Sequence record: OR805292.1
Direction: 5' to 3' (one strand)
Length of the DNA: 64,000 nt
In this document: positions 1-64,000 of the stretch, piece by piece
Position numbering within the stretch: the first letter of the stretch is position 1
Layout of the letters: every line of letters begins with the position of its first letter
The notes under the pieces: generated by a model
The model's input: the letters and a program-made list of their open reading frames with translations, nothing else
What the model was told of the DNA's origin: nothing
The model's database searches: none
Made by a program: the position numbers and the translations under genes

Positions 1-27
1 ATGCACCCTTTTATTTTTTATTTAGAT

Positions 28-1596
28 ATGGCAGCAGAAGATTATTTAATTAAAAAGGCTTTTAAAAAGGTCTTATACACAGACAAACAGATAGAAGAAT
101 TAAAAAAATGCATGGATCCTATAAATGGTCCTATGTATTTTATGACAAATTTTGTCTACATTCAGCATCCTACAAAAGGTCGTCTGTTATTTAAACCGTT
201 TCCATACCAAGTAGGTTTATTAGAAGCGTTTCACAATTATAGATATTCTATAGCTATGCTAGGAAGGCAGCTAGGTAAATCTACTGTAGCTGGATCTTAT
301 TTACTATGGTACGCAATGTTCGTACCTGATAGTTTTATTTTAGTTGCATCGAAAACAGGCGGCGACGCCAAAGAGATTATGGGTCGAATTCGGTTTGCAT
401 ATGAAAGTTTGCCAGATCATATTAGGGCAGGTGCAATTACTTATAATAAACATAGTATAGAATTTGATAACGGATCTAAGATTAAATCAACTACTACTAC
501 CGAAAATACAGGTAGGGGAATGTCCATTTCGCTAGTATATTTAGATGAAATGGCATTCGTGCCGTACAATGTGGCTATAGAAATGTGGACTTCTCTATCA
601 CCCACATTATCCACTGGCGGTAAATGTATAATAACTTCTACGCCTAATACCGACGAGGATTTGTTTGCCGATATATGGCATAATGCAAACAAATTAACTG
701 ACGAATACGGAAATGAACGAAAAATAGGTGCTAATGGATTTAAGCCGTTTAAAGCTACTTGGAAAGATCATCCTGACAGAGATGAAAATTGGGCAACAAT
801 AGAGCGTGAAAAGATAGGGGAAGAAAGATTTCGTAGAGAACACGAAGTGGAGTTTATTTCTTTTGAAGAAACTCTTATAAATTCTATAAAATTAAATCAA
901 CTAGAATCTAAAACTCCTATAAGAAAAACAGGCCAAGTCCGTTGGTATGAAGAAATAAAGCCGACAAATACATATGTTGTTGGATTAGATCCATCTATGG
1001 GAGCAGGCGGCGACAATGCTGCAATACAAGTGTTAGAATTACCTACAATGAAACAAGTAGCTGAGTGGCAGCACAACAGAACACCAGTTGAGGGTCAAGT
1101 TAGGTTGTTAAATGAAATACTTACAGAAATACAAAACGCAGGTGTAGTAGAATTATATTGGTCGCTGGAATCTAATAATTTAGGAGAAGCTGCATTAGTG
1201 GTAATACGTGATACAGGAGAAGAATATTTTCCTGGAACATTTTTGCATGATCCTGTAAAACAAGCAGGGGCGAATAGTCGTAAAAGACAAGGTTTTCTTA
1301 CTACTAATCGGACAAAAATAGAAGCATGTTCTAGATTGAAATCCTTAATAGAAAATAATAAAATAAAAATATCATCTTCTGCATTGATTAGTGAATTAAA
1401 GAATTATGTACACAGAGGAGCCACGTTTGAAGCTCGACCGGGAACTACAGACGATTTGGTGTCTGCACTTATATTAACATTAAGGATGACTCAGTTTATT
1501 GCATTATGGGATGATAATACAAATGGTGCAATCAGTGCAAGTATAGAAGTCGTCGATGAGGATGACGATAGTATGCCCATGCCTTTCTTATTTTAA
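28..1596 (+). CDS. terL: Terminase large subunit (T4 gp17-like)
   Basis: Walker A GRQLGKST, Walker B VYLDE, motif III STPN, RNase H-like nuclease GLDPSMG...D and TDDLV. Start ATG 28 assumed; it could lie upstream of the window. Confidence 0.95.
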   Translation: MAAEDYLIKKAFKKVLYTDKQIEELKKCMDPINGPMYFMTNFVYIQHPTKGRLLFKPFPYQVGLLEAFHNYRYSIAMLGRQLGKSTVAGSYLLWYAMFVPDSFILVASKTGGDAKEIMGRIRFAYESLPDHIRAGAITYNKHSIEFDNGSKIKSTTTTENTGRGMSISLVYLDEMAFVPYNVAIEMWTSLSPTLSTGGKCIITSTPNTDEDLFADIWHNANKLTDEYGNERKIGANGFKPFKATWKDHPDRDENWATIEREKIGEERFRREHEVEFISFEETLINSIKLNQLESKTPIRKTGQVRWYEEIKPTNTYVVGLDPSMGAGGDNAAIQVLELPTMKQVAEWQHNRTPVEGQVRLLNEILTEIQNAGVVELYWSLESNNLGEAALVVIRDTGEEYFPGTFLHDPVKQAGANSRKRQGFLTTNRTKIEACSRLKSLIENNKIKISSSALISELKNYVHRGATFEARPGTTDDLVSALILTLRMTQFIALWDDNTNGAISASIEVVDEDDDSMPMPFLF

Positions 1597-1598
1597 AC

Positions 1599-1604
1599 TA
1601 AATA
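1599..1604 (+). promoter_or_regulatory. T4-type late promoter TAAATA
   Basis: TAAATA 24 nt upstream of ATG 1628; the motif recurs before many putative virion genes. Confidence 0.6.
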
Positions 1605-1627
1605 TAGTTAAATTGGATTTAGATTTA

Positions 1628-3118
1628 ATGAAACTATTTGAAGTGTTTACTTTATATGAAGATAAAGCAGAACTGATTGTGAAAAATCAAGGACCCAACC
1701 TCCTTACTGCTGCTAAAAATTATGGATCGAATATTCGTACGGCTGAAGAAATAATGAATGTTCTTAAGCGTGCAGATCCTACATCTAATCAGAAATATTT
1801 GCAATGGATTACTAATAGATTTATTGCAGGTGAATTTAGATTAGAAGATACTAATAGAATAAGGGCAGAACTTATATCATTCGAAAGATATAAACGTGTT
1901 TTACCGAAAAAAGATATAAATCAGTATAAAACACTAGGAGAATTGTATGCAGTAATTGACCCATTAAATGACGCAGCAACAGGCAACGATCTGATTGGTG
2001 TATCTAATAAACAAGTTAAAAAGCATGCATATAATGCCAAACGCCAAGAATTAATTTCGTCTGGTCAAGCAGATGTAATTTATAAAGGCCAAGAAGGAAT
2101 GCTAGTTAATCCCAAAACAGAAGAAGCAGCAATATTCTTCGGTCAAGGAACTAGGTGGTGTACCGCAGCAACTAGTAGTGATAATATGTTTAGTCACTAC
2201 CATAGTCAGGGACCGTTATATACTTGGTTAGGTTCGGATGGATTCAAAGCACAATTCCATTTAGAAACTAATCAATGGATGGATTCAAAAGACGAGCCTT
2301 TAGACAACGCTCAGATGTCTAAGCTATTGTTAATTCCTATAATTAAAAAATTGTACGACGACGGTATAATTAAATCTGAGAAATCACTTGTCGGCGATCG
2401 TGGCGGCTTCGATGACGAATATGATAATAGACTATCGGATGACTATTATTTCGACATGTGGGCTGATCGAAAATACCGTATCAAACGACATATTGAGAAA
2501 CACGGCATGTCTGAGTATTTAATAGATACACTTTCTGTTAAAGATCCTTTATTACCGTTGTTTGTTTTACCAGAACACTCAAAATACCCTGCGTCGAAAT
2601 CACTCGATGATTATTTTTTAAAATTATCCAAAATAGAACCGCTCGACCAATATAAAGAGATAAATGGGTATTTTGAGAGTGATATGTTACTTCGATTAAC
2701 TAGATACCTTGAAGATTCTACAGGGTCTCATTCTAAATCTTTAGATGATGCTGGATTTAATTTTGTTCGTCGATTACTGGACATAGGCGGAAAGGATTTT
2801 GATTTAATAATATCGAACTATCTAAAACATGTAGCTGAGAATTCTAAAACAAAACAATACCTTCTGTCTAATCTTCCGTTAGCTGTTGAGATTGCTAATT
2901 CGATCGAATGGCCAGAACTTATGACAGCAATTGAGCATGAGCTTAGCAATGCTAAAACACCAAAAGAAGAGAACGATGCAATAAAACTAGGCAGTGATTT
3001 AATGTTTAAATCTAATAGCCTGCCTGTATCTAAATGGTTTATTAATTTACTTAAAACTACAGATGCAGGTAAACGATACTTATCATCATTACCTGAGTAT
3101 GACAACACAAAACAATAA
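1628..3118 (+). CDS. Hypothetical protein with FGQGTRWCTA (PcfJ-like) domain, putative head-packaged protein
   Basis: Long ORF; start moved to ATG 1628 (MKLFEVFTLYE leader) after the late promoter; G-T-x-W-C domain common in jumbo phages. Confidence 0.6.
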   Translation: MKLFEVFTLYEDKAELIVKNQGPNLLTAAKNYGSNIRTAEEIMNVLKRADPTSNQKYLQWITNRFIAGEFRLEDTNRIRAELISFERYKRVLPKKDINQYKTLGELYAVIDPLNDAATGNDLIGVSNKQVKKHAYNAKRQELISSGQADVIYKGQEGMLVNPKTEEAAIFFGQGTRWCTAATSSDNMFSHYHSQGPLYTWLGSDGFKAQFHLETNQWMDSKDEPLDNAQMSKLLLIPIIKKLYDDGIIKSEKSLVGDRGGFDDEYDNRLSDDYYFDMWADRKYRIKRHIEKHGMSEYLIDTLSVKDPLLPLFVLPEHSKYPASKSLDDYFLKLSKIEPLDQYKEINGYFESDMLLRLTRYLEDSTGSHSKSLDDAGFNFVRRLLDIGGKDFDLIISNYLKHVAENSKTKQYLLSNLPLAVEIANSIEWPELMTAIEHELSNAKTPKEENDAIKLGSDLMFKSNSLPVSKWFINLLKTTDAGKRYLSSLPEYDNTKQ

Positions 3119-3146
3119 ATACAATTAAAGTTTTGAGGTAAGAATT

Positions 3147-4637
3147 TTGATTAATTATAACAGAACTGCTAAAAAAATATTTTCTGTATTAAAAGGGCAC
3201 AGCTATCGGGTTAAAATGTATGACCTAACAGGCAATGAAGTGATAGACCCGGAAAAAGCTCGTCGATTTTATGTTCAATATCCGAACATGATGATAACAC
3301 TAGATGAAGACACTGGTGAAATTCGTATGAGCAAAAACAATAATATTTCTTTAACTGAATACGAAAGTACATTAGTTCAGTTAAAGAACATAGCAGTTCA
3401 TTACATGCTAAATTTTACCTTGAAAGACTTCGGGAGAGAAATAACACCGAGAGATTTTGCATACCAAGCAAAAGTTAAAAAGGAAAAAGAAATGTCTAAC
3501 GGATCTGTATCTGAATCTATATCTCCTCTAGTTGGTTCTAGAAAAACAAGTTATCAAACAATAGAAAATGTTAAAATACATGTAAAGCATAAGACACATG
3601 TCGACGAAGAGATTAGGGGAGCTCGTTCTAGAAATATTTCTGCAATTTTTATAGAACACTCGGGAGAAAGGTTTCGTTTTCCTCACAATAACTTAGTTGG
3701 TGCCCGCGCCATGGCAAGACATATACAGCAAGGCGGTAATCAATACGATTCGATTGGTTCTTATATAATAGAAAGCTGTGCTAACTATACTAAGTTAAGA
3801 GAATTTATGAGATATATTCGTTCTAACAATCTTATAACAGAAGATAGCAACGATGTTATTGCTAATATTAAGGAAAGTATAGATAGTATAGCTACAGATT
3901 TAAGACGTCTATCTGGTGTAAATACCTACGATATAGTAAAATCTAGGATCGAAGAAACAGAAGAAACAGAATGCGATGTATCTGATGTAGATAAGTTTAA
4001 GGATATGTTTACTATTCGTAAGTTTGATGATAAGTTTACTGATGTTCTTCCTATAGTGAGTAAACTCGTTAAGGAAAAACAATCATATTTAAAGAAAATA
4101 GAAGAAGCAGTTTCTAAACAAATTTATATAGAGTCTATGCCTATTTTAGAAACTAATGCTATAATATATGAAAATCCTAATATTAAGTTAGGACATAGCT
4201 TACAAGAACTTAGTTCTAGAATATTAGAAAACACATTATTAGCTAATTATATTTCGTCAATGGGATCTAAGCTAATAAAAGAAAATACTTTAAATAAATT
4301 CGAATGTTCTATAATTAAATCATTTTTTGAAAACGTTAGTGTTAAAAAAGCAAATACTAATCAAACTAACGGGTTATTTGCAGAATCGATTAACGAATTT
4401 GGGATAAATATTCCTGACTTCCCGGATAATAATCCCTTTAATAAAAATAAAGACAACAAATACAGTAATTCAGATTTAGATAAACATGCATCTGATCAAA
4501 AAGTAGATGCAAATGACACTGTCTCTAAAATTGATTTTATTATAAGCAATAGTCACGGAAGGTATAATGACAGAGAAAAATTACTAAAATTACCAGATGA
4601 TGTTATTAACAGAATATATTCTAAAATTGCTAAATAA
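3147..4637 (+). CDS. Conserved jumbo-phage protein, probably structural
   Basis: 496-aa ORF, TTG start with GAGG SD, TAAATA at 3116-3121. Confidence 0.6.
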   Translation: MINYNRTAKKIFSVLKGHSYRVKMYDLTGNEVIDPEKARRFYVQYPNMMITLDEDTGEIRMSKNNNISLTEYESTLVQLKNIAVHYMLNFTLKDFGREITPRDFAYQAKVKKEKEMSNGSVSESISPLVGSRKTSYQTIENVKIHVKHKTHVDEEIRGARSRNISAIFIEHSGERFRFPHNNLVGARAMARHIQQGGNQYDSIGSYIIESCANYTKLREFMRYIRSNNLITEDSNDVIANIKESIDSIATDLRRLSGVNTYDIVKSRIEETEETECDVSDVDKFKDMFTIRKFDDKFTDVLPIVSKLVKEKQSYLKKIEEAVSKQIYIESMPILETNAIIYENPNIKLGHSLQELSSRILENTLLANYISSMGSKLIKENTLNKFECSIIKSFFENVSVKKANTNQTNGLFAESINEFGINIPDFPDNNPFNKNKDNKYSNSDLDKHASDQKVDANDTVSKIDFIISNSHGRYNDREKLLKLPDDVINRIYSKIAK

Positions 4638-4718
4638 AATTATTATAAAGATCATTGAAATGGATTCGAAATAAAATTAATTCTGTATACTTTGCATATT
4701 ACACTAAAAAATAAATGG

Positions 4719-4747
4719 TTGACAAATAGATAACTGCATTATATAAT
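4719..4747 (+). promoter_or_regulatory. Sigma70 promoter of ssb
   Basis: TTGACA (4719-4724), 17 nt, TATAAT (4742-4747): perfect consensus. Confidence 0.9.
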
Positions 4748-4760
4748 TACACCATAACTT

Positions 4761-4801
4761 AGTTTTGCAGCTAACCCGAGCAAAACTGTATTAAAAGGGT
4801 T
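4761..4801 (+). promoter_or_regulatory. H-type pseudoknot in the ssb leader (gene 32-type autoregulatory element)
   Basis: S1 AGTTTTGC 4761-4768 / GCAAAACT 4780-4787; S2 AACCC 4773-4777 / GGGTT 4797-4801; then an A-rich tract to ATG 4838. Confidence 0.6.
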
Positions 4802-4837
4802 TAGGATAAAATAAAAAAATATTAAGGATAATTCATT

Positions 4838-5824
4838 ATGGCTTCTCTTGCTGAACTACGTCAAAAATTAAAAGATCAAGAAACAAAACGTGGCACAAAA
4901 TCATCTGGCAGTGCAGATAAAAGTAATTTCCCATTCTGGGACATGAATGAAAACGACAGTGCTACTGTAAGATTTCTTCCTGATGCAAACACTGATAATA
5001 CCTTTTTCTGGGTAGAAAAACAACAAATTAAAATTCCATTTAGTGGCATTGTAGGTATGAATAGTAAACCTACAGTTGTTACTGTACCGTGTGTAGAAAT
5101 GTGGGGGGAATCTTGCCCTATTCATCAAGAAATCCGTCCGTGGTTTAAAGATCCTTCGTTAGAGAAATTAGCGCGTACTTATTGGAAGAAACGTTCTTAT
5201 ATTTTCCAAGGACTTGTTCGTAAGTCACCCCTTGTAGAACAAGAACTACCGGAGAATCCTATTCGCAAATTCACATTCGGAAGTCAGATTTTTAATCTAG
5301 TTAAATCGTCTCTATTAGACCCCGAAATGGAAAACATTCCCACTGATTATTTAAATGGTACTGATTTCCAGATAACTAAATTAATGAAGGGCCAATATGC
5401 CGATTACGCTACATCTAAATGGGCAAGGAAAGAATCTTCGTTAACTGAAGAAGAATTCCAAGCAATCCAAACATATGGTCTGTATGATTTAAGTAAATTT
5501 TTACCTGCTAAACCTGATGCAGAAGCATTAGCTGCTATATTCGAGATGTTCGAAGAATCAGTAGAAGGTAAAGAATATGATCCGCAGCGTTGGGGGAAAT
5601 ACTATCGCCCTTACGGGGTTGAAGTTCCTACTAATACTTCTGTAAGTGTACCTGTATCTAAACCAGAACCTAAGACTACGGTATCTAGTTCTTCAGTTAT
5701 AGAAGACGATAACGATGATCTTCCTTGGGAAGATACTACTAAACCCGTAGAGCCTGTCAAATCTGCTTCTAATGCGCAAGATATAATTGCGCTCATCCGC
5801 GCCCGCCAAAACAGCGGCAACTAA
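4838..5824 (+). CDS. ssb: Single-stranded DNA-binding protein (T4 gp32-like)
   Basis: TVRFLPD, PC...CP Zn ligands, YWKKRSY, DY..SKW motifs, acidic DDNDDLPW tail, position before uvsX. Confidence 0.9.
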   Translation: MASLAELRQKLKDQETKRGTKSSGSADKSNFPFWDMNENDSATVRFLPDANTDNTFFWVEKQQIKIPFSGIVGMNSKPTVVTVPCVEMWGESCPIHQEIRPWFKDPSLEKLARTYWKKRSYIFQGLVRKSPLVEQELPENPIRKFTFGSQIFNLVKSSLLDPEMENIPTDYLNGTDFQITKLMKGQYADYATSKWARKESSLTEEEFQAIQTYGLYDLSKFLPAKPDAEALAAIFEMFEESVEGKEYDPQRWGKYYRPYGVEVPTNTSVSVPVSKPEPKTTVSSSSVIEDDNDDLPWEDTTKPVEPVKSASNAQDIIALIRARQNSGN

Positions 5825-5829
5825 ATAGG

Positions 5830-5858
5830 GAGAGGGGATCGCTGATCCCCTCTCTTTA
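5830..5858 (+). terminator. Intrinsic terminator after ssb
   Basis: GAGAGGGGATC-gct-GATCCCCTCTC followed by TTT. Confidence 0.75.
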
Positions 5859-5931
5859 ATATAACCTAAAATAGCCAAAAAGTACAACTACAATGTTGGA
5901 AGGACGGCAGTATTATAAAAAAGGACATTTT

Positions 5932-6177
5932 ATGACAAAACCATTCGATATTTCTAAATTTAGAAAAGATATTACTAAAAGTATCACTGGCATTAGTACA
6001 GGATTTAATGACCCAACTATTTGGATTAGTACCGGCAACTATACTCTTAATTATCTCATTAGTAGCGACTTTAATAAAGGCGTACCTATGGGTAAAGTAA
6101 CTATGTTTGCTGGCGAGTCGGGTTGTTTGCCTGAAACTGCTAAAGTGAAAATTAGACTATCTAAGAAGCAATCTTAA
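5932..6177 (+). CDS. uvsX: UvsX/RecA N-terminal extein (64 aa) fused to 17-aa split-intein N-fragment
   Basis: ISTGNYTLNYLIS...GKVTMFAGESG, then CLPETAKVKIRLSKKQS-stop (Cys1 at 6124); AAGGA SD before ATG 5932. Confidence 0.92.
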   Translation: MTKPFDISKFRKDITKSITGISTGFNDPTIWISTGNYTLNYLISSDFNKGVPMGKVTMFAGESGCLPETAKVKIRLSKKQS

Positions 6178-6186
6178 CTGTCCAGT

Positions 6187-6226
6187 GTCTCCGTCGAGGA
6201 TAAATACTTTTATCTAAAACGGAGAC
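6187..6226 (+). promoter_or_regulatory. RBS-sequestering hairpin with embedded late promoter, upstream of the homing endonuclease
   Basis: GTCTCCGT 6187-6194 pairs with ACGGAGAC 6219-6226 (covers the GGAGA SD); inner stem 6198-6204/6209-6215; TAAATA at 6201-6206. Confidence 0.75.
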
Positions 6227-6229
6227 TTT

Positions 6230-7663
6230 ATGGGAAATTACAATGTTCTTTCTACAAAAAACTTTAAGAAGCTATGTAATGAGTTAAACATAGTAACGAT
6301 ATCAGAAAAGTACATTTCTGATATACGTAAGATAGAAGATTCTGCTAAGAGCAAAGTGGATTCTGCATCTCAGCGTATGATATTAACTATGATAACTGTG
6401 AAAGTTCCCGACTTATATGATGCATATAACAGATACTATCAGCTCAGAACAGATGGTATTAGTACAAAAACTCAAGACAGTATTTCTTATATTTTTGGAA
6501 AAGACTTCCTCGAATCTGTTAATTTACTAATCAGTAATAGATATAAAACTGCATTCCGTAAAGGAATGACAGTGGAAGAGGCATTTATAACACGTAATAA
6601 AGACTTTTCCAATAATGGTGTGTATTATAACCAGATGACTGATAAGCAAAAGAAACGTTTATCATTATTGCTTAGTGTGTATACACCAGAAAGGTTGGAG
6701 TTTTATAAAAAGACAATTTCGTTTTTTATTAAGTTAGATTTGACTAATTATGCAGGAAGAATGAAAAGACTGATGAAACTGGGATCTAGTACGTCTTTAT
6801 ATGCTAGCGTATTACGGTATGGTAAATCTGTCGGAAAAAGCACACATTCATCTGTATCTGCGGTAAAGAGAAACTATTTGCCTACTTCGATACAATATTG
6901 GATGGCAAAGGGGTTTGATGAAGATACTGCATTAGTGAAGATAAACGAACATCAACAGAAAGCAAGTGCCATGTCTTCCAAAAAACTAAAAGGCACTAGC
7001 GAATACTCTGTTCGATCAGTTGCATATTGGATTAAAAACGGGTATAGCGAAGAAGAGGCAAAAGGGAAAGTATCTAATATACAGAATACTTGGAAAAATG
7101 TATCTCAAGAAGAGCGTGATCGAAGAATAGAATCGTGGATGACTACAATGAGTCTTAAAACAGACGAGGAGAAATCTTTGATAAACCTTAAAAAAACTCA
7201 CAGCCCGGAAGGGATAATGGCAAGGACAAATTGCGATTATGATATTGCATTTAAGCAAAGCGTTGATTTTTTTAAGAAACGAAATAATTCTTCTAAAGTA
7301 TCTCAAGAACTATTTTGGGGAATTGCCGAGGATATCGATACCGATGGAGTTTACTTTTCTGAACTAAACTACGAATACCCTGTTATGGGGAAAATAGTAG
7401 ATTTCTATGATTCTAAAAGCAAAACAGTAATCGAATTTTATGGAAACTTTTGGCATGCAGATAGTACATATACTGATGACACACTGATATATGGAAAAAC
7501 TGCTAAAGAAATAAGAGAATCGGACATTTACAGAGAAACGTTAATTAGATCATCTGATTTGGTTAGTGATTTTATAGTAGTTTGGGAAAAGGACTTTAGG
7601 AAGAATCCGAAAGAAACAATTAAAAATTTAGTTAATATTTTAAATAATAAAAGGAAATTTTAA
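6230..7663 (+). CDS. Free-standing Vsr-like (PD-(D/E)XK, DUF559-type) homing endonuclease inside the fractured uvsX
   Basis: C-terminal VDFY...VIEFYGNFWH...D...VVWE motif, YW..G..E..A repeats, located between the split-intein halves. Confidence 0.8.
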   Translation: MGNYNVLSTKNFKKLCNELNIVTISEKYISDIRKIEDSAKSKVDSASQRMILTMITVKVPDLYDAYNRYYQLRTDGISTKTQDSISYIFGKDFLESVNLLISNRYKTAFRKGMTVEEAFITRNKDFSNNGVYYNQMTDKQKKRLSLLLSVYTPERLEFYKKTISFFIKLDLTNYAGRMKRLMKLGSSTSLYASVLRYGKSVGKSTHSSVSAVKRNYLPTSIQYWMAKGFDEDTALVKINEHQQKASAMSSKKLKGTSEYSVRSVAYWIKNGYSEEEAKGKVSNIQNTWKNVSQEERDRRIESWMTTMSLKTDEEKSLINLKKTHSPEGIMARTNCDYDIAFKQSVDFFKKRNNSSKVSQELFWGIAEDIDTDGVYFSELNYEYPVMGKIVDFYDSKSKTVIEFYGNFWHADSTYTDDTLIYGKTAKEIRESDIYRETLIRSSDLVSDFIVVWEKDFRKNPKETIKNLVNILNNKRKF

Positions 7664-7666
7664 TAA

Positions 7667-8938
7667 ATGGAATACATCGAAAAGGAAGTAACAGTTAGTG
7701 AACTGAAGTCTCTCTACAGTAGTAATGAATACGAAATTGAGTTAGACACACCAGATGGCTGGCAAAAACTGGGATCTTGGTTCGATAAAGGCCCTCTTAG
7801 TATGGTGACGGTAGAAACGCAGGATGGGTTAGTTACTAGATGTGCAGTAAACCATATGATCGAAGTGGTAGACGGATCGGAAACTTTTTGGACACTTGCA
7901 AAAGACTTGTACGAAGGCCAACAAGTGCTTACTGTAAACGGTGTCTCAACAATTAGTTCTGTAACTGAAAGTGGCATCGAAGAATGTTTCGATTTCGAAA
8001 TACTCCACGAAAATCATCGTTACTATGGTGATGGATTCTCTTCTCACAATAGTGGCAAATCGTATATAGTATCAGGAAACATTGTAAAAGATGCACAAGA
8101 AAAGGGAATTTTTGTTGTATTACTTGATTCAGAAAATGCACTCGACGAATCTTGGTTACATGCACTAGGTGTTGACACCGGACCGGAAAAAATGTTACGC
8201 ATCTCTGTATCGATGATAGATGATGTAGCAAAAATTATTAGTGATTTTGTTAAAGATTACAAGACTAATTATGCCGAACTACCTAACAATGATCGACCAA
8301 AGGTGCTTTTTGTTATTGACTCGCTCGGAATGTTATTGACACCAACGGAAACTGCACAATTTCAAAATGGTGATATGAAAGGAGATATGGGCAGGAAAGC
8401 AAAACAATTAAAAGCATTGATTTCTAACTGTACAAATATGTTCGGCAACTTAGACATAGGCCTTGTTTGTACTAACCATACATATGCATCTCAAGATTTA
8501 TTTCAGCCTGACGCTGTAATTTCGGGTGGCAGCGGCGCAGTCTATGCGGCGTCAATTGTAGTGGCAATGCAAAAGTTAAAGTTAAAAGAAGACGAAGCAG
8601 GTAATAAAATTTCTGAAGTAGCTGGCATTCGTGCAGTATGTAAAGTTGTGAAATCTCGATATGCAAAGCCGTTTGAGACAGTAAAAGTAAATATTCCATA
8701 TGATACAGGTATGAGTCCAATATCGGGTCTATTTGACTTGTTTGAAAAAACAGGTAAACTTGTAAAACAAGGCAATAGATATAAGTACATAACCAAGGAT
8801 GGTACTGAAATGCTGTATTATAGGAAAGAATGGAATGATTACGATAAACTAAAAGTAATTATGAATGAATTTACAGACGAAGACCTAGGCAATGTCGTAG
8901 AAGTGGAAGAGGGTCATTTAGAAGAGTTCGATGAATAA
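7667..8938 (+). CDS. uvsX: 128-aa split-intein C-fragment fused to UvsX/RecA C-terminal extein (295 aa)
   Basis: Block B CAVNH, block F CFDFEI, terminal HN (8045-8050) followed by Ser; then SGKS, LLDSENA, VIDSLG, TNHTY, ISGGSG RecA motifs. Confidence 0.93.
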   Translation: MEYIEKEVTVSELKSLYSSNEYEIELDTPDGWQKLGSWFDKGPLSMVTVETQDGLVTRCAVNHMIEVVDGSETFWTLAKDLYEGQQVLTVNGVSTISSVTESGIEECFDFEILHENHRYYGDGFSSHNSGKSYIVSGNIVKDAQEKGIFVVLLDSENALDESWLHALGVDTGPEKMLRISVSMIDDVAKIISDFVKDYKTNYAELPNNDRPKVLFVIDSLGMLLTPTETAQFQNGDMKGDMGRKAKQLKALISNCTNMFGNLDIGLVCTNHTYASQDLFQPDAVISGGSGAVYAASIVVAMQKLKLKEDEAGNKISEVAGIRAVCKVVKSRYAKPFETVKVNIPYDTGMSPISGLFDLFEKTGKLVKQGNRYKYITKDGTEMLYYRKEWNDYDKLKVIMNEFTDEDLGNVVEVEEGHLEEFDE

Positions 8939-10766
8939 ATTATGCGAAACAGATCGTATTAATATTATCAAATTACACTTCGATGATTTAAAATCTGTAT
9001 CTGAATTAAAGCAAATATACGGAGTCTCTTATGATGTCATTAAAACCATCATAAGAGATGAAACGAATCGTCTACCGTTGCAAGAAACTGATATAAAAAT
9101 TTTGAAATTTAAAAAACTTGTTTCAAAGGAGTTGTTATTTGAATTACATGTAATTAAAAAACAATCATTTAATGAAATAAGAAAGACTTATAAGATTAAT
9201 GAACTTCATTTAAAACAAGTGTTTAATGATTACGGAATACCAATTGAAAAGTGTTTATATACTGCTACTAACAAGAAGCGTAAAACAAAAAAGCCTGAAG
9301 ATTTTACTAAAGACTTTTTCGAACACTTAGTATATAACGAAAGACGAACAATTAGTTGGATAAAAAATAATTATAACTTTAATTATGAAGAACTAAAACA
9401 TCATTTAACACATTTAAAAATCGATTATACTAATTCGTTGCCACCTGCTGTAAAACATCAACAAGATAAAATATCTAGAGAAACCCTAGCAGAAGAATTA
9501 AAAATTAAATCTATTGTTGATATAATAAATGAATACGGAATTTCGAGAACTTATGTAGAAAGCGTTATAAAAGAATACAATATACAGTATTTTACAAAAC
9601 CGAAACATTCTATATTAAGTGGTAAAGAATCAGAAATTTATCGGATGTATTATGATGAATGTATGACTACATACCAAATAGCAGAAAAATTGGGAGTATG
9701 TCAATACACCATATGGAAAATAATGGCAGATAACGGATGGAAAACACGAGAACCGATTAAAAAAATTGATTTGATTTGGAATGATATAAAAGAAGAAGTT
9801 GTTAAATTAATAGACAACGGTTATACATTAGCTGCTTTATGTGAAAAATACGAAATAACATCTATTACTGAAAAGTTAATAGAAGAAGGTATAAAATATA
9901 CAAAGGGAAATATTTCTTCTGGTCATGCAGAAATATCTGAATATGTGCGTTCATTGGGATTTAATGTAATCGACAATGATCGTACTATTATATTTCCGCG
10001 AGAAATTGATATTTTTATTCCCGAACTTAACATAGGAATAGAATACAACGGATTATATTTTCATAGCACACGAACAGAAGGAAATGTAACAAAGCATAGA
10101 GAAAAATATAGCATATGTAAACAAAAAGGTATTCGTTTAATACAAATTTTTGAAGATGAATTTATTCATAAGAAAGAACTAGTAAAGAGAAAATTAGCGC
10201 ACATTTTAGGAAAATCTAATAATAAATGTTATGCAAGGAATTGTATAGTTAAAGAAATATCGGTAGCAGACAAACGAAATTTCTTTAAAAAATATCACAT
10301 ACAAGAAGATTCTGCATCCTCGTATGCATATGGATTATATTATGATAATGAATTGGTTTGTGCTATGTCTTTTCTTAAAAAGAAGAAATGTACAGAATTA
10401 GTTAGATATGCATCTTCTATGCACGTGATAGGCGGATTTTCTAAGTTGTTGAAATATTGTATTAATAATAACAAAATAGATGTTATAAACACCTATGCTG
10501 ATCTCAGATGGTCGAATCCGACAAATAATGTATATGTAAACAATGGGTTTGATATACTGTATGAGACTGATTTTAATTACACTTATGTGAGTAAAGAGGA
10601 TTTTTCAAAAAGGCTTAATAGGCAAAAATTTATGAAACACAAGTTGAAAAACATTTTATCAGATTTCGATAAATCATTAACAGAAGAAGAGAATATGAAA
10701 AATAATGGATTTTATCGAGTATACGATGCTGGCCATTTAAAATTGCAATATAAGGTTAATAAATGA
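8931..10766 (+). CDS. Putative homing endonuclease: HTH repeats, Vsr-like nuclease and C-terminal Hef/Mom-like (GNAT-fold) domain
   Basis: EIDIFIPELNIGIEYNGLYFHS...LIQIFEDE nuclease motif; C-terminal ELVRYAS...GGFSKL...TYADLRWS...VY...GF. Confidence 0.7.
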   Translation: MNKLCETDRINIIKLHFDDLKSVSELKQIYGVSYDVIKTIIRDETNRLPLQETDIKILKFKKLVSKELLFELHVIKKQSFNEIRKTYKINELHLKQVFNDYGIPIEKCLYTATNKKRKTKKPEDFTKDFFEHLVYNERRTISWIKNNYNFNYEELKHHLTHLKIDYTNSLPPAVKHQQDKISRETLAEELKIKSIVDIINEYGISRTYVESVIKEYNIQYFTKPKHSILSGKESEIYRMYYDECMTTYQIAEKLGVCQYTIWKIMADNGWKTREPIKKIDLIWNDIKEEVVKLIDNGYTLAALCEKYEITSITEKLIEEGIKYTKGNISSGHAEISEYVRSLGFNVIDNDRTIIFPREIDIFIPELNIGIEYNGLYFHSTRTEGNVTKHREKYSICKQKGIRLIQIFEDEFIHKKELVKRKLAHILGKSNNKCYARNCIVKEISVADKRNFFKKYHIQEDSASSYAYGLYYDNELVCAMSFLKKKKCTELVRYASSMHVIGGFSKLLKYCINNNKIDVINTYADLRWSNPTNNVYVNNGFDILYETDFNYTYVSKEDFSKRLNRQKFMKHKLKNILSDFDKSLTEEENMKNNGFYRVYDAGHLKLQYKVNK

Positions 10767-10963
10767 TTACAGATGTTGAAGCAATAAATGAAATTTGGGC
10801 TGCCGTGCGACCATATATTAAGTCATCTGAGCGCATTCATGCAGCGGATGCGTTTATAGAAGTTTTAGATGAATACGGAATGCTTGATGTAGATATTCAA
10901 ATGTTTGAAAAAGAACTTAAAATAGCAGCAAAAACACATTTAGGTGAAGCAGATGACGACTAA
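10763..10963 (+). CDS. Hypothetical protein
   Basis: 66-aa ORF coupled to neighbours. Confidence 0.55.
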   Translation: MITDVEAINEIWAAVRPYIKSSERIHAADAFIEVLDEYGMLDVDIQMFEKELKIAAKTHLGEADDD

Positions 10964-11279
10964 TTTAGAATTTAGTGACGAATTTCTATCAACTGTATCG
11001 TCGTTGAAAGCCAATATAGCATCCAAAAATAAAGATGCTGTCATAGAACAATTAGACAAATTGTTAGATATGGTAACAAAAGATATGAATGCGGTTATAT
11101 GGGTAATACAACCTGAAAATATTAATAACCTACATATACTATGTTCTGATTCATTTAATATTCCTATTAGTCAATTTAGACTAAAACGAAGAATACCGTC
11201 AAAATCTCAACGAGCTCATTTATTTTTAAAAGTAATTAGGATTGCACTTGCTGGAAAAGAAAATGAACAATTGGTATAA
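10944..11279 (+). CDS. Hypothetical protein
   Basis: 111-aa ORF in the operon. Confidence 0.5.
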   Translation: MKQMTTNLEFSDEFLSTVSSLKANIASKNKDAVIEQLDKLLDMVTKDMNAVIWVIQPENINNLHILCSDSFNIPISQFRLKRRIPSKSQRAHLFLKVIRIALAGKENEQLV

Positions 11280-11727
11280 CATTGTCTATGCAGATTTATC
11301 TAAGATACCTGATTTCATTTCTTTTTTTGAAAAAGAAATAGATATTTCTAAGTCTACAGAAATGTCTTTAAAGGGTAAAACGTTAGAGAAACATTGCGCA
11401 GAGTTGCCGGGCATAGTGGAGAATAGATTTGCACAGCTTCAAGAAATTGAAGCTGTACTAGAATTACTTAACATTCAGTATAAACAAGAAAAAAGCGACA
11501 GATTCAAATTTTATCTACAGCAATTTCCTAAAGCACTTTCTTCTAGGGATGCAGAGAAATATGCAGAAGGAGATCCACTTGTAGTAAACAGGGCAATATT
11601 AGTTAATGAAGTTGCATTGCTAAGAAACAAATATCTTTCGCTAATGAAGGGTTTAGATTCTAAGAATTGGATGGTAGGCCACATAGTTAAACTTCGTTGT
11701 GCAGGACTAGACGACGCACAAATTTAA
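11263..11727 (+). CDS. uvsY: Recombination mediator UvsY
   Basis: Helical protein with ALSSRDAEKY..GD and KGLDSKNW..GHIVKLR.AGL motifs, directly before uvsW. Confidence 0.85.
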   Translation: MNNWYNIVYADLSKIPDFISFFEKEIDISKSTEMSLKGKTLEKHCAELPGIVENRFAQLQEIEAVLELLNIQYKQEKSDRFKFYLQQFPKALSSRDAEKYAEGDPLVVNRAILVNEVALLRNKYLSLMKGLDSKNWMVGHIVKLRCAGLDDAQI

Positions 11728-11739
11728 ATAGGATTCGTA

Positions 11740-13191
11740 ATGGCAAAGGATTGCAAATTAGTAATAAAAGATGAAGTAAATATTGCATTTACTGGACTTG
11801 ATATAAACACTCGTAGAAAACTATCTGATTCGTTAAAATTCTTTTTACCTCATGCAAGACACCAACCTGCATACAAGTTAGGTAGATGGGATGGATGTAT
11901 TAGGTATTGTGATATAGCCGGACGTTCGTATCTTAATTTTTTAGATATACTTATTCCTATTGTAGAAAATAGTGGTTATTATATAACCATAGAAGATAAT
12001 AGACAACCGTTTTCGTGTAATTTTGAACCAATAGATGCTAACTCATATTCTCATCTTACTTGGCCTGTAGGACATCAATATGAAGGGCAGAATATTGTTC
12101 TACGGGATTATCAAGTAGAGGCAGTGAATAATTACTTAGCTAATACACAGAGTATAGCAACATTGCCTACTGGTTTTGGAAAAACATTAGTTACTGCTGC
12201 ATTAGCACATAAAGTAGAAAAGTATGGAAGAACAATAACAATTGTTCCGTCTAAAGACTTAGTTACCCAAACGGAACGGGATTTTAAAAACTTCGGATTA
12301 GATACTGGCGTTTATTTCGGAGATAGAAAAGAATTAGGCAAAACCCACACTATAGTTACCTGGCAAAGTATTGAAGCTATTTATAAACAAAGTAAAGCAG
12401 ACGAAAATGCATTGACATTAGAAGAATTCATTGAAGGGGTAGTAGCAGTAGTAGTCGATGAAGCACATACCATTAAGGGTCAATCATTAAAAGAACATTT
12501 AACTTCTACATTTGCTAATGTTCCCATTCGATGGGCTATGACAGGAACCATACCGGAAGAGGAACACGCCGCGGCTTCCCTTATTGCATGCATAGGTCCT
12601 GTTACAAAAACTGTGAAAGCAAAAGAATTGCAAGAAGCAGGAATACTTAGTGAATTGCACATAGAAATCCTACAATTAAACGATTATCATACTTCGCATC
12701 CGAACTATGCAGCCGAATTAAAATTTCTTACTACAGACCCTACTCGTTTAAAATGGCTAGCCGAACATATAAAATCTCAAGAAGGCAATACGTTAGTGTT
12801 AGTTGATAGGCTGTCGAGCGGAGAAGAACTTCTTAAGCATATACCCAATGCTGCATTTGTTAAAGGTGATTTAAAAAGTAAGGACAGAAGAACTGAATAT
12901 AAATCAGTTACATCAGATACAGATAAAATTATTATAGCAACCTTTGGGGTTGCATCTACTGGTATTGATATACCATACATACATAATGTATATTTATTAG
13001 AACCGGGGAAGTCTTTTATTAGGGTAATTCAGTCTATCGGTCGCGGTCTACGCAAGGCACCTGGAAAAGACTATGTATCTGTATTTGATATTACTTCTGT
13101 TGCAAAATATTCTGCAAGGCATTTAACTAAAAGGAAAAAATTCTATAAAGAAGCAGAATATCCATTTTCTGTAAAAAAAATAGATTATTAA
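11740..13191 (+). CDS. uvsW: SF2 helicase UvsW
   Basis: LRDYQ, PTGFGKT, VDEAH, MTGT, QSIGRGLR. Confidence 0.93.
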   Translation: MAKDCKLVIKDEVNIAFTGLDINTRRKLSDSLKFFLPHARHQPAYKLGRWDGCIRYCDIAGRSYLNFLDILIPIVENSGYYITIEDNRQPFSCNFEPIDANSYSHLTWPVGHQYEGQNIVLRDYQVEAVNNYLANTQSIATLPTGFGKTLVTAALAHKVEKYGRTITIVPSKDLVTQTERDFKNFGLDTGVYFGDRKELGKTHTIVTWQSIEAIYKQSKADENALTLEEFIEGVVAVVVDEAHTIKGQSLKEHLTSTFANVPIRWAMTGTIPEEEHAAASLIACIGPVTKTVKAKELQEAGILSELHIEILQLNDYHTSHPNYAAELKFLTTDPTRLKWLAEHIKSQEGNTLVLVDRLSSGEELLKHIPNAAFVKGDLKSKDRRTEYKSVTSDTDKIIIATFGVASTGIDIPYIHNVYLLEPGKSFIRVIQSIGRGLRKAPGKDYVSVFDITSVAKYSARHLTKRKKFYKEAEYPFSVKKIDY

Positions 13192-13192
13192 T

Positions 13193-13444
13193 ATGAATTT
13201 TTATCAAGACGGAATTTATATAAAATTAGATGCAGATTTAAATGAACAATCGAACTTATTTAAATTAAAATCAGAATTATATGTACATTCGTATCCTACC
13301 CCTGATTTTTATAGATATACCAAAAATGGTAAAACCATGTTAGGAGTAGTATATGTCGGTTCATTAGAAACTGTATTTCTTAATATTATTAGCGGAGACT
13401 TTGACAAAGAAAAATTTTGTGCTATAATAGAAAAATACAAATAA
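13193..13444 (+). CDS. Hypothetical protein
   Basis: 83-aa ORF in the operon. Confidence 0.5.
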   Translation: MNFYQDGIYIKLDADLNEQSNLFKLKSELYVHSYPTPDFYRYTKNGKTMLGVVYVGSLETVFLNIISGDFDKEKFCAIIEKYK

Positions 13445-13454
13445 AGGTGTAATT

Positions 13455-13958
13455 TTGAAAATTTTATTAACCGAAAATGAATCATACGAATTAGATAGAG
13501 TCCCAGACGACATAGAGGATATACGGTATTGTATATTAGATTGTAATGATAAATCTAATGTAGATTTTTACTTTTTGCCTCTTATATTTTTAGAAAGTTT
13601 TTATTCTCCCGCAGTTGTCCTTAAGATAGGAAAGTACAGTATACAAATGCCGTTAGATTGGTCTATACTAGTATGCGACGAAGAATATTCTGATCTAGAA
13701 GTAGTACCACTTACTAGTCTAAATGATAGGGGGTTTCATACAATAGTATTTAATCCACTAAAACACATGGTGCCTGTTCCTTCTGAAATAACAATAACTA
13801 GTGTATTTACTGAAGTAAAATGGTATTTCCCTAAATTAAAAAGTGGTGCTGTCCTAGTTATTCCTTTAGAAGACGGACCTAATCCGAATTGTGCATTGTT
13901 TGTAAAAGAAGGGAATAAAATTCCTGATCCTATAGATATAGCAGAGTTATTTAAATAA
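13455..13958 (+). CDS. Conserved hypothetical protein
   Basis: 167-aa ORF, TTG start with SD, coupled to the next gene. Confidence 0.6.
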   Translation: MKILLTENESYELDRVPDDIEDIRYCILDCNDKSNVDFYFLPLIFLESFYSPAVVLKIGKYSIQMPLDWSILVCDEEYSDLEVVPLTSLNDRGFHTIVFNPLKHMVPVPSEITITSVFTEVKWYFPKLKSGAVLVIPLEDGPNPNCALFVKEGNKIPDPIDIAELFK

Positions 13959-14425
13959 TGGCAGAAGAAAGCATTTTACCGCTTTGGATGGAATTACAAG
14001 CATTAGATTATAATGATAGAGATTTTTATGACAAGTTAACTGATGAACAGAAAAAAGTATTTTCATCGTGGATTATAATGAGATATTCTAGTAATATAAT
14101 CGGTGATAATGCAGATTGGGGTCTTATAATGACCAATGATATTGTAAATGTAGATTTTTCATTAATGTATAAACATCCTAAACTGCAATGGATGCTATTG
14201 TCGTTGTGTGGAACTGGAAGAAAAGAACAACGTAAATGGATTGCCCCAAATAAAAAGAAAAAAAAGAATCCGAGGAAAGAATTTATTTTTAAAATTCATC
14301 CAAACGCAAAAGATGACGAAATTGATATGCTTGCAGATTTGTACACTGATGCAGAATTAAAGGATATTATGTTATCCTACGGATATGAAGATAAAGAAAT
14401 AAAAGATATTTTAAAGAAGAAATAA
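13958..14425 (+). CDS. Putative clamp-loader small subunit (T4 gp62-like)
   Basis: WIIMRYSS...TNDIVN...KHPKLQW...KWIAP pattern resembles gp62; replication-gene context. Confidence 0.45.
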   Translation: MAEESILPLWMELQALDYNDRDFYDKLTDEQKKVFSSWIIMRYSSNIIGDNADWGLIMTNDIVNVDFSLMYKHPKLQWMLLSLCGTGRKEQRKWIAPNKKKKKNPRKEFIFKIHPNAKDDEIDMLADLYTDAELKDIMLSYGYEDKEIKDILKKK

Positions 14426-14438
14426 TTCTAGTAAGTAT

Positions 14439-15146
14439 ATGCAAGCATCTAAGAAAAATAAAAAGGCAACATCGATGGCAAAGTGCGAGTTTTGTAGTAA
14501 AGAATTTAAGTCAGAACGAACAATAGCTGCTCATTTGTGTGTTAAAAAGAAGAGGTTTGCAGAAAAAGACACAGTCGGGTCTAGACTGGGATTTAGGGTA
14601 TTTCAGCGATTCTACGAACTAACTACTTCTTCTAAAACACCTAAATCTTTTAGAGAATTTATTGATAGTAAATTTTATATAGATTTTGTTAAATTTGGAA
14701 GACACCTAATAGATATTAATCCTATTAACACAGATGAATACATAGATTTCATAATAAAGAACGCTATACCGCTGTCTGATTGGAAAAAAGACTATGTATA
14801 TGTAAGATATCTTAAAGAATATACTCAGAAAGAACCTGCACAAAAAGCACTAGAACGAACTATAATCGAGATGGGCACTTGGTGTACTGAAAATAATGTA
14901 GATATTGTAGATTTTTTTGAAAAAGTTAATACAGTAGAGGCAGTATATCTTATTAAATCAGGAAAGCTTAGTCCGTGGGTATTATATCTGGCATCTTCTT
15001 CTGATAAATTGTGGGTTAGAATAAATGAAGAACAAGAAAAATTTATTCAAACTGCTGTAGATTTTGATTGGTGGCAAAAGAAATTTATTGCAAATAAGGA
15101 TGATGTTGACTTTATAGTGTCTGTATTGACAGAGGCTAAGTTGTAA
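14439..15146 (+). CDS. Hypothetical protein with N-terminal C2H2-like zinc finger
   Basis: CEFC-x12-HLC motif. Confidence 0.6.
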   Translation: MQASKKNKKATSMAKCEFCSKEFKSERTIAAHLCVKKKRFAEKDTVGSRLGFRVFQRFYELTTSSKTPKSFREFIDSKFYIDFVKFGRHLIDINPINTDEYIDFIIKNAIPLSDWKKDYVYVRYLKEYTQKEPAQKALERTIIEMGTWCTENNVDIVDFFEKVNTVEAVYLIKSGKLSPWVLYLASSSDKLWVRINEEQEKFIQTAVDFDWWQKKFIANKDDVDFIVSVLTEAKL

Positions 15147-15147
15147 T

Positions 15148-15750
15148 ATGGCAAAAGTGGTTACTGATGTTGATATTGACGTAGCAGATAGGTTAACAGT
15201 TTTGTCTGGACTACAACACATATCTGCTAAATTAGACGGAGTGGGAAAGAAACATTTATCTGGTGTATATTTTCAACCTATTCCGTTTGATCCGGAACAA
15301 AATATGAGCAACATAGATTATAAAGTTGCAGAAGAATTAGGCTACATGAAGATTGATCTTCTTAACGTGAGTATATACGAACAAGTTAGATCGGAGGAAC
15401 ATCTAAAGAAATTAATAGATAAAGAACCTAACTGGTCTTATTTTGAACATAAACAGATAGTTCAAAATTTATTTCATTTAGGAAATTATGCTGATCTGGC
15501 AGTAGGAATGAAACCGAAAAGTGTAGAACAGTTAGCAATGTTGCTGGCTGTTATACGTCCGAGTAAGTATCATTTACAATATAAACCTTGGGATATTATT
15601 GCCAAAACTGTGTGGGATAAGCCCAGCGACGGGTCATATCATTTTAAAAAAGCACATGCCATTAGTTATGCACTTGCAATTGTTGTTCAGTTGAATTTAT
15701 TAGAAGAAGAAGCAGAACAAGAACCCGATCCATTTAAGTTATTTTCCTGA
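15148..15750 (+). CDS. dnaE: Miniature DnaE (Pol III alpha)-like catalytic fragment, C-terminal half of a split core
   Basis: TDVDID (PDFDVD), KHLSGVY, GYMKIDLL (KFDFL), IRP, FKKAHAISYA (FNKSH.AAY) in the correct order within 200 aa. Confidence 0.82.
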   Translation: MAKVVTDVDIDVADRLTVLSGLQHISAKLDGVGKKHLSGVYFQPIPFDPEQNMSNIDYKVAEELGYMKIDLLNVSIYEQVRSEEHLKKLIDKEPNWSYFEHKQIVQNLFHLGNYADLAVGMKPKSVEQLAMLLAVIRPSKYHLQYKPWDIIAKTVWDKPSDGSYHFKKAHAISYALAIVVQLNLLEEEAEQEPDPFKLFS

Positions 15751-16132
15751 TTAAAGATACTTGTCGTCTTTTTATTCTCTTTTTGAGCATATTGTTAAGA
15801 GAAGTACATGGTCCGAAAACTATTTTTATATCTTTGTTTACTAGGGTTTTTAAGCAATATCTAAATTCTGCCATTTCATTTGGCATGAATATATTTATTG
15901 GTAATATCCTAGAAGATTCCCACCACCAACAGTCACCACATTGAAGAAATATATCTTTGTGTTGACTGTTTTTTAATGATTTAAAATCATAAAAACTTAT
16001 ATATTTGTCATCCGAGTTTTGAATAATTCCTATATAAAAATTTTCTAAGTGTTGTATGCCACTCAAAAATGGAAATTTTTCAGATAATTCTGCTAACTCT
16101 TGATCTATTGTATTATTATTTGTGTTGTCCAT
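15734..16132 (-). CDS. Hypothetical protein
   Basis: 132-aa ORF; minus-strand TAAATA at 16152-16157 and purine-rich SD. Confidence 0.65.
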   Translation of the reverse strand: MDNTNNNTIDQELAELSEKFPFLSGIQHLENFYIGIIQNSDDKYISFYDFKSLKNSQHKDIFLQCGDCWWWESSRILPINIFMPNEMAEFRYCLKTLVNKDIKIVFGPCTSLNNMLKKRIKRRQVSLIRKIT

Positions 16133-16181
16133 GATTTTCTTCTCTCTTTATTATTTATTCCTTTAACACTAACCGTTTTAA

Positions 16182-16189
16182 TATAAATA
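16182..16189 (+). promoter_or_regulatory. Late promoter TATAAATA (leaderless transcript predicted)
   Basis: Exact T4 late consensus ending 5 nt before ATG 16195. Confidence 0.75.
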
Positions 16190-16194
16190 CGTGT

Positions 16195-17064
16195 ATGACA
16201 TTCCATACATTATATAAATATGATAATTTTGTAGAACTGTTATATGATAACGGTATACTTTCTTGCAATTGTAAATTATTGGATAATAGACCTATGCATT
16301 CACAAACAATAAAACTATACAAAGGTGTAGATAATCAAGTAAAATTTAGGGTTTATAATCCTGATAGACGATTAGTAAATATTCATGGACTTTCTGTGTT
16401 TGCTAGTTTAATTAATACAGAAAATAAAGAACGAGTGCTAGTAAAACAGTGTGATATATATGAGCAGTCTCCTGGCATTTTTATATTGTCTATATTAGAA
16501 GGAGATCTAATAAATGTGCCTAATGGATATTACACTTTGAGTATAATAGGACAAGAAGAATTTATTCCCGGCATATCTAATATAGACGGACTCCCTGTAA
16601 TTAGTACGCCGTTTTATACAAATACATCATCTGATATACAACTGTATGCAGAAGTTAGAGATAGCTTAGAAAAGGCACCCATAGACACTATAGTTGCTAC
16701 TGAATGGCGAAAAGTAATAAACACCGATTATACTTTTAATTATTACAATGCAGGTCCATTTCCATCTAATAGAGTAAAAAATTATAGATCGGGTGTGCAT
16801 ACTATTGCAATATATGCAGAAAATTTCACAGGTAAATTTGAAGTATATGGTACATTAGACCAAATTCCTTCGCTAGAAGATGAATTTAGTTCTTGGTTTC
16901 CGATTAATTTAAGATCTATGTTTGATTATATTCAGTTTAATAATTTCACTGGAATAATGCCATACACTTTTCAAGCAAATGTTCTTTGGTTAAAATTCCG
17001 TTGGTATCCGGATTCGACAATCCCAAACAATGGAGAAATTTCTAAAGTAATGTTAAGAAGTTAA
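16195..17064 (+). CDS. Putative structural protein (beta-rich)
   Basis: 289-aa ORF under a late promoter. Confidence 0.55.
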   Translation: MTFHTLYKYDNFVELLYDNGILSCNCKLLDNRPMHSQTIKLYKGVDNQVKFRVYNPDRRLVNIHGLSVFASLINTENKERVLVKQCDIYEQSPGIFILSILEGDLINVPNGYYTLSIIGQEEFIPGISNIDGLPVISTPFYTNTSSDIQLYAEVRDSLEKAPIDTIVATEWRKVINTDYTFNYYNAGPFPSNRVKNYRSGVHTIAIYAENFTGKFEVYGTLDQIPSLEDEFSSWFPINLRSMFDYIQFNNFTGIMPYTFQANVLWLKFRWYPDSTIPNNGEISKVMLRS

Positions 17065-17093
17065 TTGACAACGAAAAACGTGCATGCTATAAT
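17065..17093 (+). promoter_or_regulatory. Sigma70 promoter of primase
   Basis: TTGACA, 17 nt, TATAAT. Confidence 0.88.
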
Positions 17094-18122
17094 GTGCGCG
17101 TGATTAGCGAACTTTTAAAACAAGAAATAACTTCTAGACTTCCGTATTTAAAGCCAGGAAACAAAGGATGGTTAGTTTGTAATTGTCCTTTGTGTGTCGC
17201 TATGGGTACAACTGCTGATAAGCGAAAACGGTTCGGTGTTATGTTTGAATCGGATGGAACAATAGGGGTCCATTGCTTTAACTGTACATTTGTAACAAAA
17301 TGGACTCCGGGGGCTCTGATAGGAGAGAAAATAGAGTTCCTTCTACGACATATAGGTACATCCGATGATGATATTCGTAAACTCAAATTCCAGGCATTTA
17401 GAGAGAAAGAAGCAGGAGACATATTTAAAACTCCCGAACTAGAATTAAGTATTAAAACTAATTGGACTACTACTAGTCTTCCTAAAAATTCTAAACCTAT
17501 ATTAGAATGGTTAGAAATATCTCCTAATGATCCCAATCTTCTTAAATGTGCAATGTATGCCTTATCTAGAGGATTTCCGGATATGTCTAATATATACTGG
17601 TCACCCTCTCAGAAATTTTTATGGAATAAACGAATAATACTTCCGTTCACATATAATGGAAAAGTTGTAGGATATTGCGGAAGATATTTTGAAGAACAAC
17701 CAAATGAATTAGAAATAAGAAGATATGAAAATAGATTCCCTGAACATTTTGTGTATGGGTTAGATTCCCAAAGATCCTACAATAGAAAATATGTTATACT
17801 AACGGAAGGAGTAATAGATGCTATAATGGTAGATGGAGTATCTACCATGGGTTCTGTAAGTAAACATCAAGCAAATATAATAAACTCGCTAGGCAAAGAA
17901 ATAATAGTATTGCCTGATTTTGATAGTAACGGCAGTCATTTAGTAGATTCTGCTTTAGAATATAACTGGTATGTATCATTTCCTAATTGGGATAATAATA
18001 TAAAAGATGCTAGCGAAGCATCCCAAAAATATGGAAGATTACTTACAGTTCAGAGCATTATATACGGTATCGAACGGAATTCTACTGCCATACGAATTAA
18101 AAGAAAAATAAAAGGAATATAG
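17094..18122 (+). CDS. dnaG: DNA primase (Zn finger plus TOPRIM; T4 gp61/DnaG-like)
   Basis: CPLC...HCFNC, LTEGVIDA, LPDFD, KDASE; true start probably GTG 17100. Confidence 0.88.
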   Translation: MRVISELLKQEITSRLPYLKPGNKGWLVCNCPLCVAMGTTADKRKRFGVMFESDGTIGVHCFNCTFVTKWTPGALIGEKIEFLLRHIGTSDDDIRKLKFQAFREKEAGDIFKTPELELSIKTNWTTTSLPKNSKPILEWLEISPNDPNLLKCAMYALSRGFPDMSNIYWSPSQKFLWNKRIILPFTYNGKVVGYCGRYFEEQPNELEIRRYENRFPEHFVYGLDSQRSYNRKYVILTEGVIDAIMVDGVSTMGSVSKHQANIINSLGKEIIVLPDFDSNGSHLVDSALEYNWYVSFPNWDNNIKDASEASQKYGRLLTVQSIIYGIERNSTAIRIKRKIKGI

Positions 18123-18123
18123 T

Positions 18124-19563
18124 GTGAAACAAAACAAAGACGTAGTAAAGGATTATAATACTGGCGTAGAAGATTTGTTTATAAAATTTTTCTTAACTGA
18201 CCCAGAATTGTTTATTAGATGCCGATCTATAATACAACGAGACCACTATTCGGATAAGATTAACCAAAAAGTTATAGATTTTTTAAATGAACATGCAGAT
18301 AAACATAGTACTCTTCCTACTGTAGAACAAGTATCGGCCATAACAGGAAAATCATTTGAGTTATTAGATAACATACATGATAGCCATAAAAATTGGTTTT
18401 TAGAAGAATACGAAACATTTGCTAGGCATAAACAACTAGAGAATGTAATATTAGAGTCTCCTGATTTATTAGTTACCGGTCGGTACGGAGAAGTTGAACA
18501 AAAAGTTAAGAATGCAGTTTCTATTGCATTAGTTAAAGATTTAGGTACTGATTATTTCGGAGATCCACTATCTAGACTTAATGCCATTAAAGACAGAAAA
18601 TCGTTAGTGTCAACTGGCATGAAAGATTTAGATGCAAAACTGTACGGCGGTTTTGAGCGCGGAGCTCTAAATATTTTTGCAGGACAATCAGGCGCTGGCA
18701 AATCTATATTTCTACAAAATATAGGATTAAATTGGGCTATAGCAGGACTTAACGTAGTTTACCTTAGTTTAGAATTAAGCGAAAACCTATGTTCTATGCG
18801 CATAGATTCTATGAACACAGGTATTGATACAAAAGAAGTTTTACGCAGGGTAGATGATGTAGCTATAAAAGTTATTGAATCTAAAAAGAAAACTAAAGGC
18901 TCCCTTCGAATTAAGCAATTGCCTAACGGTTGTACAGCCAACGATATACGTTCTTATATAAAAGAATACGAAATTCAAACAGGATTAAAAGTAGATGCAA
19001 TAATGTTAGACTATTTGGATTTGTGTATGCCTATAAGTAAAAAGGTAAGTCCATCGGATCTGTTTGTTAAAGACAAATACGTTTCTGAAGAATTAAGGAA
19101 CTTAGCAGTCGAGCTTCAAATTCTATTAGTCACTGCATCGCAGTTAAACAGAAATTCACACGAATCTGTAGATTTCGGACATGAACACATTTCTGGAGGT
19201 ATTTCTAAGATTAATACTGCCGATAATGTAATAGCTATTTTTACAACGCAAGCTATGAGAGAAAATGGAAGATATCAAATTCAATTTCTTAAAACACGTT
19301 CGTCGTCGGGTGTCGGGCAGAAAGTAGATCTTGCGTTTGATCAAAGAACACTAAGATTATCTGATTTAGATCCAGAACAAGCTAGCGCATTATCTGAGAA
19401 TACAAGGAGTGTTATTGATAAACTCCGCGCAGATAGGTCATTAGACACACCTAATAATAAAGATACTCATGTACAAAAGACACCTGCTATTGAACAAAAA
19501 CCGGTAGAATCTATGGTAGAAAAAAGTGCCCGGCTTCGTAATCTACTTAGCGGCAACAGATAA
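18124..19563 (+). CDS. dnaB: Replicative helicase (gp41/DnaB-like)
   Basis: GQSGAGKS, SLELSE, LDYLDL, TASQLNR, KTRSS. Confidence 0.93.
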   Translation: MKQNKDVVKDYNTGVEDLFIKFFLTDPELFIRCRSIIQRDHYSDKINQKVIDFLNEHADKHSTLPTVEQVSAITGKSFELLDNIHDSHKNWFLEEYETFARHKQLENVILESPDLLVTGRYGEVEQKVKNAVSIALVKDLGTDYFGDPLSRLNAIKDRKSLVSTGMKDLDAKLYGGFERGALNIFAGQSGAGKSIFLQNIGLNWAIAGLNVVYLSLELSENLCSMRIDSMNTGIDTKEVLRRVDDVAIKVIESKKKTKGSLRIKQLPNGCTANDIRSYIKEYEIQTGLKVDAIMLDYLDLCMPISKKVSPSDLFVKDKYVSEELRNLAVELQILLVTASQLNRNSHESVDFGHEHISGGISKINTADNVIAIFTTQAMRENGRYQIQFLKTRSSSGVGQKVDLAFDQRTLRLSDLDPEQASALSENTRSVIDKLRADRSLDTPNNKDTHVQKTPAIEQKPVESMVEKSARLRNLLSGNR

Positions 19564-19603
19564 TAGTAATAGTAGATAAATATAACGAATAGGGGATACT
19601 GAT

Positions 19604-19843
19604 GTGAGTACTAGACGTAGTATTTTAGAAGAACTTAATAATTATGTTCCTTCTAAGAGCAAAGAAGAATTGATAGAATATAGAGCAGAACATATAATAC
19701 AATCTGCAATTCATCTAATTGAGTATATCGAATCTAATTACTCTGATGCAGACGCAGAGCAATTAGAAAAAAAATTACTTAGTAGTATCAAATACAAGGA
19801 TGCTAAACGATTTAGTAAGTCAGTGAGAAAACTTAAGGAATAA
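19604..19843 (+). CDS. Hypothetical late protein
   Basis: GTG start with SD; TAAATA at 19577-19582. Confidence 0.6.
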   Translation: MSTRRSILEELNNYVPSKSKEELIEYRAEHIIQSAIHLIEYIESNYSDADAEQLEKKLLSSIKYKDAKRFSKSVRKLKE

Positions 19844-19845
19844 TA

Positions 19846-20457
19846 ATGAAAAAAGTATTCGAAGCTAGTACATTTGACGATTTCATTGGGTTAAACAGTC
19901 CGGTAGCACAACAGAGCAGCTATATGCATGAAGCGCCGGATGCATCTGATGCAGAATCTTCTTCTAAAAAGAAGATAGCTTCTAAACAACCTAATAAAAA
20001 AGCGCCTACTAAACGTACTACTAAAGAAGTCGTTAAACAATTTGTTAAAAAAGCAAGTGAAGACAATGCAAAAGTGGGTCCAGAAAAAAAAGAAACTGAT
20101 CCAGAATATGTAAAGCAGTTTCTTATAGGTTTAGGATATCCGGAAGAGCAGGTGCAAGATATAATTCAAGGTAAATTAAAAGTCCCAACAAAAATACCTG
20201 AAATTATTCCAGATACACAAAAACTAGAAACAAAACCTGAACAACCTAAACAAACACAACGACCAGCGCCCACTCGCGCTCCCGAGCCAAGACCTGACAT
20301 AGCAGGCGAACTTAACTCCTACACTAAAGCTAATACATTTGAATTGACTCCAGAACAACAGGAAGACATGGAGCGTATTCAAAGATTTGTAACATCAGGT
20401 GTGTTAAATAAAAGACAACTTCTTACGCTAATACGAGAATTAGAAAACGATGACTAA
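19846..20457 (+). CDS. Putative internal head protein
   Basis: MKKVFEAS leader, low-complexity Lys/Pro/Glu-rich sequence, late operon. Confidence 0.5.
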   Translation: MKKVFEASTFDDFIGLNSPVAQQSSYMHEAPDASDAESSSKKKIASKQPNKKAPTKRTTKEVVKQFVKKASEDNAKVGPEKKETDPEYVKQFLIGLGYPEEQVQDIIQGKLKVPTKIPEIIPDTQKLETKPEQPKQTQRPAPTRAPEPRPDIAGELNSYTKANTFELTPEQQEDMERIQRFVTSGVLNKRQLLTLIRELENDD

Positions 20458-21649
20458 TAAAACTTTTAAAAGATTTTTATCTACAGAAAAATCTAAACAG
20501 GAATTAAAAGATCTAAACCGTCTCTATGAATCTGTGCGTAACGATATTTCGGAGTTTACTACAATCATAGAGGCATTTATTTCGCCGGGAGAAATAGTAA
20601 ATATATTCAACATTGCTTCTAAGAAAAGAGGATCTGGTAAAGGATTTTTAGGATCCTTTACTTCTGATAACAGAAGTGCATCAAATGCTGCCAATCAAGT
20701 TAAACAGCGAATAGAGCCTGTAATAGCCCAAATATATGATCAGGCAGAACAAACTGAAATATCACATGAAGTTCAGTCAGATGATAAAGAAACTGCCGAA
20801 GAAGCTCAACGTAAACTTAATAAACAGGCAATAAAAGATAAAGTAGATATAAAGACTGCGTTATCTGGCCAAAGACGAGCAGCAGATGTTAATAAAATGG
20901 TAGATTATTTAATGAGGCAGCTATCTAATTCTGCCGCCGCTGCATTTATATCATCTACTTTATCTGCCGCCGCAGAATCTGCTAAAAAAGGAACAGTAGC
21001 AAACGAAATATTTGCTATGTTATCATTTGCACTAGATAAAGTCAATAAAGAATTAGATGATACTTCCTCTACAAATGAATCTATTATAAACGAAGGACCA
21101 TTGGATTTTTTATCGAGGGCTTGGTCTAGAGTCACAGACACTATCGGCAATTCAAATGTAGGACAAAATGCATCTAATAAGCTAGACGTATTAAAGGGAC
21201 AATTAGGTCTAAATGGCGGGCGCGGTGAAGTTGATGCAGATATACTAAAACGAGTATGGAAGAATAAATATCACGGTTCTACTGATAGTGCAGATATAGA
21301 GCAAATTCTTAAAGATTTTAAATTTAGTGATAGAGAAATCAAAAATATATTCAAAGAAGCAGGAATTACAAAAGAAGAAGATTATAATGAAGAATTGGTT
21401 AGGGTAGCATCTCTTATTAAGAAAGCAGGGTTGCGAGCGCCTGTACTATCATGGCTAAAAAGAAACCAATCTAGATTGTATAAACTTCTTCCTGAAAGTA
21501 TCGAATCTCCTATAATGGAAAAGTCTACTTTATCTGACAAAGATGTTTTAGATATTATTACTCAATTAACTTCTGAAACTGAACACCGAGATACCAATGA
21601 ACTCGACCCAGATAATGCATCTAAACAGTTAAATAGAAAACATCGGTAA
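20450..21649 (+). CDS. Putative virion/internal protein
   Basis: Multiple I/L-x-E sites (LYES, IINEG, LPES), late operon. Confidence 0.5.
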   Translation: MTNKTFKRFLSTEKSKQELKDLNRLYESVRNDISEFTTIIEAFISPGEIVNIFNIASKKRGSGKGFLGSFTSDNRSASNAANQVKQRIEPVIAQIYDQAEQTEISHEVQSDDKETAEEAQRKLNKQAIKDKVDIKTALSGQRRAADVNKMVDYLMRQLSNSAAAAFISSTLSAAAESAKKGTVANEIFAMLSFALDKVNKELDDTSSTNESIINEGPLDFLSRAWSRVTDTIGNSNVGQNASNKLDVLKGQLGLNGGRGEVDADILKRVWKNKYHGSTDSADIEQILKDFKFSDREIKNIFKEAGITKEEDYNEELVRVASLIKKAGLRAPVLSWLKRNQSRLYKLLPESIESPIMEKSTLSDKDVLDIITQLTSETEHRDTNELDPDNASKQLNRKHR

Positions 21650-21662
21650 TATTATTTTCTAT

Positions 21663-21701
21663 AAAAATCCCGTTACTGCTTGACGCAATAACGGGATTTT
21701 T
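21663..21701. terminator. Bidirectional terminator overlapping a promoter -35
   Basis: AAAAATCCCGTTA 21663-21675 / TAACGGGATTTTT 21689-21701, with TTGAC in the apical loop. Confidence 0.8.
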
Positions 21702-21709
21702 GCTATTAT
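21680..21709 (+). promoter_or_regulatory. Sigma70 promoter
   Basis: TTGACG, 18 nt, TATTAT with extended TG. Confidence 0.6.
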
Positions 21710-21733
21710 AACTTCGAATAATAAGGTAATAGT

Positions 21734-23074
21734 ATGAATATTGCAGAAATACAAAAACACAAAGGGATTAAACATTTAGATAACTTAACACTTACAGAAT
21801 TAGTATCATTTGTTAATTCCATGCATGAAGCTACTATAACAGAAAAAATAGACGGTTACTATTTATGTATGGGGTTAGATAATATAGGTCTATTTACATC
21901 CAGGGAAGGTAAGGGCGGAACTAGAATTTATAATATTTCTGCATTAGAAAAGACATTTAAGAATGTATACCATATAATGGCCCACACCCTGTTAGAACAA
22001 AATAAAGACATTTTAATTAAAAGTGGATTAACAGTTGGGGATATATATGAAATCGAAGTATTATACGGGAAGATACCTAACGTAATTGAATATGACGGCA
22101 TCAATCGAATTGTATTTTTAAGAAATTTAAACGGCAATTCGTTTGATTGTGTATCTACAGCAATGGATAACATAAGAGATTGTGTTGAGTTGTCTATACC
22201 TGTAGTAAATGACAATGGTGTAAGTTTTACTGAAGAGACGAATATAACAGAATGGGAATTTTCTAAATTAGAAAGTATAAAACTATCTAATCTTAATCTT
22301 CAATTAGATACAATTTTAAAAGATATAGTAGACTTTGCTAGTTCTCCTTCTAAAATAGAAGGGATGACTAATTTAAAGTCAATTGAACTTAAAGTGACCA
22401 GTAGGTTAAATAGCGAGAAGGTTACCGAAGATAGCAAACAACTCATTAAAGATAATAGAGAGTATATTTTCAACAAAACAAAAGAGTTTTCTTCTAAGTT
22501 AAAAGAACGTATATTAAATGATATATCTTTAAAATCTAATTTCGGTGCTACCTTTGTAGAAGGATATGTAATACGTACACCTAGTATGCAAGTAAAAATT
22601 GTAGATAAGACTTTATTTACTGAAGTAAATGAATTTTATCATATGTACAGTAATGCACTTTGTAGATTGGCAACGAATGATATTATCTCCGGACAAACTT
22701 CTCTATTTAGTGAAACTTTTATAAAAGTAGGCAAAGTCCTCGGCAATAAAAATCTAGGCACAGTTAGGCGCAAACAAGTAAACATTGATGATAGAATTCT
22801 AAATAATATAGATAAAAATGTAATATTAGGAATACTATCTGAATCTATAAACGAGCTAGACACTTTTACTAAATCTTATTTAAACAGATATAAAGATATG
22901 GAAAAAGTGGTATATAAATCGTATATGAAATATACATTTAGATATAACGATTCTGTTCATACAAAAACATTAGAAGCAATTTCTAATCTTAGGAATAGAT
23001 TGTATAATGCGAAAGAAATAGTTAGTAATTCTAGTTCTGTAAAAGAATTATTTAACAAGTTGGCGTCTATATAG
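21734..23074 (+). CDS. RNA/DNA ligase-like nucleotidyltransferase (ATP-dependent ligase superfamily)
   Basis: Motif I TEKIDG, III YEIEVL, IV FVEGYVIR, V VKIVDK. Confidence 0.6.
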   Translation: MNIAEIQKHKGIKHLDNLTLTELVSFVNSMHEATITEKIDGYYLCMGLDNIGLFTSREGKGGTRIYNISALEKTFKNVYHIMAHTLLEQNKDILIKSGLTVGDIYEIEVLYGKIPNVIEYDGINRIVFLRNLNGNSFDCVSTAMDNIRDCVELSIPVVNDNGVSFTEETNITEWEFSKLESIKLSNLNLQLDTILKDIVDFASSPSKIEGMTNLKSIELKVTSRLNSEKVTEDSKQLIKDNREYIFNKTKEFSSKLKERILNDISLKSNFGATFVEGYVIRTPSMQVKIVDKTLFTEVNEFYHMYSNALCRLATNDIISGQTSLFSETFIKVGKVLGNKNLGTVRRKQVNIDDRILNNIDKNVILGILSESINELDTFTKSYLNRYKDMEKVVYKSYMKYTFRYNDSVHTKTLEAISNLRNRLYNAKEIVSNSSSVKELFNKLASI

Positions 23075-24094
23075 ATGGCACATTTAAGTAAAACTCAACT
23101 ATTAAAAAGAAATAATTGGGATATATTTCTTAATAAAATAGAAAATAGAGAGTATTTTACACTAGTAAATGGTAGTAAAATAAAATTAGGATATAAGTCT
23201 ACTGTAGCTAATTCTAAATTTGTTAAATTTTTACGTTCTTCAGGTTTAGAGAAGTCGCTAGAATCGTTAAAAGATGGGAATAAAATTGTATTCCCGTCCG
23301 GTAGCGATACTGTAGCCCTTTCTGAAATATTAAAATCTAGTGAATTTGGCGGAAAACCCGGAAGCAAACAGTTATTAGAAAGGCAAGAGCATTCCTTTGT
23401 ATCTATAATAAATAATGAAACAAGTAGTTGCCCTGTCACTATTAATGCTAATTTAAAAATAGAAAATGTTACAAATGCATATAAATATAGTGGGAGAAAC
23501 AGTTTAGGAAAAGAACCGTACACTGATGTTGTTCTTAATACAGTTAATGGAACGTGCTACAATATAAGTATGAAAGGTGTTACGTCGCCGTCTATAGCAG
23601 GCGGCGGCCTAGCAGGCATAAACGTAATAGCACCCGGATTTATGAACGAACCGTTGCAATGTGCTATAGAATACTTTAAAAACAAAGGATATAAACAAGG
23701 TCACGAATTTTCTAAAAATGACCCAGCAGATGTATTTTATAAAATTCCAGTTTCTGTTGCTACTAAGATAGTAAAAGGTACAAAAGAAATGGGAGGACCC
23801 ATAGATTATCTATACATAGGTCCTATGGATGTAAAATATTCTGTTACAGATGATGTAATTACATTTAATGGTAAATTTTTAACTGTTTCTGATTTAATAA
23901 ATTCGGAAGAGTTATATATTAGGATTAGGCGCCGGTCAAATGACCAGACACTAACATATATTGATGTAGATACATTTGGTTATCCTAGCTTATTTACTAG
24001 TCGATCCGAGCCTAACAGACGGATAGAAGTTTATAAGAAATCCCAAATGCCAAGGAACGCAACAATAATTAATAAGGGTTTACAATGCGATTAG
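23075..24094 (+). CDS. Putative restriction-endonuclease-fold (PD-(D/E)XK) protein
   Basis: KSSEFGG and PYTDVVL...YNISMKG (D...S-x-K variant) pattern. Confidence 0.45.
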   Translation: MAHLSKTQLLKRNNWDIFLNKIENREYFTLVNGSKIKLGYKSTVANSKFVKFLRSSGLEKSLESLKDGNKIVFPSGSDTVALSEILKSSEFGGKPGSKQLLERQEHSFVSIINNETSSCPVTINANLKIENVTNAYKYSGRNSLGKEPYTDVVLNTVNGTCYNISMKGVTSPSIAGGGLAGINVIAPGFMNEPLQCAIEYFKNKGYKQGHEFSKNDPADVFYKIPVSVATKIVKGTKEMGGPIDYLYIGPMDVKYSVTDDVITFNGKFLTVSDLINSEELYIRIRRRSNDQTLTYIDVDTFGYPSLFTSRSEPNRRIEVYKKSQMPRNATIINKGLQCD

Positions 24095-24330
24095 ATGAAA
24101 TACAAAGTAAAACTCCTGTATCCGATATTACTAAGGATATAGCTTTCGATAAGAGTTTATATCAAAAGGTCATTAAAATAATCAATAAGAGAATTAAATT
24201 AGGCGACCTCGGCGCCGGCGCAGCGAAACGGTCTGTAATAAAACGCTGGAAAACAGGCGATCGCATTGCGCAAGGTTATAATGCAGATTTGAGTAAAATA
24301 AATCTATCAATATCGGACGTATTAAAATAA
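24085..24330 (+). CDS. Small putative head-packaged protein
   Basis: MRLDEI leader, basic. Confidence 0.45.
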   Translation: MRLDEIQSKTPVSDITKDIAFDKSLYQKVIKIINKRIKLGDLGAGAAKRSVIKRWKTGDRIAQGYNADLSKINLSISDVLK

Positions 24331-25043
24331 TGAGCGGAAATGCATTTGGTCAATTAGAACCGGTGAGCTTATCGGTATTACCAGATATAGTGTTGTCGTT
24401 AGAAAGTATTCTTAGTTTATCTTTATCGAATAACTATTTAGGATCTACTGGAAAATTTCCAGTAACAGGTGATATAGATTTAGCAATAGATAAAGATTAT
24501 ATAACGTTATCTGATTTTAAATCTTTATTATTATCTTCGTTTGGTCAAGAAAATGTAATCCAACATGGCGGACAGCCATCTTTCTCTGTTAAATATCAGC
24601 ACACTGATACTAAATATTATCAGGTAGATTTTATGCACGGGGAAGTTAATTGGCTAAAATTATATTATTTTAGAGATGAAAACTCAGCATACAAAGGATC
24701 TCATAGAAATTTAGCAATTTCTGGAATTTTCCAAACACAATTCTTGGATCCCACTACTGATTATGTTTCTAGATATATATGGTCGCCTGTCAGGGGTATG
24801 GTACGAATAAATCGATATTACGATACATCTATACCTGATGTTACTATATCGCAAACTACCCATCCTACTTTAATAAAATATGTACTAGGGGCTAATATAA
24901 ATTCTTTAGAGGATTTATATAATTTTATTCCGTATTATGAAGGAGATCCAGAAGCGACGTATTCTGCTATAGCAAATAATTTTAAAAATGCTAATATAGT
25001 GGACGGTTTTGTATTTCCTACAGAAATACAAAAATATATTTAG
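24330..25043 (+). CDS. Pol-beta superfamily nucleotidyltransferase
   Basis: LGSTGK...GDIDLAI...YQVDFM (GS, DxD, third D). Confidence 0.7.
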   Translation: MSGNAFGQLEPVSLSVLPDIVLSLESILSLSLSNNYLGSTGKFPVTGDIDLAIDKDYITLSDFKSLLLSSFGQENVIQHGGQPSFSVKYQHTDTKYYQVDFMHGEVNWLKLYYFRDENSAYKGSHRNLAISGIFQTQFLDPTTDYVSRYIWSPVRGMVRINRYYDTSIPDVTISQTTHPTLIKYVLGANINSLEDLYNFIPYYEGDPEATYSAIANNFKNANIVDGFVFPTEIQKYI

Positions 25044-25050
25044 GATTTTT

Positions 25051-25482
25051 ATGTCTAGTTATCAATCACGTTTTGACAAAATTATGTCGTCTATAGACAA
25101 TACAACTAATATAAAAGTAGACTGGGATGACATAAAAAACAATGGAACTCAAGCAGAATTTCATAGAAAGCACAAAGGCGAAGTTATATTTGGGTACAAC
25201 TTCGGCGGAAAATTTTACTATAAACACGGCAATGTAATTAAGTCACTTCCATATCCCGGTCTAGAAGAGAGTGTATCTTTGCAAGAAAGTAGACCTACTA
25301 GATTAATAGACCTTATTTCTAGTATAGGAAAGAGTGATTTTATAAAAGATATAGTTTCTATAAAATCTACAACTAATGGCATAGTTGCGTTAGTTAGTAC
25401 AACGGATGGAAATGCATATGAAATAACTCTCATTCCGGCAGAATACTCTACAAAATTTCCGGAAAAAACTAATAAACAATAG
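25051..25482 (+). CDS. Hypothetical protein
   Basis: ORF from ATG 25051 (MSSYQSRF) after an AGGA SD. Confidence 0.55.
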   Translation: MSSYQSRFDKIMSSIDNTTNIKVDWDDIKNNGTQAEFHRKHKGEVIFGYNFGGKFYYKHGNVIKSLPYPGLEESVSLQESRPTRLIDLISSIGKSDFIKDIVSIKSTTNGIVALVSTTDGNAYEITLIPAEYSTKFPEKTNKQ

Positions 25483-25548
25483 AAAAAGATAAATAACTAT
25501 AGCTACAAAGGAAACTTTGTATAAATTAATTAATGGAGAATATTTAAC

Positions 25549-25851
25549 ATGGTACAAAAAGTACATGGCGGCATCTTAGCAGGTACTAACTTAACTGGTC
25601 ATCTGCAATATCTAAAAATCGAAGTTGCTAGCGTTGACGTAAACCCGCAATTACCTAACAGCGTAGCAGAACAAGTATATCGCACTGTTTCTTTAAAATC
25701 GACTCTAGTTATTATAGAATTCGATGCTGGTGTAATGCATGTTGCTGTAGAAAATGCTGGCGACGGCTGGACCAAGGCAGACCTAGAAGCTGCATTAACT
25801 GCTGCTGGTTTGACTGGTACTGTTACTGTAGGTAAGTTTACTGTAGTTTAA
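25549..25851 (+). CDS. Putative virion structural protein
   Basis: TAAATA 25490-25495, GGAG SD, own terminator, MVQKVHG N-terminus. Confidence 0.65.
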   Translation: MVQKVHGGILAGTNLTGHLQYLKIEVASVDVNPQLPNSVAEQVYRTVSLKSTLVIIEFDAGVMHVAVENAGDGWTKADLEAALTAAGLTGTVTVGKFTVV

Positions 25852-25874
25852 TATAGTTAACTTAAATGAAACTT

Positions 25875-25897
25875 GAAAGGGCTTAATAAGCCCTTTC
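25875..25897. terminator. Terminator hairpin
   Basis: GAAAGGGCTTA-A-TAAGCCCTTTC. Confidence 0.7.
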
Positions 25898-25969
25898 TTG
25901 TTCTTAGTGTGTAGAAAAAACTTTACATATGCGATAAATACCTATATAATATGTGTATAGGTAATAGCA

Positions 25970-26434
25970 ATGACACAAAAAATTCATGGTACTAGTAGTG
26001 CCCAACAAAATCTAACTGCCGATGTACCCTATTTTATAGTATATGCGCAATCCGATAAGGCATATACTGATCCCGAAAACGCAGAAGGGATAAACATCTT
26101 AGTAACAAATAATATACATGATATAAGCCAAAAGAATTTCGAAATACTTCTTCAAAGTATAGGTCTCAGAGCTATGCCAGTTATAATGAATAATCCTGTT
26201 CCTGTTGCTAATTTAGCTGCATATGGTGCCCCTACATTAATTGGTGAAGGATTTGTATGGAAATTTGCATGTGAAATGCCGGAAGTGTTTACTAATTATA
26301 ACCCATATGGTACACCTGGAACAACTGGGTTATTAGTAGACGAACTAGATGGTATTATATTGCCGTCGGGTACCATTATAAGAACATATGGGTCGGGTTT
26401 AAACATAGAATTTGTGAGATCTTCATTATTATGA
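25970..26434 (+). CDS. Putative virion structural protein (N-terminus similar to the 25549 gene)
   Basis: TAAATA 25935-25940; MTQKIHG...NLT N-terminus. Confidence 0.65.
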   Translation: MTQKIHGTSSAQQNLTADVPYFIVYAQSDKAYTDPENAEGINILVTNNIHDISQKNFEILLQSIGLRAMPVIMNNPVPVANLAAYGAPTLIGEGFVWKFACEMPEVFTNYNPYGTPGTTGLLVDELDGIILPSGTIIRTYGSGLNIEFVRSSLL

Positions 26435-27057
26435 ATAAAATAAAATTAGAACAAATATTAAAAGAACAATTCGGTTTAAACGAACTAGAATTACGTTCAT
26501 TTATGAAATATATTTCATTTAAGGATTTCGTGGCATTAACTGAGAGTCAAGACCACATAGATTCTGACATTATAAAACATATAGTAGAATCGTTAGATAA
26601 TAGTTATTCTGCTGTAAGGGATACTTCGATTGCACCAAATCAACAACAAAAAATTACTGCTGCTGATTTAACTAATTTAAAAGATACTCCTAATTTTAAG
26701 AAATTAAAAACTGGTGATAAACTTACAATTGCTAATCCCGAATCCGGAAATCCTAAAGATGTAACAGTAAAAAATAAAACAATAGCAGGCAATACTATTA
26801 CTATTAATACTTCCGACGGCGGTTCGATTGTTCAATCGGGCGATAGTATAATTCCGGTTACTCCTAATATGTCTGCAGACGATGCAACAAAAGAAATCGA
26901 TCGTATAAAAAAATTAGCCGGTATATCTAATGATTCGGCTGTAGATGAATCATCATTTATGTCATCTGCTGCTATAAGTGGTGTAGTAACTCCATTAGGT
27001 GAAATAAAACGTAGACATAAGAAACCTAAAAAGCCCGGTCCCAAACCAAAAAAGTAA
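26431..27057 (+). CDS. Putative internal head protein
   Basis: MNKIKLEQILKE leader, LTES/VDES sites, basic C-terminus. Confidence 0.5.
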   Translation: MNKIKLEQILKEQFGLNELELRSFMKYISFKDFVALTESQDHIDSDIIKHIVESLDNSYSAVRDTSIAPNQQQKITAADLTNLKDTPNFKKLKTGDKLTIANPESGNPKDVTVKNKTIAGNTITINTSDGGSIVQSGDSIIPVTPNMSADDATKEIDRIKKLAGISNDSAVDESSFMSSAAISGVVTPLGEIKRRHKKPKKPGPKPKK

Positions 27058-27058
27058 T

Positions 27059-27514
27059 ATGCCTAAAAAAATAAACAAAAAGAAAATATTAGAGACATTT
27101 GATGAAGTAATATCATCTACTATACTATCATTAAATGAAGATGAGTTAGAATTATTAGCAGATAAAAAGAATGAATCTGTATATGGTAGTTATGTAATTA
27201 AATATAAAAATGATAAGTGGATAATAGTTAATTCCGATACAGCAAGAAAAGAAAACATTTCTTTTAACTTATACAGTACGGCATACTGCTATGCTATGTG
27301 TATGGAAAAGAATTTAATAAACGGAAAAAGAAAAGTTCTAAATTGGGAATCTAGTTACACAAAACATTTAAATGATATAGTTCATTATTCGTATTCTAAA
27401 CGATTTGCTAATTTAGAAGATACTTGTATGTATGATGACAGAATTTCTGTTGCTAAACACAACATCGTTAAGCTAAAGCGCGCAATTAGATCCTTTAGGT
27501 TATCTAATAAATAA
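27059..27514 (+). CDS. Hypothetical protein
   Basis: 151-aa ORF in the late operon. Confidence 0.55.
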   Translation: MPKKINKKKILETFDEVISSTILSLNEDELELLADKKNESVYGSYVIKYKNDKWIIVNSDTARKENISFNLYSTAYCYAMCMEKNLINGKRKVLNWESSYTKHLNDIVHYSYSKRFANLEDTCMYDDRISVAKHNIVKLKRAIRSFRLSNK

Positions 27515-27550
27515 TGATAAATATATACAAAATTATAAGGTAATTTAGCT

Positions 27551-28738
27551 ATGTTTTTGAAAGACGTTAAAATTACAGAATCAAAAAAATTTAAGAAAAT
27601 AAATTCGATGTTAAAATCGAGTTACGGTGTATCGTTATCTGAGTCGGCGTCTGTCGAAGAACTAGAAAAACTCAAAGAATCTGTTGTAAAATCAATTATT
27701 AATAATAGAATCAATAATATTTCTGCATCGTCACCCGAGCATGCTAAATGCATTTTAATGAAAGAAGGCATCGACACTTTGTTAGAAATGCATAGATCGG
27801 TAGATGGCAGGGTAGATTCGGCATCGTATAATAATGTATTATCTACTCTATTTAAAGATGCAGTAAATTTATTAAAACAAGGTGATGACATAGACGATGC
27901 TATGAGATCCACCTTAAATTCGTATCGTTCTAGCTCATACAGATTTAAAGACGACGATATAGCATTAGATTTAAGAGCTAGATTAGAACATTATTTAAAT
28001 TCTAACTCAGATGATACTATGTTAACTGATTCGTATGATTGGTCAACTGTATCGCAATCTCAACGAGATGCAGCAAACGAATTATTGAAACAAAAAGGAA
28101 GTAAATTGGCTGATTTAGAATTAGAGCCATACGGCGACCGAGCAGACTTTGAACGCCATGGTCGTGAAATATACAAACATCCCAGCCTAACTAAAGGTAT
28201 TTCAGTGAAAGAATCTAGAAAATTAAATGAAAACGAAGTAGAACAAGCAGAAGTAGTTATTGCTGCTAAAGGTTTCGGTCAAGAACTGCAAACTATGGTA
28301 GAAAAGTTAGGCAGACTTATGAACGAAGACTTAGGTGCAGTATCTGATCAAATGCGTCAAACTTACGGCGCCGCTACAGCAAATAGATTCCAGTCAGAAT
28401 TACTTGCTGATTTCAATAGTATAGTAGACACCTTACGCAGTACAAAAGACCGCATCGATAATGCAGTAGATATGCTTTCTACTGGAAGTACATATACTGA
28501 TATGGATGGAATAGAAACTGCTGGCACCGATATTGATATGGATGATCAATTAGAAATAGGCGACGATTTAGGACTAGGAATAGAGGATAATTTCGGCGCT
28601 GCCGCTACTGAAGAACCGTTAGGTCGTTCCATGAAAGAATCTAACTCAACAAGAAGTAATAAACTAAAAAAATTATCTGAAAGTTTAGTTTCATTACAGG
28701 CATCTATAGATAAATTGAAATCTTCTAGGAAACAATAA
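27551..28738 (+). CDS. Putative prohead core/scaffold-like structural protein
   Basis: Two TAAATA motifs (27508, 27518), coiled-coil, repeated x-x-ES sites, acidic stretch. Confidence 0.5.
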   Translation: MFLKDVKITESKKFKKINSMLKSSYGVSLSESASVEELEKLKESVVKSIINNRINNISASSPEHAKCILMKEGIDTLLEMHRSVDGRVDSASYNNVLSTLFKDAVNLLKQGDDIDDAMRSTLNSYRSSSYRFKDDDIALDLRARLEHYLNSNSDDTMLTDSYDWSTVSQSQRDAANELLKQKGSKLADLELEPYGDRADFERHGREIYKHPSLTKGISVKESRKLNENEVEQAEVVIAAKGFGQELQTMVEKLGRLMNEDLGAVSDQMRQTYGAATANRFQSELLADFNSIVDTLRSTKDRIDNAVDMLSTGSTYTDMDGIETAGTDIDMDDQLEIGDDLGLGIEDNFGAAATEEPLGRSMKESNSTRSNKLKKLSESLVSLQASIDKLKSSRKQ

Positions 28739-29053
28739 GTGAAGATTAAAGATATATTAGTCGAATCAGACGAATATGTAGATAGACTAGAAAGTTCTTT
28801 GTTTGATATTATAACGGCAGCAAAAGCTGCCGGTTTGTCCATTATTAGTACAAAAAGGGTAACAGACAAATTAATTTCTATGGGTTATTCTGTTACACCC
28901 GATCAAGTTGTTTCTCAATTAGAAAATGTACCCGGCATTACTAGTGTAAATGGGCAAGTTATAACAATAGGTAACACAACAGATATTACTGACAAAGAAG
29001 ATGATAAGTTTTCTAAAGAAGTATCTAAATTAGCTATGCAGGATCTAAAATAA
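28739..29053 (+). CDS. Putative head protein
   Basis: MKIKDILVES leader. Confidence 0.5.
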   Translation: MKIKDILVESDEYVDRLESSLFDIITAAKAAGLSIISTKRVTDKLISMGYSVTPDQVVSQLENVPGITSVNGQVITIGNTTDITDKEDDKFSKEVSKLAMQDLK

Positions 29054-29388
29054 TGAGTTGTGGGTCTGGATTTATACGTGCTGAAGATGCAAGGATAATG
29101 AGTAGAGATAATAAAACTATCTTTACAGAAATATGCGGAATTCAGCAAGCAATACTAACAGCAATAGACATGAAGCAACTAAGCGTCTATGTTAAATCAG
29201 GTACACCTATAACTAATGACACACTCGATGAAGATTACTATAAAGTATTTATGAAACAAAAAACAGATAGGGCCATCACCGATCAGTTCGAATTCATAAC
29301 ACAATACTTTACTGATTTGGGATATGTAATCAAACTTCAGTTAAATCCTAACACTCAATCTAGCCTTCAGTGGTATATTACTTGGTAA
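29053..29388 (+). CDS. Conserved hypothetical (structural) protein
   Basis: 111-aa ORF coupled to the previous gene. Confidence 0.55.
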   Translation: MSCGSGFIRAEDARIMSRDNKTIFTEICGIQQAILTAIDMKQLSVYVKSGTPITNDTLDEDYYKVFMKQKTDRAITDQFEFITQYFTDLGYVIKLQLNPNTQSSLQWYITW

Positions 29389-29415
29389 TATACCACTAAT
29401 TTTCATTGTCTGTTC

Positions 29416-29444
29416 TTGACATATTTATAGCCTTATATTATAAT
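29416..29444 (+). promoter_or_regulatory. Sigma70 promoter
   Basis: TTGACA, 17 nt, TATAAT, ending 7 nt before ATG 29452. Confidence 0.88.
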
Positions 29445-29451
29445 ACAGGCT

Positions 29452-30117
29452 ATGTTAATACAAAAATTCAATTATACTTTTTGCGATCGTGTAGATTCTC
29501 CGGCAGGTAGAAAATACAAAACACCAGACGGAAAATTATTGCCTTCTGTTACTACTATATTAGATTTTGTTACCGATAAGTCATTTCTAACTGATTGGCG
29601 TGAAAGGGAAGGTGAAGAAAACGCAGCTAAAATAACAGAGTCGTCTTCATACACCGGAACGCATTTGCACCAAAACTTAGAAAATTTTCTTAACGGTAGT
29701 TCCGAAATTAACGGAAATCCTATGGCTAAAATGATGTTTGGTTTAATTAAACAGAACGGACTGAAACATCTATCAGAAGCATGGGGTACTGAAGTCCCAT
29801 TATATTATCCTGAATTATATGCAGGTACTACAGACTTGGTCGGTGTATATAAGGATAAAGAATCAATAATAGATTTTAAAAATGCAAGAAATGTTAGGAA
29901 AAAAGAATGGATTGAAAATTATTTTAAGCAATTAGTTGCATATGCAGAAGCTCACAACATCATGTATGGAACTAATATAACTACTGGTGTTATACTTATG
30001 GCAACACAAACAGGAATGTTTCAGGAATTTATTATAGAAGCAGATGAATATTCTGAATATAAGAATATGTGGTTTGATGATGTTATGAGATATTATACTG
30101 AAGTAGTATTGGCATAA
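29452..30117 (+). CDS. PD-(D/E)XK exonuclease (phage exonuclease A-like)
   Basis: PSVTTIL, GTHLH, YAGTTDLV, IIDFK, QL.AY. Confidence 0.85.
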   Translation: MLIQKFNYTFCDRVDSPAGRKYKTPDGKLLPSVTTILDFVTDKSFLTDWREREGEENAAKITESSSYTGTHLHQNLENFLNGSSEINGNPMAKMMFGLIKQNGLKHLSEAWGTEVPLYYPELYAGTTDLVGVYKDKESIIDFKNARNVRKKEWIENYFKQLVAYAEAHNIMYGTNITTGVILMATQTGMFQEFIIEADEYSEYKNMWFDDVMRYYTEVVLA

Positions 30118-30148
30118 ATATAATACAAAATAAAATGGAATTTTTAGC

Positions 30149-31348
30149 ATGGCCGATCCGTATTTAACACAAGATATAATAGTAGCACGAATAGAAAACA
30201 GAAGAGGTCGTCGTGTTAACTTGCCGCAACCACTAAGACCGGGAGAACTCGGTTGGTGTATGGATACTAAGCAATTATTTATTGGCGTGTCTAACGAAGA
30301 TGCAGTAGCAGCCGTTGAATTGTTTAGGGGAGAACCTCTTGGATCCCAAGATTTAGTTAACCAAACGTTATTACACAATATTTTTACTTTTGTATCGGAG
30401 CCAACTACATTAACTGATGCTGAAAAGCAAAATCTAGCAGAATTGGCTAAATTCCCGCAGCTATACTATGTTTCTGATACTAACAGAGAAAGTATTAATG
30501 AATACGAACGAAATATAGAGATTATTCGTAGTGTTAAGACGTCTGTACTTCAGTCAACAGGTAGCGCATCTGATATTAGATATACATTGATGTATTCGTG
30601 GACTATTGATTCCTCTGATCAGTATACGTTTAAATTTTTTGCAGGATGCCAACCGCCCGATTCGTTTAATCTGACAACTATAGCTAACAATTCGTATATT
30701 ATAGATAACACTGTAAACTCTGCATACAATAACGGTATAGTAATGGACGCAGGGATATTATTTACTGATACTGTATACGAATCTGCTAGTTTAAGTGTAT
30801 TAATAAATGAATATATTACTACAGACAGTGACAAAGCATATGTAACTACAAAACAAAACGTAGAAATACTAACAGAATACTTTAAAACTACTAGTAGTAC
30901 AGATGTAATAGTAAATAGTCCTATAACATACGAATTAGAGCCTTCTAATTCGTTTACTTTAGTAAAAACTATAGATATAATAAACGGCGGTAACTACGAA
31001 ACTAGTCCAATGACGTTTGATGGTTCGGTATCTGATACATTTAATATAGATTATTCTATAAGTTTTGATGACATGCAAGGCCCAGTTATGGGCAGCGATG
31101 GCAGGTTTGTTCAAACAGGAACATTAAATATTATTTTATCTAAAGGATCAGAAACTGTAGTTGTTTCGGATACATCTGTTGAGCACAGATCTTCAGTGGG
31201 ATACGACGCTGATGTAGATTTTAGTGGAGAATATGTAGCACCTAACACAGTAAATATAACATACAGGCATAATTTTCCGTCGAGGGTACTTCTTAAATTA
31301 ACTACAAAGCGTTGGATTTCGTGGGATAACGAATCAGTTCAGAATTAA
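30149..31348 (+). CDS. Putative virion (tail/baseplate-associated) protein
   Basis: TAAATA 30115-30120; N-terminal L.PGELG.C.DT.QLFIG motif typical of fibre/structural proteins; Ser/Thr-rich. Confidence 0.55.
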   Translation: MADPYLTQDIIVARIENRRGRRVNLPQPLRPGELGWCMDTKQLFIGVSNEDAVAAVELFRGEPLGSQDLVNQTLLHNIFTFVSEPTTLTDAEKQNLAELAKFPQLYYVSDTNRESINEYERNIEIIRSVKTSVLQSTGSASDIRYTLMYSWTIDSSDQYTFKFFAGCQPPDSFNLTTIANNSYIIDNTVNSAYNNGIVMDAGILFTDTVYESASLSVLINEYITTDSDKAYVTTKQNVEILTEYFKTTSSTDVIVNSPITYELEPSNSFTLVKTIDIINGGNYETSPMTFDGSVSDTFNIDYSISFDDMQGPVMGSDGRFVQTGTLNIILSKGSETVVVSDTSVEHRSSVGYDADVDFSGEYVAPNTVNITYRHNFPSRVLLKLTTKRWISWDNESVQN

Positions 31349-31364
31349 CAAATAGAAATAATAA

Positions 31365-31799
31365 ATGACAGATTGGAATAATCTCCGGGCAGATAAACGG
31401 ATTGCTGCCTGGAGACAGCATAGACTCTCCTTAAAAACTCTACCCATTAATCAAGCATTACTAGAAATTGCAAACTTTTTTGCAGATATGCCGTTAGGTC
31501 CTAGAACCATTGATTTTTACAATCCTAATACTTGGCCAGATCCGTGGGACATTCTTGCTGATATTAAATTTTGTGAAAATTCTATATCATTAATGATGTA
31601 CTACACTGTTATTTCTGTATTCCCTGATACAAATATTAAAATGTATGTCATAGATGATACAGAACAAAGATTTATGGTACCTGTTGTGGATGGTATGGTA
31701 TTAAATTATTATCCAAGAGATGTAATAGAATTAAATAATCTAACAAATATAACTGTAATAGATATTTACAGTAAAGAACACATAAGAGAACTAAACTAA
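31365..31799 (+). CDS. Conserved hypothetical protein
   Basis: 144-aa ORF. Confidence 0.55.
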   Translation: MTDWNNLRADKRIAAWRQHRLSLKTLPINQALLEIANFFADMPLGPRTIDFYNPNTWPDPWDILADIKFCENSISLMMYYTVISVFPDTNIKMYVIDDTEQRFMVPVVDGMVLNYYPRDVIELNNLTNITVIDIYSKEHIRELN

Positions 31800-31807
31800 G
31801 GAAATAT

Positions 31808-34093
31808 ATGAAAGGGATTTTTGTTATTAAACGTGACGGTACCAAAGAAGAATTTGATCCAGAAAAAATTCATAAAATTTTATATTGGGCAACTGAGGGT
31901 TTAACAGGTGTATCTGTGTCTCATTTAGAAATGAAGGCACAATTGCAATTATACCCCGGAATCACAACTGATACTATTCATGAAATTTTAATTGCTGCTG
32001 CACATGAATTAATTTCTGAAGAAAGTCCTAATTACCAATGGGTTGCAGCAAGGCTTCGACTGTTTCAAATTAGAAAAGAAGCATTAGGTCAGTATGATAC
32101 AATTCCTGTTTATGATTTAGTACAAAGAAATATCAAGCTAGGATATTATACAAAAGAGCTGTTGGATTGGTATACAAAGGAAGAATGGGATCATTTCGAT
32201 AATGTAATAGATCATTCGAGGGATTTTAACCATGCCTATGCAGGTATGGAACAATTTCGTGGAAAATATTTAGTTCAAGATAGAGTTACTAAGAAAGTAT
32301 TTGAAACCCCTCAATACCTAAATCTTTTAGTTGCAGCAACTATGTTCCATAAATATACAGGAAAAGAACGAGTTGCTATAGTAAAAGAATGTTATGATTT
32401 ATTAAGTACTGGTGTAATTTCCTTGCCAACACCTATTATGGCAGGTCTTAGAACCTCTGTAAAACAATTTAGTTCATGTGTATTAATCGAAACTGATGAT
32501 AGCTTAGATTCCATAAATGCTACAACTAGTTCTATTGTTAAATATATTAGTCAAAAGGCAGGGATAGGCATACACGGCGGTCATATACGTGCATTAGGGG
32601 CAAAGATAAGAAATGGTGATACAAAACATACTGGCGTAACTCCGTTTTATAGAATGTTCCAAGCTGCTGTTAAATCTTGTTCTCAAGGCGGCGTGCGCGG
32701 GGGCGCTGCTACACTTTCTGCTCCCTATTGGCATCTAGAAATTGAAACAATTCTTAATCTTAAAAATAATAAAGGAACTGAAGAGAATTCGGTCAGACAC
32801 ATGGATTATTGCATACTGTTTAACAGATTTGCATATTCTAGATTGTTAGAAAACGGTAATATAACATTATTCAGTCCGAACGAAGTGCCTGATTTACAAA
32901 AAGCGTTTTATGATGATCAAAAAGAATTTGAACGTCTTTATGTAAAATACGAAAATACTAAGGGAATTATTAAGCATACTATTAGTGCTGAAGAACTATT
33001 TGATAAGTTTATAACAGAACGAAAAGAAACTGGCCGTATATATTTAATGAATATTGATCATGCAAATGATCATGGTGCATTTATTCCCGAATTTGCACCG
33101 ATTAAAATGACAAATTTGTGTACCGAAATTACACTTGCAACTAAACCTCTTAAACATGTATATGATGAAGAAGGTGAAATAGCGTTATGTACACTTGCAG
33201 CAATTAATTTAGGTTTAGTTAAGAAAAAAGAAGATTTGCAACGACCTGCCGAAATATTAGTGAGAGGTTTAAACGAGTTACTAGATTATCAAAATTATCC
33301 GATTCCTGCCGCAAAAAATTCTACACTTAAATATCGTCCGTTGGGAATAGGAGTTATTAATCTTGCATATTGGTTAGCTAAAAATAATTTCAAATATACC
33401 GATAACAGCGGATTAGAAGCATGGGATGAGTTAATGGAAGCATTCCAGTATTATTTAATTAAAGCTAGTTCGGATATAGCAAAAGAAAAAAATGCTACAA
33501 TACCGGGATGGGATAATATAAAATATAGCAGGAATATTTTCCCTATAGATACTTATAAAACAAGTGTAGACCAATTAGTTAAAAATGTACAAAGAATGCC
33601 ATGGGATGAACTGAGAGAACAAGTAGCACAATATGGCATGTATAATAGTAATTTATCTAGTTTTATGCCGTCAGAGACATCTGCGCAAATAAGTAATGCA
33701 ACTAATGGCATAGAACCGCCTAGAGCATTTATTAGTGTAAAAGGATCAGGCGAAGGTAGACTTAAACAAGTGGTACCTGGATTCCCTAAACTAAAGAATA
33801 GATACGAACTGTTATGGGATATGAAAAGTTGTACGGGTTATTTAAATCTAGTAGCAATTGCACAGAAATATCTAGATCAGGCAATTTCTACAAATACATT
33901 TTATAATCCAGAACACTACGAGAATGATGAAATTCCTAAATCAGTAATGATCAAAGATCTGCTATATGCATATAAAATGGGTTTAAAAACACTTTATTAC
34001 CATAATACATACGATGGTCAAACAGACGACGTAGAGGCTGATATTTCATCTGCTATTGCTGATGAAGAAGATTGCGATTCTTGCAAAATATAA
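31808..34093 (+). CDS. nrdA: Ribonucleotide reductase class Ia alpha subunit
   Basis: ATP cone (KRDG), QFSSCVL, TNLCTEI, MPSETSAQISNATNGIEP, C-terminal C..C. Confidence 0.97.
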   Translation: MKGIFVIKRDGTKEEFDPEKIHKILYWATEGLTGVSVSHLEMKAQLQLYPGITTDTIHEILIAAAHELISEESPNYQWVAARLRLFQIRKEALGQYDTIPVYDLVQRNIKLGYYTKELLDWYTKEEWDHFDNVIDHSRDFNHAYAGMEQFRGKYLVQDRVTKKVFETPQYLNLLVAATMFHKYTGKERVAIVKECYDLLSTGVISLPTPIMAGLRTSVKQFSSCVLIETDDSLDSINATTSSIVKYISQKAGIGIHGGHIRALGAKIRNGDTKHTGVTPFYRMFQAAVKSCSQGGVRGGAATLSAPYWHLEIETILNLKNNKGTEENSVRHMDYCILFNRFAYSRLLENGNITLFSPNEVPDLQKAFYDDQKEFERLYVKYENTKGIIKHTISAEELFDKFITERKETGRIYLMNIDHANDHGAFIPEFAPIKMTNLCTEITLATKPLKHVYDEEGEIALCTLAAINLGLVKKKEDLQRPAEILVRGLNELLDYQNYPIPAAKNSTLKYRPLGIGVINLAYWLAKNNFKYTDNSGLEAWDELMEAFQYYLIKASSDIAKEKNATIPGWDNIKYSRNIFPIDTYKTSVDQLVKNVQRMPWDELREQVAQYGMYNSNLSSFMPSETSAQISNATNGIEPPRAFISVKGSGEGRLKQVVPGFPKLKNRYELLWDMKSCTGYLNLVAIAQKYLDQAISTNTFYNPEHYENDEIPKSVMIKDLLYAYKMGLKTLYYHNTYDGQTDDVEADISSAIADEEDCDSCKI

Positions 34094-34146
34094 TATAAAA
34101 AGGGAACATTGTTCCCTTTATTACACACAATATAAGGATAACATAC

Positions 34147-35286
34147 ATGAAATTTAAAACATTTGAACCAGAACAGTTTGATGCTACTAAAGAAGCTATG
34201 TTCTTCGGTCGGCCAATAAACGTATCTAGGTTTGATAGACAAAAATATTCATTTTTCGAAAAGCAAACCAGAAAACAGATAGGTTTCTTCTGGGTACCAG
34301 AAGAAATAGCAATGGATCAAGATAAAGATGATTTTCATCGCAAATTAGACGCAGCCGGTAAACATATTTTTACATCAAATCTCAGTTATCAGATTTTACT
34401 AGATTCTGTTCAGGGTAGAGCACCTAATATTGCACTTACTCCGTTTGTGTCTATTCCGGAATTAGAAGGATTTATTCTTGCATGGACTTTTATGGAAAGT
34501 ATACATTCGAGAAGTTATTCTCACTTAATTAGGAATGTGTACCATGATCCAAAAGATGTGTTAGATAATGTAGTAAAAATAGAACCTATCATCGAACGTG
34601 CCAGCGCAGTTACAAAATACTATGACGAGTTTATAGAATATGGTAATTGGTACAATATGCTAGGATATGGTAATCATATTGTAAACGGTAAAGAAATAGA
34701 TATAAATCCGAAAAAACTAATGACATTATTCTATAAAATGATGGTAGCTATAAACATACTAGAAGGTGTCAGATTTTATGTTTCGTTTGCATGTACATGG
34801 GCATATAGTGAATCGTTAAAATTAATGAATAAATCTGCAAAAATAATTAAAATGATTTGCAGAGACGAAAACGTACACTTGGCAGTTACTACTACTATTC
34901 TTAAAAAGTTTGCAGATGGCTCAGAAGGCGAAGCATGGAAACAAATTGCAGAAAATTGCAAAGATGAGGTTTATGCTATGTATGAAGAAGCTGTTCAACA
35001 AGAACGTGAATGGGCAGATTATTTGTTTAAAGATGGTTCTATCGTAGGTTTATCGTCTGCCATACTAAAACAGTATGTTGAGTTTATTGCAGATAGACGT
35101 TTGCATGCATTAGGTATGCAAAAAATATACAAACATGCTAGTAATCCACTTCCGTGGACAGAGCATTGGATTGGTTCTAAAACAACCCAAGTAGCGCCAC
35201 AAGAAGAGGAAATTACTTCGTATACTCAGGGCGGAGTAAAAAATGATATTTCTGAAATTTATAATACAGGATTTAGTTTAGACTAA
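34147..35286 (+). CDS. nrdB: Ribonucleotide reductase class Ia beta subunit
   Basis: FFWVPEEI, LDSVQGR, ESIHSRSY, EGVRFY, RDENVH, VAPQEEEITSY. Confidence 0.97.
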   Translation: MKFKTFEPEQFDATKEAMFFGRPINVSRFDRQKYSFFEKQTRKQIGFFWVPEEIAMDQDKDDFHRKLDAAGKHIFTSNLSYQILLDSVQGRAPNIALTPFVSIPELEGFILAWTFMESIHSRSYSHLIRNVYHDPKDVLDNVVKIEPIIERASAVTKYYDEFIEYGNWYNMLGYGNHIVNGKEIDINPKKLMTLFYKMMVAINILEGVRFYVSFACTWAYSESLKLMNKSAKIIKMICRDENVHLAVTTTILKKFADGSEGEAWKQIAENCKDEVYAMYEEAVQQEREWADYLFKDGSIVGLSSAILKQYVEFIADRRLHALGMQKIYKHASNPLPWTEHWIGSKTTQVAPQEEEITSYTQGGVKNDISEIYNTGFSLD

Positions 35287-35310
35287 ATAAATTAAAATAC
35301 AGGAGTTCAT

Positions 35311-36333
35311 ATGCCAGAAGCAGTAAGATTAGGGGATATATGTAGCGGTCATCAAATTGGATATCCACCGCGCCCGAATGTTCAGGGTAGTCCTAATGTA
35401 TTCGTGAATAATTTACCAGAACACCGAGTAACAGATAAGTGGGATGTGCATTGCAGTCCCGCCGGGTCCTGTCACAATAGTACAATGGCAGTAGGATCTC
35501 CTAACGTATGGGTAAATAATCTTCCTGCTGCTAGGCTAGGCGATTTAGTCGGTTGTACTTCGTTGGCAGCTCAGGGTAGTCCTAACGTTTTTATTAATAA
35601 CGGCAACACTGATCCTATAATAGTAGATGATGTAATATTACCTAAAGACCAGAATGAATATATCAACGCAGTAGGAATTCTTCCTTGCGGTCCTTTAGAT
35701 TACCAGGAAGGCGATCCTATCGCAGACGAATATGAAACAAATTCAGGGGGAGGGCATTATCCTCCCCTGCCCCAAACAACACCGCCGCCGCCCATATCTA
35801 AACCTCCTGTAGATGAAAATAATAATATTCCCCCGGCGCGTCCGCCAATACCTACGGAATGTCCAGTCATAACAGGTAGCATAGATTATTCTATTAGATT
35901 AAGTCCTAATTTTACAATAGGGGATTTATCTATAAAAGCCACATTTCCTCATGCTATAAAAGCACAACGTGGTCTAACTGTAAATGAAATAGTATGTAAT
36001 CTTAAAAGTTTAGCAGAGCATTGCTTAGAACCTATTATAGCACAATATCCGGGAGCTAGAATAAATTCCGGTTTCAGGAATGTACAAAACGGCAAGTCTG
36101 ATCACGAAAAGGGTTTTGCTGCCGATTTACAATGGCCAGGAAAGTCGTATGATCAATTATGGCAAATGGTTTTGTGGGTAAAAGATAATGTCCCGTACAA
36201 ACAACTTATATGGGAGCATGGCAACATGCCATGGATACACATTGCATACGCAAGGACCGGCGAAACGTCTGCTACTAGGGTAATGACTATGTATCAGAAT
36301 CAATATAGTCCCGGATTAAAGAAAATGCGTTAA
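35311..36333 (+). CDS. PAAR spike-tip protein fused to an M15-family peptidase
   Basis: N-terminal gp5.4-like PAAR (RLGD...GSPNVFVN repeats, PAAR); Pro-rich linker; LSPNFT...INSGFR...SDH...AADL...WIH; TAAATA 35284. Confidence 0.85.
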   Translation: MPEAVRLGDICSGHQIGYPPRPNVQGSPNVFVNNLPEHRVTDKWDVHCSPAGSCHNSTMAVGSPNVWVNNLPAARLGDLVGCTSLAAQGSPNVFINNGNTDPIIVDDVILPKDQNEYINAVGILPCGPLDYQEGDPIADEYETNSGGGHYPPLPQTTPPPPISKPPVDENNNIPPARPPIPTECPVITGSIDYSIRLSPNFTIGDLSIKATFPHAIKAQRGLTVNEIVCNLKSLAEHCLEPIIAQYPGARINSGFRNVQNGKSDHEKGFAADLQWPGKSYDQLWQMVLWVKDNVPYKQLIWEHGNMPWIHIAYARTGETSATRVMTMYQNQYSPGLKKMR

Positions 36334-36373
36334 CTAAATACATTAACTAGACACAAACACACAAGGAGAAAAA

Positions 36374-36598
36374 ATGTCTGCTAGTAAAACACCGTACGAA
36401 ATTAGACTTAATATTTTAGAACTTGCTTATAAAATCGTAAGAGATAAAAAACAAGCAGATTATATAAGTAAAAGCATACATTCGTCTGGAAGTGTTGTCA
36501 TAACAGAATGTATAGACATTTCGGCAGATGAAGTAATAGAAGTAGCAAAAAAGCTTAATTCGTTTATTTCTACGTCTGAAAAGAGACTAAATGGTTAA
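36374..36598 (+). CDS. Conserved hypothetical protein
   Basis: TPYEIRL.IL N-terminus, AGGAG SD, TAAATA 36335. Confidence 0.6.
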   Translation: MSASKTPYEIRLNILELAYKIVRDKKQADYISKSIHSSGSVVITECIDISADEVIEVAKKLNSFISTSEKRLNG

Positions 36599-36806
36599 AA
36601 TCCAAATACCTATACTAGATGAAAATAAACGCGACATGATGTTGTGGTGTTCTGAGAACGTTAGTCCTGCAGATTATTATATCATGTCGTCGTATGATAG
36701 TGAAAATTACAGAATATGTATTACTTTTGCGTTCTTTGAAGAAAGTGATGCACTTATGTTTATGTTATACTTTTCTATCCCTGACAGTAATATTTATAGA
36801 CATTGA
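36591..36806 (+). CDS. Small WCxEN-family protein
   Basis: WCSENV...FAFFEESDALMF.L, shared with the 52757 and 53175 genes. Confidence 0.6.
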   Translation: MVKIQIPILDENKRDMMLWCSENVSPADYYIMSSYDSENYRICITFAFFEESDALMFMLYFSIPDSNIYRH

Positions 36807-36831
36807 CTTGCTACTACAACAGTTGTATAAT
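36803..36831 (+). promoter_or_regulatory. Sigma70 promoter
   Basis: TTGACT, 17 nt, TATAAT. Confidence 0.8.
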
Positions 36832-36863
36832 GTAACTATATTAGTACAACTGGATGAATAAAC

Positions 36864-37625
36864 ATGAACTTAGCACACTGTACTTCAGGCTATTCGAAAA
36901 TGCTAGTTATTAGTGATATTCATTCGGCAGCTGACAAACTAAAACAAGCGTTAGACTATGCAACTAAACATGACATGTTTGTTGTATTTCTCGGCGATTT
37001 AGTCGACGGTGTAGTTAATGCAAAACCTATGGAAACTCTATTAATGGTAAAATCGGTAATAGAGAATAACTGCGGTGCATTAATTATAGGAAATCATGAT
37101 GACAAATTCTATCGCTGGGCGCAAGGTAACGAAGTTGTGTTGGGTAACCAACAGCAATCTACATTAGAAAGCATAGGCGATTATTTAATTTCTGAATTTT
37201 CTGACTGCATAACAGACATTATAACCAATTGCAATGCATACTACTATGCATATTTAAACAATTGGTTATTTGCTCACGGTGCAGTAGCAGAATCCATGTG
37301 GGATTATCCTGTAGCAGTATCAAAGTATGAGAGGTATATGTTACTGTACGGTCAAACCAATGGTCAACGTGATAATACAGGCTTTCCCGTTAGACTTTAT
37401 AGTTGGACGGATCATGTCCCTTCGGGCAAATGGTGTATAGTAGGACATGATAGAGCACCTTTTCACGGAAAGAAAATAACACACCCTGTAATACATGTAA
37501 ACAATAATAAAGGTAGGACTATCTTTATGGACACGTCGTGCGGGAAAATACCGGAAGGTAAGCTTAGTTGTGCAATATTGGATATACAATCTGTTATTAG
37601 ATTAGAGAAATTTATAGCAATATGA
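36864..37625 (+). CDS. Calcineurin-like metallophosphoesterase (PrpE/Pnkp-phosphatase type)
   Basis: SDIH, GDLVD, GNHD, AHG, LYG.T.G..D..G.P.R, VGH, DTSC. Confidence 0.85.
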   Translation: MNLAHCTSGYSKMLVISDIHSAADKLKQALDYATKHDMFVVFLGDLVDGVVNAKPMETLLMVKSVIENNCGALIIGNHDDKFYRWAQGNEVVLGNQQQSTLESIGDYLISEFSDCITDIITNCNAYYYAYLNNWLFAHGAVAESMWDYPVAVSKYERYMLLYGQTNGQRDNTGFPVRLYSWTDHVPSGKWCIVGHDRAPFHGKKITHPVIHVNNNKGRTIFMDTSCGKIPEGKLSCAILDIQSVIRLEKFIAI

Positions 37626-37990
37626 AATACTTAGCTGTAGTTGGCAGTAGAGGGTATATAGATTCTGACTTTATATTCTTGGTATTGGATGCACTTTTTA
37701 CAGAATACATGTACGAAGGTATAGTATCGGGCGGATGTAAAAATAGTCCCGATGAAATAGCTGCCATATACGCAAACTTAAATAATATACCATTACTAGA
37801 AATAAAACCGGACTGGAAACAATACGGTAAATCTGCAGGTTTCAAAAGAAATGTAGAAATATGGGATAACGCACATTCTGGTGTTGCATTCTGGGATGGA
37901 GTTAGTAAAGGAACAAAACACAGCTTCTATATAGCTAAAAGTCAAAATAAAGATATAATAATTTTTAAAGGAAAGGAGTTGTATGAATGA
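37622..37990 (+). CDS. SLOG/DUF2493-family protein
   Basis: VVGSR, IVSGG...D, AGFKRN, FWDG.SKGT. Confidence 0.8.
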   Translation: MKYLAVVGSRGYIDSDFIFLVLDALFTEYMYEGIVSGGCKNSPDEIAAIYANLNNIPLLEIKPDWKQYGKSAGFKRNVEIWDNAHSGVAFWDGVSKGTKHSFYIAKSQNKDIIIFKGKELYE

Positions 37991-38303
37991 TAGTTTTATG
38001 TTCTATGGCCAAATAATTAATTTTGTTGTTTTTGCCATAGTGGTTATTGTATCGTTTATTAAGATGATTTATATTATAGCTGACGATGAAACTGAAGACA
38101 CTTTATCTGAAAAAATAAACAAACATTTGTTCGATTGGTTTTGGTTAGCAATAGGACAATTTTTATTCTGTTTTATTCCGTTATTATATACTGCATTCTG
38201 GGCAATTATTGTATTACAACACGCATTGGTTTTTATAACAAAACAAATAATAAATTCGAACTATATTCAAAAATACAGAACATTTAACAAACTTAAAAAA
38301 TAA
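37983..38303 (+). CDS. Hypothetical membrane protein
   Basis: Two to three hydrophobic segments. Confidence 0.55.
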   Translation: MNDSFMFYGQIINFVVFAIVVIVSFIKMIYIIADDETEDTLSEKINKHLFDWFWLAIGQFLFCFIPLLYTAFWAIIVLQHALVFITKQIINSNYIQKYRTFNKLKK

Positions 38304-39199
38304 TGAATAATTACGATCCGCAATATTTAAACATAATTAAAACTATTTTAGATACAGGTATAGATAGGGACGATAGGACCGGAATAGGATCCAGGGCCAT
38401 TTGGGGTGCAAATATGCACATAAACTTAACAGAAGGATTTCCTATTCAAACTTCACGACGTGCATCATTAAGAATTGCATTTGAAGAACTTATGTGGATG
38501 CTAAGGGGGCAAGTAGATTCTACTATTTTAAAAAATAAAAACATTAACATTTGGGAAGGAAATACTACTAGAGAATTTTTAGATAGTAGAAAATTAAATT
38601 ATTTGCCAGTAGGCCATATCGGCAAAGGATATGGATTCCAGATGAGAAATTTTGGAGGTCATTATTCTACTGTAAACGGAATCACGGATTACAGTAAACT
38701 TGACAATACTGGCATAGATCAGATAAAAAATTTAATAGAATCTTTAACTAAGGATCCACACTCTAGAAGACATATTGTTTTACACTGGAATCCTACCCAA
38801 TTAGATGATGCTGCCTTACCTAGTTGTCATTTATATCATCAGTATCAAATTCTTGATGGAAAATTAAATAGTAGTTTTGTTGCAAGAAGTCAAGATATAT
38901 GCTTCGGTACACCTACTAATATAATGTTTTATTCTCTATTGAATCATTTTATAGCAAATGTACTCGGTATAGAGCCAGGAATATTATACTATTCTGGAAT
39001 GGATGTCCACATTTACAACAACCAAATGGACATGGCAAAAGAATTAATAACCAGGTCCTGGCATGACTTACCTAAACTTATAATTAAAAAGGATTTAAAG
39101 ACTTTAGATGATATACTATCACTTGAATTTGAAGATATAGAACTAGAAAATTACAAATGTAATCCAGATGTTTCTAATAAACCTAGGATGGCTATATAA
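38303..39199 (+). CDS. thyA: Thymidylate synthase
   Basis: DRTGIG, FEELMW, YGFQMR, LPSCH, RSQD...GTPTN, D.HIY.N. Confidence 0.95.
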   Translation: MNNYDPQYLNIIKTILDTGIDRDDRTGIGSRAIWGANMHINLTEGFPIQTSRRASLRIAFEELMWMLRGQVDSTILKNKNINIWEGNTTREFLDSRKLNYLPVGHIGKGYGFQMRNFGGHYSTVNGITDYSKLDNTGIDQIKNLIESLTKDPHSRRHIVLHWNPTQLDDAALPSCHLYHQYQILDGKLNSSFVARSQDICFGTPTNIMFYSLLNHFIANVLGIEPGILYYSGMDVHIYNNQMDMAKELITRSWHDLPKLIIKKDLKTLDDILSLEFEDIELENYKCNPDVSNKPRMAI

Positions 39200-39510
39200 T
39201 GAAAACTCCGATCAATGTAACATACGATATCGTTGATGTAGTGGAAACTTTAAAAAAAGTAGAGCAATTATTATCTACGCCAGATATTATAGACATTTTA
39301 GAAAAAGAAAATATAATGGATAAATTAAAAGGCGAAGATCATGTATATACATCTGAGTCTTTGCTAAGTATGCTAACTACTATGTGTGCCCGCATAAATG
39401 AAATTCAAACAGACATATCATTGATAAAAAATACAGTTAATTCTATTAAAGATGCAATTGTATCAATGCCTAAAACAACCCCGTTGCCTCATATTCCGCA
39501 TTTATTTTAA
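39199..39510 (+). CDS. Hypothetical protein
   Basis: 103-aa ORF coupled to thyA. Confidence 0.5.
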   Translation: MKTPINVTYDIVDVVETLKKVEQLLSTPDIIDILEKENIMDKLKGEDHVYTSESLLSMLTTMCARINEIQTDISLIKNTVNSIKDAIVSMPKTTPLPHIPHLF

Positions 39511-39559
39511 CTATGTAGTTAATGATGTTAAAACGTATCTAAATATCTTTGTCATTGGG

Positions 39560-39588
39560 TTGACACGGAAGAAAACGTATAGTATACT
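39560..39588 (+). promoter_or_regulatory. Sigma70 promoter of the folE operon
   Basis: TTGACA, 17 nt, TATACT. Confidence 0.85.
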
Positions 39589-39658
39589 ACACAAATAATT
39601 AAAGCAAAGTGCAGGCGGCACTTTGCTTATCAAACTAAAATGATTTCAGGAGGAAATC

Positions 39659-40348
39659 GTGTCGTTAAACAAAACTAAAACTGATGCCGAACTAGGCAAA
39701 AAAGTACAGCAATATTTAATCCAACAAGGAGTAGAAACTCCTATGCAAGAGCAAACTCTAAACGTTAAAGAGCGGATAGATAAAATTGAATCTCATTTTG
39801 TTGAAATTATGAATGCACTTGCGTTGGATCTTTCCGACGATAGTCTTGCAGAAACGCCTCGTCGAGTAGCAAAAATGTATGTATCTGAGATATTTTATGG
39901 ATTGGATTATGAGGCATTTCCTAAATGCACCACTATTGAAAATAAATTTAATGCAAATGAAATGGTCTTAGTAAAAGATATAGATTTATATTCTCAGTGC
40001 GAACATCATATTTTACCAATAATTTCTGGATCATCTTCCGGTCGAGGCGGAATATCAGTTGCTTATATTCCTAAAAATAAAGTAATAGGTCTCTCTAAAT
40101 TAAATAGAGTAGCAGAATTTTTCTGCAAGCGACCTCAAGTTCAAGAACGACTCACATTACAAATATTTCATGCATTACGGTATATTCTGGAAACAGACGA
40201 TGTTGCTGTTTTAATTAACGGAAGGCATCTGTGTGTGGAATCTAGGGGTGTAGAAGATACAAGTTCGAGTACGATAACTTCTAAATTAAGTGGTGCATTT
40301 AGCAACGATCCTGCCACCCGTGCAGAATTTATGTCTCTTGTAAAATAA
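39659..40348 (+). CDS. folE: GTP cyclohydrolase I
   Basis: ETPRRVAKMY, SQCEHH, GLSKL.R, RPQVQERLT, HLCVESRG. Confidence 0.96.
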   Translation: MSLNKTKTDAELGKKVQQYLIQQGVETPMQEQTLNVKERIDKIESHFVEIMNALALDLSDDSLAETPRRVAKMYVSEIFYGLDYEAFPKCTTIENKFNANEMVLVKDIDLYSQCEHHILPIISGSSSGRGGISVAYIPKNKVIGLSKLNRVAEFFCKRPQVQERLTLQIFHALRYILETDDVAVLINGRHLCVESRGVEDTSSSTITSKLSGAFSNDPATRAEFMSLVK

Positions 40349-40352
40349 CAAA

Positions 40353-40385
40353 AACTACTATGGATAGGACCTATCCATAGTAGTT
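40353..40385. repeat. 33-bp near-perfect palindrome between folE and queD
   Basis: AACTACTATGGATAGG-A-CCTATCCATAGTAGTT, no U-tract. Confidence 0.9.
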
Positions 40386-40415
40386 ACACATAGCATATTA
40401 ATAAGGAATATAAAA

Positions 40416-40934
40416 TTGTGGCAGATTAATAAAAGTTTCAGTTTTGCATATGCTCATAGAGTCCATAATCAACACTTAGATGCAGATTTAGTTGAAGACA
40501 CCAAATGCAAATGCAGGCATTTACACGGACATACAGGTAAAGTAGTTATTCATTTAACTGGAACTTCTTTAGTAAACGGCATGGTAACTGATTTTAAGCA
40601 TTTAGGTTTTCTTAAAAAATTTATAGATGACGTAATCGACCATAAGTTTATTATAGATGCAAACGATCCTAATTTTAGTAAGATAACCAATGCATCTAAA
40701 TATTCTACTATAAGTTTTGAGCACTATGGAATATTCGATACATCTGAAGAGACAGTAGAACATGAAAAGGAACATGCAGATAGTTTTGTAATAGTAGATT
40801 TTGTTCCTACTGCAGAAAATTTAGCTAAATGGATCTGGGAATATGCTGAAAGCATTTTAGAACAAAAAGGTATAACTGTTTCTAAAGTAGAATGGTGGGA
40901 AACTGATAAAGCTTGTGCAACATATATTGCATAA
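40416..40934 (+). CDS. queD: 6-carboxy-5,6,7,8-tetrahydropterin synthase
   Basis: AHR, C.HLHGH, GMV.DF, DH, PTAEN, WWET. Confidence 0.9.
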   Translation: MWQINKSFSFAYAHRVHNQHLDADLVEDTKCKCRHLHGHTGKVVIHLTGTSLVNGMVTDFKHLGFLKKFIDDVIDHKFIIDANDPNFSKITNASKYSTISFEHYGIFDTSEETVEHEKEHADSFVIVDFVPTAENLAKWIWEYAESILEQKGITVSKVEWWETDKACATYIA

Positions 40935-40951
40935 TATAAAGGTAGATATAA

Positions 40952-42178
40952 ATGTCGAAAGAAACATGCTCTTATTGCAATAAAGGCAAAGATGATGTGT
41001 CTAAGTTGTTTCGTAGCCCTGCTAAATATGGATCAAATGTATATATATGTGATCAGTGTGTAACTCAGTGCAACAATTTTTTAGAAACTGCTGAAACAAA
41101 TGATCGGGAATCTAATAAATTAGAAATAAAATACACACCCGAAGAACTAAAGGAATTGCTAGATAAAGACATTGTAGGGCAAGATCACGCAAAAGAATTA
41201 CTAAGTCTAGCAGTGTATAATCATTATAAACGTGTAAACTATAACACTACTGAACACGATGTAGAGTTATCTAAATCTAACATAATGCTACTGGGACCCT
41301 CAGGTAGCGGTAAGACATTTTTAATATCTAGTATATCTAAATTGTTAAACATACCTTTTGTTTCTGTAGATTCTACTTCGCTAACAGAGGCAGGATATGT
41401 CGGTGATCATGTAGAGACTATATTTACTAGATTAATTGCAGAAGCAAATGGTGACATAGAACTAGCACAACGTGGAATCGTGTTTATAGATGAAATAGAT
41501 AAGAAGCGTTCTAAAAAAGGAACAAATTCTGCAGGATCTGATGTTTCCGGCGAGGGTGTCCAACAGTCTTTACTTCGGGTGTTAGAAGGAACAACGATTA
41601 AATTAGAACTAAATTCTAACAGTATGTTTAGTCCTAGACAGGAAATTATGTTTGACACAACTAATGTTTTGTTTATAGTTGGCGGCGCATTTATAGGACT
41701 AGATGCAGTAATAAATAAAAGACTTAGTTCTACTAAATCTCAAATGGGATTTGGTTCCGAAGCCGGTAAACCCATAGAAGGTAGTTTATTCTATGTAGAA
41801 CCGGAAGATTTGTATACATACGGTTTTATAAGAGAATTTGTAGGAAGATTTCCTGTTCTTATTGCGTTTCATGATGTAACAGAGACTATGCTTCGTCGAA
41901 TTCTAGTAGAGCCTAAAAGTTCTATACTTAAACAATACCAAACTATGTTTAAATTAGATAACATTGAATTAGAATTCGATGAAGATTTTATAAAATCTGT
42001 TGCTACTACAGCGTTTAATAGGAAAACAGGCGCTCGTGGTTTAAGAACTATTTTAGAAAAAGAACTATCTAGTATAGCATATAGATTGCCTTCTATAAGA
42101 CGAGAAGGGTTTAGCAAGATTATTATACACGAACTAGGAAAACATAATTTCATAAAAGGGCAAAATGAAGACATTTAA
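40952..42178 (+). CDS. clpX: ATP-dependent Clp protease ATPase subunit
   Basis: CSYC...CDQC Zn domain, GPSGSGKT, TEAGYVG, DVSGEGVQQ.LL, MGF loop, TGARGLR. Confidence 0.96.
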   Translation: MSKETCSYCNKGKDDVSKLFRSPAKYGSNVYICDQCVTQCNNFLETAETNDRESNKLEIKYTPEELKELLDKDIVGQDHAKELLSLAVYNHYKRVNYNTTEHDVELSKSNIMLLGPSGSGKTFLISSISKLLNIPFVSVDSTSLTEAGYVGDHVETIFTRLIAEANGDIELAQRGIVFIDEIDKKRSKKGTNSAGSDVSGEGVQQSLLRVLEGTTIKLELNSNSMFSPRQEIMFDTTNVLFIVGGAFIGLDAVINKRLSSTKSQMGFGSEAGKPIEGSLFYVEPEDLYTYGFIREFVGRFPVLIAFHDVTETMLRRILVEPKSSILKQYQTMFKLDNIELEFDEDFIKSVATTAFNRKTGARGLRTILEKELSSIAYRLPSIRREGFSKIIIHELGKHNFIKGQNEDI

Positions 42179-42371
42179 TATAATTAGTGGTCTTACTGTA
42201 GAAGTAAGACACGATAACTTTAACCAAGCACTTAGAACTTTTACTAAAAAGGTTCAAAATTCAGGAAAATTAAAAGAAGTTAGAGAACGCGAATTCTATG
42301 AAAAGCCTTCTGTAAAAAAGACAAAAGCTAAAAAAGCAGCAATTCAACGCCAGAAAAAGAAAAAAATATAA
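42165..42371 (+). CDS. rpsU: 30S ribosomal protein S21
   Basis: V.VR.D...ALR.F.KK....G.L.E.R.REFYEKPS.K. Confidence 0.92.
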   Translation: MKTFNIISGLTVEVRHDNFNQALRTFTKKVQNSGKLKEVREREFYEKPSVKKTKAKKAAIQRQKKKKI

Positions 42372-42373
42372 TA

Positions 42374-42709
42374 ATGGATCTTTGCAGGATTTTAAATAAT
42401 GAACTTACGTTTTGCAGAAATCGCAGGAATAAACTCTATTATGGCCTACGGCAATTGAATAAAGTTGACATCCCTGTAGATCCTGCAGATTCTTTACTTA
42501 TTTCCAGCATAAAACAGGATATAGAACATCTCCAATCGTATAAAGATGCTATATCCGAATGCAGCAGACTTGAACAACGTATAATCTGTATAGATAAAAC
42601 TATGCAGTATATCCGTCGGTATTGCAACCATAAGTTTGTGTATCACAATACTAATTATCATACAAATACAGATGCAGAAAAATGCATTTATTGCGGATTA
42701 ATAATTTAA
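42374..42709 (+). CDS. Hypothetical protein with C-terminal Cys/His motif
   Basis: C.H...C..C. Confidence 0.5.
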   Translation: MDLCRILNNELTFCRNRRNKLYYGLRQLNKVDIPVDPADSLLISSIKQDIEHLQSYKDAISECSRLEQRIICIDKTMQYIRRYCNHKFVYHNTNYHTNTDAEKCIYCGLII

Positions 42710-42710
42710 T

Positions 42711-43181
42711 ATGGCATATTTTTCAACTAAGAGATTTGGACCTATTTCCACTGGCCATCGTCAATGGAAAGATACGGGTCATTGCAGCAGAATACACGGC
42801 TACGGAAGAACAGTGAAGATTGTTTTTTCTGCTACTACATTAGATGATAAATTGTGGGTAGTAGATTTTGGTGGATTGAAAGATTTCAGGAAATGGCTGG
42901 AAGAACAATGGGATCATAATGTTTTAGTTGCATCTGACGATCCCAAGTTAAATATCCTTAAACAAATGGAACAAGAAGGTCTAGTTAAATTAAATATAAT
43001 GGATGTTAAAAAAGGCCATGGTCCCGGAATAGAAGGTTCATGTAAGCATCTGTTTGACTATTTAAATCCCATTATAGAAAAACATTCTGGCGGAAGATGT
43101 TGGGTCCATAGTATAGAAATATGGGAACACGAAAACAATTCTGCTATATATGAAACGTATAAGTCAACATTTAAAAGATAA
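42711..43181 (+). CDS. queD: Second QueD/PTPS-family protein
   Basis: GHRQW...HCSRIHGY, WVVDFGGLK, WDH, IWEHENNSA. Confidence 0.85.
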   Translation: MAYFSTKRFGPISTGHRQWKDTGHCSRIHGYGRTVKIVFSATTLDDKLWVVDFGGLKDFRKWLEEQWDHNVLVASDDPKLNILKQMEQEGLVKLNIMDVKKGHGPGIEGSCKHLFDYLNPIIEKHSGGRCWVHSIEIWEHENNSAIYETYKSTFKR

Positions 43182-43188
43182 ATAACAT

Positions 43189-43264
43189 TAGTATTCCACG
43201 AGGAATACTATACAACGAGTGCCATATTGGGCTCACACTATATCTTGCGTAAAGGAGATTAAAA
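43189..43264 (+). promoter_or_regulatory. ROSE-like RNA thermometer leader of hsp20
   Basis: Late promoter 43179-43184; hairpins 43189-43210 and 43217-43234; ATCTTGC 43242-43248 pairs with GGAGAT, G bulged. Confidence 0.6.
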
Positions 43265-43696
43265 ATGCAAAAACATGTTATAATGTCATCTAACCTAGCT
43301 AATTATAGATATGCACTAGGTGCAACTGATTTACTTAATACTATTACTAATGAACTTAGTAGCCAGAAGTTTCCTCCCCATAATTTGATAAAGAATGCAG
43401 ACGGTAGCTATTGCCTTGAATTAGCTCTTGCCGGTTATGATAAATCCGAGCTAGATGTTTATGTAGATAGCAGAGAACGACTGTTAGTAATAGAAACAAA
43501 ACCGGAACGAATTTTTAAAACTGAAGTAGAATACGAACACAAAGGTATTTCTAGTAAAGATTTTTCTGTCAAATTCAGGCTTGTAGACGATCTTATAAAT
43601 ATATCTTCGTGCGGTATGAAAAATGGCATTCTAACAATAAAAATTCAACCGCCAAGTCCCGCAGAATCACAACGAAAAGTAATTGATATAGAATAA
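43265..43696 (+). CDS. hsp20: Small heat-shock protein (Hsp20/IbpA-like)
   Basis: FPPHNLIK, ELALAGY, HKGIS.K.F...F.L, MKNGIL.I. Confidence 0.93.
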   Translation: MQKHVIMSSNLANYRYALGATDLLNTITNELSSQKFPPHNLIKNADGSYCLELALAGYDKSELDVYVDSRERLLVIETKPERIFKTEVEYEHKGISSKDFSVKFRLVDDLINISSCGMKNGILTIKIQPPSPAESQRKVIDIE

Positions 43697-43703
43697 TGTT
43701 TAC

Positions 43704-43735
43704 AAATAAAAAGCTGGTATTCCAGCTTTTTATTT
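43704..43735. terminator. Bidirectional terminator
   Basis: AAATAAAAAGCTGG-tatt-CCAGCTTTTTATTT. Confidence 0.85.
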
Positions 43736-43746
43736 TGCTATATAAC

Positions 43747-43774
43747 TTGACGACACTGTTTAAACATATATAAT
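43747..43774 (+). promoter_or_regulatory. Sigma70 promoter of clpS
   Basis: TTGACG, 16 nt, TATAAT. Confidence 0.65.
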
Positions 43775-43810
43775 AATGTGTATCAATTACGATCAACTTG
43801 GGATTTAAAA

Positions 43811-44113
43811 ATGACTGTAAAGGTAGCTAATAAAGTTGAAACTTCGTCTACTGTATTTCAACCTAAGAAATATAATGTAGTTTTCCACAACGATAACAAA
43901 ACCACTATGGAATTTGTTATGCAATTGTTAGTGTATATATATGACTACGATGCATCTAGCGCATACAATACAATGATGGAAGTGCATGAACGCGGCGCAA
44001 AGATTGTAGGCAGCTATACAAAAGAAATTGCAGAATCGAAACAGTCTAAATCTGTTCAACTTGCTATTAACAACGGTTATCCTGATTTTAAAGTAACTGT
44101 AGAAGAATCGTAA
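43811..44113 (+). CDS. clpS: N-end-rule adaptor ClpS
   Basis: YNVVFHNDNKTTMEFV...VH..GA.IVG.Y..EIAE.K. Confidence 0.92.
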   Translation: MTVKVANKVETSSTVFQPKKYNVVFHNDNKTTMEFVMQLLVYIYDYDASSAYNTMMEVHERGAKIVGSYTKEIAESKQSKSVQLAINNGYPDFKVTVEES

Positions 44114-44187
44114 TACAGCAAAAACGGGGGTAGACACCTGCCCCCTTCCCTATTATAATAAATAAAGCATATAGGGATATAAGAATT

Positions 44188-44736
44188 ATGAATGATTCCA
44201 TAAAGAAATACATATCTATTGCAGAAGCTGCATCGTCCGTAAAGAAAATTCCTATCCCGTATTCCGTAAGTAGTCTTAGTCCTACTTTCTCTAAAGATTT
44301 AGTAGAACTACATTACGGAACATTATATTCTAATTACATATCTTCAGTAAACAAAGACCCCAGTAATAAATTTTCATTTGCAGGTGCATACTTGCATGGG
44401 ATTTATTTTAGTCAATTTACTGATTCTCAAAAAAGATATTCTCCTTCCGGGATATTATTAAAAGATATAAAATCTAAATTTACTTCATTTTCTAAATTTA
44501 AAAATGAGGTTATATCTGCATGCATGGATGTTCATGGTTCTGGATGGATTTATGTTTCTAATACCCTTGTAATAAAGGAAATCCCAAATCACGAAGTAAG
44601 AGACGATATATTCTTACTTATTGATTGTTGGGAGCATGCATATATGCTCGATTATAAAGCAGACAAGAAGTCATACTACGAGAATATATGGAATATATTT
44701 AATTGGGAATATCTGGAGGGTATGTATTCTCAATAA
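44188..44736 (+). CDS. sod: Fe/Mn superoxide dismutase
   Basis: LHY..LY, LH..YF, HGSGW, DCWEHAY: four metal ligands present; TAAATA 44159-44164. Confidence 0.88.
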   Translation: MNDSIKKYISIAEAASSVKKIPIPYSVSSLSPTFSKDLVELHYGTLYSNYISSVNKDPSNKFSFAGAYLHGIYFSQFTDSQKRYSPSGILLKDIKSKFTSFSKFKNEVISACMDVHGSGWIYVSNTLVIKEIPNHEVRDDIFLLIDCWEHAYMLDYKADKKSYYENIWNIFNWEYLEGMYSQ

Positions 44737-44755
44737 ATAACTTCGGTGAATACTT

Positions 44756-45040
44756 ATGAGAACTAAAAAGCATTGGGATGAATGCCTCTTTTCTTTATCT
44801 TATGAAACTGCACAACACATGGCATTTGAATTAAAGGAATTTGCCAAGCAAGCAGGATTTAATCCAAACGGTATTAAAGTATTGTCGAAAAAACAAATTC
44901 ATAAATATGTAAAAGCTGATGCAGCTATTATGTGGGGCGAAGGTCCAGAGTGTTGGGCTAATTCGTTATTGTTTAAAGATTTATTAGGAGTATACGTATC
45001 TACCTATAAGGGTAACACAATTCTATTTCATGACAGGTAA
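44756..45040 (+). CDS. Hypothetical protein
   Basis: 94-aa ORF; TAAATA 44734-44739. Confidence 0.55.
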   Translation: MRTKKHWDECLFSLSYETAQHMAFELKEFAKQAGFNPNGIKVLSKKQIHKYVKADAAIMWGEGPECWANSLLFKDLLGVYVSTYKGNTILFHDR

Positions 45041-45049
45041 TGCAAATAA

Positions 45050-45343
45050 ATGATAGATATACACACTATTGGAAAAGATTACACAGTAATCAATAAAAGA
45101 AATGGTGTATCTGTAACAGTTAGTGTGGTATTTTATAAAGATATTTTACGCAATATAAAACCATATTCTATAACTCAACCTATAGACCAATATGTAATTT
45201 ATGTTTGTGAACAAATTAAACCAACTAAACCATATCACTGGCATACTAATTATTCGGAAACTATTAACTTAGAACATTTAATAAAAGAAACATTACAAAA
45301 TAATAAACAATTATTAATAATACAAGATTTATATACAGACTGA
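45050..45343 (+). CDS. Hypothetical protein
   Basis: 97-aa ORF. Confidence 0.45.
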   Translation: MIDIHTIGKDYTVINKRNGVSVTVSVVFYKDILRNIKPYSITQPIDQYVIYVCEQIKPTKPYHWHTNYSETINLEHLIKETLQNNKQLLIIQDLYTD

Positions 45344-45410
45344 TATGGATAGCTTTTGCAACAAGAAGCTTGAAGATCGACACAAACGCATGACGTAATA
45401 AGGATTATAA

Positions 45411-45638
45411 ATGAAAACATTTGATTTTACTTTTGGAGTATATAGAGCTAAACAGTGTGAATGGAAAGGAAATTCTAAAACACAATGCGGAGCAAAACCT
45501 ATAGAAGGAAAAGCATATTGTTTAGAACACTTTAAAAAGGCATATGTTAATATTTCTGAAGAAATGTTAGATAAACAAACAGAAGCACAGTTAAAGAAAT
45601 TAGAAAAAGAAATGCCTGTGGTAATCGAAGAAGAGTAA
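45411..45638 (+). CDS. Small Cys/His protein (C.W...C...YC..H)
   Basis: GcrA-C-terminus-like Zn motif; AAGGA SD. Confidence 0.55.
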   Translation: MKTFDFTFGVYRAKQCEWKGNSKTQCGAKPIEGKAYCLEHFKKAYVNISEEMLDKQTEAQLKKLEKEMPVVIEEE

Positions 45639-45669
45639 AAACAATCCCCGCAATTGCGGGGATTGTTTT
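45638..45669. terminator. 32-bp perfect palindrome/terminator
   Basis: AAAACAATCCCCGCAA/TTGCGGGGATTGTTTT. Confidence 0.8.
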
Positions 45670-45683
45670 ATAAGGAGATAAAA

Positions 45684-46328
45684 TTGGAACTTAAAACAAA
45701 TGAACAGAAATCTATAATAGGAACATTTGCAACTTTAATGTTAACTAGAATATTTGCAGCCGCCGGCGCATATTTAGCATTAACTATGCCAATTCTTAAT
45801 ATGAATTTACTTGTGTGTATATTTTCATATTTTGCTATAATGTTTATTATAGATTGTATTAGAACAAATGTGTATGTGTCTATTGTAGGGAGTGTATTTT
45901 TATTATTTTGGCAAGGAATAACATTAGGGAATGGATTAACTGCGTTACTGGGGGAAGTAGCGCCATTATTAGTTTTAGTTATGTTTACTATAAGTTCGTT
46001 TTTATATATGTTTCTTTGTGCAAACGCAATTATGTCAAAAAACATTTTTAGTTTCGCGTCGTCATTTAATGTTTCTATAGCAATGACTTTGCTTGTGACC
46101 ATAGTAATGTCTATACTATTAGATCTATCAGTCAGTTATTGTATAGGCAGTATGATAATAAACGTGATTAATTGCGTGGTAATACTCAAAACATTAGAAG
46201 ATTGTATAAACGAAAAATGTGAAAATATATCTATGCAAAAACTATCTACAACTGTAGTATTATTTTGGTACGATACAATAATGGAGTCTATAGAGAAACT
46301 TTTAAAACTATTTACATATAAGCGGTAA
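45684..46328 (+). CDS. Multi-pass membrane protein, Bax inhibitor-1/YccA-like
   Basis: About 7 hydrophobic segments; C-terminal LFWYDTI....KLLKLF resembles BI-1 LYLD.INLF..LL; TTG start after AAGGAG; adjacent to ftsH. Confidence 0.55.
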   Translation: MELKTNEQKSIIGTFATLMLTRIFAAAGAYLALTMPILNMNLLVCIFSYFAIMFIIDCIRTNVYVSIVGSVFLLFWQGITLGNGLTALLGEVAPLLVLVMFTISSFLYMFLCANAIMSKNIFSFASSFNVSIAMTLLVTIVMSILLDLSVSYCIGSMIINVINCVVILKTLEDCINEKCENISMQKLSTTVVLFWYDTIMESIEKLLKLFTYKR

Positions 46329-46368
46329 ACAGTTATATTACACACATAACCCCTTATAGGATCAAATA

Positions 46369-48099
46369 ATGCAACATATTGTTAAGTTCATAAAAAATAA
46401 CAGATTTATTATTTTATTTCTTGTAATATGCATAACTGGACTTGCGTTAACGATTAATTACAAGCCGACTAGTGTGTCTATAAACACCTTTTTATCAGAC
46501 GCAACGAGCGGTAAAATAATTAGTGTTAAATTAAAAGAAGATGGACAAACACTACAGTATGTTACTAATACATCAGACAGAAGAAAAGTAACATTCCCCG
46601 GAGATACCAGTAAATTAATAGAATCATTTCTTAAAGCAGGTGTTCCTGTAGTAACTGAAGAACCTTCTACCCCTAGTCCATTCCTTACTAGTTTGGTGTC
46701 TGGACTTATAGTAATGTTAGTATTTTTAATTTTAATGGTATTCGTTTTGAAGCGAATAGGTCCTGGTTCTTCATTAGATGCAAAAAGTAAATCCAAACTT
46801 CGCAAGATAGAACCGAAAGACATTGAAGTAACGTTTAACGATGTAGCTGGTCATACTCACGAAATAAATGAAGTAAAAGAGTTAGTTGATTTTATTGCTC
46901 ATCGATCTAAGTATTCTAGCATGGGAATAGATGTGCCTCGTGGAATTCTAATGCACGGCAGTCCAGGCGTCGGAAAAACACTTTTAGCAAAGGCAATGGC
47001 AAAAGAGGCAAATGTTAATTTTTTCTATGTTGCTGGATCTGAGTTTAATGATACATTTGTCGGTGTAGGTGCAAACCGTGTAACAGATATGTTTAAAAAA
47101 GCAAAGGAAGCTGCGCCGTGCATTATTTTCATAGACGAAATTGATGCACTTGCACAACAACGTTCTACTAAAATATCTAATGGGTCAGACCAAACACTCA
47201 ATCAGTTATTAGTAGAAATGGATGGAATGCAAGATAACGATGGTATTACAATTCTTGCAGCTACTAATAGACTAGATATATTAGACCCGGCTGTTATTCG
47301 TCCTAAACGATTTGACAGAATTGTTCAACTAAGTTTACCTGATGTGGGGATTAGACAGAAGATTTTAGAAATAAATGCAAATGGAAAAACATTTGAAGAC
47401 AATGTAGATTTTTCAGTAATAGCAAAAGGAACTCCAGGGTTCTCTGGTGCTGAGTTAGCTAAACTAGTTAATGAGGCTGCAATCTATGCAGTAAGGTCTG
47501 GACAAACTGTAATTACCCAGGAGCATGTAGAACGAGCAAAAGATAAGGTGTTAATGGGTGAAAATTCGACAAAGAAATATACCCAAGAAGAATTGCTTCG
47601 TACTGCATATCATGAAGCCGGTCATGCAATATCGGGTGTAATTTACAAATCTAATGATAACTTGCATAAAGTATCTATCATTCCTCGAGGTCTAGCACTA
47701 GGTGTAACTGTATTTCTTCCTAACGAAGAGCCTTCTGTTAGCAAAGAGCAGCTCATGAATAAATTAGTTACTTTAATGGCAGGCCGTGCAGCAGAAGAAC
47801 TCATATACGGTGAGTCTGCAATATCCACCGGCGCGAGTTCAGATATAAAGAGAGCAACCGAACTTGCAGTATACATGACTACATCGTGTGGTTTCGGTAG
47901 TATAGGACCAGTTGCGACATCGACCCTGTCTAGTTTGCAATCTAGTGCAGAACAAGATGCAGCAATTCTAGTAAAAGATGCGTACAATAAGGCCATAACA
48001 TTACTTTCGGATAAAAAGGCTGAATTAAAACTTGTAGCAGACTTGTTAATGGAAAAAGAAACAATAGATTGTGCAGAAGTAGAACAAGTTCTTGCATAA
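46369..48099 (+). CDS. ftsH: ATP-dependent zinc metalloprotease FtsH
   Basis: Two TM helices, GSPGVGKT, IIFIDEID, ATNR...RFDR, HEAGH. Confidence 0.96.
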   Translation: MQHIVKFIKNNRFIILFLVICITGLALTINYKPTSVSINTFLSDATSGKIISVKLKEDGQTLQYVTNTSDRRKVTFPGDTSKLIESFLKAGVPVVTEEPSTPSPFLTSLVSGLIVMLVFLILMVFVLKRIGPGSSLDAKSKSKLRKIEPKDIEVTFNDVAGHTHEINEVKELVDFIAHRSKYSSMGIDVPRGILMHGSPGVGKTLLAKAMAKEANVNFFYVAGSEFNDTFVGVGANRVTDMFKKAKEAAPCIIFIDEIDALAQQRSTKISNGSDQTLNQLLVEMDGMQDNDGITILAATNRLDILDPAVIRPKRFDRIVQLSLPDVGIRQKILEINANGKTFEDNVDFSVIAKGTPGFSGAELAKLVNEAAIYAVRSGQTVITQEHVERAKDKVLMGENSTKKYTQEELLRTAYHEAGHAISGVIYKSNDNLHKVSIIPRGLALGVTVFLPNEEPSVSKEQLMNKLVTLMAGRAAEELIYGESAISTGASSDIKRATELAVYMTTSCGFGSIGPVATSTLSSLQSSAEQDAAILVKDAYNKAITLLSDKKAELKLVADLLMEKETIDCAEVEQVLA

Positions 48100-48126
48100 T
48101 ATTAAGTAATTAAATAAGGCACTATT

Positions 48127-49497
48127 ATGATTCGTACAATTTTAGACGAAATCGGAAATACTACTAAACGAACTACTAAATTAGCTATTCTAGAAAGAAA
48201 CAAGGATAATGACACATTAAAAAAAGTAATACATTTGGCATTAAATCCATTTATTAACTTTTATATAAAGAAAATACCAGAATTCACGCGAACAGATACT
48301 ATTCTTACCTTAGAACAAGCACTAACCGAATTATCTGTTCTATCTGATAGAATAAAAACAGGTAATGCCGCAATATTGCATCTAACATATATTCTTTCTA
48401 GTTTAACAGATGACGATGCAAATGTAATTATCCGGATTATTAGAAAGGATTTACGCGCAGGGATACAAGATGCTACAGTTAATAAAATATGGAAGGATCT
48501 AGTACCTAAATATCCGTGCTTGCTAGCAGAACCTGCAACAGAAAATCTTCTTAGTAAATGCAAATTACCATATTATTCTCAGATAAAATCAGACGGAACT
48601 AGAATTAATATTCATGTTAGTAAATCCGGAATTGTTTCATTTTATGGAAGATCGGGTAAATCATACGATTTTAAAGATATTTTAGATGACGCGTTTGTTT
48701 CGCTAATTAAATATTTCGACGAAGATATGGTTTTTGATGGCGAATTAATAGTTGTAGATTCTAATAATAATATACTCCCCAGACGGACAGGAAACGGTAT
48801 CATAAGTAAAGCACAAAGTGATACCATTACAGATAATGAAATAAAGAATGTAAGAGCAATTCTTTGGGATTGTATTCCTCTTAGATGTTTTAATGAACAT
48901 AAATGCACTACACCCTATTCTAGTAGATTCGAAAGTTTATCGAATGCAATACATAAATTGCAAGTAGATGATGATTATATAGAAAGTAAAATATATAATA
49001 CTATTTTAGGAAATATAGGGCAAATTAGGTTAGCAGAAACTCGTCTCCTTTATAGCAAAGAGGAAGTAAAAATCTTCTTCGACGAAGCAATATCTAGAAA
49101 CGAAGAAGGCATAATGGTAAAATGTCCTGATAGTATATGGGAAAATAAACGAAGTAAGTTAGTATTAAAATATAAATCAGAAAAAGTATGCGAATTAATT
49201 GTAACTGGGTTTAATTACGGAACAGTAGGTACTAAAACAGAACATAAAGTTGGATCATTAATATGTGAAAGTTCAGACGGTAAGGTAATAGTCAACATAT
49301 CCGGTTTAACTGACAGCGAACGCGATGATGCAACAGCAAATTTTGAAAATAAATGGAAACATAGCATAGTGAGTGTTATGTATAATGAAAGAATTAAAAG
49401 CGTAGACCGAATAGGTGTTGATTCGCTTTTTCTTCCTAGATTTTTAGAAATAAGAACAGATAAATTTGAAGCAGATTCTAGCAAAGATATAAAATAA
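48127..49497 (+). CDS. lig: ATP-dependent DNA ligase (T4 gp30-like)
   Basis: IKSDG, FDGEL, EEGIMVK, WENKRS, LKYK, LFLPRF. Confidence 0.95.
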   Translation: MIRTILDEIGNTTKRTTKLAILERNKDNDTLKKVIHLALNPFINFYIKKIPEFTRTDTILTLEQALTELSVLSDRIKTGNAAILHLTYILSSLTDDDANVIIRIIRKDLRAGIQDATVNKIWKDLVPKYPCLLAEPATENLLSKCKLPYYSQIKSDGTRINIHVSKSGIVSFYGRSGKSYDFKDILDDAFVSLIKYFDEDMVFDGELIVVDSNNNILPRRTGNGIISKAQSDTITDNEIKNVRAILWDCIPLRCFNEHKCTTPYSSRFESLSNAIHKLQVDDDYIESKIYNTILGNIGQIRLAETRLLYSKEEVKIFFDEAISRNEEGIMVKCPDSIWENKRSKLVLKYKSEKVCELIVTGFNYGTVGTKTEHKVGSLICESSDGKVIVNISGLTDSERDDATANFENKWKHSIVSVMYNERIKSVDRIGVDSLFLPRFLEIRTDKFEADSSKDIK

Positions 49498-49506
49498 GGA
49501 TATTTT

Positions 49507-49668
49507 ATGATAAACGTAGGCGACGATGTTATTATTAAAACTGATTTCGGCGAGACAAGCGGCATTGTTATAAAATTTATATCTAATAAAACTATTGCTA
49601 TAGTAGAATTAGAAGACGGTAACGAAATAGAAATAGGCAAAGGCGACTTAGAGTTGAGTAATAAATAA
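49507..49668 (+). CDS. 53-aa SH3/KOW-like protein absent from the ORF track
   Basis: TAAGGA SD, ATG 49507, reads MINVGDDVIIKTDFGETSGIV...ELSNK to TAA 49666-49668. Confidence 0.7.
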   Translation: MINVGDDVIIKTDFGETSGIVIKFISNKTIAIVELEDGNEIEIGKGDLELSNK

Positions 49669-49687
49669 TAAAAAAGGATATACTATT

Positions 49688-50197
49688 ATGACATTACCTT
49701 CTTCGGGTTCTCTTTCTACACAGCAAATTAACGTTGAATTAGGAAATCCACAAGATGCTCGGTTAGATGTAAACGCTGCCGAAATGAGGATATTATGTGG
49801 TGCAGCAACTACAGGGCAAGTAAGTATTGCTGGCGCATATGGTAGAATGCCAACAGGACAATATATATTAACTTCTGCTCAGTTGCAAGCTGCACCGAAT
49901 GCCCAATATGGATATAGAGTGTTTGCAACAGGTTCTAAAATAAACAATATTGTTTTTAAAGGATACAATTTAACTATAGTTGCATGGAATGATTACGATA
50001 AAGTGCTAGGAATAGGTGTCGATCAAACTAATGCACCAACCAACTTAGTAACTAATTTCTGGAGTTCTGTAACCGGTTATTTAGGTGCACCAACACAATA
50101 TACTTCAGATTTAGGAGGTAATACAGTATACGGATGGACATGGAATGGTACAAATCCATTCCCTGTATCTTCGGTTCAAATGGTACAAATTGTGTAA
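49688..50197 (+). CDS. Putative virion/tail-associated protein
   Basis: MTLPSSG.LS...IN.ELG N-terminus typical of phage fibre-associated proteins; TAAATA 49662-49667. Confidence 0.6.
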   Translation: MTLPSSGSLSTQQINVELGNPQDARLDVNAAEMRILCGAATTGQVSIAGAYGRMPTGQYILTSAQLQAAPNAQYGYRVFATGSKINNIVFKGYNLTIVAWNDYDKVLGIGVDQTNAPTNLVTNFWSSVTGYLGAPTQYTSDLGGNTVYGWTWNGTNPFPVSSVQMVQIV

Positions 50198-50227
50198 AAT
50201 AAAAGGGCATTGAGCCCTTTTATTTTA
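50195..50227. terminator. Bidirectional terminator
   Basis: TAAAATAAAAGGGC-attga-GCCCTTTTATTTTA. Confidence 0.85.
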
Positions 50228-50293
50228 TCATAATTGTGTATATATTTTATATATTTGGTGTTATAATGTATACAATAACAAGAGAATATTATA

Positions 50294-51067
50294 ATGACAC
50301 CACGTTTAAAGGAATTACTAGAATCACTTATAATTTTAGATACAGAAACTACACATTTAGATACTCGTGTAGCAGAAATAATAGAATTAGGTATAGCGTC
50401 TTATACTAACAAATGGACTTATAGTAGTGAATTATTTAAACCCAGAGTTAATCATGCGCAAATAACTCCTAAAATAAGTTCTATAACTGGCATAACAGAT
50501 CGTATGGTAGAAGGAAAACCTACTTTTGCCGATGTAGTTGACCAATACAAATCTATTACAAACTGCCAACTAATCGTTGCACACAATGCTCCGTATGATA
50601 AAAAGGTACTAGAGAGATATGACATAGCATCTAGCACTAATTGGTTGTGTACTTTAAAACTTGCACGATATGCATATCAAACCGATCCTACTTTTGAAGA
50701 ATTTAAATTATCTTATCTAAGATATAAATTAATGTTAGATATTCCTGACGATTTCGTAGCGCATAGAGCAGGAGAAGATGCATATATGTGCGGTGTATTA
50801 TTGGAACGAATAGTAACTGATTTAGAGTCTAAGAATAAATTAGATAGTGATATACCGTATGCAGATCAACTTATAGAAATATCTAATAAGCCGTTAATGC
50901 TTTCGTCTATGCCATTTGGCAAACATAAAGATAAACCCTTAGATGAAGTTCCGATGGACTATTGGATTTGGGCATTAAATAATTTAGATGCATTAGACGA
51001 AACAAAACCCGAATATAATAGAGACTTAGCGTATACATTAGAACAATATTTGAGCGATAAGATATAA
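50294..51067 (+). CDS. DEDDh 3'-5' exonuclease (ExoX/DnaQ-like)
   Basis: LDTETT, AHNAPYD, HRAGED, C-terminal MPFGKHK. Confidence 0.92.
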   Translation: MTPRLKELLESLIILDTETTHLDTRVAEIIELGIASYTNKWTYSSELFKPRVNHAQITPKISSITGITDRMVEGKPTFADVVDQYKSITNCQLIVAHNAPYDKKVLERYDIASSTNWLCTLKLARYAYQTDPTFEEFKLSYLRYKLMLDIPDDFVAHRAGEDAYMCGVLLERIVTDLESKNKLDSDIPYADQLIEISNKPLMLSSMPFGKHKDKPLDEVPMDYWIWALNNLDALDETKPEYNRDLAYTLEQYLSDKI

Positions 51068-51093
51068 AAATGCCCCGTACGGGGCATTTTTAT
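51064..51093. terminator. 30-bp perfect palindrome between convergent genes
   Basis: ATAAAAATGCCCCGT/ACGGGGCATTTTTAT. Confidence 0.85.
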
Positions 51094-51461
51094 CTATCCA
51101 TAATATTTCCAGGACCATATGGAATATCGTTGTATTGTTTATAACTAGGATCTATTTTTTGGTAAGGCTCAAACGGTAATCCTGCACGTTCTTTTGCCAT
51201 TTGTAAACCTCTAAAACCAGGAGATTGTGTATCGTCGTTTTTTGGATGATTATTAAATGGTTTGTTGGCAGGATTTTTCGGAATAGTTTTAAATACAGGA
51301 GTCGGTCCGTCACCTGTCATACCCAAAACAGCATATCTCTTAATCTGTTTTTGGTTATTAGTATATAATTCTGGATTGTAAAATGCATCAATGTCAGTGT
51401 TTGCAGCACCGTACAATTCTATATGTGTTTTATTTTCTAGTATTATTTCTTTTATTTTCAT
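51090..51461 (-). CDS. Putative head-packaged late protein
   Basis: MKIKEIILE leader; minus-strand TAAATA at 51467-51472, 5 nt before the ATG. Confidence 0.6.
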   Translation of the reverse strand: MKIKEIILENKTHIELYGAANTDIDAFYNPELYTNNQKQIKRYAVLGMTGDGPTPVFKTIPKNPANKPFNNHPKNDDTQSPGFRGLQMAKERAGLPFEPYQKIDPSYKQYNDIPYGPGNIMDR

Positions 51462-51495
51462 AACAATATTTATCATACTAAACTTTAATTATAAC

Positions 51496-51524
51496 TAGAC
51501 GATGTATAACAACATTGCTATTAT
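51496..51524 (+). promoter_or_regulatory. Sigma70 promoter of clpP
   Basis: TAGACG, 17 nt, TATTAT with extended TG. Confidence 0.7.
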
Positions 51525-51557
51525 ATACACAACGTAAACAAACACAGGACTTATTAT

Positions 51558-52229
51558 ATGAGCTACAATTATACAGCACAAGGACAATATCCTACCGAAG
51601 CTGGGTTGATCCCCATGGTTGTCGAAAATAACGGCAACGGCGAACGTAGTTGGGATATTTATTCCCGTCTTCTAAAAGAGCGCATTGTTTTTCTTAATGG
51701 TCCAGTTCGCGACGAAATGGCATCTGTAATTGTTGCCCAGCTTCTTTTCCTCGAATCAGAATCGGCAGAACAGCCCGTTTCGATGTATATTAACTCTCCG
51801 GGCGGCAGCGTTACTGCTGGTTTGTCTATTTATAACACGATGGAATATATTTCGTGTCCCGTTAATACCATCGTGTTAGGCCAAGCATGCAGTATGGGGT
51901 CTTTCCTAGCACAAGCAGGTACTCCGGGGCATCGTTATGTGTCTAGCGAATCCCGCACTATGATTCATCGAGCCAGCGGCGGCTTCGGGGGATTCGGCGG
52001 CACAACTCAACAAGTTGAGTTAGGAATCGAAGATGCTGTCCGCCATGCGGCAGAACTATCTAAAATTAACAAGCGTCTCACCGAGCTGTATGTCCATCAT
52101 AACACTGCCGGCAAGACGTTCGACGAATTTATCGAAATTATGAAATTCGACACATTCCTCTCTGCTCAAGAAGCAGTTGAGTTCGGGTTGGCAGACAAAG
52201 TATTCCGCACTAAAGCTGACCTGAAGTAA
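51558..52229 (+). CDS. clpP: ATP-dependent Clp protease proteolytic subunit
   Basis: [31 protein letters not shown] (Ser), MIH (His), FD.FLSA.EA.EFGL.D. Confidence 0.97.
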
Positions 52230-52255
52230 CTATTCACTGTAGCTGGTGATAATTT

Positions 52256-52280
52256 AAGGGGACTTCGGTCCCCTTTTTTT
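52256..52280 (+). terminator. Intrinsic terminator after clpP
   Basis: GGGGAC-TTCG-GTCCCC followed by T7. Confidence 0.92.
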
Positions 52281-52352
52281 GTGTGAGCATTATTTGTTTA
52301 AGGTAAATTAAATAACACTATATAAATGTCGTGTGTAGTGTTTTAAATGCAT

Positions 52353-52381
52353 TAAAAACCCCGCATAATGCGGGGTTTTTA
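52353..52381. terminator. Bidirectional terminator
   Basis: TAAAAACCCCGCAT-A-ATGCGGGGTTTTTA. Confidence 0.85.
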
Positions 52382-52438
52382 GTAATTGTGTTACAGCGCA
52401 AACACATAAACATTATACGCTAAATTGTGTTAAAAATG

Positions 52439-52669
52439 CTACTCGTCTATGTAATATTTAATGCGTTGAAATACTAACTCATCATATTCTTTAAATCTTA
52501 CACGGGTTCCTAGCCTAACACATTTGTTTATTCCGAGCTCTGCTACTACATCTATAGCATCTTTTATATTTTTAAACTGTAATTGGTTGTTTTCCCAAGA
52601 ATTCCAGTTTGTAATATATGTTTTTGCATGCATATAAGATTCGCCGTATGTTTTTTGCTCTTCAGACAT
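52439..52669 (-). CDS. Hypothetical protein
   Basis: 76-aa ORF with AGGA SD on the minus strand and its own terminator. Confidence 0.55.
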   Translation of the reverse strand: MSEEQKTYGESYMHAKTYITNWNSWENNQLQFKNIKDAIDVVAELGINKCVRLGTRVRFKEYDELVFQRIKYYIDE

Positions 52670-52756
52670 TGTATTTTCCTATATATTAAACGAAAACAAC
52701 TTGCTTTTGTATAAAATTATGTTATAATTCTAGCATAATAAAAAGGAGTAAGTCAA

Positions 52757-53014
52757 ATGGATTTTAGTAATCTTCCTAAGAAACAATACACCACTACAGG
52801 AAACTATGTACAGGCTACTACTATTTTTAAAAATAAAAATACAGAATGGACTTTTGTAGATCTAGAACTAGATTTATCCGATATTGTAAATAAATCTTTG
52901 GTAATTTGGTGTGATGAAAACGTAGAATCTAAATGGACCATGCTAGGCGGATCTAAATTTGGATTCGAAGATGGCTCGGAAGCGCTAATGTTCAAATTAC
53001 AGTTTGGACTTTAA
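52757..53014 (+). CDS. Small WCxEN-family protein
   Basis: WCDENV...FGFEDGSEALMFKL; promoter TTGCTT...TGTTATAAT at 52701-52728. Confidence 0.65.
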   Translation: MDFSNLPKKQYTTTGNYVQATTIFKNKNTEWTFVDLELDLSDIVNKSLVIWCDENVESKWTMLGGSKFGFEDGSEALMFKLQFGL

Positions 53015-53029
53015 TAGGAGCTAATAACA

Positions 53030-53230
53030 ATGATGAGCCTAGATGATAAATTGCAAATTATAAATTCTTCTAGTTTAGAAGATTTGTATATTTTCCAAGA
53101 AACTTACAGTAAACTATTAGAAGATAATAGGTATTGTTATGATAAAGATGTTGAAATACTTTGTTCAACGACTAATGAGCGTATTAGGCAAATCTCACGA
53201 GAATTCATCAACAATACACATAGATCCTAA
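53030..53230 (+). CDS. Hypothetical protein
   Basis: 66-aa ORF, AGGAG SD. Confidence 0.5.
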   Translation: MMSLDDKLQIINSSSLEDLYIFQETYSKLLEDNRYCYDKDVEILCSTTNERIRQISREFINNTHRS

Positions 53231-53396
53231 TCCCCACACTGCAGAAACATTACACGAACTTATACTCTGGTGCAATGAAAATTGTAGATACAAATGGGAA
53301 TTAGATGTAGAACATAATTCGGGTAAAATTACTAGATATATATTTACTTTTAGAAATAAAGAAGAAGCAGTAACATTTGGATTAATACATAAATGA
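53175..53396 (+). CDS. Small WCxEN-family protein
   Basis: WCNENC...FTFRNKEEAVTFGL; start uncertain. Confidence 0.55.
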   Translation: MSVLGKSHENSSTIHIDPNPHTAETLHELILWCNENCRYKWELDVEHNSGKITRYIFTFRNKEEAVTFGLIHK

Positions 53397-54427
53397 TTAG
53401 AATACCGGAAGAAATTTTTGTAGGAACTAGAATTCCCAATACATCAGGAACACAAAAAACTAACCAAATTCCTGCCGGCGGAATGTGTCCTTACGAAAAA
53501 ACAAGACACCAGAAAATGGAGTCTATAAATAGATATTATAAAAATAGCACCACTGTATACGCAAACCAGCCCTTGCCGGGATTTACTATAATTAAATCAT
53601 CAACTTGGCGAGGAAATACTAGTCTGTGGACTGTATGTGATCCCAGAGGGTTTACAATAGAGATAAGCTCAAACAACATTACTTCTATTCTAAGTTGTGG
53701 CAGCATCTCAGAAGGATTAATCCAAGACAAATGTGTGTGGGGATATGATTCTGGCGAAAACGTATTAATACCAGAATCGTCTAGTCTATATAAATCTGCC
53801 AGAGAAAATACTAAACTATTAGAGTCGAAAATTAAATTATCCGAAGTTCCTATAGGATCTTGGGTGAAATTAAAATCTAAAGTAGAGTGCGTATATCTAG
53901 GATCATTTAATTTTATAGAACTTTGCGGACAATATTATTATCAAACTAAGAGTCATTCATATGAATTACTATCTACTGCAAAGAAAAAATTGCTCTTTGC
54001 AAAAATAGATAATATTAGTAATACATTAACATATTTTATAGAATCTACAAATAAGATTGCAACTGTAGGTAATGTATTAGATGAGTTTAGTGACAAAGAT
54101 GTAAATAGGGATAATTTTAATAAAATTGCATCAGATCAATACACTAAACTAGACAAATACGATTGTATTGTGCCTTTTAATATCTTTGGTGCATTTAACA
54201 AAAAAGTAGAAATAGAAAATGTAAATGTATCTAGTGATATAGACGAACATGCATATTCTATAAAATTAATGTACCACGTAATGGGACATTTTACACTTGG
54301 TAGACGCAATTATAATTATTATATATTTAAACCGGATGGCACGCATAAATTATCTGTAGAATGGAATTCTAGAAATCCATTGCCAAGTACAACAGAACAC
54401 GGATATTTGAATATTAAATTTAAATAA
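53393..54427 (+). CDS. Conserved phage hypothetical protein
   Basis: 344-aa ORF with W.V.DPRGF.IEI motif. Confidence 0.6.
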   Translation: MIRIPEEIFVGTRIPNTSGTQKTNQIPAGGMCPYEKTRHQKMESINRYYKNSTTVYANQPLPGFTIIKSSTWRGNTSLWTVCDPRGFTIEISSNNITSILSCGSISEGLIQDKCVWGYDSGENVLIPESSSLYKSARENTKLLESKIKLSEVPIGSWVKLKSKVECVYLGSFNFIELCGQYYYQTKSHSYELLSTAKKKLLFAKIDNISNTLTYFIESTNKIATVGNVLDEFSDKDVNRDNFNKIASDQYTKLDKYDCIVPFNIFGAFNKKVEIENVNVSSDIDEHAYSIKLMYHVMGHFTLGRRNYNYYIFKPDGTHKLSVEWNSRNPLPSTTEHGYLNIKFK

Positions 54428-54903
54428 TGAACATATTAGATAAAAAATGGAAAACCAGGTTAATAGAATTAACTAAATTAATAGCGTCTTGGTCTAAAGA
54501 TCCATCTACTAAAACGGGTGCATTAATTGTAACTAAAATCGGAGAACCTGTTAGCTTTGGGTTTAATGGATTTCCGAAGGGAGTAGATGACGACGAATCT
54601 CTTTATAATAATAGAGAGTTTAAGTTATTAGCGTGCGAGCACGCAGAGCGAAATGCAATATATCAAGCCACTGTATCATTAAAAGGATGTGTTTTATATA
54701 CAACTCATCATCCGTGTGCATCTTGTGCAAGGGCTATTATTCAGTCCGGTATAACACATGTTATAATAGACGAATCTATATTAATACAAGACACTGGATA
54801 TAATGACCGATGGACAGAAGAATTAAAAGTATCTAAATGGCTATTTAATCAAGCAAACGTAACAGTATTAACGTCAGGGGATGACAATGAGCACAAACAA
54901 TAA
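54427..54903 (+). CDS. dCMP deaminase
   Basis: WSKDPSTK.GA, GFNGFP.G, HAE.NAI, PCASC. Confidence 0.93.
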   Translation: MNILDKKWKTRLIELTKLIASWSKDPSTKTGALIVTKIGEPVSFGFNGFPKGVDDDESLYNNREFKLLACEHAERNAIYQATVSLKGCVLYTTHHPCASCARAIIQSGITHVIIDESILIQDTGYNDRWTEELKVSKWLFNQANVTVLTSGDDNEHKQ

Positions 54904-55288
54904 TTATACTAAATTTGTACAGAAACTACTTAGTGAACCGAGTTCTAATTTCGATGCATATATCGATGCACTAAAAAAGCTCAAAGCAAATGGCTGTAAG
55001 ATAGAAACATTAGATACTGCAAGCCAGGGTATGCTAGCAGAATCGGGTGAATTTGGGGAAATTGTTAAGAAACTTAAATATCAAGGAAAAGAATATACAG
55101 ATGATGTGGTATATCATCTAAAACGAGAATTAGGCGACGTAATGTTCTATGTTGTTTCGGCTTGTATTGCACTCGATATTTCCCTAGATGAAATAATTGG
55201 CATGAATGTAGAAAAACTAGAGGCACGGTATCCGGGAGGAAAATTTAATGTCTATGAATCCGAAGTTCGGAAAGAATCCGATATATAA
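54887..55288 (+). CDS. mazG: MazG-like nucleotide pyrophosphohydrolase
   Basis: AESGEF.E.VKK, ELGDV.FY, N.EKL..RYP. Confidence 0.88.
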   Translation: MSTNNNYTKFVQKLLSEPSSNFDAYIDALKKLKANGCKIETLDTASQGMLAESGEFGEIVKKLKYQGKEYTDDVVYHLKRELGDVMFYVVSACIALDISLDEIIGMNVEKLEARYPGGKFNVYESEVRKESDI

Positions 55289-55685
55289 CAATATTTATAA
55301 AGATATAAGTGGTCAAATGGAAGTATCCAACGATCCATTTAAATTATATAATAATCCGTTAATGACTCATTTTGATGTAGCAGAACACATATGTTTTGTC
55401 AAAACAGTATGCGGAAGGATTGTACCGTTATGCAATATATTAGAACTTTCTGAAAAGGTTACGGTCGATTGCGACGCAGGAATTGTGGATATAATCTCAG
55501 ATAACCAAGCACAGCTTTATATAAATTGCAAAACACAGGGAGGAACTGCATGGTATGGGGTTGATGTGTCACCTGATAATTATAGAGAATGTTTAGGTGA
55601 GGAATTCTATTTTCAAAATTATGCTATAGTGAAACATGCAATTATCTTGGCTTGGACAAAATATATGTTGCAACATGCGCAGTAA
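55248..55685 (+). CDS. Hypothetical protein
   Basis: 145-aa ORF; start uncertain. Confidence 0.45.
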   Translation: MSMNPKFGKNPIYNNIYKDISGQMEVSNDPFKLYNNPLMTHFDVAEHICFVKTVCGRIVPLCNILELSEKVTVDCDAGIVDIISDNQAQLYINCKTQGGTAWYGVDVSPDNYRECLGEEFYFQNYAIVKHAIILAWTKYMLQHAQ

Positions 55686-55732
55686 TAATATATTATAAGT
55701 ACAAATCAACATAACTACCGGGTATCAACGCA

Positions 55733-56002
55733 ATGTCTACGAACAGCAACGCCAAGGATGTTAAGTTCGAAATCGACTTCGACGACGTTGAGCAGTTTAA
55801 TAAATTTGTTTCTTTTATGAACAGTCAGTTTGGTCATGGTAGAAAAAATTGGTCGGCAGGATCGCCGCGGTATTCTATTAAACGGATTCTCTCGCAGCGT
55901 TCTGCCCGGTTTGTTAGAACTAAAAAGCCGTTTCCGGTTCGTGTGTACAATACCGACATGGATGCTGAACATATTCTTGTTCTAATAAAACTTTGTTTAT
56001 AA
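55733..56002 (+). CDS. Hypothetical early protein
   Basis: Own promoter TTGCAA-17-TATTAT (55668-55696); visibly GC-richer codons. Confidence 0.6.
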   Translation: MSTNSNAKDVKFEIDFDDVEQFNKFVSFMNSQFGHGRKNWSAGSPRYSIKRILSQRSARFVRTKKPFPVRVYNTDMDAEHILVLIKLCL

Positions 56003-56016
56003 TAAAAGGTAAAGGA

Positions 56017-56277
56017 ATGAAAGTATTAGTCACGGAAGACTCAACAATAATACCACTAAACACAATTGCCGAAGTTAAGTACCAGAAATCCACAGAAGAG
56101 TATGTAGTTTCTTTTATATCTGGAAAAATTAGAATAGAAATTCTAACAAAATATGGGCGTACTCATATAGTAAATTTAAGGGATCAATCGAATATAGATG
56201 CATCATTTGCTACTGCTAGTGATGAAGTTATTTATAAAAAATTTCTAGATTCGTGGATTTTGTCGCTGAAACCTTAG
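56017..56277 (+). CDS. Hypothetical protein
   Basis: ATG 56017 after an AAGG SD. Confidence 0.5.
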   Translation: MKVLVTEDSTIIPLNTIAEVKYQKSTEEYVVSFISGKIRIEILTKYGRTHIVNLRDQSNIDASFATASDEVIYKKFLDSWILSLKP

Positions 56278-56297
56278 GCAACTTTTTGAAAAGAAAG

Positions 56298-56510
56298 ATG
56301 CTAAAAATTACGATTAAATCTGATTATAATAATACAAGAAAAATTAGAAAATGGCTATTTACTGAGTTTAGAAATGATATAGGGTGGCACGACATGTTTA
56401 AAGACGGTGAACGATACGAAGTATTTTATTTTAATTCACCCGAATCTGAAATAATAGCTAGGATAAAATACCCATATATATTTATTAATGGAATATCAGA
56501 AAGAACATGA
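56298..56510 (+). CDS. Hypothetical protein
   Basis: ATG 56298; coupled to the next ORF. Confidence 0.45.
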   Translation: MLKITIKSDYNNTRKIRKWLFTEFRNDIGWHDMFKDGERYEVFYFNSPESEIIARIKYPYIFINGISERT

Positions 56511-56842
56511 AAAAATTATATTCCGATTATTTAGTATCTGAAGATAATCCCTTGATGTACATGAGCACTAAACCTGTTTATTATAGTAGATGGTCGCCTG
56601 CTTGTAAGGATTACTCTAGTGATGAAATAGATTCATATAGAAGAAAAATAGTTAATATAATAAAAGACATGCGCCGGACTTCTGAATTCGTCGGAGTAGC
56701 TATAGACGCCAATGACTTCAAATATATTGCTTTTAAGAATCACGACGATGCTGTGTATTTTACTCTAAGTGTTGGATCTGAATTTACTAGAGTATATGCA
56801 TGGCGCACTGGTTTACTTTTTCATATAACGACAAATGACTAA
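56507..56842 (+). CDS. Hypothetical protein
   Basis: Contains IAFKNHDDAVYFTL, resembling the C-terminal motif of the WCxEN family. Confidence 0.55.
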   Translation: MKKLYSDYLVSEDNPLMYMSTKPVYYSRWSPACKDYSSDEIDSYRRKIVNIIKDMRRTSEFVGVAIDANDFKYIAFKNHDDAVYFTLSVGSEFTRVYAWRTGLLFHITTND

Positions 56843-57137
56843 ACACTGGGACCTATCAAAGTATTCTGTAGATATAGGCGGCGAAGACGGAAATGTATTT
56901 TTCCTTGTGGCAAGAATAAAACGAATAATACAAGAATTATATTCTTCAGAAGATTCTATAATATTTGCTAAAATGGCTTGGTTTAAAGATTATGAAGCCA
57001 TTGGGATCGATGCGAAACCGACATACTCAGATATACTAAACAGAATTATAGAACTTACAAATATTACCTACATTAGTACATATAAATTGCCACTAGACGA
57101 CGTACATTATACGCTTTATACTACGCATATACTTTAA
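56835..57137 (+). CDS. Hypothetical protein
   Basis: G.DGN.F.L motif, 100 aa. Confidence 0.55.
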   Translation: MTKHWDLSKYSVDIGGEDGNVFFLVARIKRIIQELYSSEDSIIFAKMAWFKDYEAIGIDAKPTYSDILNRIIELTNITYISTYKLPLDDVHYTLYTTHIL

Positions 57138-57159
57138 TAACCGCCGCTGGAGACATGCA

Positions 57160-57660
57160 ATGGCAACTGTGAACCAAAAAAATACTTCTGTAAATGCCCA
57201 AGCTACCGATGCAAATGCAGATCCACTAGCGCACCGCAAGGTAATCGGGGAAAAAGAGAAAAAAGCTATTGCTCGTAAAATGCGAGTATTGCGACTGAAA
57301 TATTTTTTCGCCGAATTAAAGGAAAAAATTTGCAGTATTCGTTTTACTAAGCATCATCTAATTCATTGGCGAAATACTATGTGGCTCAACGCTGCATTTT
57401 TTCTCCGCGGCTTGATAGGGATTATGACCTTCGGCCTAGTTGAGCTAGAACTAACTGGCAAACCGTCTACTTACCGAGCTGTTTCTGGTGCTGTGCTCCG
57501 AGAGAACCTAGAACGACAGCTAGCAGAGACAGAAGCATATAAGTCCGGAGAACAAGTCCTAGTAGGTACTAGTAGTTCGGATTCAAAACGGCAAACAGTT
57601 GCCGATGCGAGTGAAGATGAGTTGGACGACTGGCTCAAGCACTTTTCCGGACGCAGCTAA
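57160..57660 (+). CDS. Hypothetical early protein
   Basis: Own promoter TAGACG-17-TATACT (57094-57122), GGAG SD, own terminator, GC-richer codons. Confidence 0.65.
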   Translation: MATVNQKNTSVNAQATDANADPLAHRKVIGEKEKKAIARKMRVLRLKYFFAELKEKICSIRFTKHHLIHWRNTMWLNAAFFLRGLIGIMTFGLVELELTGKPSTYRAVSGAVLRENLERQLAETEAYKSGEQVLVGTSSSDSKRQTVADASEDELDDWLKHFSGRS

Positions 57661-57675
57661 GACCTGCATAGTTGT

Positions 57676-57705
57676 AAAAGGGCACTTGACAGGTGCCCTT
57701 TTTTT
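57676..57705 (+). terminator. Intrinsic terminator containing the next promoter's -35
   Basis: AAAAGGGCAC 57676-57685 / GTGCCCTTTT 57693-57702 plus T-run; TTGACA 57686-57691; TATAAT 57710-57715. Confidence 0.85.
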
Positions 57706-57735
57706 GCCATATAATATAGGAAAAGGAATTTCTAT

Positions 57736-58032
57736 ATGATTAACGGCGATTGGTCTAAATTAACAGATGAAGAATTACAGTCTAGATTGATGAAAGCAAG
57801 GGAATATTTAAATCAAGCACATATGGCTGGCCATCATACCTTAATACACAGTGTAGAAATAACACTGGCACAACTAGAAGAAGAATACGAATACAGGATG
57901 ACCAAGGCACGTAATGAGCAATTAACAAAAGAAAATATGGCAAAAGGTATAGATCCCCTCGCTCCTATTAATTTAGGTAAAGTATCGGGTGACCCAACTG
58001 CATTAGACCGTATAACAAAAAGGAACAAATAA
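57736..58032 (+). CDS. Hypothetical coiled-coil protein
   Basis: 98-aa ORF, AAGGA SD. Confidence 0.55.
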   Translation: MINGDWSKLTDEELQSRLMKAREYLNQAHMAGHHTLIHSVEITLAQLEEEYEYRMTKARNEQLTKENMAKGIDPLAPINLGKVSGDPTALDRITKRNK

Positions 58033-58740
58033 ATGTTTGCTGACGTACAAGGGTTTTATTCTTTTAAAAGAAAATTTAAAACACACGTTCTTACTTCTGT
58101 ATTGAAAGAAACTGAATGGGAAATTATAATTGGATTCGTTCCTGCAAAGGATGCAAGCAACGGAGAAGATTTAATTGATTTTGAAGTTCAAAAAAATATA
58201 ATAGATTACTGGATTTCTAATTACGTAGAAGGCAGTATTATCGTCGATATGAGCGATACTAGAATTTCTATGTTGTATGATATAGCAGAAAATAACATAA
58301 TAGGTGTTCCTAGTTTTCCTAAAGATTTAAAAACACTAGCAATGGTTTTTCATTCTAAGATTTCATCTATAACAGATGGTAAGCTATCTATAGGTGACAT
58401 TATTATATCAGACGATAGTAATTTTAGTTACACATTCGGAAAACATGTAGATGAAATATATGATCTTCCTACAATAGACGATATGTTTCCTAATGAAGAT
58501 GAAAAACCTATATGGGACGTGCCGTGGTGGGATAGGGTTGATGTAGATACATTTGATTATGTTCCTGATTTAGAAAATCGTACATTAGAAGAAGTACAAA
58601 TGTCTGTTTGTACAAGACATGTGTTAAATGATATTAACGATAAGTTCGAAGCTGCAATAAAAGAAGAATTGGGTATAAATGTAGAAACTGAAGACAATGT
58701 TGTAGACATAGTTGATGTTTTAAATGAACGACAAATATAA
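58033..58740 (+). CDS. Conserved acidic hypothetical protein
   Basis: 235-aa ORF coupled to the DnaE-N fragment. Confidence 0.6.
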   Translation: MFADVQGFYSFKRKFKTHVLTSVLKETEWEIIIGFVPAKDASNGEDLIDFEVQKNIIDYWISNYVEGSIIVDMSDTRISMLYDIAENNIIGVPSFPKDLKTLAMVFHSKISSITDGKLSIGDIIISDDSNFSYTFGKHVDEIYDLPTIDDMFPNEDEKPIWDVPWWDRVDVDTFDYVPDLENRTLEEVQMSVCTRHVLNDINDKFEAAIKEELGINVETEDNVVDIVDVLNERQI

Positions 58741-59233
58741 TAGAAAAGAAATAACTATATCAACAGGCATAAATATCCTTTTGCAAGGGAACCAGCTGGG
58801 AGATCCACTCTTTGTTGACAACGAAGACATAAACAAGTATAATATGCACGTAGAACAAGTGTTAGGGTTGCATAAACTTAATACGACGAAACACTTAACT
58901 TGTTCTGTTGATGAATTTCATGAAAAAATGTCTTCAGAATGGTTTATGCCACCGGAATTTAAAAATATAGATATAGATTCTTTTATATTAAATTTATGTG
59001 ACACTAATGCACAAAAAGAAAGAGTATTAATGGAACTAAAACTCTTTCAAGAACGCGGTTTATACAATATGCTAAGATTTATGATATATTTTGTATCATA
59101 TATGAGGGAAAATTGTCTTATCTGGGGTGTGGGGCGCGGGTCTAGTGTTGCATCTTATGTATTATTTTTAATAGGCGTGCATAAAGTAGATTCACTAAAA
59201 TATAATTTAGATATAAAAGAATTTCTAAAATAA
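58724..59233 (+). CDS. dnaE: DnaE (Pol III alpha)-like N-terminal palm fragment of a split core
   Basis: ERV..EL.....GL..MLR.....V..MREN...WGVGRGSSVAS.VL.LIG...VDSLKYNL....FLK-stop matches DnaE just before the PDxDxD motif. Confidence 0.85.
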   Translation: MNDKYNRKEITISTGINILLQGNQLGDPLFVDNEDINKYNMHVEQVLGLHKLNTTKHLTCSVDEFHEKMSSEWFMPPEFKNIDIDSFILNLCDTNAQKERVLMELKLFQERGLYNMLRFMIYFVSYMRENCLIWGVGRGSSVASYVLFLIGVHKVDSLKYNLDIKEFLK

Positions 59234-59245
59234 AAGGAGTTAATT

Positions 59246-59587
59246 ATGCAAAAAAAATCTAACAATGGCGTATTAGTAGATATGGATTCACTCCGTATTC
59301 AAAATGAAAATGTAGTTGCAGTAGGAAACATGAATGTTAACGCAAAAGGCGACAAGTTAGGTCCAGGCGGCGAAATTATAGAAACTGCCGCCGAGCGAGT
59401 TCACAGATACCATTCTGAACATCAAACAGAAACTGCAACAGCTTCTATCAAACCCAATCTAGATGAAGAAGATGAGCACGAAGAAGTAGTACAACCTAAA
59501 AAAGTTACAAAAGAAAAACGTAAGAAAGAAATTATAGATGACGAAGGGAACATTACTATAACAGAAGATAGTAATAAAGATATTTAA
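59246..59587 (+). CDS. Conserved hypothetical protein
   Basis: VGNMNVNAKGD.LGPGG.I motif. Confidence 0.6.
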   Translation: MQKKSNNGVLVDMDSLRIQNENVVAVGNMNVNAKGDKLGPGGEIIETAAERVHRYHSEHQTETATASIKPNLDEEDEHEEVVQPKKVTKEKRKKEIIDDEGNITITEDSNKDI

Positions 59588-59588
59588 A

Positions 59589-59915
59589 ATGAATATAATA
59601 CCACTTCATAACAATATTATTGTAACTAATTTTAAAAAAGGCGAACGCACTGTAGGCGGTATTATTTTTACAGATGATAACGGTAAGTCACACGGCATCC
59701 GCGCTCGGTGGGCACAAGTATCCCATGTAAGAGAAGATCAAAAAGATACATTTGTTGTAGGCCAATGGGTGTTAATTAAGCACGGTCGCTGGTCCCGTCC
59801 AGTACACACTACAGAGCAAAATGTATATTACTGTGCTGAAATAGATTCTATTTTATTGATATCCGATGAAGAGCCAGAAGACAATATAATAGTAGAAACA
59901 CGAGTTTATAATTAA
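59589..59915 (+). CDS. groES: GroES-like co-chaperonin (gp31-like)
   Basis: I.PL.N.IIV.....E.T.GGI mobile loop, VG.WVL. Confidence 0.8.
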   Translation: MNIIPLHNNIIVTNFKKGERTVGGIIFTDDNGKSHGIRARWAQVSHVREDQKDTFVVGQWVLIKHGRWSRPVHTTEQNVYYCAEIDSILLISDEEPEDNIIVETRVYN

Positions 59916-59928
59916 GGCATAATATCTA

Positions 59929-60858
59929 ATGAAAGAATTATGGACAGAAAAATATCGTCCTAAAAAAGTAGAAGATTACGTATTTACTAGTGAACAACAA
60001 AAGAAGCAAGTACAAAGTTGGATAGACAATAAAAGTATTGGAAATCTTTTGCTTACTGGTACACCTGGTGTAGGCAAAACTACTTTAGCTAGGTTACTGT
60101 TAAATGAATTAGGAGTAATGGATGCCGATTGTCTGTTCATTAACGCATCTAGAGATAACGGTGTAGATTTTATTAGGGACACAGTTAGTGGGTTTGCTTC
60201 TACATTACCGTTCGGCGATTTTAAATATATTATACTAGATGAGTGCGACCATTTAAGTATAAATGCACAAGCAACACTTCGTGGAATATTAGAGCAATAT
60301 TCAAATTCTTGTAGATTTATTCTTACAGGTAATTATCAAAATAAAATTATCCCTGCATTACACAGTCGTTGTCAGAGTTTCCACGTAGAAAAAGTAGATG
60401 AAGTCGAATTTACTACACGAATGGCGACTATACTTTTAAATGAAGGCATTAGTTTTGAATTAGAAGTGTTAGACGATTTCGTAAAATCTACGTATCCTGA
60501 TCTTAGAAAATGCATTAATGTACTTCAGCAGAATACAACTAGTGGTGTATTAGAAATACCGCAAGCATCTAGTGTAACAACAGAAGATTATAAGATTAGT
60601 GCAATTGCTCTGTTTAAAAATGGAAAATATTCCGAAGCAAGGCAACTTATATGTAAACAAATACGACAAGAAGAGTATGATGATATGTATAGGTTTATGT
60701 ATGATAATTTAGATCTTTGGGGTGATACTGATGATCAAAAAGATAGTGCAATTCTTATTATTAGAAATGGCTTATCTAAACACTCATTAGTTGCTGATCC
60801 GGAAATAAACTTATCAGCAACAATTATAGAACTAGAACGAAACAGACGAGGACTTTAA
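59929..60858 (+). CDS. Clamp loader ATPase subunit (gp44/RFC-like)
   Basis: WTEKYRP, GTPGVGKT, NAS, ILDECD, SRC, YPDLR. Confidence 0.93.
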   Translation: MKELWTEKYRPKKVEDYVFTSEQQKKQVQSWIDNKSIGNLLLTGTPGVGKTTLARLLLNELGVMDADCLFINASRDNGVDFIRDTVSGFASTLPFGDFKYIILDECDHLSINAQATLRGILEQYSNSCRFILTGNYQNKIIPALHSRCQSFHVEKVDEVEFTTRMATILLNEGISFELEVLDDFVKSTYPDLRKCINVLQQNTTSGVLEIPQASSVTTEDYKISAIALFKNGKYSEARQLICKQIRQEEYDDMYRFMYDNLDLWGDTDDQKDSAILIIRNGLSKHSLVADPEINLSATIIELERNRRGL

Positions 60859-60859
60859 T

Positions 60860-61222
60860 ATGGTTTCAACTAAACGAGCATACATTGTACTGACTCATCG
60901 ATATTCACTAAAGAAATACACTAAAGACCAATGGGAAGTAACAGAAGAGTGTTCATTTCTTAATAAATTGCCGAATTCTGTGTTGCTTCAATCGTCTGTT
61001 ATTTTAGATGCAAAGACAGAAACTGTATATAAAAATAGAACAGAAGGCAATGCGTCATATAACGAAATTGCAAAATATGTTGCTGAAAAATATCCCATTC
61101 AGTTTGGACAATTTTATAGCCTTTTAGGTAAAGAGAATCCGTTTGCAATAAAAGAATCAAATACTGCCAACGAAGAAACTACAGAACCCGAAATTAGCGA
61201 GACAGAATCTAGTGAGCAATAA
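60860..61222 (+). CDS. Hypothetical protein
   Basis: 120-aa ORF. Confidence 0.55.
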   Translation: MVSTKRAYIVLTHRYSLKKYTKDQWEVTEECSFLNKLPNSVLLQSSVILDAKTETVYKNRTEGNASYNEIAKYVAEKYPIQFGQFYSLLGKENPFAIKESNTANEETTEPEISETESSEQ

Positions 61223-61808
61223 TCTTATACTAGTAGATGTTGACGGTGTACTTTTAAAATGGTATCCCGAATTTTTAAATTTTTTGAAATCTAAAAACCT
61301 TATACCGCAAGATAGTAATATTGTTGCATCTACGTATGATATGGCATCTGACTTAAAATTAGATAAAGATGCCATTAATGAACTTATAACAGAGTTTAAT
61401 AATTCTAGTGCAATGCGATATCTGTCTCCCATGGATAACGCAGTAGATGCTATTAATAAATTAAAAGATAAAGGATTTAGTTTTGTTGCTATTAGTAGCT
61501 TAAGTGGGAAAGAACATGCACTAGATAATAGAAAATACAATATCTCTGAAGTATTCGGCAAAGAAGTGTTTGATGAAGTCCACTGCATAGAGCCTGGACT
61601 AAGTAAAGAAGAATTGTTAAAGAAATATTCTAAAGATGCAATTCTCTGGATAGAAGACCATCCGGGTAACGCAGAATTAGGTCATAAACTCGGTATAAAA
61701 ACTGTTCTTGCACTTCATCCTCATAATACAAATGTAAAAACTTCTAAAAATATTATAAGGATTGATATAGACAAACTTTGGACCGAAATAGAAAATATTG
61801 TAAACTAA
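61212..61808 (+). CDS. HAD-superfamily phosphatase (5'-nucleotidase-like)
   Basis: LVDVDGVL, ISS, WIEDH. Confidence 0.85.
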   Translation: MSNNLILVDVDGVLLKWYPEFLNFLKSKNLIPQDSNIVASTYDMASDLKLDKDAINELITEFNNSSAMRYLSPMDNAVDAINKLKDKGFSFVAISSLSGKEHALDNRKYNISEVFGKEVFDEVHCIEPGLSKEELLKKYSKDAILWIEDHPGNAELGHKLGIKTVLALHPHNTNVKTSKNIIRIDIDKLWTEIENIVN

Positions 61809-61810
61809 CA

Positions 61811-61892
61811 AAAATAAAACCCTAACTAGTTAGGGTTTTATTTTGGGTTTATTAATTAGACAAAATAAAAGGGGCATATGCCCCTTTTATTT
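61811..61892. terminator. Two tandem perfect palindromes (34 and 30 bp) between convergent genes
   Basis: AAAATAAAACCCTAACT/AGTTAGGGTTTTATTTT 61811-61844; AAATAAAAGGGGCAT/ATGCCCCTTTTATTT 61863-61892. Confidence 0.85.
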
Positions 61893-62664
61893 AATTAATG
61901 TCCTTATACATTTCTAAAATATCTTCAATTAGTGGATGACGTTTAATATCCTTTGAAGTAAATTTAATGACACTTATGTGTTTATTGCCGCCTGCTCTGT
62001 CGAGTCTTTCTAAGAAATCTTTTAGTCCATTTACTTCGAAGCCCCGATCGTGTTGCTCTATATCGCCGGTAACTATCATTTTACAATTCTCACCTATTCT
62101 TGAAAAAAGCATTTTAGACATGTTAGGCGTTGTATTCTGTATTTCGTCTGCTAATATAACACAATTTTTAAATGTTCTGCCTCTCATATATGCAAGGGGA
62201 GCAATTTCTATAATTTCTTCCATAAGCATTTGTTCTATTTCGACAGGGGAATAATATTCTTTAAACACATCCATTATTGGTATTACCCAAGGAGCCATTT
62301 TATCTATTAGCGTGCCTGGCAAAAAACCGTGTTCTTCGTCGACTGATACTGCTGGCCTAGTAATTACAATCTTATCGCATTTACCTTCTTTATATGCTTT
62401 AATTGCATACATAGATGCTAGTAATGTTTTTCCAGATCCCGCTGGACCTGTTGCAAATACAATGTGCTGTGTATCGTCTTCTAACGCATCTACATATTCT
62501 TCTTGTGCTAAGCTTTTTGGTATTAGCTTAACTTCTTGTTTTCTTTGTATAGATCTTACTTGTTTAGTATTAGTAGACGGCTGAACAACATTGTTAGTTA
62601 CTAGATGAAAGGTACTATTAGGACCTTCGCTTGCTCGAGCTTTGCGCTTATCACGTTGTTTCAA
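61891..62664 (-). CDS. phoH: PhoH-family ATPase
   Basis: GPAGSGKT, TRPAV, GFLPG, AYMRGRTF, DEIQN, GDIEQHD, R..L. Confidence 0.95.
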   Translation of the reverse strand: MKQRDKRKARASEGPNSTFHLVTNNVVQPSTNTKQVRSIQRKQEVKLIPKSLAQEEYVDALEDDTQHIVFATGPAGSGKTLLASMYAIKAYKEGKCDKIVITRPAVSVDEEHGFLPGTLIDKMAPWVIPIMDVFKEYYSPVEIEQMLMEEIIEIAPLAYMRGRTFKNCVILADEIQNTTPNMSKMLFSRIGENCKMIVTGDIEQHDRGFEVNGLKDFLERLDRAGGNKHISVIKFTSKDIKRHPLIEDILEMYKDIN

Positions 62665-62840
62665 AAGTATGACTCCTGGTTAAAATCTTATTTTTAGTGT
62701 GATAATATGTATAAAGACCTAATCTTTACATTGTTATTTATGTGTGTTATTATACATTAAGACTTAAGAAAAATCTACATCTAATTTTAAATATTAAGAT
62801 TAATGTGTAGATAAATATAATATATTATTTGGATAGTAAA

Positions 62841-63362
62841 ATGAACAAACACAATGCAGATACTGCTAGAGAGAATTTAGTTCAAATAGCAGGAAATAAT
62901 AAAGTATTAGATATGCTCATAGAATTAGAAAAAACATTAGATAACTGTAATGTTTTTTCTTATGCAAATTGGAATAAAGGAGAATTAGTTGCCGGACCCT
63001 TTATTTCTAGATATTGGGTTACTACTACTTGGATGTACAATGAAAAAGATATGCCGGATCCCGATGCAGGATTGCGTTTACTAAAATACGGTTGCAAAGT
63101 AAAGTACGAAAGGGATGTTTTTTTAGAACCAAAAAAAGTAACAGGCAGACCTGACTACGAAAACCCATCCACTAAGCAAGCAAAAATAGAAGAATTGCCT
63201 ATTTGGTTAGTGACAATAACTATGCCTAGGAAATTTATAGACGAAGCAATAATAGATGGCATGCAGGATTTCTCTAACGTAGATGATATAGATCCTAGTG
63301 CAATAGCCGATGTAGAAGCAGCAGGCGAAAACGGAATAAACGATGTAGATGGAAATCTATAA
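62841..63362 (+). CDS. Conserved hypothetical late protein
   Basis: TAAATA 62812-62817; ATG 62841 after a GGA SD. Confidence 0.6.
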   Translation: MNKHNADTARENLVQIAGNNKVLDMLIELEKTLDNCNVFSYANWNKGELVAGPFISRYWVTTTWMYNEKDMPDPDAGLRLLKYGCKVKYERDVFLEPKKVTGRPDYENPSTKQAKIEELPIWLVTITMPRKFIDEAIIDGMQDFSNVDDIDPSAIADVEAAGENGINDVDGNL

Positions 63363-63391
63363 AATTATTCCATATTATAAAGGGGTATATA

Positions 63392-64000
63392 ATGTTAGCT
63401 AGACACTCATTAAAAGGAACCGTATTACCTATAATTTCGGTAGATGAGTATATGCCTAAATCTGGAACACAGGAAGAAGTTATAGTCATTGCATTCTATA
63501 CCATTGACGAAGACCCTGCGTTTGATTTAGACGATTTTATAGAAAAAAGTTTTATAGAAGTATTAGATGTTGATGTAAGTCCCAATCCCGACGAAAACGG
63601 AAATTATTTAGTATTTGTAGAATTAAAAAGAAAAGCAGGCTTTTTTGAAAAATTTTACAAGATTATAAAAGATGTAGAAAATGTTTCTGGAAAGCAAGAC
63701 TGGTTAGTGAAGGCATATCTTTGTAACGAATTACTACCATACAATGACGAAAGACTATTAGATTATATAATATTACTAGATGACGAAGAAGCATCAATAA
63801 CAGAAAGTGTAATATCTATGCTTACTGACAGTGATATATCTTCTGCTCACATCGATGATTCTAGAATATACATATCTAATTCTCATAGAACAGTAAGTTT
63901 TGAGCCATTGTATATAGGCGAAACAGCATTTAATAGTTTAAAACTAAATGAATGTGCTATAGAACTATCTAATGTAGATAGTAATGTTGCTTTATTATCG
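63392..64000 (+). CDS. Hypothetical protein, truncated by the window end
   Basis: AGGGG SD, ATG 63392, MLARHSLKGTVLPIISVDEYMPKSG..., read as open towards the window end. Confidence 0.65.
   Translation, partial: MLARHSLKGTVLPIISVDEYMPKSGTQEEVIVIAFYTIDEDPAFDLDDFIEKSFIEVLDVDVSPNPDENGNYLVFVELKRKAGFFEKFYKIIKDVENVSGKQDWLVKAYLCNELLPYNDERLLDYIILLDDEEASITESVISMLTDSDISSAHIDDSRIYISNSHRTVSFEPLYIGETAFNSLKLNECAIELSNVDSNVALLS

Follow-up and report, generated by a model that had tools for sequence, protein, structure and literature searches.

The stretch of DNA analyzed here (the window) comprises bases 1–64 000 of the record of Pseudomonas phage Cassandra, OR805292.1, so that record positions and window coordinates coincide. 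In nucleotide comparison, the 1.5 kb around the leader of the ssb gene are 100% identical to Cassandra and 98.3–99.2% identical to ten further records of PA5oct-like jumbo phages; Cassandra itself is a PA5oct-like jumbo phage of the genus Wroclawvirus, family Arenbergviridae. The product of ssb matches the Pfam family gp32 (PF08804, E = 1.7e-9); its BLASTP alignment with T4 gp32 covers 237 amino acids at 26% identity (E = 1e-8) and takes in the internal K-(K/R)-(K/R)-(S/T) motif as well as the C-P-x-(C/H) portion of the zinc site. RaK2, 121Q, GAP32, CBB, XbC2, Atu_ph07 and other phages share with Cassandra the gene order structural protein, SSB, UvsX. The Cassandra genome has a G+C content of 33%, so that A/U-rich leaders are the norm. 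The features of the ssb locus are collected in Table 1.

Table 1. Features of the ssb locus of phage Cassandra (window coordinates).
Feature	Position	Strand	Basis
Consensus sigma70 promoter: -35 TTGACA 4719–4724, 17-nt spacer, -10 TATAAT 4742–4747	4719–4747	+	12/12 match
Predicted transcription start, ~7 nt past the -10	~4754	+	promoter geometry
S1 hairpin: 8 Watson-Crick pairs 4761–4768/4780–4787 plus U4760.G4788; 11-nt loop 4769–4779	4760–4788	+	RNAfold MFE, centroid
S2 5' strand, in the S1 loop: core AACCC 4773–4777, optional C4771-U4772	4771–4777	+	complementarity
S2 3' strand: core GGGUU 4797–4801, U4802 bulged, optional A4803-G4804	4797–4804	+	complementarity
Unstructured A/U-rich tract holding the ribosome-binding site, 36 nt	4802–4837	+	composition, folding
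ssb, gp32-family single-strand DNA-binding protein, 328 aa	4838–5824	+	Pfam, BLASTP, annotated SSB in OR805292.1
G+C-rich 11-bp hairpin just past the ssb stop codon, where the ssb transcript probably ends	5830–5854	+	folding, depth drop

Two further observations concern the neighboring genes. Downstream of ssb, uvsX is present in two pieces (5893–6177 and 7667–8938) around a 477-codon ORF, and the first piece ends with ...AGESGC, as is typical where an intein interrupts the P-loop. Upstream, the virion structural gene of phage Paride (L002) carries a 78-bp in-frame insertion, at about window position 4471, compared with the other Wroclawviruses.

The ssb promoter is the only 12/12 match to the sigma70 consensus within 3000–8000. 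The + strand of the genome is enriched in near-consensus sigma70 sites (37 vs 13 in the control), and the article text on PA5oct reports dependence on the host RNA polymerase, with TTGAC/TATAATA promoters (PMC7318152); outside its supplements, where the promoter table sits, that article makes no statement on ssb. The 84-nt ssb leader is long for this genome, in which most promoters lie 14–25 nt from the start codon. Transcription of the locus is represented by Logan contigs from a single study of 2020, which contributed four RNA-seq runs. The summed word depth of these contigs, which neither fix transcript ends nor rank expression, is 0–960 upstream of 4747 and, in two runs, ~1e5 in the bin 4748–4811 and ~5e5 through ssb, the corresponding depths in a third run being 2e3 and 1.7e4. 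The contig depth goes up 100–500 fold at 4748–4811, and it drops after the bin 5772–5835; one low-depth contig terminates at 4767. Such boundaries would fit a monocistronic, highly abundant ssb RNA running from the consensus promoter to the hairpin past the stop codon.

Apart from the sigma70 promoter, 42 relatives carry a T4-late-like box, ATAAATA, 2–6 nt upstream of the TTGAC of their ssb promoters. In this place (4708–4718), Cassandra has AATAAATGG, and its leader contains GATAAAATA (4805–4813), a near-copy of the GATAAATA box at 6199. The boxes near the ssb promoter may represent a tandem arrangement of early and late promoters.

Two helices are predicted in the leader, which compete with each other unless they coexist in a pseudoknot. 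The loop of the S1 hairpin has a single G+C-rich run, AACCC, and this run is perfectly complementary, over 5 bp, to the segment that contains the only GGG elsewhere in the leader; RNA.duplexfold lengthens the resulting S2 helix to 4771–4777/4797–4804 (−8.0 kcal/mol). In the pseudoknot-free ensemble, S1 has a pair probability of 0.59 and the CCC/GGG pairing of S2 a probability of 0.35, with 4775–4777 being the main partner of G4797–G4799. This ensemble is dominated by two helices, S1 and S2, which are mutually compatible only as a knot; the loops of such a knot (L1 = 4, L2 = 2, L3 = 8–9) would be sterically ordinary for the H-type. A rough Dirks-Pierce-type sum, which is our own approximation, places the knot at −11.0 kcal/mol vs −8.5 kcal/mol for the S1 hairpin alone, a gap of 2.5 kcal/mol that makes the knot thermodynamically plausible. 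The tract that follows is 86% A+U and 56% A, with a mean unpaired probability of 0.66, and no stable fold was found in it. It contains UAAA/UUAA elements, an A-run at about 4813–4819, a direct repeat of AGGATAA (4803–4809 and 4825–4831) and the Shine-Dalgarno (SD) sequence AAGGA (4824–4828), 9 nt ahead of the ATG at 4838. An Rfam search of the leader at E-values up to 10 returned only noise, and a search of the entire 64-kb window returned nothing at the gathering score.

A sequence-only reading of this DNA had described a pseudoknot a few nucleotides past the predicted start of a perfect sigma70 promoter, followed by ~36 nt of unstructured A/U-rich sequence up to the ATG of ssb, in a jumbo phage that is distant from T4 and has a different leader sequence. 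At the level of sequence, this description holds throughout: S1, S2, the tract and the ATG are located where that reading had placed them, the first of the candidate elements, S1, starts 6–7 nt into the predicted transcript, and the leader shares no sequence with T4.

The system for comparison is T4 gene 32. The T4 gp32 represses translation of its own mRNA by nucleating on a pseudoknot in the leader and spreading over an AU-rich tract, so that the ribosome-binding site is covered. Furthermore, 5'-terminal stem-loops stabilize bacterial and phage mRNAs, as is the case for the ompA 5' UTR, and the T4 gene 32 leader is itself a determinant of stability. The T4 operator consists of a knot of ~28 nt, which starts 67 nt upstream of the AUG in an mRNA whose 5' end, at −71, is generated by RNase E, and of an unstructured A+U-rich region exceeding 40 nt, which contains UUAAA/UAAA repeats and extends over the ribosome-binding site; RB49 lacks the gene 32 knot (PMC535899, PMC3014915). 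The layout of the Cassandra leader is similar. Both leaders precede a gene for a gp32-family SSB; the knot occupies −67 to −40 in T4, and the candidate knot −78 to −37 in Cassandra; the structured element lies a few nucleotides downstream of the 5' end in T4 (−71) and of the predicted 5' end in Cassandra (−84); the unstructured A/U-rich RNA amounts to 39 nt in T4 and to a slightly shorter 36 nt in Cassandra; and UAAA/UUAA elements along with an AAGGA SD are present in both.

The construction of the two RNAs is different. The T4 knot is compact and coaxially stacked, with ~28 nt, an S1 of 4–5 bp, an L1 of 1 nt, an S2 of 7 bp and no junction, whereas the Cassandra candidate has an S1 of 8–9 bp, an S2 of 5(–7) bp, an L1 of 4 nt, a 2-nt junction and an L3 of 8–9 nt, spanning 41–44 nt. 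Given the longer S1, the 4-nt L1 and the 2-nt junction, a continuous coaxial stack is not expected in the Cassandra knot. There is no sequence similarity between the Cassandra leader and those of T4, T2, T6 and RB69, and the Cassandra 5' end is predicted to come from the promoter rather than from RNase E cleavage. Because of the different geometry and the lack of shared sequence, the Cassandra leader does not belong to the T-even RNA family and is, at most, an analogue of the T-even operator. The proposal of the sequence-only reading that the two phages share the same control architecture stands for the layout (position of the candidate knot, tract and AAGGA) but neither for the compact T4-type geometry nor for conservation in distant relatives, which is addressed below. 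The Cassandra leader also resembles the stabilizing 5' stem-loops of the ompA 5' UTR and of the T4 gene 32 leader in that a highly abundant transcript carries a stable hairpin near its 5' end, but differs from them in that the loop is large, contains G+C and has a downstream complement, and in that the predicted 5' tail is ~6 nt long.

The reading that we tentatively favor is that the ssb leader serves as a gp32-type autogenous translational operator that also stabilizes the mRNA. Under this scheme, ssb would be transcribed alone from the consensus sigma70 promoter, yielding a very abundant mRNA, the first ~50 nt of which would fold into a stable hairpin; the large loop of the hairpin would pair with GGGUU located 9 nt downstream, to form the H-type pseudoknot, and the next 36 nt, with the SD, would stay A/U-rich and single-stranded. 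When free SSB exceeds the available ssDNA, the protein would load cooperatively on the unstructured tract, which is bounded by the 5' structured element, a possible nucleation site for such loading, and SSB on the tract would cover the ribosome-binding site. The 5' structure may additionally protect the mRNA end. On the analogy with T4, the pseudoknot would form in vivo, SSB would bind, and repression would ensue. More specific versions of this scheme are harder to sustain: the strict claim of the sequence-only reading, that SSB autorepression is nucleated by the knot, appears unlikely, and equal doubt attaches to the version in which a non-homologous knot of a different geometry evolved independently, nucleates cooperative binding of SSB and mediates self-repression.

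The evidence that the leader structure is more than a chance occurrence is mixed. A purpose-written finder was used that searches for two contiguous helices in the H-type geometry and scores them in kcal/mol; applied to T4 as a positive control, it finds the canonical gene 32 knot at −67 (S1 UGCC/GGUA, L1 = A, S2 GCUAUGA/UCAUAGC) with p = 0.01. The score of the Cassandra leader, −14.0 kcal/mol, is reached in none of the 3000 mononucleotide shuffles, in 3 of the 3000 dinucleotide shuffles (P ~0.001) and in 17 of the 3044 natural 84-nt tiles of the window (0.56%). Taken alone, S2 has P of 0.015–0.026 against shuffles and 0.09 against natural 50-mers, and the z-scores of the nested minimum free energy are not significant (+0.54 for 4754–4860 and −0.52 for 4754–4804). 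The window contains roughly one perfect 8-bp hairpin per kb. The case for non-randomness therefore comes from the knot arrangement in an a priori meaningful place rather than from raw stability.

The main competing explanation is that the leader is a plain expression cassette in which S1, as a 5'-terminal stem-loop, shields a very abundant mRNA from 5'-end-dependent decay, the A-rich leader is a strong initiation region, and S2 is coincidental, with no feedback from SSB. Such a cassette, with a hairpin that acts simply as a stabilizer, is nearly as likely as the gene-32-type operator. Nested folding that is no better than in shuffles and an S2 that, by itself, reaches only P of 0.02–0.09 speak for it, and the extreme abundance of the ssb transcript and the usual A/U-richness of leaders in a 33% G+C genome fit it as well. 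It accounts poorly for the rarity of the combined knot score (0.1% of the shuffles, 0.56% of the natural tiles) and for the match between the sole G+C-rich run of the loop and the sole other GGG of the leader. Besides, an 11-nt loop is a poor design for a stabilizer, and the predicted 6-nt single-stranded 5' tail exceeds what is usual for protective 5' stem-loops.

The cassette explanation gains from a second promoter in the window. Within 39560–39660, a sigma70-type promoter (39560, TTGACA/17/TATACT) precedes the GTP cyclohydrolase I/QueD gene cluster, and its leader, of 64 nt, has an 11-bp hairpin (39602–39628) that, like S1, starts at about +8; S1 may, accordingly, be a generic element, which weakens the operator reading. 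Comparable hairpins are found behind only a handful of 30 near-consensus sites. A preQ1 or other riboswitch in the GTP cyclohydrolase leader was considered and rejected, given that there is no Rfam signal.

The comparison of close relatives is uninformative with regard to the RNA structure. From the -35 to the ATG, there is not a single substitution among nine Wroclawviruses, the only variation being the length of the A-run (6–8 A), and hence there is no covariation signal to count. This invariance was rejected as a sign of constraint on the leader because it is not leader-specific: the substitution-free block in these genomes extends over 341 nt (4700–5040), reaching from the promoter through the leader into ssb as far as codon 67, synonymous sites included. 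The DNA flanking the block varies at 3–5% of the columns. A recombination sweep or an RNA-level constraint could be the cause of the invariant block. No SSB more than ~60% identical to that of Cassandra was found in IMG/VR, JGI/ENA metagenomes or GTDB genomes.

Among the more distant relatives, with SSB 40–60% identical to that of Cassandra, the knot score is not enriched in the 80 leaders analyzed: the median p is 0.36, and 11% of the leaders have p ≤0.05, most of these cases straddling the promoter. The ssb leaders of RaK2/GAP32/121Q-like phages and of uncultured jumbo phages resemble that of Cassandra in the gene order, in the sigma70-type promoter and in being long and A-rich with a hairpin at the 5' end; they differ from it in having WGGCW repeats or an SD in a hairpin loop and no pseudoknot signal, where Cassandra has the candidate knot. 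Judging from these sequences, the pseudoknot is not conserved in the leaders that precede the genes of distant SSB relatives, and the recurrence of A-rich leaders that have a 5' hairpin but no knot also speaks for a plain cassette. In the Mimasvirus/Eneladusvirus ssb leaders (GAP32, CBB, XbC2, fHe-Yen9-04; L015–L019, ~487–502), a small hairpin, TTGAT-AAGGAA-ATCAA, with the SD in its loop, is conserved.

Sequence elements of other kinds are prominent in the leaders of uncultured relatives. In 137 distinct uncultured relatives (L020–L180), the SD-like WGGCW occurs in 2–4 copies in the last ~90 nt before the ssb ATG, with the subclade forms ACATGGCA, YAGGCAAC and AGGCTAATA. The density of this motif is 3.0 per 100 nt in the leader vs 0.56 downstream (5.4-fold), at least two copies are present in 132 of the 137 leaders, the final copy coincides with the SD or with the ATGGCA start, and often one copy lies just before the -10. 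These repeats, which are absent from the Cassandra ssb leader, look like a sequence-specific operator. In one uncultured subclade (alignment A3: L021:942–975, L031:940–973, L035, L046, L051, L084, L108 and L170), the leader has a 5' hairpin with an 8-bp stem that is 100% paired and shows compensatory changes in 5 of the 8 pairs. Its 12-nt loop (CTAAACACAGAA / AAAAACCCAGAC) is conserved in sequence, resembles the Cassandra loop and has no downstream complement, which suggests recognition of the loop by a factor. Homology of S1 to this hairpin was examined with a covariance model, R1, built from the eight members of the subclade, and rejected: R1 misses the Cassandra hairpin on the + strand and gives only a match on the - strand (10.3 bits, E = 6.4). 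The best R1 match in the window (17.6 bits, E = 0.11), at 26064–26094, is a 5-bp hairpin whose loop, GAAAACGCAGAA, resembles the subclade loop; it sits downstream of a promoter-like site at 25922.

A different RNA role can also be considered for the Cassandra structure. Either the knot or its two helices, as alternative hairpins, might modulate ribosome loading, or else another phage or host protein might bind the large loop; in a variant of this explanation, the upstream SD-like AGGA (4803–4806) would be hidden or exposed as a standby or decoy site. We regard such a role as improbable. Its appeal lies in the extended S2, which pairs A4803-G4804 of the first AGGATAA repeat, in the SD-like repeats that are the hallmark of the relatives' ssb leaders, and in the covarying subclade stem with its unpartnered conserved loop; nevertheless, Cassandra lacks the WGGCW repeats, its hairpin is missed by the subclade covariance model on the + strand, and no candidate binding protein is known.

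In several uncultured relatives (L062, L064, L065, L075 and L045-type), the -10 of the ssb promoter lies between the arms of an inverted repeat, such as TTGCACAT...ATGTGCAA in the case of TATAAT or AAGCGCA...TGCGCTT in the case of TATACT. Such repeats may act as DNA operators, or they may form promoter-overlapping hairpins. A DNA-level function can also be envisaged for S1, a perfect 8-bp inverted repeat just past the start site: the repeat, at +7 to +33, could be an operator at which a dimeric repressor binds to shut off the early promoter. The inverted repeats that flank the -10 boxes of the relatives lend this explanation some substance, but the half-sites in Cassandra are 19 bp apart, center to center, with a non-symmetric spacer, which is atypical, and the S2 complementarity would be left unexplained. 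A repeated DNA operator was rejected because the palindrome occurs only once in the window, even when 3 mismatches are allowed. On balance, a role of the palindrome as DNA appears very improbable.

In summary, the operator reading is favored by the homology of ssb to gene 32 combined with a leader layout close to that of T4, by the rare knot score from a finder that recovers the T4 knot, by the dominance of S1 and S2 and the estimate that puts the knot below the hairpin, by a loop that is unusually large for a mere stabilizer hairpin, by the length of the leader, by the rise of contig depth at 4748–4811 and its fall after 5835, and by the variable length of the A-run, which fits an unstructured spacer. 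It is weakened by the lack of covariation in the nine genomes and of knot enrichment in the 80 relatives' leaders, by the non-significant nested z-scores and the modest P-value of S2 alone, and by a geometry that is not T-even-like, with no Rfam match.

Should the knot fail to form, what remains is an ordinary cassette for strong expression. If the knot does form and SSB represses translation through it, autoregulation of the gp32 type would be a recurrent and convergent answer to the problem of matching the supply of SSB with the demand for ssDNA, rather than a peculiarity of T-even phages. The gene 32 knot has been described as possibly the sole viral pseudoknot for translational autoregulation (review PMC3014915), and the Cassandra leader would then be the second, convergent example of this device. 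How a sequence-independent ssDNA binder selects its own message is a question left open in the work on T4 and RB69. The PA5oct-like phages can be cultured and are studied for therapy, which makes a test practical, and the Cassandra leader would provide a second, differently built RNA with which this question could be asked.

Follow-up and report, generated by a model that had tools for sequence, protein, structure and literature searches.

The uvsX gene of Pseudomonas phage Cassandra, a PA5oct-like jumbo phage, is very probably a fractured gene, in which a VidaL-type class-1 intein lies in the codons of the Walker A P-loop (GESG/SGKS) and is split after its second β-strand by a free-standing gene for a Vsr-like homing endonuclease. 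The window analysed here is a stretch of 64,000 nt from the Cassandra record OR805292.1. Elements of this type are already known, and the Wroclawvirus isolates are their first occurrence in cultured phages. Ten isolates were compared (Cassandra, Paride, Deifobo, Ettore, PA5oct, MIJ3, PAC2, Callisto, 30-2 and 30-3); they were sequenced independently, and their stated origins span at least four countries (Switzerland, Spain, Japan and Thailand). What is directly established is the anatomy of the locus, its homology, the exact junction and the conservation of catalytic residues; the two exteins are also shown to be under purifying selection, and the element to have lost diversity in a sweep-like manner.

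The two pieces of uvsX are encoded in order on the plus strand by open reading frames (ORFs) at 5932-6177 and 7667-8938, the latter with its own ATG at 7667. These ORFs and their sequences agree with an earlier description made from the letters alone (the sequence-only reading), which had recognized two intein halves with an endonuclease gene between them. The N-extein (5932-6123, plus strand) consists of 64 amino acids (MTKPF...MFAGESG), contains the first half of the Walker A P-loop and matches the PHROG 97 UvsX profile (E=3e-13). The C-extein (8051-8938, plus strand) begins with Ser+1 (SGKSYIVSGN...) and continues for 295 amino acids and a stop codon, with matches to Pfam RecA (2e-10) and PHROG UvsX (2e-46). 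The start of the N piece is placed at ATG 5893 in the Cassandra record and at 5932 in the records of the other isolates; the latter is probably the better choice, judging from an AAGGA ribosome-binding site and a closer fit to homologues.

The pieces meet at a single point of the UvsX protein. On the PHROG UvsX profile the N piece covers positions 14-84 and the C piece positions 83-445, and in the solved UvsX structure 9GBG residues 26-64 correspond to the N piece and residues 65-291 to the C piece, which places the junction at 64|65. Relatives with an intact uvsX, which the earlier reading had proposed looking for, exist: the intein-free UvsX proteins of phages 121Q and CBB, to which the C-extein is 56-61% identical, run through the insertion site without interruption (MFAGESG|SGKS). 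At this site 121Q UvsX reads MFAGESGSGKSFIVSGN, and the Cassandra exteins MFAGESG and SGKSYIVSGN are joined without gain or loss of a residue. The spliced UvsX is predicted to have 359 amino acids (about 40 kDa) with the P-loop GESGSGKS rebuilt, and the predicted splice-junction peptide is VTMFAGESGSGK.

The short N-terminal half of the intein (IntN, 6124-6177, plus strand) consists of 17 amino acids, CLPETAKVKIRLSKKQS, and a TAA stop codon at 6175-6177; it carries the Cys1 nucleophile and strands β1-β2. The long C-terminal half (IntC, 7667-8050, plus strand) has 128 amino acids (MEYIEKEVTV...GFSSHN), wherein block B (CAVNH), block F (ECFDFEI) and block G (SHN) are found, and an AAGGAA sequence is located 11-16 nt 5′ of its ATG, within the 3′ end of the endonuclease gene. 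The suggestion that the stop codon is a sequencing or assembly error in an otherwise contiguous intein deserves virtually no credence and is ruled out by ten independent genomes with the same stop: it is identical in the six isolates that were translated, and the IntN region is without a variable site across all ten. Furthermore, the ten genomes, which come from different laboratories, have in common a 52-nt spacer, a 1434-nt ORF and a separate IntC ATG, and what divides the intein halves is a 1.5-kb gene rather than a single base. The one observation that speaks for an error is that contiguous versions of the same intein are known in other phages.

The marks of a class-1 intein are present, namely Cys1 (6124-6126, directly after GESG), the block B His, the block F Asp, the terminal His-Asn and Ser+1. 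Among 35 aligned relatives, IntC residues C59, H63, C107, D109, H127 and N128 are invariant, as is S129, and H63, D109, H127, N128 and S129 align with their equivalents in the solved VidaL, DnaX and DnaE inteins. The block B Thr is replaced, the aligned position being Ala60. The top match of IntC in the PDB is VidaL (6VGV/6VGW; E=2e-36, 54% identity, 66 of 123 aligned positions). IntN shares 9 of 15 positions with the published VidaL IntN, CLPKEAVVQIRLTK(K)G; a phmmer search with IntN alone gave no match, the query being too short. VidaL is split at the atypical S1 position, and it is reported to trans-splice at 37 °C with a half-time close to 1 min (PMC13014065). The sequence-only reading had called the pair an intein with an atypically short IntN and had pointed to a resemblance to VidaL. 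All three points hold, as shown by the invariant splicing residues, by a split after about 17 residues at the S1 position of VidaL, and by the rank of 6VGV/6VGW and the same ESG/SGK exteins. Its description of this geometry as rare does not hold: the intein family turns up in more than 100 protein clusters and at 80 IMG/VR loci.

It is very improbable that the pieces fail to splice, either because uvsX is a disrupted pseudogene or because the fragments, joined non-covalently through the intein halves, function as a complex. Such a reading draws on the fact that splicing has so far been observed in no PA5oct-like phage, and on the published annotations of the ten jumbo-phage genomes, in which the pieces are named hypothetical proteins or two separate 'UvsX-like'/'RecA-like' proteins. 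However, none of the splicing residues has been lost (Cys1, block B His, block F Asp, His-Asn and Ser+1), VidaL as the closest characterised relative splices fast, and an unspliced complex would hold 145 intein residues in the middle of the P-loop. The variable sites of the exteins are synonymous at 11 of 11 positions among isolates in the N-extein and at 19 of 19 in the C-extein (six isolates, codon by codon; a 20th C-extein site, at 8707, is seen when all ten isolates are included, and the codon check covers the other 19). A pseudogene is ruled out by these 30 of 30 checked extein variants (six isolates). In PA5oct, gp210, the orthologue of the C piece, was detected by ESI-MS/MS, so this piece is made in that phage.

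Metagenomic relatives number more than 100 and occur in three forms: contiguous, split with an endonuclease gene, and split without one. The natural VidaL locus was recognized as IMG/VR locus L008, the IntC of which is identical to the PDB VidaL at 119 of 119 compared positions. Its gene order (gp32, uvsX-N/IntN, a homologue of the 477-aa endonuclease, IntC/uvsX-C) is the same as in Cassandra, and the Cassandra split point aligns with that of L008 and of 42 other split loci. In the related loci IntN has 15-19 amino acids with the motif CLPxxAxVxxR, and CLP begins almost all of them. Contiguous relatives, such as P0025 (CLPKSAKIKVRLTKKEERQISVGELK...) and gp204 of Salicola phage SCTP-2, show that nothing is missing from the two halves, which together make up one intein. 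In some relatives the endonuclease genes are decayed or absent, a pattern that fits a cycle of homing and decay.

The gene between the intein halves (6230-7663, plus strand) encodes 477 amino acids with a C-terminal Vsr-like nuclease domain (about residues 353-477) and an N-terminal region predicted to be helical, with repeated YW..GY..EA..V..Q modules presumed to bind DNA. Pfam and PHROG searches with the Cassandra protein gave no match; at 25 IMG/VR loci, that of VidaL among them, homologues with 29-40% identity are encoded between the intein halves. With a profile of the family, Vsr structures were the best matches in the PDB; these are weak (E about 0.13) and align at the catalytic motifs. 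The residues D391, E402, H409 and D432, which are candidates for a catalytic role, are invariant in 20 family members. In the profile alignment D391, H409 and D432 correspond to Vsr Asp51, His69 and Asp97, and F407/W408 to Phe67/Trp68, while E402 aligns to the position of Vsr Phe62. An extra invariant Glu at the Phe62 position is the signature of the Vsr-like endonucleases of fractured genes (Dassa et al. 2009, PMC2677866). Among the 20 family members MTES_1575 is matched in 5 and DUF559 in 3, neither being found in the Cassandra protein. An AF2 model of the domain (pLDDT 96.8) resembles Vsr in Foldseek comparisons (TM 0.56-0.58, prob 0.84, with a weak E of 0.2). The protein is thus predicted to be a Vsr-like homing endonuclease of the fractured-gene type, and the earlier identification of a homing endonuclease gains from this a known family and a matching residue signature. 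In 15 of the loci of Dassa et al. the endonuclease gene overlaps the downstream intein half at its 3′ end (PMC2677866), a frequent rather than a defining feature. This overlap is present in some relatives of the Cassandra element (for example L014); in Cassandra itself the genes do not overlap, the TAA at 7661-7663 and the ATG at 7667 being separated by a gap of 3 nt.

Upstream of the endonuclease gene an RNA hairpin is predicted at 6187-6226 (plus strand), with the arms GUCUCCGU (6187-6194) and ACGGAGAC (6219-6226). The 3′ arm includes the Shine-Dalgarno sequence GGAG (6221-6224) of the endonuclease gene, and the loop holds GATAAATAC (6199-6207), which is similar to a T4 late promoter; its element GATAAATA is a 7/8 match to TATAAATA. 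The minimum free energy is -24.9 kcal/mol (z=-3.75), and 0 of 200 shuffled sequences were as stable. Neither TATAAATA nor ATAAATAC is enriched within the window, so that the use of T4-type late promoters by this phage gains no support from it. The same layout with different stem sequences recurs in at least 10 related loci, and TAAATA is invariant in 12 of 12 aligned; covariation of the hairpin was taken from individual folds, RNAalifold having found no consensus hairpin among the related loci because the loops do not align. The genes of fractured-gene endonucleases are described as having, in the 5′ untranslated region, a hairpin in which the ribosome-binding site is hidden, frequently accompanied by a TATAAATA-like element (PMC2677866), and the Cassandra hairpin, as folded, would match this design.

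The distribution of variable sites among the ten Wroclawvirus isolates bears on the spread of the element. A tract of low diversity (6112-8155) begins 12 nt before the end of the N-extein and runs through IntN, the hairpin, the endonuclease gene and IntC as far as nt 105 of the C-extein, and within its 2044 bp only 2 sites vary. The local rate of ~25/kb would predict about 50 such sites and the regional rate of 41.6/kb about 85; the Poisson P of the deficit is 4e-34 for the regional rate and is estimated at about 1e-19 for the local one. This tract also contains all of the three longest SNP-free gaps of the 14.6-kb comparison. As the tract coincides with the element, has near-zero variation and is bordered by variable flanks, a recent sweep by homing is suggested, and the element appears to have spread recently through the cultured phages in this manner. 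That it is now homing actively through the present-day Wroclawvirus population is possible, though less likely than not. No element-free Wroclawvirus was found in the phage collection, and hence no natural recipient allele was seen.

Low diversity might also arise without recent homing, if the flanks import variants from diverged element-less relatives while the element, which has no homologue in such donors, cannot, and may be old and immobile. This explanation is unlikely, yet it has points in its favour: variation in the flanks is patchy and common to differing subsets of isolates, as recombination would give, the adjoining gene orf2 shows allele replacement (365 variable sites/kb), and the collection offers no element-free recipient. 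Against it, the tract reaches into the exteins on both sides, by 12 nt upstream and by 105 nt downstream, and so resembles a co-conversion tract more than one that stops at the edges of the insertion; the endonuclease ORF, moreover, is intact and keeps every conserved catalytic residue. A further point is provided by a second free-standing homing endonuclease gene, which lies outside the intein (8931-10766, plus strand), encodes a Hef-like protein of 611 amino acids (PHROG 3339 homing endonuclease, 5e-95) with HTH domains and a weak MTES_1575 match, and overlaps the uvsX stop codon by 8 nt. This gene is absent between uvsX and uvsY in CBB and 121Q, so that it too is inserted relative to these phages, yet its diversity is ordinary (19.7 variable sites/kb).

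With regard to splicing in vivo, cleavage by the endonuclease and its target, and the timing of expression, we infer the following course of events. Two polypeptides would be made, UvsX(1-64)-IntN (17 aa) and IntC (128 aa)-UvsX(65-359). Docking of IntN on IntC would complete the Hint fold, whereupon Cys1 and Ser+1 would drive protein trans-splicing to yield the 359-aa UvsX with an intact P-loop and two excised intein pieces. Since neither fragment contains a complete ATP-binding loop, recombinase activity should depend on splicing, and recombination would in turn be expected to depend on it. The endonuclease would benefit the element and not the phage; it would be expected to cut element-less uvsX alleles in mixed infections, and when the break is repaired, IntN, the endonuclease gene and IntC would be copied into the cut genome along with short stretches of the adjoining exteins. 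Translation of the endonuclease is probably restrained by pairing of the hairpin with its Shine-Dalgarno sequence, and late in infection this restraint may be lifted by a transcript with its start at the promoter-like TAAATA in the loop.

The split intein could in addition serve as a regulatory switch that gates the recombinase through the timing or amounts of the precursors, or through redox by way of invariant cysteines. Neither Cys59 nor Cys107 of IntC belongs to the canonical splicing nucleophiles, yet both are invariant across 35 relatives, and the endonuclease gene and hairpin between the coding pieces could uncouple their expression. Such a role is nevertheless quite improbable, as contiguous, split and re-fused forms interchange freely among relatives, which suggests that the split state is a by-product of endonuclease invasion and not a selected switch.

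To our knowledge, VidaL is among the very few fast split inteins with an N fragment that can be synthesised as a peptide, and it has hitherto been a metagenomic sequence only. The Cassandra intein adds a diverged orthologue (54% identical) from a cultured phage with a laboratory host, wherein the natural role of the intein is now directly testable; with about 46% of its residues different from VidaL it might be orthogonal, and the survey adds more than 100 further variants to mine. The annotations of ten jumbo-phage genomes can be corrected. As far as we know, the spread of fractured genes has until now been argued mainly from metagenomic fragments, and the population data suggest recent movement of such an element among natural phage isolates. 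If active homing is real, PA5oct-like phages grown on P. aeruginosa PAO1 would provide a first natural and genetically tractable system for asking why an atypically split intein persists in an essential recombinase, whether splicing gates recombination-dependent replication, and how fractured genes cycle among contiguous, split-with-endonuclease, split-without-endonuclease and re-fused states.

Among known systems, VidaL shares with the Cassandra intein the UvsX host, the P-loop site ESG|SGK, the split after strand β2 and the Cys1/Ser+1 chemistry. The differences are in length (IntN of 17 versus 16 amino acids; IntC of 128 versus about 124, with a 3-residue insertion and a 1-residue gap), in origin (cultured mesophilic P. 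aeruginosa phages versus a metagenome) and in the endonuclease, which in Cassandra carries an additional N-terminal extension of about 100 amino acids. The contiguous UvsX mini-inteins (SCTP-2 gp204 and 31 IMG/VR loci) belong to the same family and occupy the same P-loop site, the SCTP-2 intein being 52% identical to the Cassandra IntC; unlike the latter they are single polypeptides of 133-158 amino acids without an endonuclease gene, and SCTP-2 has a second intein at an ISGG|SG site that is intact in Cassandra. The AceL-TerL and GOS-TerL inteins, of phage or metagenomic origin, are likewise split in nature and pair a short IntN of 25-37 aa with a long IntC, but their host protein is the large terminase and they are split at S2, after helix α1; in sequence they are not closely similar, and TerL inteins from cultured phages match IntC at only about 31% identity. 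With the fractured genes (Dassa et al. 2009, PMC2677866; gp41-1, NrdJ-1, IMPDH-1 and others) the Cassandra locus shares an arrangement in which a free-standing endonuclease ORF separates the two intein halves, which follow each other in order along one strand, as well as a predicted Vsr-like catalytic core with the extra invariant Glu and a predicted hairpin 5′ of the endonuclease start with a late-promoter-like TAAATA element. In those genes the split is canonical, with a long IntN and a short IntC, and uvsX is absent from the host genes given there, whereas in Cassandra the endonuclease gene is situated at the S1 site of a uvsX intein, behind an IntN of 17 amino acids.

The uvsX gene is carried as two open reading frames with a third between them. 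The N piece (5932-6177) encodes 64 aa to MFAGESG, then CLPETAKVKIRLSKKQS and a stop codon, and the C piece (7667-8938) encodes 128 aa of intein to GFSSHN, from where it continues as SGKSYIVSGN... (295 aa); frames and peptides are exactly as the sequence-only reading gave them. The two pieces were kept as separate queries throughout and were never joined across the stop. Against the PHROG UvsX profile the N piece covers positions 14-84 and the C piece 83-445, and on the solved UvsX 9GBG they cover residues 26-64 and 65-291, respectively. A search for intact uvsX in relatives, proposed in that reading, found intein-free UvsX in the related jumbo phages 121Q (...MFAGESG/SGKSFIVSGN...) and CBB (...VFAGESG/AGKSYIVSGN...). 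The exteins therefore abut with no residue gained or lost, and their joining would restore the Walker A loop GESGSGKS, as had been proposed.

Between 5800 and 9000 the window matches Pseudomonas phage Cassandra (OR805292.1) at 100% identity over the same coordinates. Ten further PA5oct-like jumbo phage records (Arenbergviridae, Wroclawvirus) show 99.4-99.8% identity, and annotations of the three frames vary between 'UvsX-like recombinase / hypothetical protein / UvsX-like recombinase', 'RecA-like protein (x2)' and hypothetical. Ten independently sequenced isolates, whose stated origins include at least four countries (Switzerland, Spain, Japan and Thailand), all have exactly this stop codon and this arrangement, which rules out a sequencing artefact behind the stop. 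Rfam returned no match within 5700-9100, and thus no group I intron or known RNA. The N piece is started at an ATG at 5893 (94 aa) in the Cassandra and Paride records and at 5932 (81 aa) in the other eight isolates; of the two starts, 5932 is preceded by the better ribosome-binding site and agrees with the homologues. Cassandra and Paride also differ from the remaining isolates by a 1-nt A indel at 5917.

Compared with the PDB, the C-terminal intein piece (IntC) has one strong match, the metagenomic UvsX split intein VidaL (6VGV/6VGW; E=2e-36, 66 of 123 aligned residues identical); its remaining matches, to DnaX, DnaE and other inteins, are weak. VidaL is described as cysteine-dependent, with a 16-aa IntN, a split at the S1 site behind strand beta2 and a half-time of ~1 min at 37 C (PMC13014065). 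The VidaL IntN of a published construct, in which ESG precedes CLPKEAVVQIRLTKG (PMC10264447 supplement), aligns with the IntN of the window; the text of that supplement was machine-read with letters dropped, and the full 16-aa IntN was taken from the IMG/VR locus L008. As a phmmer query, the final 30 aa of the N piece were too short to match anything in the PDB. With the IntC match, the aligned IntN and the shared ESG extein, the resemblance to VidaL that had been pointed out in the sequence-only reading proved correct. Invariant across an alignment of 35 relatives are H63 of block B, D109 of block F, H127, N128 and Ser+1. Cys59 (7841-7843) and Cys107 (7985-7987) of IntC are non-canonical as splicing nucleophiles, yet are invariant in the 35 relatives, possibly for a disulfide bond between them or for a part in catalysis or redox chemistry.

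The frame between the intein halves (6230-7663) encodes a 477-aa protein that has no match in Pfam or PHROGs. In a 20-member family alignment E382, D391, E402, G405, H409, D432 and W452 are invariant, and helical YW..GY..EA..V..Q modules repeat upstream of them. The best PDB matches of the family profile are Vsr mismatch endonucleases (E about 0.13), in an alignment that places D391 on Asp51, F407/W408 on Phe67/Trp68, H409 on His69, D432 on Asp97 and E402 on Phe62; Vsr-related Pfam families are matched by other members, MTES_1575 in five and DUF559 in three. The C-terminal 125 residues were modelled with AlphaFold (pLDDT 96.8), and the model superposes on Vsr with TM 0.56-0.58, Foldseek E-values of about 0.2 not being significant alone; Foldseek otherwise matched this domain to Vsr-like nucleases, among them PvuRts1I and AbaSI. 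With the full-length model Foldseek gave no significant match, the signal being diluted by the long helical N-terminus, and the search was rerun with the nuclease domain alone. On the combined evidence of Vsr-aligned residues, relatives with MTES_1575 or DUF559 and the domain model, the protein is accepted as a probable endonuclease, in agreement with the homing endonuclease that had been placed here.

Directly upstream of the endonuclease ATG a hairpin is predicted, with an 8-bp stem (6187-6194 / 6219-6226) and an inner stem (-24.9 kcal/mol, z=-3.75), in which the Shine-Dalgarno GGAG lies in the 3' arm and GATAAATAC in the loop. Homologous leaders in at least ten other loci fold alike with differing stem sequences, differences that by comparison of these leaders amount to apparent compensatory change, and TAAATA is invariant in 12 of 12 aligned leaders. 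RNAalifold on the 12 leaders gave no consensus structure because variable loops shift the 3' arms out of register. The layout is that of fractured-gene endonucleases and of phage Aeh1 mobE, where read-through transcripts mask the ribosome-binding site and late-promoter transcripts, which start in the loop, expose it (PMC2677866). Within the window TATAAATA and ATAAATAC are not enriched, so that a T4-type late promoter is unsupported as a general feature; the PA5oct study reported only sigma-70-like promoters. An AAGGAA of its own precedes IntC, within the 3' end of the endonuclease gene. The promoter upstream of gp32 (4719-4747) is a perfect match to the sigma-70 consensus, TTGACA-17-TATAAT, and an 11-bp GC-rich palindrome between gp32 and uvsX (5830-5854) may act as a terminator or attenuator.

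Variation at the element, that is IntN, hairpin, endonuclease gene and IntC, was read from a 14.6-kb alignment of the ten distinct isolates that spans the locus. Genes of the gp32-to-orf15 neighbourhood carry about 20-32 variable sites/kb, and terL and the upstream structural gene beside it 79-89. Between 6112 and 8155, an interval that runs from the last 12 nt of the N-extein across the element and 105 nt into the C-extein, only two variable sites are observed, both singletons in the endonuclease gene. The local rate predicts about 50 and the regional rate about 85, and the comparison's three longest gaps free of SNPs all fall in this interval. Most simply, the composite element would have homed recently through genomes that had already diverged, taking short stretches of flank along by co-conversion. 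Alternatively, variation could come in from relatives without the element, import that the element itself cannot receive; this is considered rather unlikely. Under homing and import alike, element-free relatives must exist or have recently existed. Codon by codon in six isolates, all 30 extein variants (11 in the N-extein, 19 in the C-extein) are synonymous, and strong purifying selection therefore acts on both extein pieces. The hypothetical gene orf2 (1562-3118), which adjoins the large terminase gene, is an outlier with 365 variable sites/kb among the ten isolates and looks like a case of diverged-allele replacement in some of them.

Relatives of the intein are numerous in public data. The IntC search returned 113 protein clusters, whose length classes fit split forms of ~415-435 aa with IntC first, contiguous forms of ~490-520 aa and forms ending in a second downstream intein. 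An IMG/VR scan gave 80 loci, nearly all with gp32 directly upstream, as in the window. Among the 74 loci complete enough to be classified, the intein is a contiguous mini-intein (133-158 aa) in 31, split with a homologue of the 477-aa frame between the halves in 25, and split by a 29-226 nt spacer alone in 18. Some contiguous inteins retain the IntC-start Met in frame (L027, L020 and L047-L050; proteins P0064 and P0013; for example CLPESAKVRICIKNKEL-MEIKEVTV, read in L027 as ...IKNKEL-MEIKEVTV...), which suggests that split halves were re-fused after loss of the endonuclease gene. The intein tree is poorly resolved, with near-identical inteins with and without the endonuclease gene grouping together, and its well-supported branches force only 2-3 state changes, so that split and fusion events are not countable. 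Decayed endonuclease genes occur in related loci (L007 6741-6991; L010 3286-4387; L018 300-692; a 74-aa remnant, a frameshift and a truncation) and resemble what the decay phase of a homing cycle would leave.

Related IntC sequences also follow an endonuclease of the same family in fusion to a DnaB-type helicase at its P-loop (...SSHN/SGSGKS; L009 11282-12816, L010 8688-10222; P0110, P0111, P0113), so that UvsX is not the only ATPase whose Walker A loop this intein family targets. Many uvsX genes carry a second intein, at ...ISGG/C...HN/SG(F/Q)(I/V)YA (L064-L077; P0002, P0006, P0032, P0095; SCTP-2, L092 3243-5213). It is either contiguous or canonically split, and the split form leaves uvsX in three pieces, with endonuclease frames in both gaps. 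In the window this site is uninterrupted (ISGGSGAVYAAS).

Together gp32, uvsX, a uvsY-like gene (so annotated in PAC2) and a uvsW-like helicase gene are a T4-type recombination module. A free-standing Hef-like homing endonuclease gene (8931-10766; 611 aa with several HTH modules) shares 8 nt with the 3' end of uvsX, stop codon included, and with two small frames (10763-11279) it parts uvsX from the uvsY-like gene, the two being adjacent in 121Q and CBB. In metagenomic loci the position of its homologues relative to uvsX varies, and one lies within a second uvsX intein (L064 8853-9626). The diversity of the Hef-like gene among isolates is ordinary (19.7 variable sites/kb). The nuclease domain of the 477-aa protein resembles the Hef-like protein weakly (hhalign E=0.003, prob 10%), and no common family is claimed. 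Within the window, IntC, the endonuclease and the Hef-like protein have no paralogues.

Close relatives of the intein occur in only two groups among 50,697 deposited phage genomes, namely 11 PA5oct-like records and Salicola phage SCTP-2, whose gp204, annotated as hypothetical, is a UvsX with two contiguous inteins; PA5oct-like phages are the sole cultured carriers of the split form in that collection. The PA5oct omics paper leaves intein, homing and UvsX unmentioned, ESI-MS/MS detection of the C piece is noted in the PA5oct GenBank record, and the only split intein described in the MIJ3 paper is that of PolB. Provisionally, as literature coverage is incomplete, no paper was found that ties UvsX inteins, VidaL or atypically split inteins to PA5oct-like phages.

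In the proposed mechanism the two precursors would come together through the intein halves and trans-splice to a 359-aa UvsX, with VTMFAGESGSGK as the expected tryptic junction peptide, and the endonuclease would spread the element. The sequence-only observation is confirmed and its interpretation supported; added to it are the endonuclease assignment and regulatory hairpin, the size and three-state structure of the intein family, a sweep-like population signature in cultured phages and the natural genomic context of VidaL. Unsurprising in kind, the finding is of use to those who engineer inteins and to phage biologists concerned with mobile elements. At L008 the IntN is CLPKEAVVQIRLTKKG, IntC equals the PDB VidaL at all 119 compared positions, and the endonuclease homologue is 35% identical to the 477-aa protein; the natural locus of VidaL therefore has the architecture seen here, endonuclease homologue included. 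The window locus is a VidaL orthologue inside a fractured gene of the kind described by Dassa et al. (PMC2677866).

Follow-up and report, generated by a model that had tools for sequence, protein, structure and literature searches.

The window, by which we mean the whole stretch of 64,000 nucleotides analysed (sequence record OR805292.1), comes from the Pseudomonas phage Cassandra, which is not a T-even phage but a jumbo phage of the PA5oct-like kind with a genome of 288 kb and 33% G+C. Every gene from 4838 to 10766 points in the + direction, and a consensus sigma-70 promoter lies upstream of this tract. The features on which the following considerations are based are:

4719..4747, + strand: sigma-70 consensus promoter, TTGACA-17-TATAAT, 5' of the gp32-like gene (12/12 matches)
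5830..5854, no strand assigned: G+C-rich palindromic, terminator-like hairpin after the gp32-like gene (terminator scan)
5932..6177, + strand: uvsX N piece, with 64 extein residues to GESG, a 17-residue N-intein and a stop (ORF and translation)
6124-6174, + strand: the 17-residue N-intein, CLPETAKVKIRLSKKQS (translation)
6187-6194, + strand: 5' arm of the outer stem (anti-Shine-Dalgarno), GTCTCCGT (read from the sequence; RNAfold)
6198..6215, + strand: inner 7-bp stem-loop with the promoter box (sequence; RNAfold)
6199-6206, + strand: GATAAATA, candidate gp55-type late promoter box (full motif match), predicted start A6212
6219-6226, + strand: 3' arm of the outer stem, ACGGAGAC, which holds the GGAGA Shine-Dalgarno sequence, 6221-6225 (sequence; RNAfold)
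6230..7663, + strand: predicted free-standing homing endonuclease of 477 aa (AlphaFold model, structural alignment, conservation)
7667..8938, + strand: uvsX C piece, C-intein followed by extein (profile and structure-database matches)

That an endonuclease ORF splits uvsX between two intein halves had been proposed at first pass, and is corroborated by the N-intein ending in a stop codon (6175-6177), by the match of the C-intein to the VidaL intein (6vgv; E 4.5e-37 over 127 residues), and by the Walker A motif GESGSGKS that is restored when GESG, from the N-side junction GESG/CLPET..., is joined with SGKS, from the C-side junction ...SSHN/SGKS. The C-intein comprises 128 residues (7667-8050) and terminates in SSHN, and the extein behind it (8051-8935) begins with SGKS and carries the RecA/UvsX core (RecA, E 2.2e-10; UvsX-like phrog_97, E 1.7e-46). 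Judged by these matches, the uvsX intein is VidaL-like and split in an atypical manner, a very short N-intein being paired with a long C-intein. As the start of uvsX-N, ATG 5932 appears more likely than the position annotated in the record, 5893; Cassandra and PA5oct differ by a 1-nt indel at 5917. The endonuclease gene (6230-7663) lies between the intein halves, all in one locus and one orientation, which is the fractured-gene arrangement of the Dassa type. Its stop codon (7661-7663) is separated by 3 nt from the uvsX-C ATG (7667), without overlap; in the relatives L013, L014 and L016 the two reading frames do overlap, and overlap of the endonuclease 3' end with the downstream piece is a common, not a defining, trait of the fractured-gene family.

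Sequence-only searches with the 477-aa ORF (Pfam, PHROGs, phmmer against the PDB, PDB profile search) gave no match, and those of a full-length Foldseek search were weak; structural re-alignment of its C-terminal domain was decisive. The AlphaFold model (mean pLDDT 84) consists of a helical N-terminal region and a nuclease domain of the Vsr fold (residues 353-476) that aligns with Vsr (1cw0, Z 11.1), with a DUF559 protein (3hrl, Z 10.9) and with I-Bth0305I (3r3p, Z 10.9, 97/97 residues). Within this domain E382, D391 and H409 do not vary among 18 homologues and D432 hardly does, in agreement with the published composite EDxHD motif. On this model the intervening ORF, which had already been taken for an endonuclease, is a predicted homing endonuclease of the Vsr-fold, EDxHD type. 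Over a 2-kb tract around its gene Cassandra and PA5oct show no difference at all, which suggests that homing may have been recent.

Between the uvsX-N stop and the endonuclease ATG, the RNA is predicted to fold into a two-tier hairpin. The first-pass annotation was right in pairing 6187-6194 with 6219-6226, the two being perfect 8-bp complements that bury the GGAGA before ATG 6230, and the inner stem that it described is likewise real (GGATAAA, 6198-6204, with TTTATCT, 6209-6215; 7 bp including one G-U pair, 6198/6215, and a 4-nt loop, 6205-6208): in RNAfold the MFE fold (-22.8 kcal/mol) and the centroid both correspond exactly to it. Its placement of TAAATA (6201-6206) in the 5' arm needs adjustment, as only its first four bases belong to the inner 5' arm, the other two being loop bases. 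While an 8-bp inverted repeat by itself is not rare at 33% G+C (we estimate a few dozen per 64 kb by chance), the hairpin is beyond chance in energy and placement; its z score is -4.87, none of 200 dinucleotide shuffles folded equally well, and it was kept when folded in a context of 231 nt. Opening the region from -14 to +3 of the endonuclease start costs 17.0 kcal/mol, rank 5 among 468 predicted starts of the genome (98.9th percentile), and three of the four costlier ones look like hairpins of terminator type, at small ORFs or starts that are themselves doubtful. The uvsX starts cost 2.3 (uvsX-N) and 2.6 kcal/mol (uvsX-C), and costs are ordinary for the remaining endonuclease genes of Cassandra. 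These comparisons support the view that the hairpin is exceptional for the Cassandra genome and specific to the endonuclease that splits uvsX. The hairpin region matched no Rfam family, apart from one sub-threshold chance match to U2. The possibility of a terminator was considered and rejected, as the stem is followed by UUU and then AUG, with no U-tract, and the terminator scan made no call there. The Shine-Dalgarno spacing is short, with only 4 nt from GGAGA to ATG, a feature that we count against the switch discussed below.

The TAAATA in the hairpin is part of the longer GATAAATA, which occurs 33 times in the 288-kb genome. Twenty-four of the copies are intergenic, against a background of 8%, and 23 are intergenic and also 10-100 nt 5' of a same-strand start; tail sheath, tail tube, baseplate and virion genes are among those preceded by such a site. 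One-base variants and scrambles of the motif, with 26-91 copies each, are found in promoter position only 1-4 times. The sixth nucleotide after the box is an A in 19 of 27 sites, and the 23 nt between the box at 6199-6206 and ATG 6230 equal the modal gap genome-wide. At genome position 238058-238085, divergent boxes form a palindrome. Aligning the genomic sites revealed no -35-like conservation around them, in which respect the box can be likened to T4 late promoters, described as an 8-bp box at -13 to -6 without a -35 element and with the first position most variable. From this distribution, GATAAATA behaves genome-wide like a promoter and is a candidate late box of Cassandra. The T4 consensus TATAAATA was tried as a Cassandra promoter as well and rejected (11 copies in the window versus 21.5 expected; 2 of 36 genomic copies in promoter position). 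The idea of an embedded late box thus holds insofar as GATAAATA fully matches the motif positioned in this way in the phage, while T4 TATAAATA or TAAATA alone is not the relevant motif. A full-text literature search for GATAAATA returned irrelevant primer matches only, and the PA5oct paper lists sigma-70-like promoters only. As to the factor that might read the box, Cassandra_0452 matches phrog_12791, 'sigma factor for late transcription' (E 7.6e-82), and phrog_234 (E 7.8e-18), and a clamp loader is annotated; Cassandra is predicted to encode a T4-type late apparatus with a gp55-like sigma factor.

The same order of uvsX-N, gap, homing-endonuclease gene (HEG) and uvsX-C recurs in another 12 distinct loci, whose endonucleases are 32-42% identical, giving a comparison set of 13 loci with Cassandra included. 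Opening the HEG start costs a median of 12.7 compared with 4.9 in 137 control genes (Mann-Whitney P 2.4e-7), and a box of the form [T/G/A]ATAAATA is carried by 9 of the 13 loci, Cassandra among them, which means 9 occurrences in the 780 nt that precede the 13 HEGs versus 0.10 expected (Poisson P 3.6e-15; about 90-fold enriched); because these related loci share ancestry, both statistics overstate independence. The HEG start was costlier than both uvsX starts in all eight loci in which all three could be scored. The box reads GATAAATA in Cassandra, L020 and L021, TATAAATA in L013, L014, L016, L018 and L026, AATAAATA in L023, and GCTAAATA in L011 and L015 as well as before a second HEG that the L023 uvsX contains; this second HEG has an 18-bp version of the hairpin. 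Stems vary in sequence and length (8-19 bp), the constant trait being pairing with the Shine-Dalgarno sequence and/or the AUG, and in each of them the 5' pairing arm is upstream of, or overlaps, the box. Inner inverted repeats around the box recur in Cassandra, L014, L020 and L021. The hairpin is weak in L014 and L019, the latter also having no box, and in L064 the 5' part of the HEG is gone along with hairpin and box while uvsX-C has been kept.

Covariation in homologous loci had been named in the first-pass annotation as a way to check the stem. Among 11 PA5oct-like phages positions 6150-6260 are 100% identical, so that these allow no such test; in the 12 other, diverged loci the same design recurs, with stems that differ in sequence and compensate for the differences. 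In a MAFFT alignment of the intergenic regions the conserved 5' block was aligned and the 3' arms were out of register, for which reason we relied on per-locus folds and opening energies rather than on RNAalifold or pair counts. The block TAATTTTTAA.CCAGT.TCTCC after the uvsX-N stop is conserved among the loci. Distant endonuclease loci in other host genes (L029-L099) were kept out of the statistics; their ORFs continue in frame into intein coding sequence, which makes the automated start calls unreliable.

The endonuclease ORF sits inside an earlier, co-oriented transcription unit, as control of the I-TevI/mobE type requires. The likely source of early or middle read-through RNA into uvsX is the promoter at 4719..4747, in keeping with the TTGAC/TATAATA promoters and the reliance on host RNA polymerase described in the PA5oct paper. 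The RNA data at hand are assembled Logan contigs of PA5oct runs, which are unstranded, have flat depths and come without read ends. In four such runs there are contigs that cover uvsX-N, hairpin and endonuclease gene, with DNA carry-over being possible, and an X4 contig (6112-6538) crosses the hairpin with continuous coverage. In run X4, contig depth, a weak measure, falls from about 6,000-14,000 to about 1,400 at 5830..5854, where the hairpin is probably a partial terminator. No depth rise was seen 3' of the hairpin before the endonuclease, values being about 1,384, 1,110 and 826 in turn, with the proviso that depth in assembled contigs is a poor measure.

With good confidence, we consider a temporal translation switch on the HEG that fractured uvsX to be the best explanation of hairpin and box. 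RNA arriving from upstream, begun at the sigma-70-type promoter that precedes the gp32-like gene, would contain both hairpin arms, and 6187-6194 would pair with the Shine-Dalgarno region at 6219-6226; with the latter paired, ribosomes would load on the uvsX-N and uvsX-C starts and not on that of the endonuclease, and the VidaL-type split intein would join the two UvsX pieces. Late in infection, host RNA polymerase with the gp55-type sigma factor would recognise GATAAATA at 6199-6206, which lies downstream of the 5' arm, and would start near A6212. Late RNA would be devoid of the 5' arm, leaving the Shine-Dalgarno sequence free, so that the endonuclease could be made. In line with this, the start opens at 1.3 kcal/mol in an RNA beginning at the predicted A6212; because the 5' arm is upstream of the box, any RNA initiated from this promoter would be unable to form the stem, and escape would not depend on the exact start position. 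The sequence-level predictions of this model, which the first-pass annotation had put forward, were all borne out (hairpin, box, gp55-type sigma factor, arm upstream of the box, compensating stems), and it is from these that we infer the start site at 6212, the late timing and the translational repression.

Alternatively, the hairpin might act as a constitutive attenuator that always limits the endonuclease, a trickle being made from read-through RNA when the stem breathes and GATAAATA being no promoter. The contig depth that stays flat past 6212, poor measure as it is, and the weak hairpin without a box in L019 would fit such a role, which we nevertheless regard as unlikely, since GATAAATA fully matches a motif that acts promoter-like elsewhere in the genome, has the modal distance to the ATG and the preferred A at the predicted start, and such boxes are enriched about 90-fold 5' of homologous endonuclease genes. 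The enrichment would also be left unexplained by translational coupling, in which ribosomes ending at the uvsX-N stop, 3-9 nt before the stem, melt the stem base, so that endonuclease translation depends on that of uvsX-N, instead of or besides a late promoter. The stop-to-stem distance is indeed short (about 5-11 nt in 6 of 8 inspected loci) and the conserved block after the stop would be in line with coupling; yet the distance is 26 nt in L011, and, given the usual ribosome footprint, a ribosome that terminates there would extend no further than about 6183-6187, far enough for the extension helix and maybe one main-stem pair, but not for the GGAGA pairs. We give coupling little credence.

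It is even harder to see the stem-loop as an RNase III site or a terminator that parts off the uvsX-N message, with the Shine-Dalgarno cover being incidental. Perfect stems of 17-19 bp, the size of RNase III substrates, exist in L015, L016 and L023, whereas the Cassandra helices are just 7-8 bp each, RNA contigs continue through the stem, a U-tract 3' of the stem is absent from Cassandra and its relatives with the terminator scan silent, and the conserved trait is pairing with the Shine-Dalgarno sequence or the AUG, not stem length; this makes processing or termination highly improbable. Finally, the inverted repeat around the box could be a DNA operator for a protein such as the endonuclease itself, acting as an autorepressor like I-TevI, which binds an operator overlapping its own late promoter (PMC2988022). 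The recurrence of inner inverted repeats around the box in four loci and the palindromic divergent boxes elsewhere in the genome would agree with this, but the outer arms differ by locus and yet keep their complementarity to the Shine-Dalgarno sequence, a signature of RNA pairing. As an explanation of its own an operator seems scarcely credible, and it could coexist with the switch.

Among known systems, the temporal switch proposed here has its closest counterparts in the loci of Dassa et al. 2009 (NAR 37:2560; PMC2677866), who described fractured genes with split inteins that harbour genes for Vsr-like or GIY-YIG endonucleases, on marine metagenome fragments, mostly cyanophage-like (gp41, NrdA/J, DnaE, IMPDH). 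In 15 of their 16 loci a hairpin lies in the endonuclease 5' UTR, ten having a T4-type late box; two conserved motifs pair in the stem, with TATAAATA embedded, and the endonuclease 3' end overlaps the downstream piece in 15 loci. The Cassandra locus shares with them the N part with N-intein, the co-oriented free-standing endonuclease, the C-intein with C part and the Vsr-like nuclease fold. It differs in that the fractured gene is uvsX of a cultured Pseudomonas jumbo phage (UvsX in their study being a neighbouring ORF only), that its box GATAAATA is the phage's own motif, that the intein is atypically split with an N part of 17 residues, and that a 3-nt gap takes the place of the overlap. For mobE in Aeh1 nrdA, a sequestering hairpin and a late promoter that confines translation to late times were shown experimentally (Gibb & Edgell 2007, 2009, as reviewed in PMC2988022). 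There, too, an essential gene is split by a free-standing one, which shares its transcript with the two pieces and has a hairpin over its RBS; in contrast to Cassandra, the nuclease is of the HNH type, no intein is needed for the NrdA pieces to assemble, and regulation is known from experiment where we infer it.

I-TevI, I-TevII, I-TevIII and segB resemble the Cassandra gene in that the RBS is sequestered on early or middle read-through RNA and a late (or middle) promoter drops the arm, but these are GIY-YIG or HNH enzymes and, except for segB, intron-encoded. The rationale shown for I-TevI, protection of intron folding (PMC2988022), is inapplicable to a fractured gene. The T4 late genes e, soc, 49, 25 and 26 use the same device, their starts being masked on early transcripts, and are ordinary phage genes, unlike the mobile element considered here. 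The VidaL split intein (PDB 6vgv/6vgw), which the Cassandra intein resembles in its C-intein and its short N-intein, is of metagenome origin and serves as a protein-engineering tool, whereas Cassandra offers a natural locus with endonuclease and control region in a culturable phage.

A further, tentative thought, which we hold to be possible but rather doubtful, is that the cassette moves from phage to phage with its own silencer and promoter, the first bases of the box being retuned to the resident late-sigma 'dialect'. In Cassandra the cassette box equals the genome-wide box; for the other phages there is too little sequence per locus to define a dialect. If true, the box would be a readout of how a mobile element adapts to host-phage transcription, and the PA5oct family would provide the first genetically tractable fractured, intein-rejoined gene with such a switch.

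The mechanism of hairpin and late promoter is textbook knowledge for T4 and was noted bioinformatically for marine fractured genes, so that no new principle is at stake; what is new is that this known control device is probably present in a culturable phage, in uvsX of a PA5oct-like jumbo phage. As P. aeruginosa PAO1 supports the growth of PA5oct-like phages, for which RNA-seq data already exist, the locus could become the first genetic test of the fractured-gene package, consisting of split VidaL-type intein, EDxHD endonuclease, silencing hairpin and late promoter. In addition, GATAAATA, with its approximately 27 sites, is a candidate late consensus for a jumbo-phage family known for sigma-70-like promoters only.

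The hairpin proposed by the first-pass annotation to silence the 477-aa endonuclease ORF (6230-7663), which lies between the two pieces of uvsX (uvsX-N, 5932-6177; uvsX-C, 7667-8938; all on the plus strand), was confirmed, with every coordinate correct on reading the sequence.

Features of the uvsX locus and candidate late promoter sites in the window
4719-4747, plus strand: consensus sigma-70 promoter, perfect TTGACA-17-TATAAT, preceding the gp32-like gene
5830-5854, no strand assigned: G+C-rich palindromic hairpin of 11 bp, after the gp32-like gene
6187-6194 with 6219-6226, plus strand: outer stem, GTCTCCGT with ACGGAGAC (sequence, RNAfold)
6198-6204 with 6209-6215, plus strand: inner stem, 7 bp including one G-U pair
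6205-6208, plus strand: hairpin loop (sequence, RNAfold)
6221-6225, plus strand: Shine-Dalgarno GGAGA (sequence)
6230, plus strand: endonuclease ATG (sequence)
19575, 25488, 25933, 27516, 43177 and 62810, plus strand: GATAAATA sites (motif)

The minimum free energy and centroid structures given by RNAfold were both exactly this two-stem hairpin (-22.8 kcal/mol, z = -4.87; 0 of 200 shuffles as good), which still formed when folded in a 231-nt context. An 8-bp inverted repeat alone is not remarkable in a genome of 33% G+C, and we therefore measured its placement instead, as the free energy for making positions -14 to +3 single-stranded within an RNA spanning -70 to +20 (opening cost), at 468 predicted gene starts across the whole genome. 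The endonuclease start cost 17.0 kcal/mol (rank 5 of 468, 98.9th percentile; genome median 4.9), and three of the four costlier ones resemble terminator hairpins located at dubious small ORFs or starts. Since the uvsX pieces rank among the most open starts (2.3 and 2.6 kcal/mol; 8th and 14th percentiles) and the six other scored homing-endonuclease genes are cheaper as well, at 4.1-6.5 kcal/mol and, for the gene at 113444 with its uncertain start call, 9.9 kcal/mol (92nd percentile), masking of the start is strong and specific to the endonuclease gene at 6230-7663; a further homing-endonuclease gene at 246484 was left out of the scoring. The RNAfold structure and the opening cost thus both bear out the claim that the hairpin buries the endonuclease Shine-Dalgarno.

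The window covers bases 1-64000 of Cassandra (OR805292.1; Arenbergviridae, Wroclawvirus), a PA5oct-like jumbo phage that has a 288-kb genome, infects P. aeruginosa PAO1 and is hence not a T-even phage; ten further records of the PA5oct group are 99.4-99.8% identical to it over 5800-9000. Its T4-like genes encode a gp32-like protein, a UvsX-like recombinase and, from annotation, a clamp loader, primase and helicase. Dependence on host RNA polymerase is known for PA5oct, and the promoters listed in the PA5oct paper are sigma-70-like only. Cassandra encodes a gp55-type protein, Cassandra_0452, matching phrog_12791 ('sigma factor for late transcription', E 7.6e-82) and phrog_234 (E 7.8e-18).

The T4 late box, on which the first-pass annotation had relied, is as TATAAATA neither enriched nor positioned in Cassandra: the window holds 11 copies versus 21.5 expected, and of 36 copies genome-wide only 2 lie between genes and ahead of a start. 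Inspection of the sequence preceding virion genes revealed a recurrent GATAAATA instead; 24 of its 33 genomic copies fall between genes (background 8%), and 23 are both intergenic and 10-100 nt before a same-strand start; for one-base variants and same-composition scrambles, 1-4 of 26-91 copies were in promoter position. Some 27 sites stand ahead of gene starts, mostly by 16-46 nt and with a modal gap of 22-24 nt, and the genes downstream encode tail sheath, tail tube, baseplate wedge and hub, many a 'virion structural protein', and one other homing endonuclease. No conserved -35 region was found across the sites, the sole flanking signal being an A at the sixth base past the box (19/27 sites), then T (14/27). 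These flanks agree with T4 late promoters as published, namely an 8-bp box at -13 to -6 without a -35 element and with -13 as the most change-tolerant position. Across the Cassandra genome, GATAAATA behaves as a candidate gp55-type late promoter box. Two divergent copies form a palindrome at genome positions 238058-238085 (24058-24085 of stretch L007), with the baseplate hub gene on one side and a 798-aa gene on the other.

The box within the hairpin (6199-6206) matches GATAAATA in full and stands 23 nt from the ATG, the modal distance for these sites, and the predicted start, A6212, followed by T, has the bases preferred at these sites. Since the box is preceded by the 5' arm (6187-6194), RNA initiated from the box would lack that arm, whatever the exact start; the opening cost of an RNA beginning at 6212 is 1.3 kcal/mol.

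The region 6150-6260 is identical in 11/11 PA5oct-group genomes and hence uninformative on covariation. The comparison took in seven metagenomic loci found via the endonuclease protein, further IMG/VR loci and Cassandra, 13 distinct loci in all. In each, a uvsX-N of 77-92 residues is separated by 34-78 nt from the endonuclease gene, which uvsX-C follows; the endonucleases are only 32-42% identical to that of Cassandra. The endonuclease start was costlier to open than both uvsX starts in 8/8 loci with all three scored; its median was 12.7 kcal/mol over the 13 loci, and that of 137 further genes in these loci was 4.9 (Mann-Whitney P 2.4e-7, the independence being overstated owing to shared descent). 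Ahead of the 13 endonuclease genes, 780 nt in total hold 9 copies of the motif [T/G/A]ATAAATA, versus 22 in 165 kb elsewhere in these loci (0.10 expected; Poisson P 3.6e-15, again overstating independence given the common ancestry), and two more loci carry GCTAAATA at the equivalent place. The stems differ in sequence and length (for example 8, 12, 17 and about 18 bp in Cassandra, L011, L015 and L016, respectively), and in each case an arm upstream of or overlapping the box pairs with the Shine-Dalgarno and/or AUG; in L013, L022, L023 and L026 it pairs with the AUG region, not the Shine-Dalgarno. Judged by per-locus pairing, since the 3' arms fall out of register in the alignment, the varied stems with kept pairing represent compensatory change, a positive outcome for the covariation check that the first-pass annotation had proposed. 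Structures are weak in L014 and L019, the latter also lacking the box. The block TAATTTTTAA.CCAGT.TCTCC (window 6178-6196), right after the uvsX-N stop, is conserved in diverged loci (alignment A1), and the CCAG within it frequently forms pairs with a CUGG located at the endonuclease AUG or immediately after it, constraining the second codon.

The control region belongs to the endonuclease cassette and not to uvsX, as L023 and L064 show. In the metagenomic phage locus L023, uvsX is fractured twice, and the second endonuclease gene, which sits further into uvsX, carries its own hairpin (4690-4750; -36.3 kcal/mol, z -6.85), an 18-bp perfect stem that sequesters the Shine-Dalgarno by pairing CCCUCC with GGAGGG and has GCTAAATA at its top. 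In L064 (2490-2750), hairpin and box were deleted together with the 5' part of the endonuclease gene, leaving a C-terminal remnant of about 75 residues and an intact uvsX-C.

Taken with corrections, the silencing and late-switch interpretation is supported. Early and middle transcripts would start at the consensus sigma-70 promoter (4719-4747), pass a probable partial terminator and carry the complete hairpin. Ribosomes would then reach the open starts of UvsX-N and UvsX-C, whose products the split intein would join, and the start of the endonuclease would be masked. Late in infection, we infer, RNA polymerase with the gp55-type factor would initiate at about 6212, yielding RNA with a free Shine-Dalgarno from which the endonuclease would be made and which would also carry uvsX-C. 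The RNA evidence comprises four RNA-seq runs of one 2020 study, as assembled contigs without ends or strand. In three runs, one contig spans the gp32-like gene, uvsX-N, the hairpin, the endonuclease gene and uvsX-C; in the fourth, contig depth drops about 5-10-fold at the palindromic hairpin (5830-5854) and is then roughly level over the locus (1,384, 1,110, 826, 975). The contigs thus fit transcripts reading through into the locus, whether or not there is also a start at 6212. Less well supported than a late switch are a constitutive attenuator, in which the hairpin would mask the start without a working promoter, and a coupling of endonuclease translation to uvsX-N termination; the same holds for the hairpin as an RNase III site or terminator, and for its region as a DNA operator.

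The 477-aa ORF had no sequence match in Pfam, PHROG or PDB; two of its homologues (36-42% identical) are named very-short-patch-repair endonuclease by their sources. In its AlphaFold model (mean pLDDT 84), residues 353-476 superpose on Vsr (1cw0, Z 11.1), on 3hrl, a DUF559 protein (Z 10.9), and on 3r3p, the catalytic domain of I-Bth0305I, a homing endonuclease (Z 10.9, all 97 residues covered). Among 18 homologues, E382, D391 and H409 never vary and D432 hardly does, a pattern that fits the composite EDxHD motif defined for the I-Bth0305I-type family. Because of the Vsr-fold match and these residues, its designation as a putative endonuclease is well supported. The tract 6112-8172, covering hairpin, endonuclease gene, C-intein and about 120 nt of extein, shows 0 differences between Cassandra and PA5oct where about 18 would be expected, the flanking genes all having 6-13 per kb, a pattern suggestive of recent homing that left a co-conversion tract.

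For uvsX-N, ATG 5932 is most likely the true start, since the annotated start at 5893 depends on a 1-nt indel (5917) that PA5oct lacks and AAGGA precedes ATG 5932; in PA5oct this piece is annotated as a hypothetical protein only. UvsX-N ends in GESG followed by 17 residues (CLPETAKVKIRLSKKQS) and the stop codon. The first 128 residues of the uvsX-C ORF match the VidaL intein structure 6vgv (E 4.5e-37), ending in SSHN ahead of SGKS and the RecA/UvsX core. Once spliced, the two pieces would regain the Walker A motif GESGSGKS. The intein is atypically split, its N part being very short. Another homing endonuclease gene, Hef-like (8931-10766; 611 aa; phrog_3339, E 5e-95), begins 8 nt within the uvsX-C end, with an unmasked start (4.4 kcal/mol). 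DNA polymerase B is likewise fractured by a homing endonuclease gene (genome 87805-93031; 23805-29031 of stretch L004) whose start lacks hairpin masking (5.5 kcal/mol); the split PolB intein of the PA5oct group was already described in the MIJ3 paper.

Dassa et al. 2009 (PMC2677866) described 'fractured genes' in marine metagenomes, with split inteins and an intervening Vsr-like or GIY-YIG endonuclease gene; hairpins lie upstream of 15/16 endonuclease genes, ten containing TATAAATA, and two conserved motifs form the stem. The uvsX locus fits this family on every defining feature tested. It differs in that the split gene is uvsX, the intein split is of the atypical VidaL type, the endonuclease gene does not overlap the downstream piece, and the box is the GATAAATA variant, the same as the phage's own, rather than TATAAATA. 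In the literature consulted on the PA5oct group, we found no mention of the split uvsX, its hairpin or a late-promoter consensus. Whereas the earlier loci came from marine metagenomes, Cassandra is a cultured Pseudomonas jumbo phage; the main worth of the locus is as a tractable experimental system, with a candidate late-promoter consensus for the PA5oct phage family as a by-product.

Follow-up and report, generated by a model that had tools for sequence, protein, structure and literature searches.

A putative minimal C-family DNA polymerase encoded in two distant genes of Pseudomonas phage Cassandra

Two small genes of Pseudomonas phage Cassandra that lie 43 kb apart encode adjoining parts of the catalytic palm of bacterial DnaE, and we propose that their products probably associate noncovalently to form one minimal C-family (Pol III alpha/DnaE-type) DNA polymerase. 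The window analyzed is a 64,000-nucleotide stretch of DNA, identical in sequence to bases 1 to 64,000 of the Cassandra genome (OR805292.1). Cassandra is a 288,167 bp PA5oct-like jumbo myovirus of P. aeruginosa (genus Wroclawvirus); in the region tested, 10 other PA5oct-like genomes are 98.8 to 99.3% identical to it. The annotation of the genome lists many homing endonucleases. A sequence-only reading of the window had picked out two ORFs, at 15148 to 15750 and at 58724 to 59233, as the parts of a DnaE-type polymerase core. Both are present at these positions, the 43 kb separation is correct, and OR805292.1 labels each of them "DNA polymerase". We refer to the product of the first as the C piece and to that of the second as the N piece, following their order in DnaE.

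The split minimal polymerase is already known from a computational description published in 2021 by Iyer, Anantharaman, Krishnan, Burroughs & Aravind (Viruses 13:63; PMC7824862). In that study, the enzyme is a phage-specific catalytic module in two proteins, the N-terminal one binding NTP and the C-terminal one binding Mg2+ and template, encoded by distant genes in group 2.2 jumbo phages, which also carry a family-B polymerase. The same study proposes that the module works with PolB to synthesize one strand or to carry out repair, and that the minimal Pol III alpha is a model of the ancestral enzyme (PMC7824862). The Cassandra pair is the same entity, with distant genes, a PolB, a T4-like replication set, and none of the other Pol III domains. 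Fused forms are not mentioned in the text of Iyer et al. as searched. To their description we add family-wide residue counts placed on E. coli contacts published in 2026, dN/dS estimates, synteny statistics, unsplit forms of 375 to 376 aa, and, for the PA5oct sub-clade, a C-terminal tail like that of PolB. The Pfam family of the N piece, PF07733, was noted by Weinheimer and Aylward (2022) to mark a large cluster of jumbo phages. The literature searched contained no biochemical or genetic study of the split polymerase, and neither a 2026 jumbo-phage review nor the PA5oct omics paper mentions DNA polymerases.

Homology of the two pieces to DnaE

The N piece (169 aa; 58724 to 59233, plus strand) consists of a family-specific head of approximately 70 aa followed by a segment of DnaE palm. 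It matches PF07733 (DNA_pol3_alpha) across residues 96 to 168, scoring 36.8 bits (E 4.3e-9) where the cut-off is 23.9, it falls in a PHROG family of DNA polymerases, and it aligns without gaps to residues 322 to 392 of E. coli DnaE and 384 to 454 of the T. aquaticus enzyme. Closer to the head, W73-F-M-P76 matches Y276-F-L-P279 of E. coli; from this motif and the gap-free alignment together, the N piece spans the palm from approximately E. coli residue 276 to residue 392. The segment includes the GS motif, encoded as GRGSS at 59132 to 59146 (plus strand), in which R138-G139-S140 correspond to the triphosphate-binding residues R362-G363-S364. Opposite E. coli R390, the N piece has a Glu (E166).

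The C piece (200 aa; 15148 to 15750, plus strand) begins MAKVVT-DVDID and contains a metal-binding palm strand, a thumb-base hairpin, the strand of the third catalytic Asp, and a miniature fingers subdomain. Translation places the motifs that had been quoted for it at residues 7 to 11 (DVDID), 35 to 39 (KHLSG), 68 to 72 (KIDLL), and 166 to 170 (FKKAH). All are read from the plus strand. In the DVDID motif (15166 to 15180), D7 and D9 are equivalent to the metal ligands D401 and D403 of E. coli, and D11 to D405. K35-H36 of KHLSG (15250 to 15264) correspond to K510-H511 on the primer-touching thumb-base strand, and K68 and D70 of KIDLL (15349 to 15363) to K553 and D555, the latter being the third catalytic Asp. 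Further along, R137-P138 of RPSK (15556 to 15567) are the counterparts of R639-P640, which contact the templating nucleotide, and YHFKKAH (15637 to 15657) supplies Y164, F166, K168, and H170, equivalent to Y754, F756, K758, and H760.

The relationship of the C piece to DnaE is more distant in sequence searches: it gave no Pfam or NCBIfam match, and a single-sequence search of the PDB returned no relevant match. Among PHROG families, it does match phrog_11778, "DNA polymerase" (E 1.7e-63), as well as phrog_405, a family of full-length polymerases (E 7e-7). A profile of 29 C-piece sequences is collinear with the DnaE proteins of M. tuberculosis and E. coli through the DxDxD, KxD, RP, and YxFxKxH motifs, a weak match at E 0.045. 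The tie of the C piece to DnaE thus runs solely through profiles, PHROGs, and structure comparison.

AlphaFold2 models of the two proteins have pLDDT values of 86.2 (N piece) and 90.4 (C piece). When they were compared with the PDB using Foldseek, the top 7 matches of the N piece and the top 13 of the C piece were all Pol III alpha, with modest E values (approximately 3e-3 to 4e-3) and low TM-scores that we attribute to large insertions in the bacterial enzymes. Over its 74 conserved columns, the N-piece model superimposes on 4iqj with an rmsd of 1.9 Å. The GS-motif segment is the part of this model with the lowest confidence (pLDDT 68 for block 131 to 140) and has no predicted strand; the poor order predicted for it in isolation is as expected if the segment requires the β-sheet of a partner. 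The pair has in common with bacterial DnaE (E. coli, 2hnh and 5fku; T. aquaticus, 2hpi, 3e0d, and 4iqj; M. tuberculosis DnaE1, 5lew) the palm fold, the GS motif, the Asp triad, the thumb-base strand with its K-H pair, the RP pair that contacts the template, and the helix-loop-helix bearing Y-x-F-x-K-x-H. It differs in comprising 369 residues in two chains, whereas bacterial DnaE comprises 1160 in one.

Break point, conserved residues, and missing domains

The segment that directly precedes the Asp motif in DnaE had been read as a separate 169-aa gene, and the break as clean and free of an intein. Both descriptions hold. The N piece ends in KEFLK and a stop codon (59216 to 59233, plus strand) at the point where DnaE reads FERFL-NPERVSMP-DFDVD; homology reaches its last residue and resumes six residues into the C piece. 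Of 183 N pieces, 182 have K or R as this final residue, ending in EFL[KR], and in 290 C-piece sequences the start lies 1 to 9 residues ahead of DxDxD. Judged from these aligned termini, the break is at the same residue family-wide. No Pfam intein domain was found in either piece, the only matches in the genome being in PolB. In cyanobacteria, DnaE-n and DnaE-c are likewise encoded by two distant genes, which carry split-intein halves and are spliced to a full-length protein. Unlike that arrangement, the phage break is intein-free and falls inside the palm, between the GS and DxD motifs, and the product is minimal.

Both pieces belong to large families of uniform length. Relatives of the C piece number more than 1000 (approximately 185 to 216 aa in the 120 best matches listed), and those of the N piece number more than 5000 (approximately 169 to 182 aa); an exhaustive HMM search yielded 551 representatives of clusters at 50% identity. 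Across related phages, pairwise dN/dS, calculated with our own Nei–Gojobori code, is approximately 0.19 for each gene. This value is rough, most pairs being saturated at synonymous sites, and it indicates purifying selection on both.

We counted residues in 290 nonidentical C pieces and 183 N pieces, mapped them by alignment to E. coli dnaE, and took the E. coli contacts from a 2026 cryo-EM ternary complex of Pol III, as given in a preprint (10.64898/2026.06.29.735100). In that account, D401 and D403 are metal ligands, and R362-G363-S364 bind the triphosphate; the N-piece equivalents R138-G139-S140 are kept in 183/183 sequences. The Asp triad is conserved in the homologs, with D7 and D9 each present in 288/290 C pieces (the remaining 2 are gaps) and D70, like K68, in 290/290; D11 is present in 286. 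For E. coli, the preprint describes K510-H511 as a primer contact whose double mutant is dead and K553 as a primer phosphate contact whose Ala substitution (K553A) is null; R639-P640 touch the templating nucleotide, and Y754, F756, K758, and H760 account for base stacking, the pivot of the finger, and a steric gate against ribonucleotides (10.64898/2026.06.29.735100). Among the 290 C pieces, the corresponding counts are 287 for H36 and 286 for G39 of the same motif, 287 for R137, 289 for P138, 253 for Y164, 268 for F166, 283 for K168 (K or R), and 285 for H170. By these mapped contacts, the conserved phage residues correspond to E. coli residues that are no more than 4 Å from the primer, the dGTP, or the templating base. 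R709, K714, and K715 of the E. coli index finger have no aligned equivalent in the C piece.

Around this conserved core, most of DnaE is absent. As the sequence-only reading had noted, DVDID and H-x-S-G lie close together: 24 residues separate D11 from H36, compared with 105 between D405 and H511 in E. coli. The D9 to H36 spacing is 27 residues rather than 108, and the second and third catalytic Asp are 61 residues apart in the phage (D9 to D70) and 152 in E. coli (D403 to D555). The inference that the thumb is essentially deleted stands for its helical part; the K35-H36 strand is kept, however, together with a predicted β-hairpin (strands 25 to 29 and 34 to 41 of the AlphaFold2 model) at the position of the E. 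coli thumb-base strands. Two such strands lie in the DNA minor groove in E. coli, according to the same preprint (10.64898/2026.06.29.735100). The predicted hairpin suggests that the thumb has been cut back to its base and not removed entirely. The index finger is reduced to approximately 23 residues from approximately 108 in E. coli, and the C piece stops approximately 30 residues past the H760 equivalent. The absence of OB and C-terminal domains was correctly called and extends to the ring and little fingers and to the β-binding domain; the τ-binding domain of bacterial DnaE is missing as well. There is likewise no PHP domain, since neither piece matches PF02811 and only approximately 70 residues precede the palm. 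No further DnaE pieces (PHP, fingers, β-binding, or OB) appear in the annotation of all 288 kb, and a phmmer search with E. coli DnaE against 2218 ORFs of the whole genome, at the sensitivity of a single-sequence query, returned the N piece only.

The related claim that the enzyme has no clamp-binding or processivity element is correct for the β-binding domain but is complicated by the end of the C piece. There, an acidic linker and the sequence PFKLFS (15730 to 15747, plus strand) resemble the C terminus of Cassandra's own PolB, HFDSLFGW. T4-type polymerases bind their clamp through a C-terminal tail. By analogy, the C-piece tail of Cassandra could be a sliding-clamp-binding peptide, a candidate that we offer as a lead, not a finding. 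A tail of the PFKLFS type is clear only in the PA5oct sub-clade and is absent from most C-piece homologs. Given this resemblance to PolB, an absence of clamp binding is unproven for Cassandra.

Co-occurrence, gene neighborhoods, and single-chain forms

Both genes are found in the same genera of cultured phages, in nearly equal numbers (for example, 34/34 for Escherichia, 11/11 for Pseudomonas, 11/10 for Klebsiella, and 8/8 for Erwinia), and at least 30 accessions are common to two 60-row samples of C- and N-piece matches. Homologs of both pieces are present in RaK2 and Atu_ph07. The distance between the two genes is 31 to 43 kb in the 121Q, RaK2, and PA5oct groups and about 180 to 224 kb in Atu_ph07 and Phosso. 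Among 160 viral loci from IMG/VR, 80 for each piece, none had the partner gene within 10 kb, and none showed an intervening mobile element or a linkage between the genes.

Each piece instead has its own conserved surroundings, and both had rightly been placed among replisome genes. The C-piece module (56 to 77 of 80 loci) contains a UvsW-like helicase, three conserved unknowns, a conserved antisense gene, a structural-like protein, a primase, and DnaB; the primase adjoins the C piece in 67/80 loci, and DnaB is found in 56/80. In Cassandra, the annotated DnaG-type primase and DnaB-type helicase that are syntenic with the C piece lie at 17094 to 19563 (plus strand). The N-piece module (66 to 76 of 80 loci) comprises the gp44 clamp loader, a GroES-like protein, and a conserved protein of 113 aa with no assigned function; the clamp loader is near the N piece in 66/80 loci and in Cassandra is the annotated gp44-like clamp-loader ATPase at 59929 to 60858 (plus strand), syntenic with the N piece. 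A gp62-like gene that had been named beside the C piece finds no support, its neighbors having no informative Pfam, PHROG, or NCBIfam match; the families to which they belong (phrog_11058, 11758, 11279, and 11637) have no assigned function.

The strongest new argument that the halves form one enzyme comes from natural fusions. In metagenomic data, we found three distinct single-chain proteins of 375 to 376 aa (78–81% mutual identity), on four contigs from four samples. They carry the N piece followed by the C piece, in DnaE order, joined by a linker of approximately 10 residues (...KEFIK-DNKEGIYNIA-DFDID...), and they are located at the C-piece locus. Fusions of this "Rosetta stone" kind argue that the separate halves act as a single enzyme. 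In a C-piece tree in which one of the three was placed, the fusion nests among split forms (SH-aLRT 84–94). This topology, with moderate support and a single fusion placed, hints that the single-chain form is a secondary fusion.

Cassandra also encodes a family-B polymerase elsewhere in its genome, a T4-like PolB at 87805 to 93031 of OR805292.1, outside the window. This enzyme is complete, with its own exonuclease domain, and it is divided by a split intein whose N- and C-intein halves lie around a free-standing HNH endonuclease gene. Imam et al. (2019, PMC6892783) described the same PolB arrangement in the sister phage MIJ3. PolB and the DnaE-like protein are thus both encoded in two ORFs. 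In PolB, the halves are neighboring ORFs on either side of a homing endonuclease and contain Intein_splicing domains; the DnaE-like halves, by contrast, are separated by 43 kb, and neither an intein nor an endonuclease comes between them. The UvsX-like gene of Cassandra also seems to be interrupted by an intein. The rest of the T4-like replication set, namely primase, DnaB-like helicase, clamp loader, and SSB, is present. Finally, a stand-alone DnaQ/epsilon-like 3′-5′ exonuclease is encoded at 50294 to 51067 (plus strand; PF00929 RNase_T, E 3.4e-18; phrog_192, "DNA polymerase exonuclease subunit"). Its RaK2 homolog sits in the C-piece module, and the protein is a candidate proofreading partner of the split polymerase.

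The proposed enzyme and alternative readings

The observed conservation, selection, co-occurrence, and fusions, along with the separate PolB, support the two-chain DnaE palm core of approximately 370 aa with a Pol-beta fold that had been put forward for these genes; from the same observations, and from the homology and the fixed break point, we infer dimerization and catalysis, as well as the substrate and biological role outlined below. In the proposed complex, the N piece would supply the first palm strand with its GS motif, gripping the triphosphate of the incoming dNTP. The C piece would provide the D7/D9 metal strand, and its K35-H36 hairpin and K68/D70 strand would hold the primer end. 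In its miniature fingers, R137-P138 would rest on the templating base, Y164 would stack on the incoming base, and H170 would bar ribonucleotides. Because such an active site spans the subunit interface, neither piece would be expected to work alone. The enzyme so described would be template-directed, dNTP-specific, intrinsically poorly processive, and obligately two-chained, and would operate alongside PolB; its possible jobs include primer extension with hand-off, lagging-strand or gap filling, and repair. Several considerations weigh against this proposal, among them the Glu at the R390 position, the weak profile match of the C piece, and the modest Foldseek scores. With the helical thumb, most of the fingers, and the PHP, β-binding, and OB domains missing, DNA binding may be too weak for polymerization without partners, and it is not obvious why a phage that already has a complete PolB with an exonuclease domain would need a second polymerase.

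We also advance, tentatively and with more doubt than the association itself, a fuller version of the proposal: the pair, like its single-chain relatives of 375 aa, may represent the smallest C-family polymerase that is self-sufficient and template-directed, with a two-chain active site and no helical thumb. It might be tethered to the clamp by the PolB-like tail in the PA5oct clade and might serve in hand-off or gap filling between the DnaG-type primase and PolB, comparable to DnaE and PolC in Firmicutes.

The sequence-only reading had allowed for a wide range of chemistries, including addition of nucleotides to RNA or protein and the making of signaling nucleotides, beside primer extension and gap filling. 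These looser chemistries now appear less likely than templated DNA synthesis, since the residues that contact primer, template, and sugar are conserved (equivalents of R639-P640, K553, H511, Y754, and H760). An active but untemplated nucleotidyltransferase, engaged in tailing, in nucleotidylation of protein or RNA, or in producing a signaling nucleotide, is the foremost of the alternatives and in our judgment an unlikely one. The Pol-beta-like fold superfamily includes many nucleotidyl-transfer chemistries, the pair has lost its thumb helices and most of its fingers, and the genome already has a replicative PolB, all of which would suit such an enzyme. It would not, however, be expected to keep the primer-template and dNTP-choice residues K35-H36, K68, R137-P138, Y164, and H170, nor would both genes be expected in replication modules (56 to 77 of 80 loci).

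The extreme reduction and the presence of PolB could also be taken to mean that the pair are noncatalytic replisome scaffolds or regulators of polymerase descent that bind DNA, nucleotide, or partners. Pseudo-enzymes usually lose their catalytic residues. Here D7 and D9 persist in 288/290 C pieces, K68 and D70 in 290/290, and R-G-S in 183/183 N pieces, and we regard a noncatalytic role as improbable. It is still harder to credit that the halves are joined covalently after synthesis, by protein trans-splicing or at the RNA level. Cassandra does use split inteins, as in PolB (PMC6892783), and probably has an intein in its UvsX-like gene; neither piece, however, has spare sequence for an intein at its terminus or a Pfam intein match, and the same termini recur in hundreds of homologs. 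That the two ORFs are decaying, functionless fragments of a broken dnaE, as short, distant fragments in a genome rich in homing endonucleases might suggest, is refuted by conservation and selection: more than 1000 C-piece and 5000 N-piece homologs of uniform length, 551 cluster representatives, dN/dS of approximately 0.19, invariant motifs, and synteny in 160 loci.

A noncovalent, two-chain polymerase is thus the reading that we favor, and its natural single-chain versions offer an easy construct for a first biochemical test. If active, the pair would define an irreducible core of approximately 370 residues of the bacterial replicase family, stripped down to the contacts with nucleotide, metal, primer, and template, and would show whether engineering can yield a very small polymerase. 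An active pair would also bear on the origin of C-family polymerases and would show how two unrelated polymerases work within a single phage replisome.

Split and single-chain forms of the mini polymerase

The mini polymerase, a split minimal Pol III alpha/DnaE core proposed to act as a two-chain enzyme, is made up of a 169-aa N piece (58724-59233, plus strand) and a 200-aa C piece (15148-15750, plus strand). It also occurs in nature unsplit, as a protein of 375 to 376 aa in which the N piece is joined to the C piece by a linker of about 10 aa. Genes for this form were found on four metagenomic contigs from four samples, all of low GC content (25-27%), at L166:1066-2193, L167:519-1649, L168:1827-2957, and L169:1292-2422 (proteins P0313, P0391, and P0392), and they occupy the position of the C-piece locus. 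In the searched text of Iyer et al. 2021 (PMC7824862), no mention of the unsplit protein was found. By word-indexed search, relatives of the N piece outnumbered those of the C piece about fivefold (5465 versus 1050); scans of IMG/VR returned at least 600 matches for each. The excess of N-piece relatives may stem from very conserved WGVGRGSSVASY words or from bacterial DnaE fragments on short contigs.

Other genes split or apparently fractured, and possible 7-deazaguanine genes

The family-B DNA polymerase of Cassandra, which lies outside the window (L002:37805-43031, equivalent to Cassandra 87805-93031), is also split, into ORFs of 803 and 379 aa that bear N- and C-intein halves and are separated by a gene for a 560-aa HNH endonuclease. 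The same arrangement was published earlier for phage MIJ3 (PMC6892783). Judged from its sequence, a UvsX/RecA-like gene (5893-10766) looks like a second fractured gene of this genome, with the interruption falling within the P-loop. Its first ORF ends ...FAGESG-CLPETAKV..., with an intein-like Cys start, and its third ORF carries about 128 additional N-terminal residues that end ...SSHN-SGKSYIV, an intein-like HN+S end. The second ORF, between these two, encodes 477 aa and has no known function; downstream of the third comes an HTH-rich ORF labelled "homing endonuclease".

A GTP cyclohydrolase gene and two QueD-like genes are located within 39743-43181, and a QueE-like gene lies outside the window at about 98.6 kb; together, these genes suggest 7-deazaguanine chemistry. 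The segment 42165-42371 is annotated as a ribosomal protein S21 homologue.

Candidate partners of the mini polymerase

Five proteins of unknown function hold fixed positions beside the two pieces in 57 to 77 of 80 diverse viral loci, and are candidates for accessory subunits. Four flank the C piece: proteins of 167 and 155 aa and a 235-aa C2H2-like zinc-finger protein (13455-15146), and an antisense 132-aa protein (15734-16132, minus strand). The fifth, of 113 aa, is encoded downstream of the N piece (59246-59587). The C-piece start codon begins 1 nt after the end of the zinc-finger gene's stop codon.

The C piece ends in EEEAEQEPDPFKLFS (tail at 15730-15747) and the family-B polymerase in ...EEAAAHFDSLFGW (C part, L002:41892-43031); both proteins finish with an acidic linker and, at the very C terminus, a tail of the pattern F-x-(x)-L-F. 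C-piece tails of this kind are confined to the PA5oct subclade and a few scattered homologues. The tail could be a sliding-clamp-binding peptide common to both polymerases.

Besides the exonuclease domain within the family-B polymerase itself, the phage encodes a stand-alone DnaQ/epsilon-like exonuclease with an RNase_T domain (50294-51067), whose homologue in RaK2 lies within one module with the C piece. This exonuclease could serve as a proofreader for the mini polymerase.
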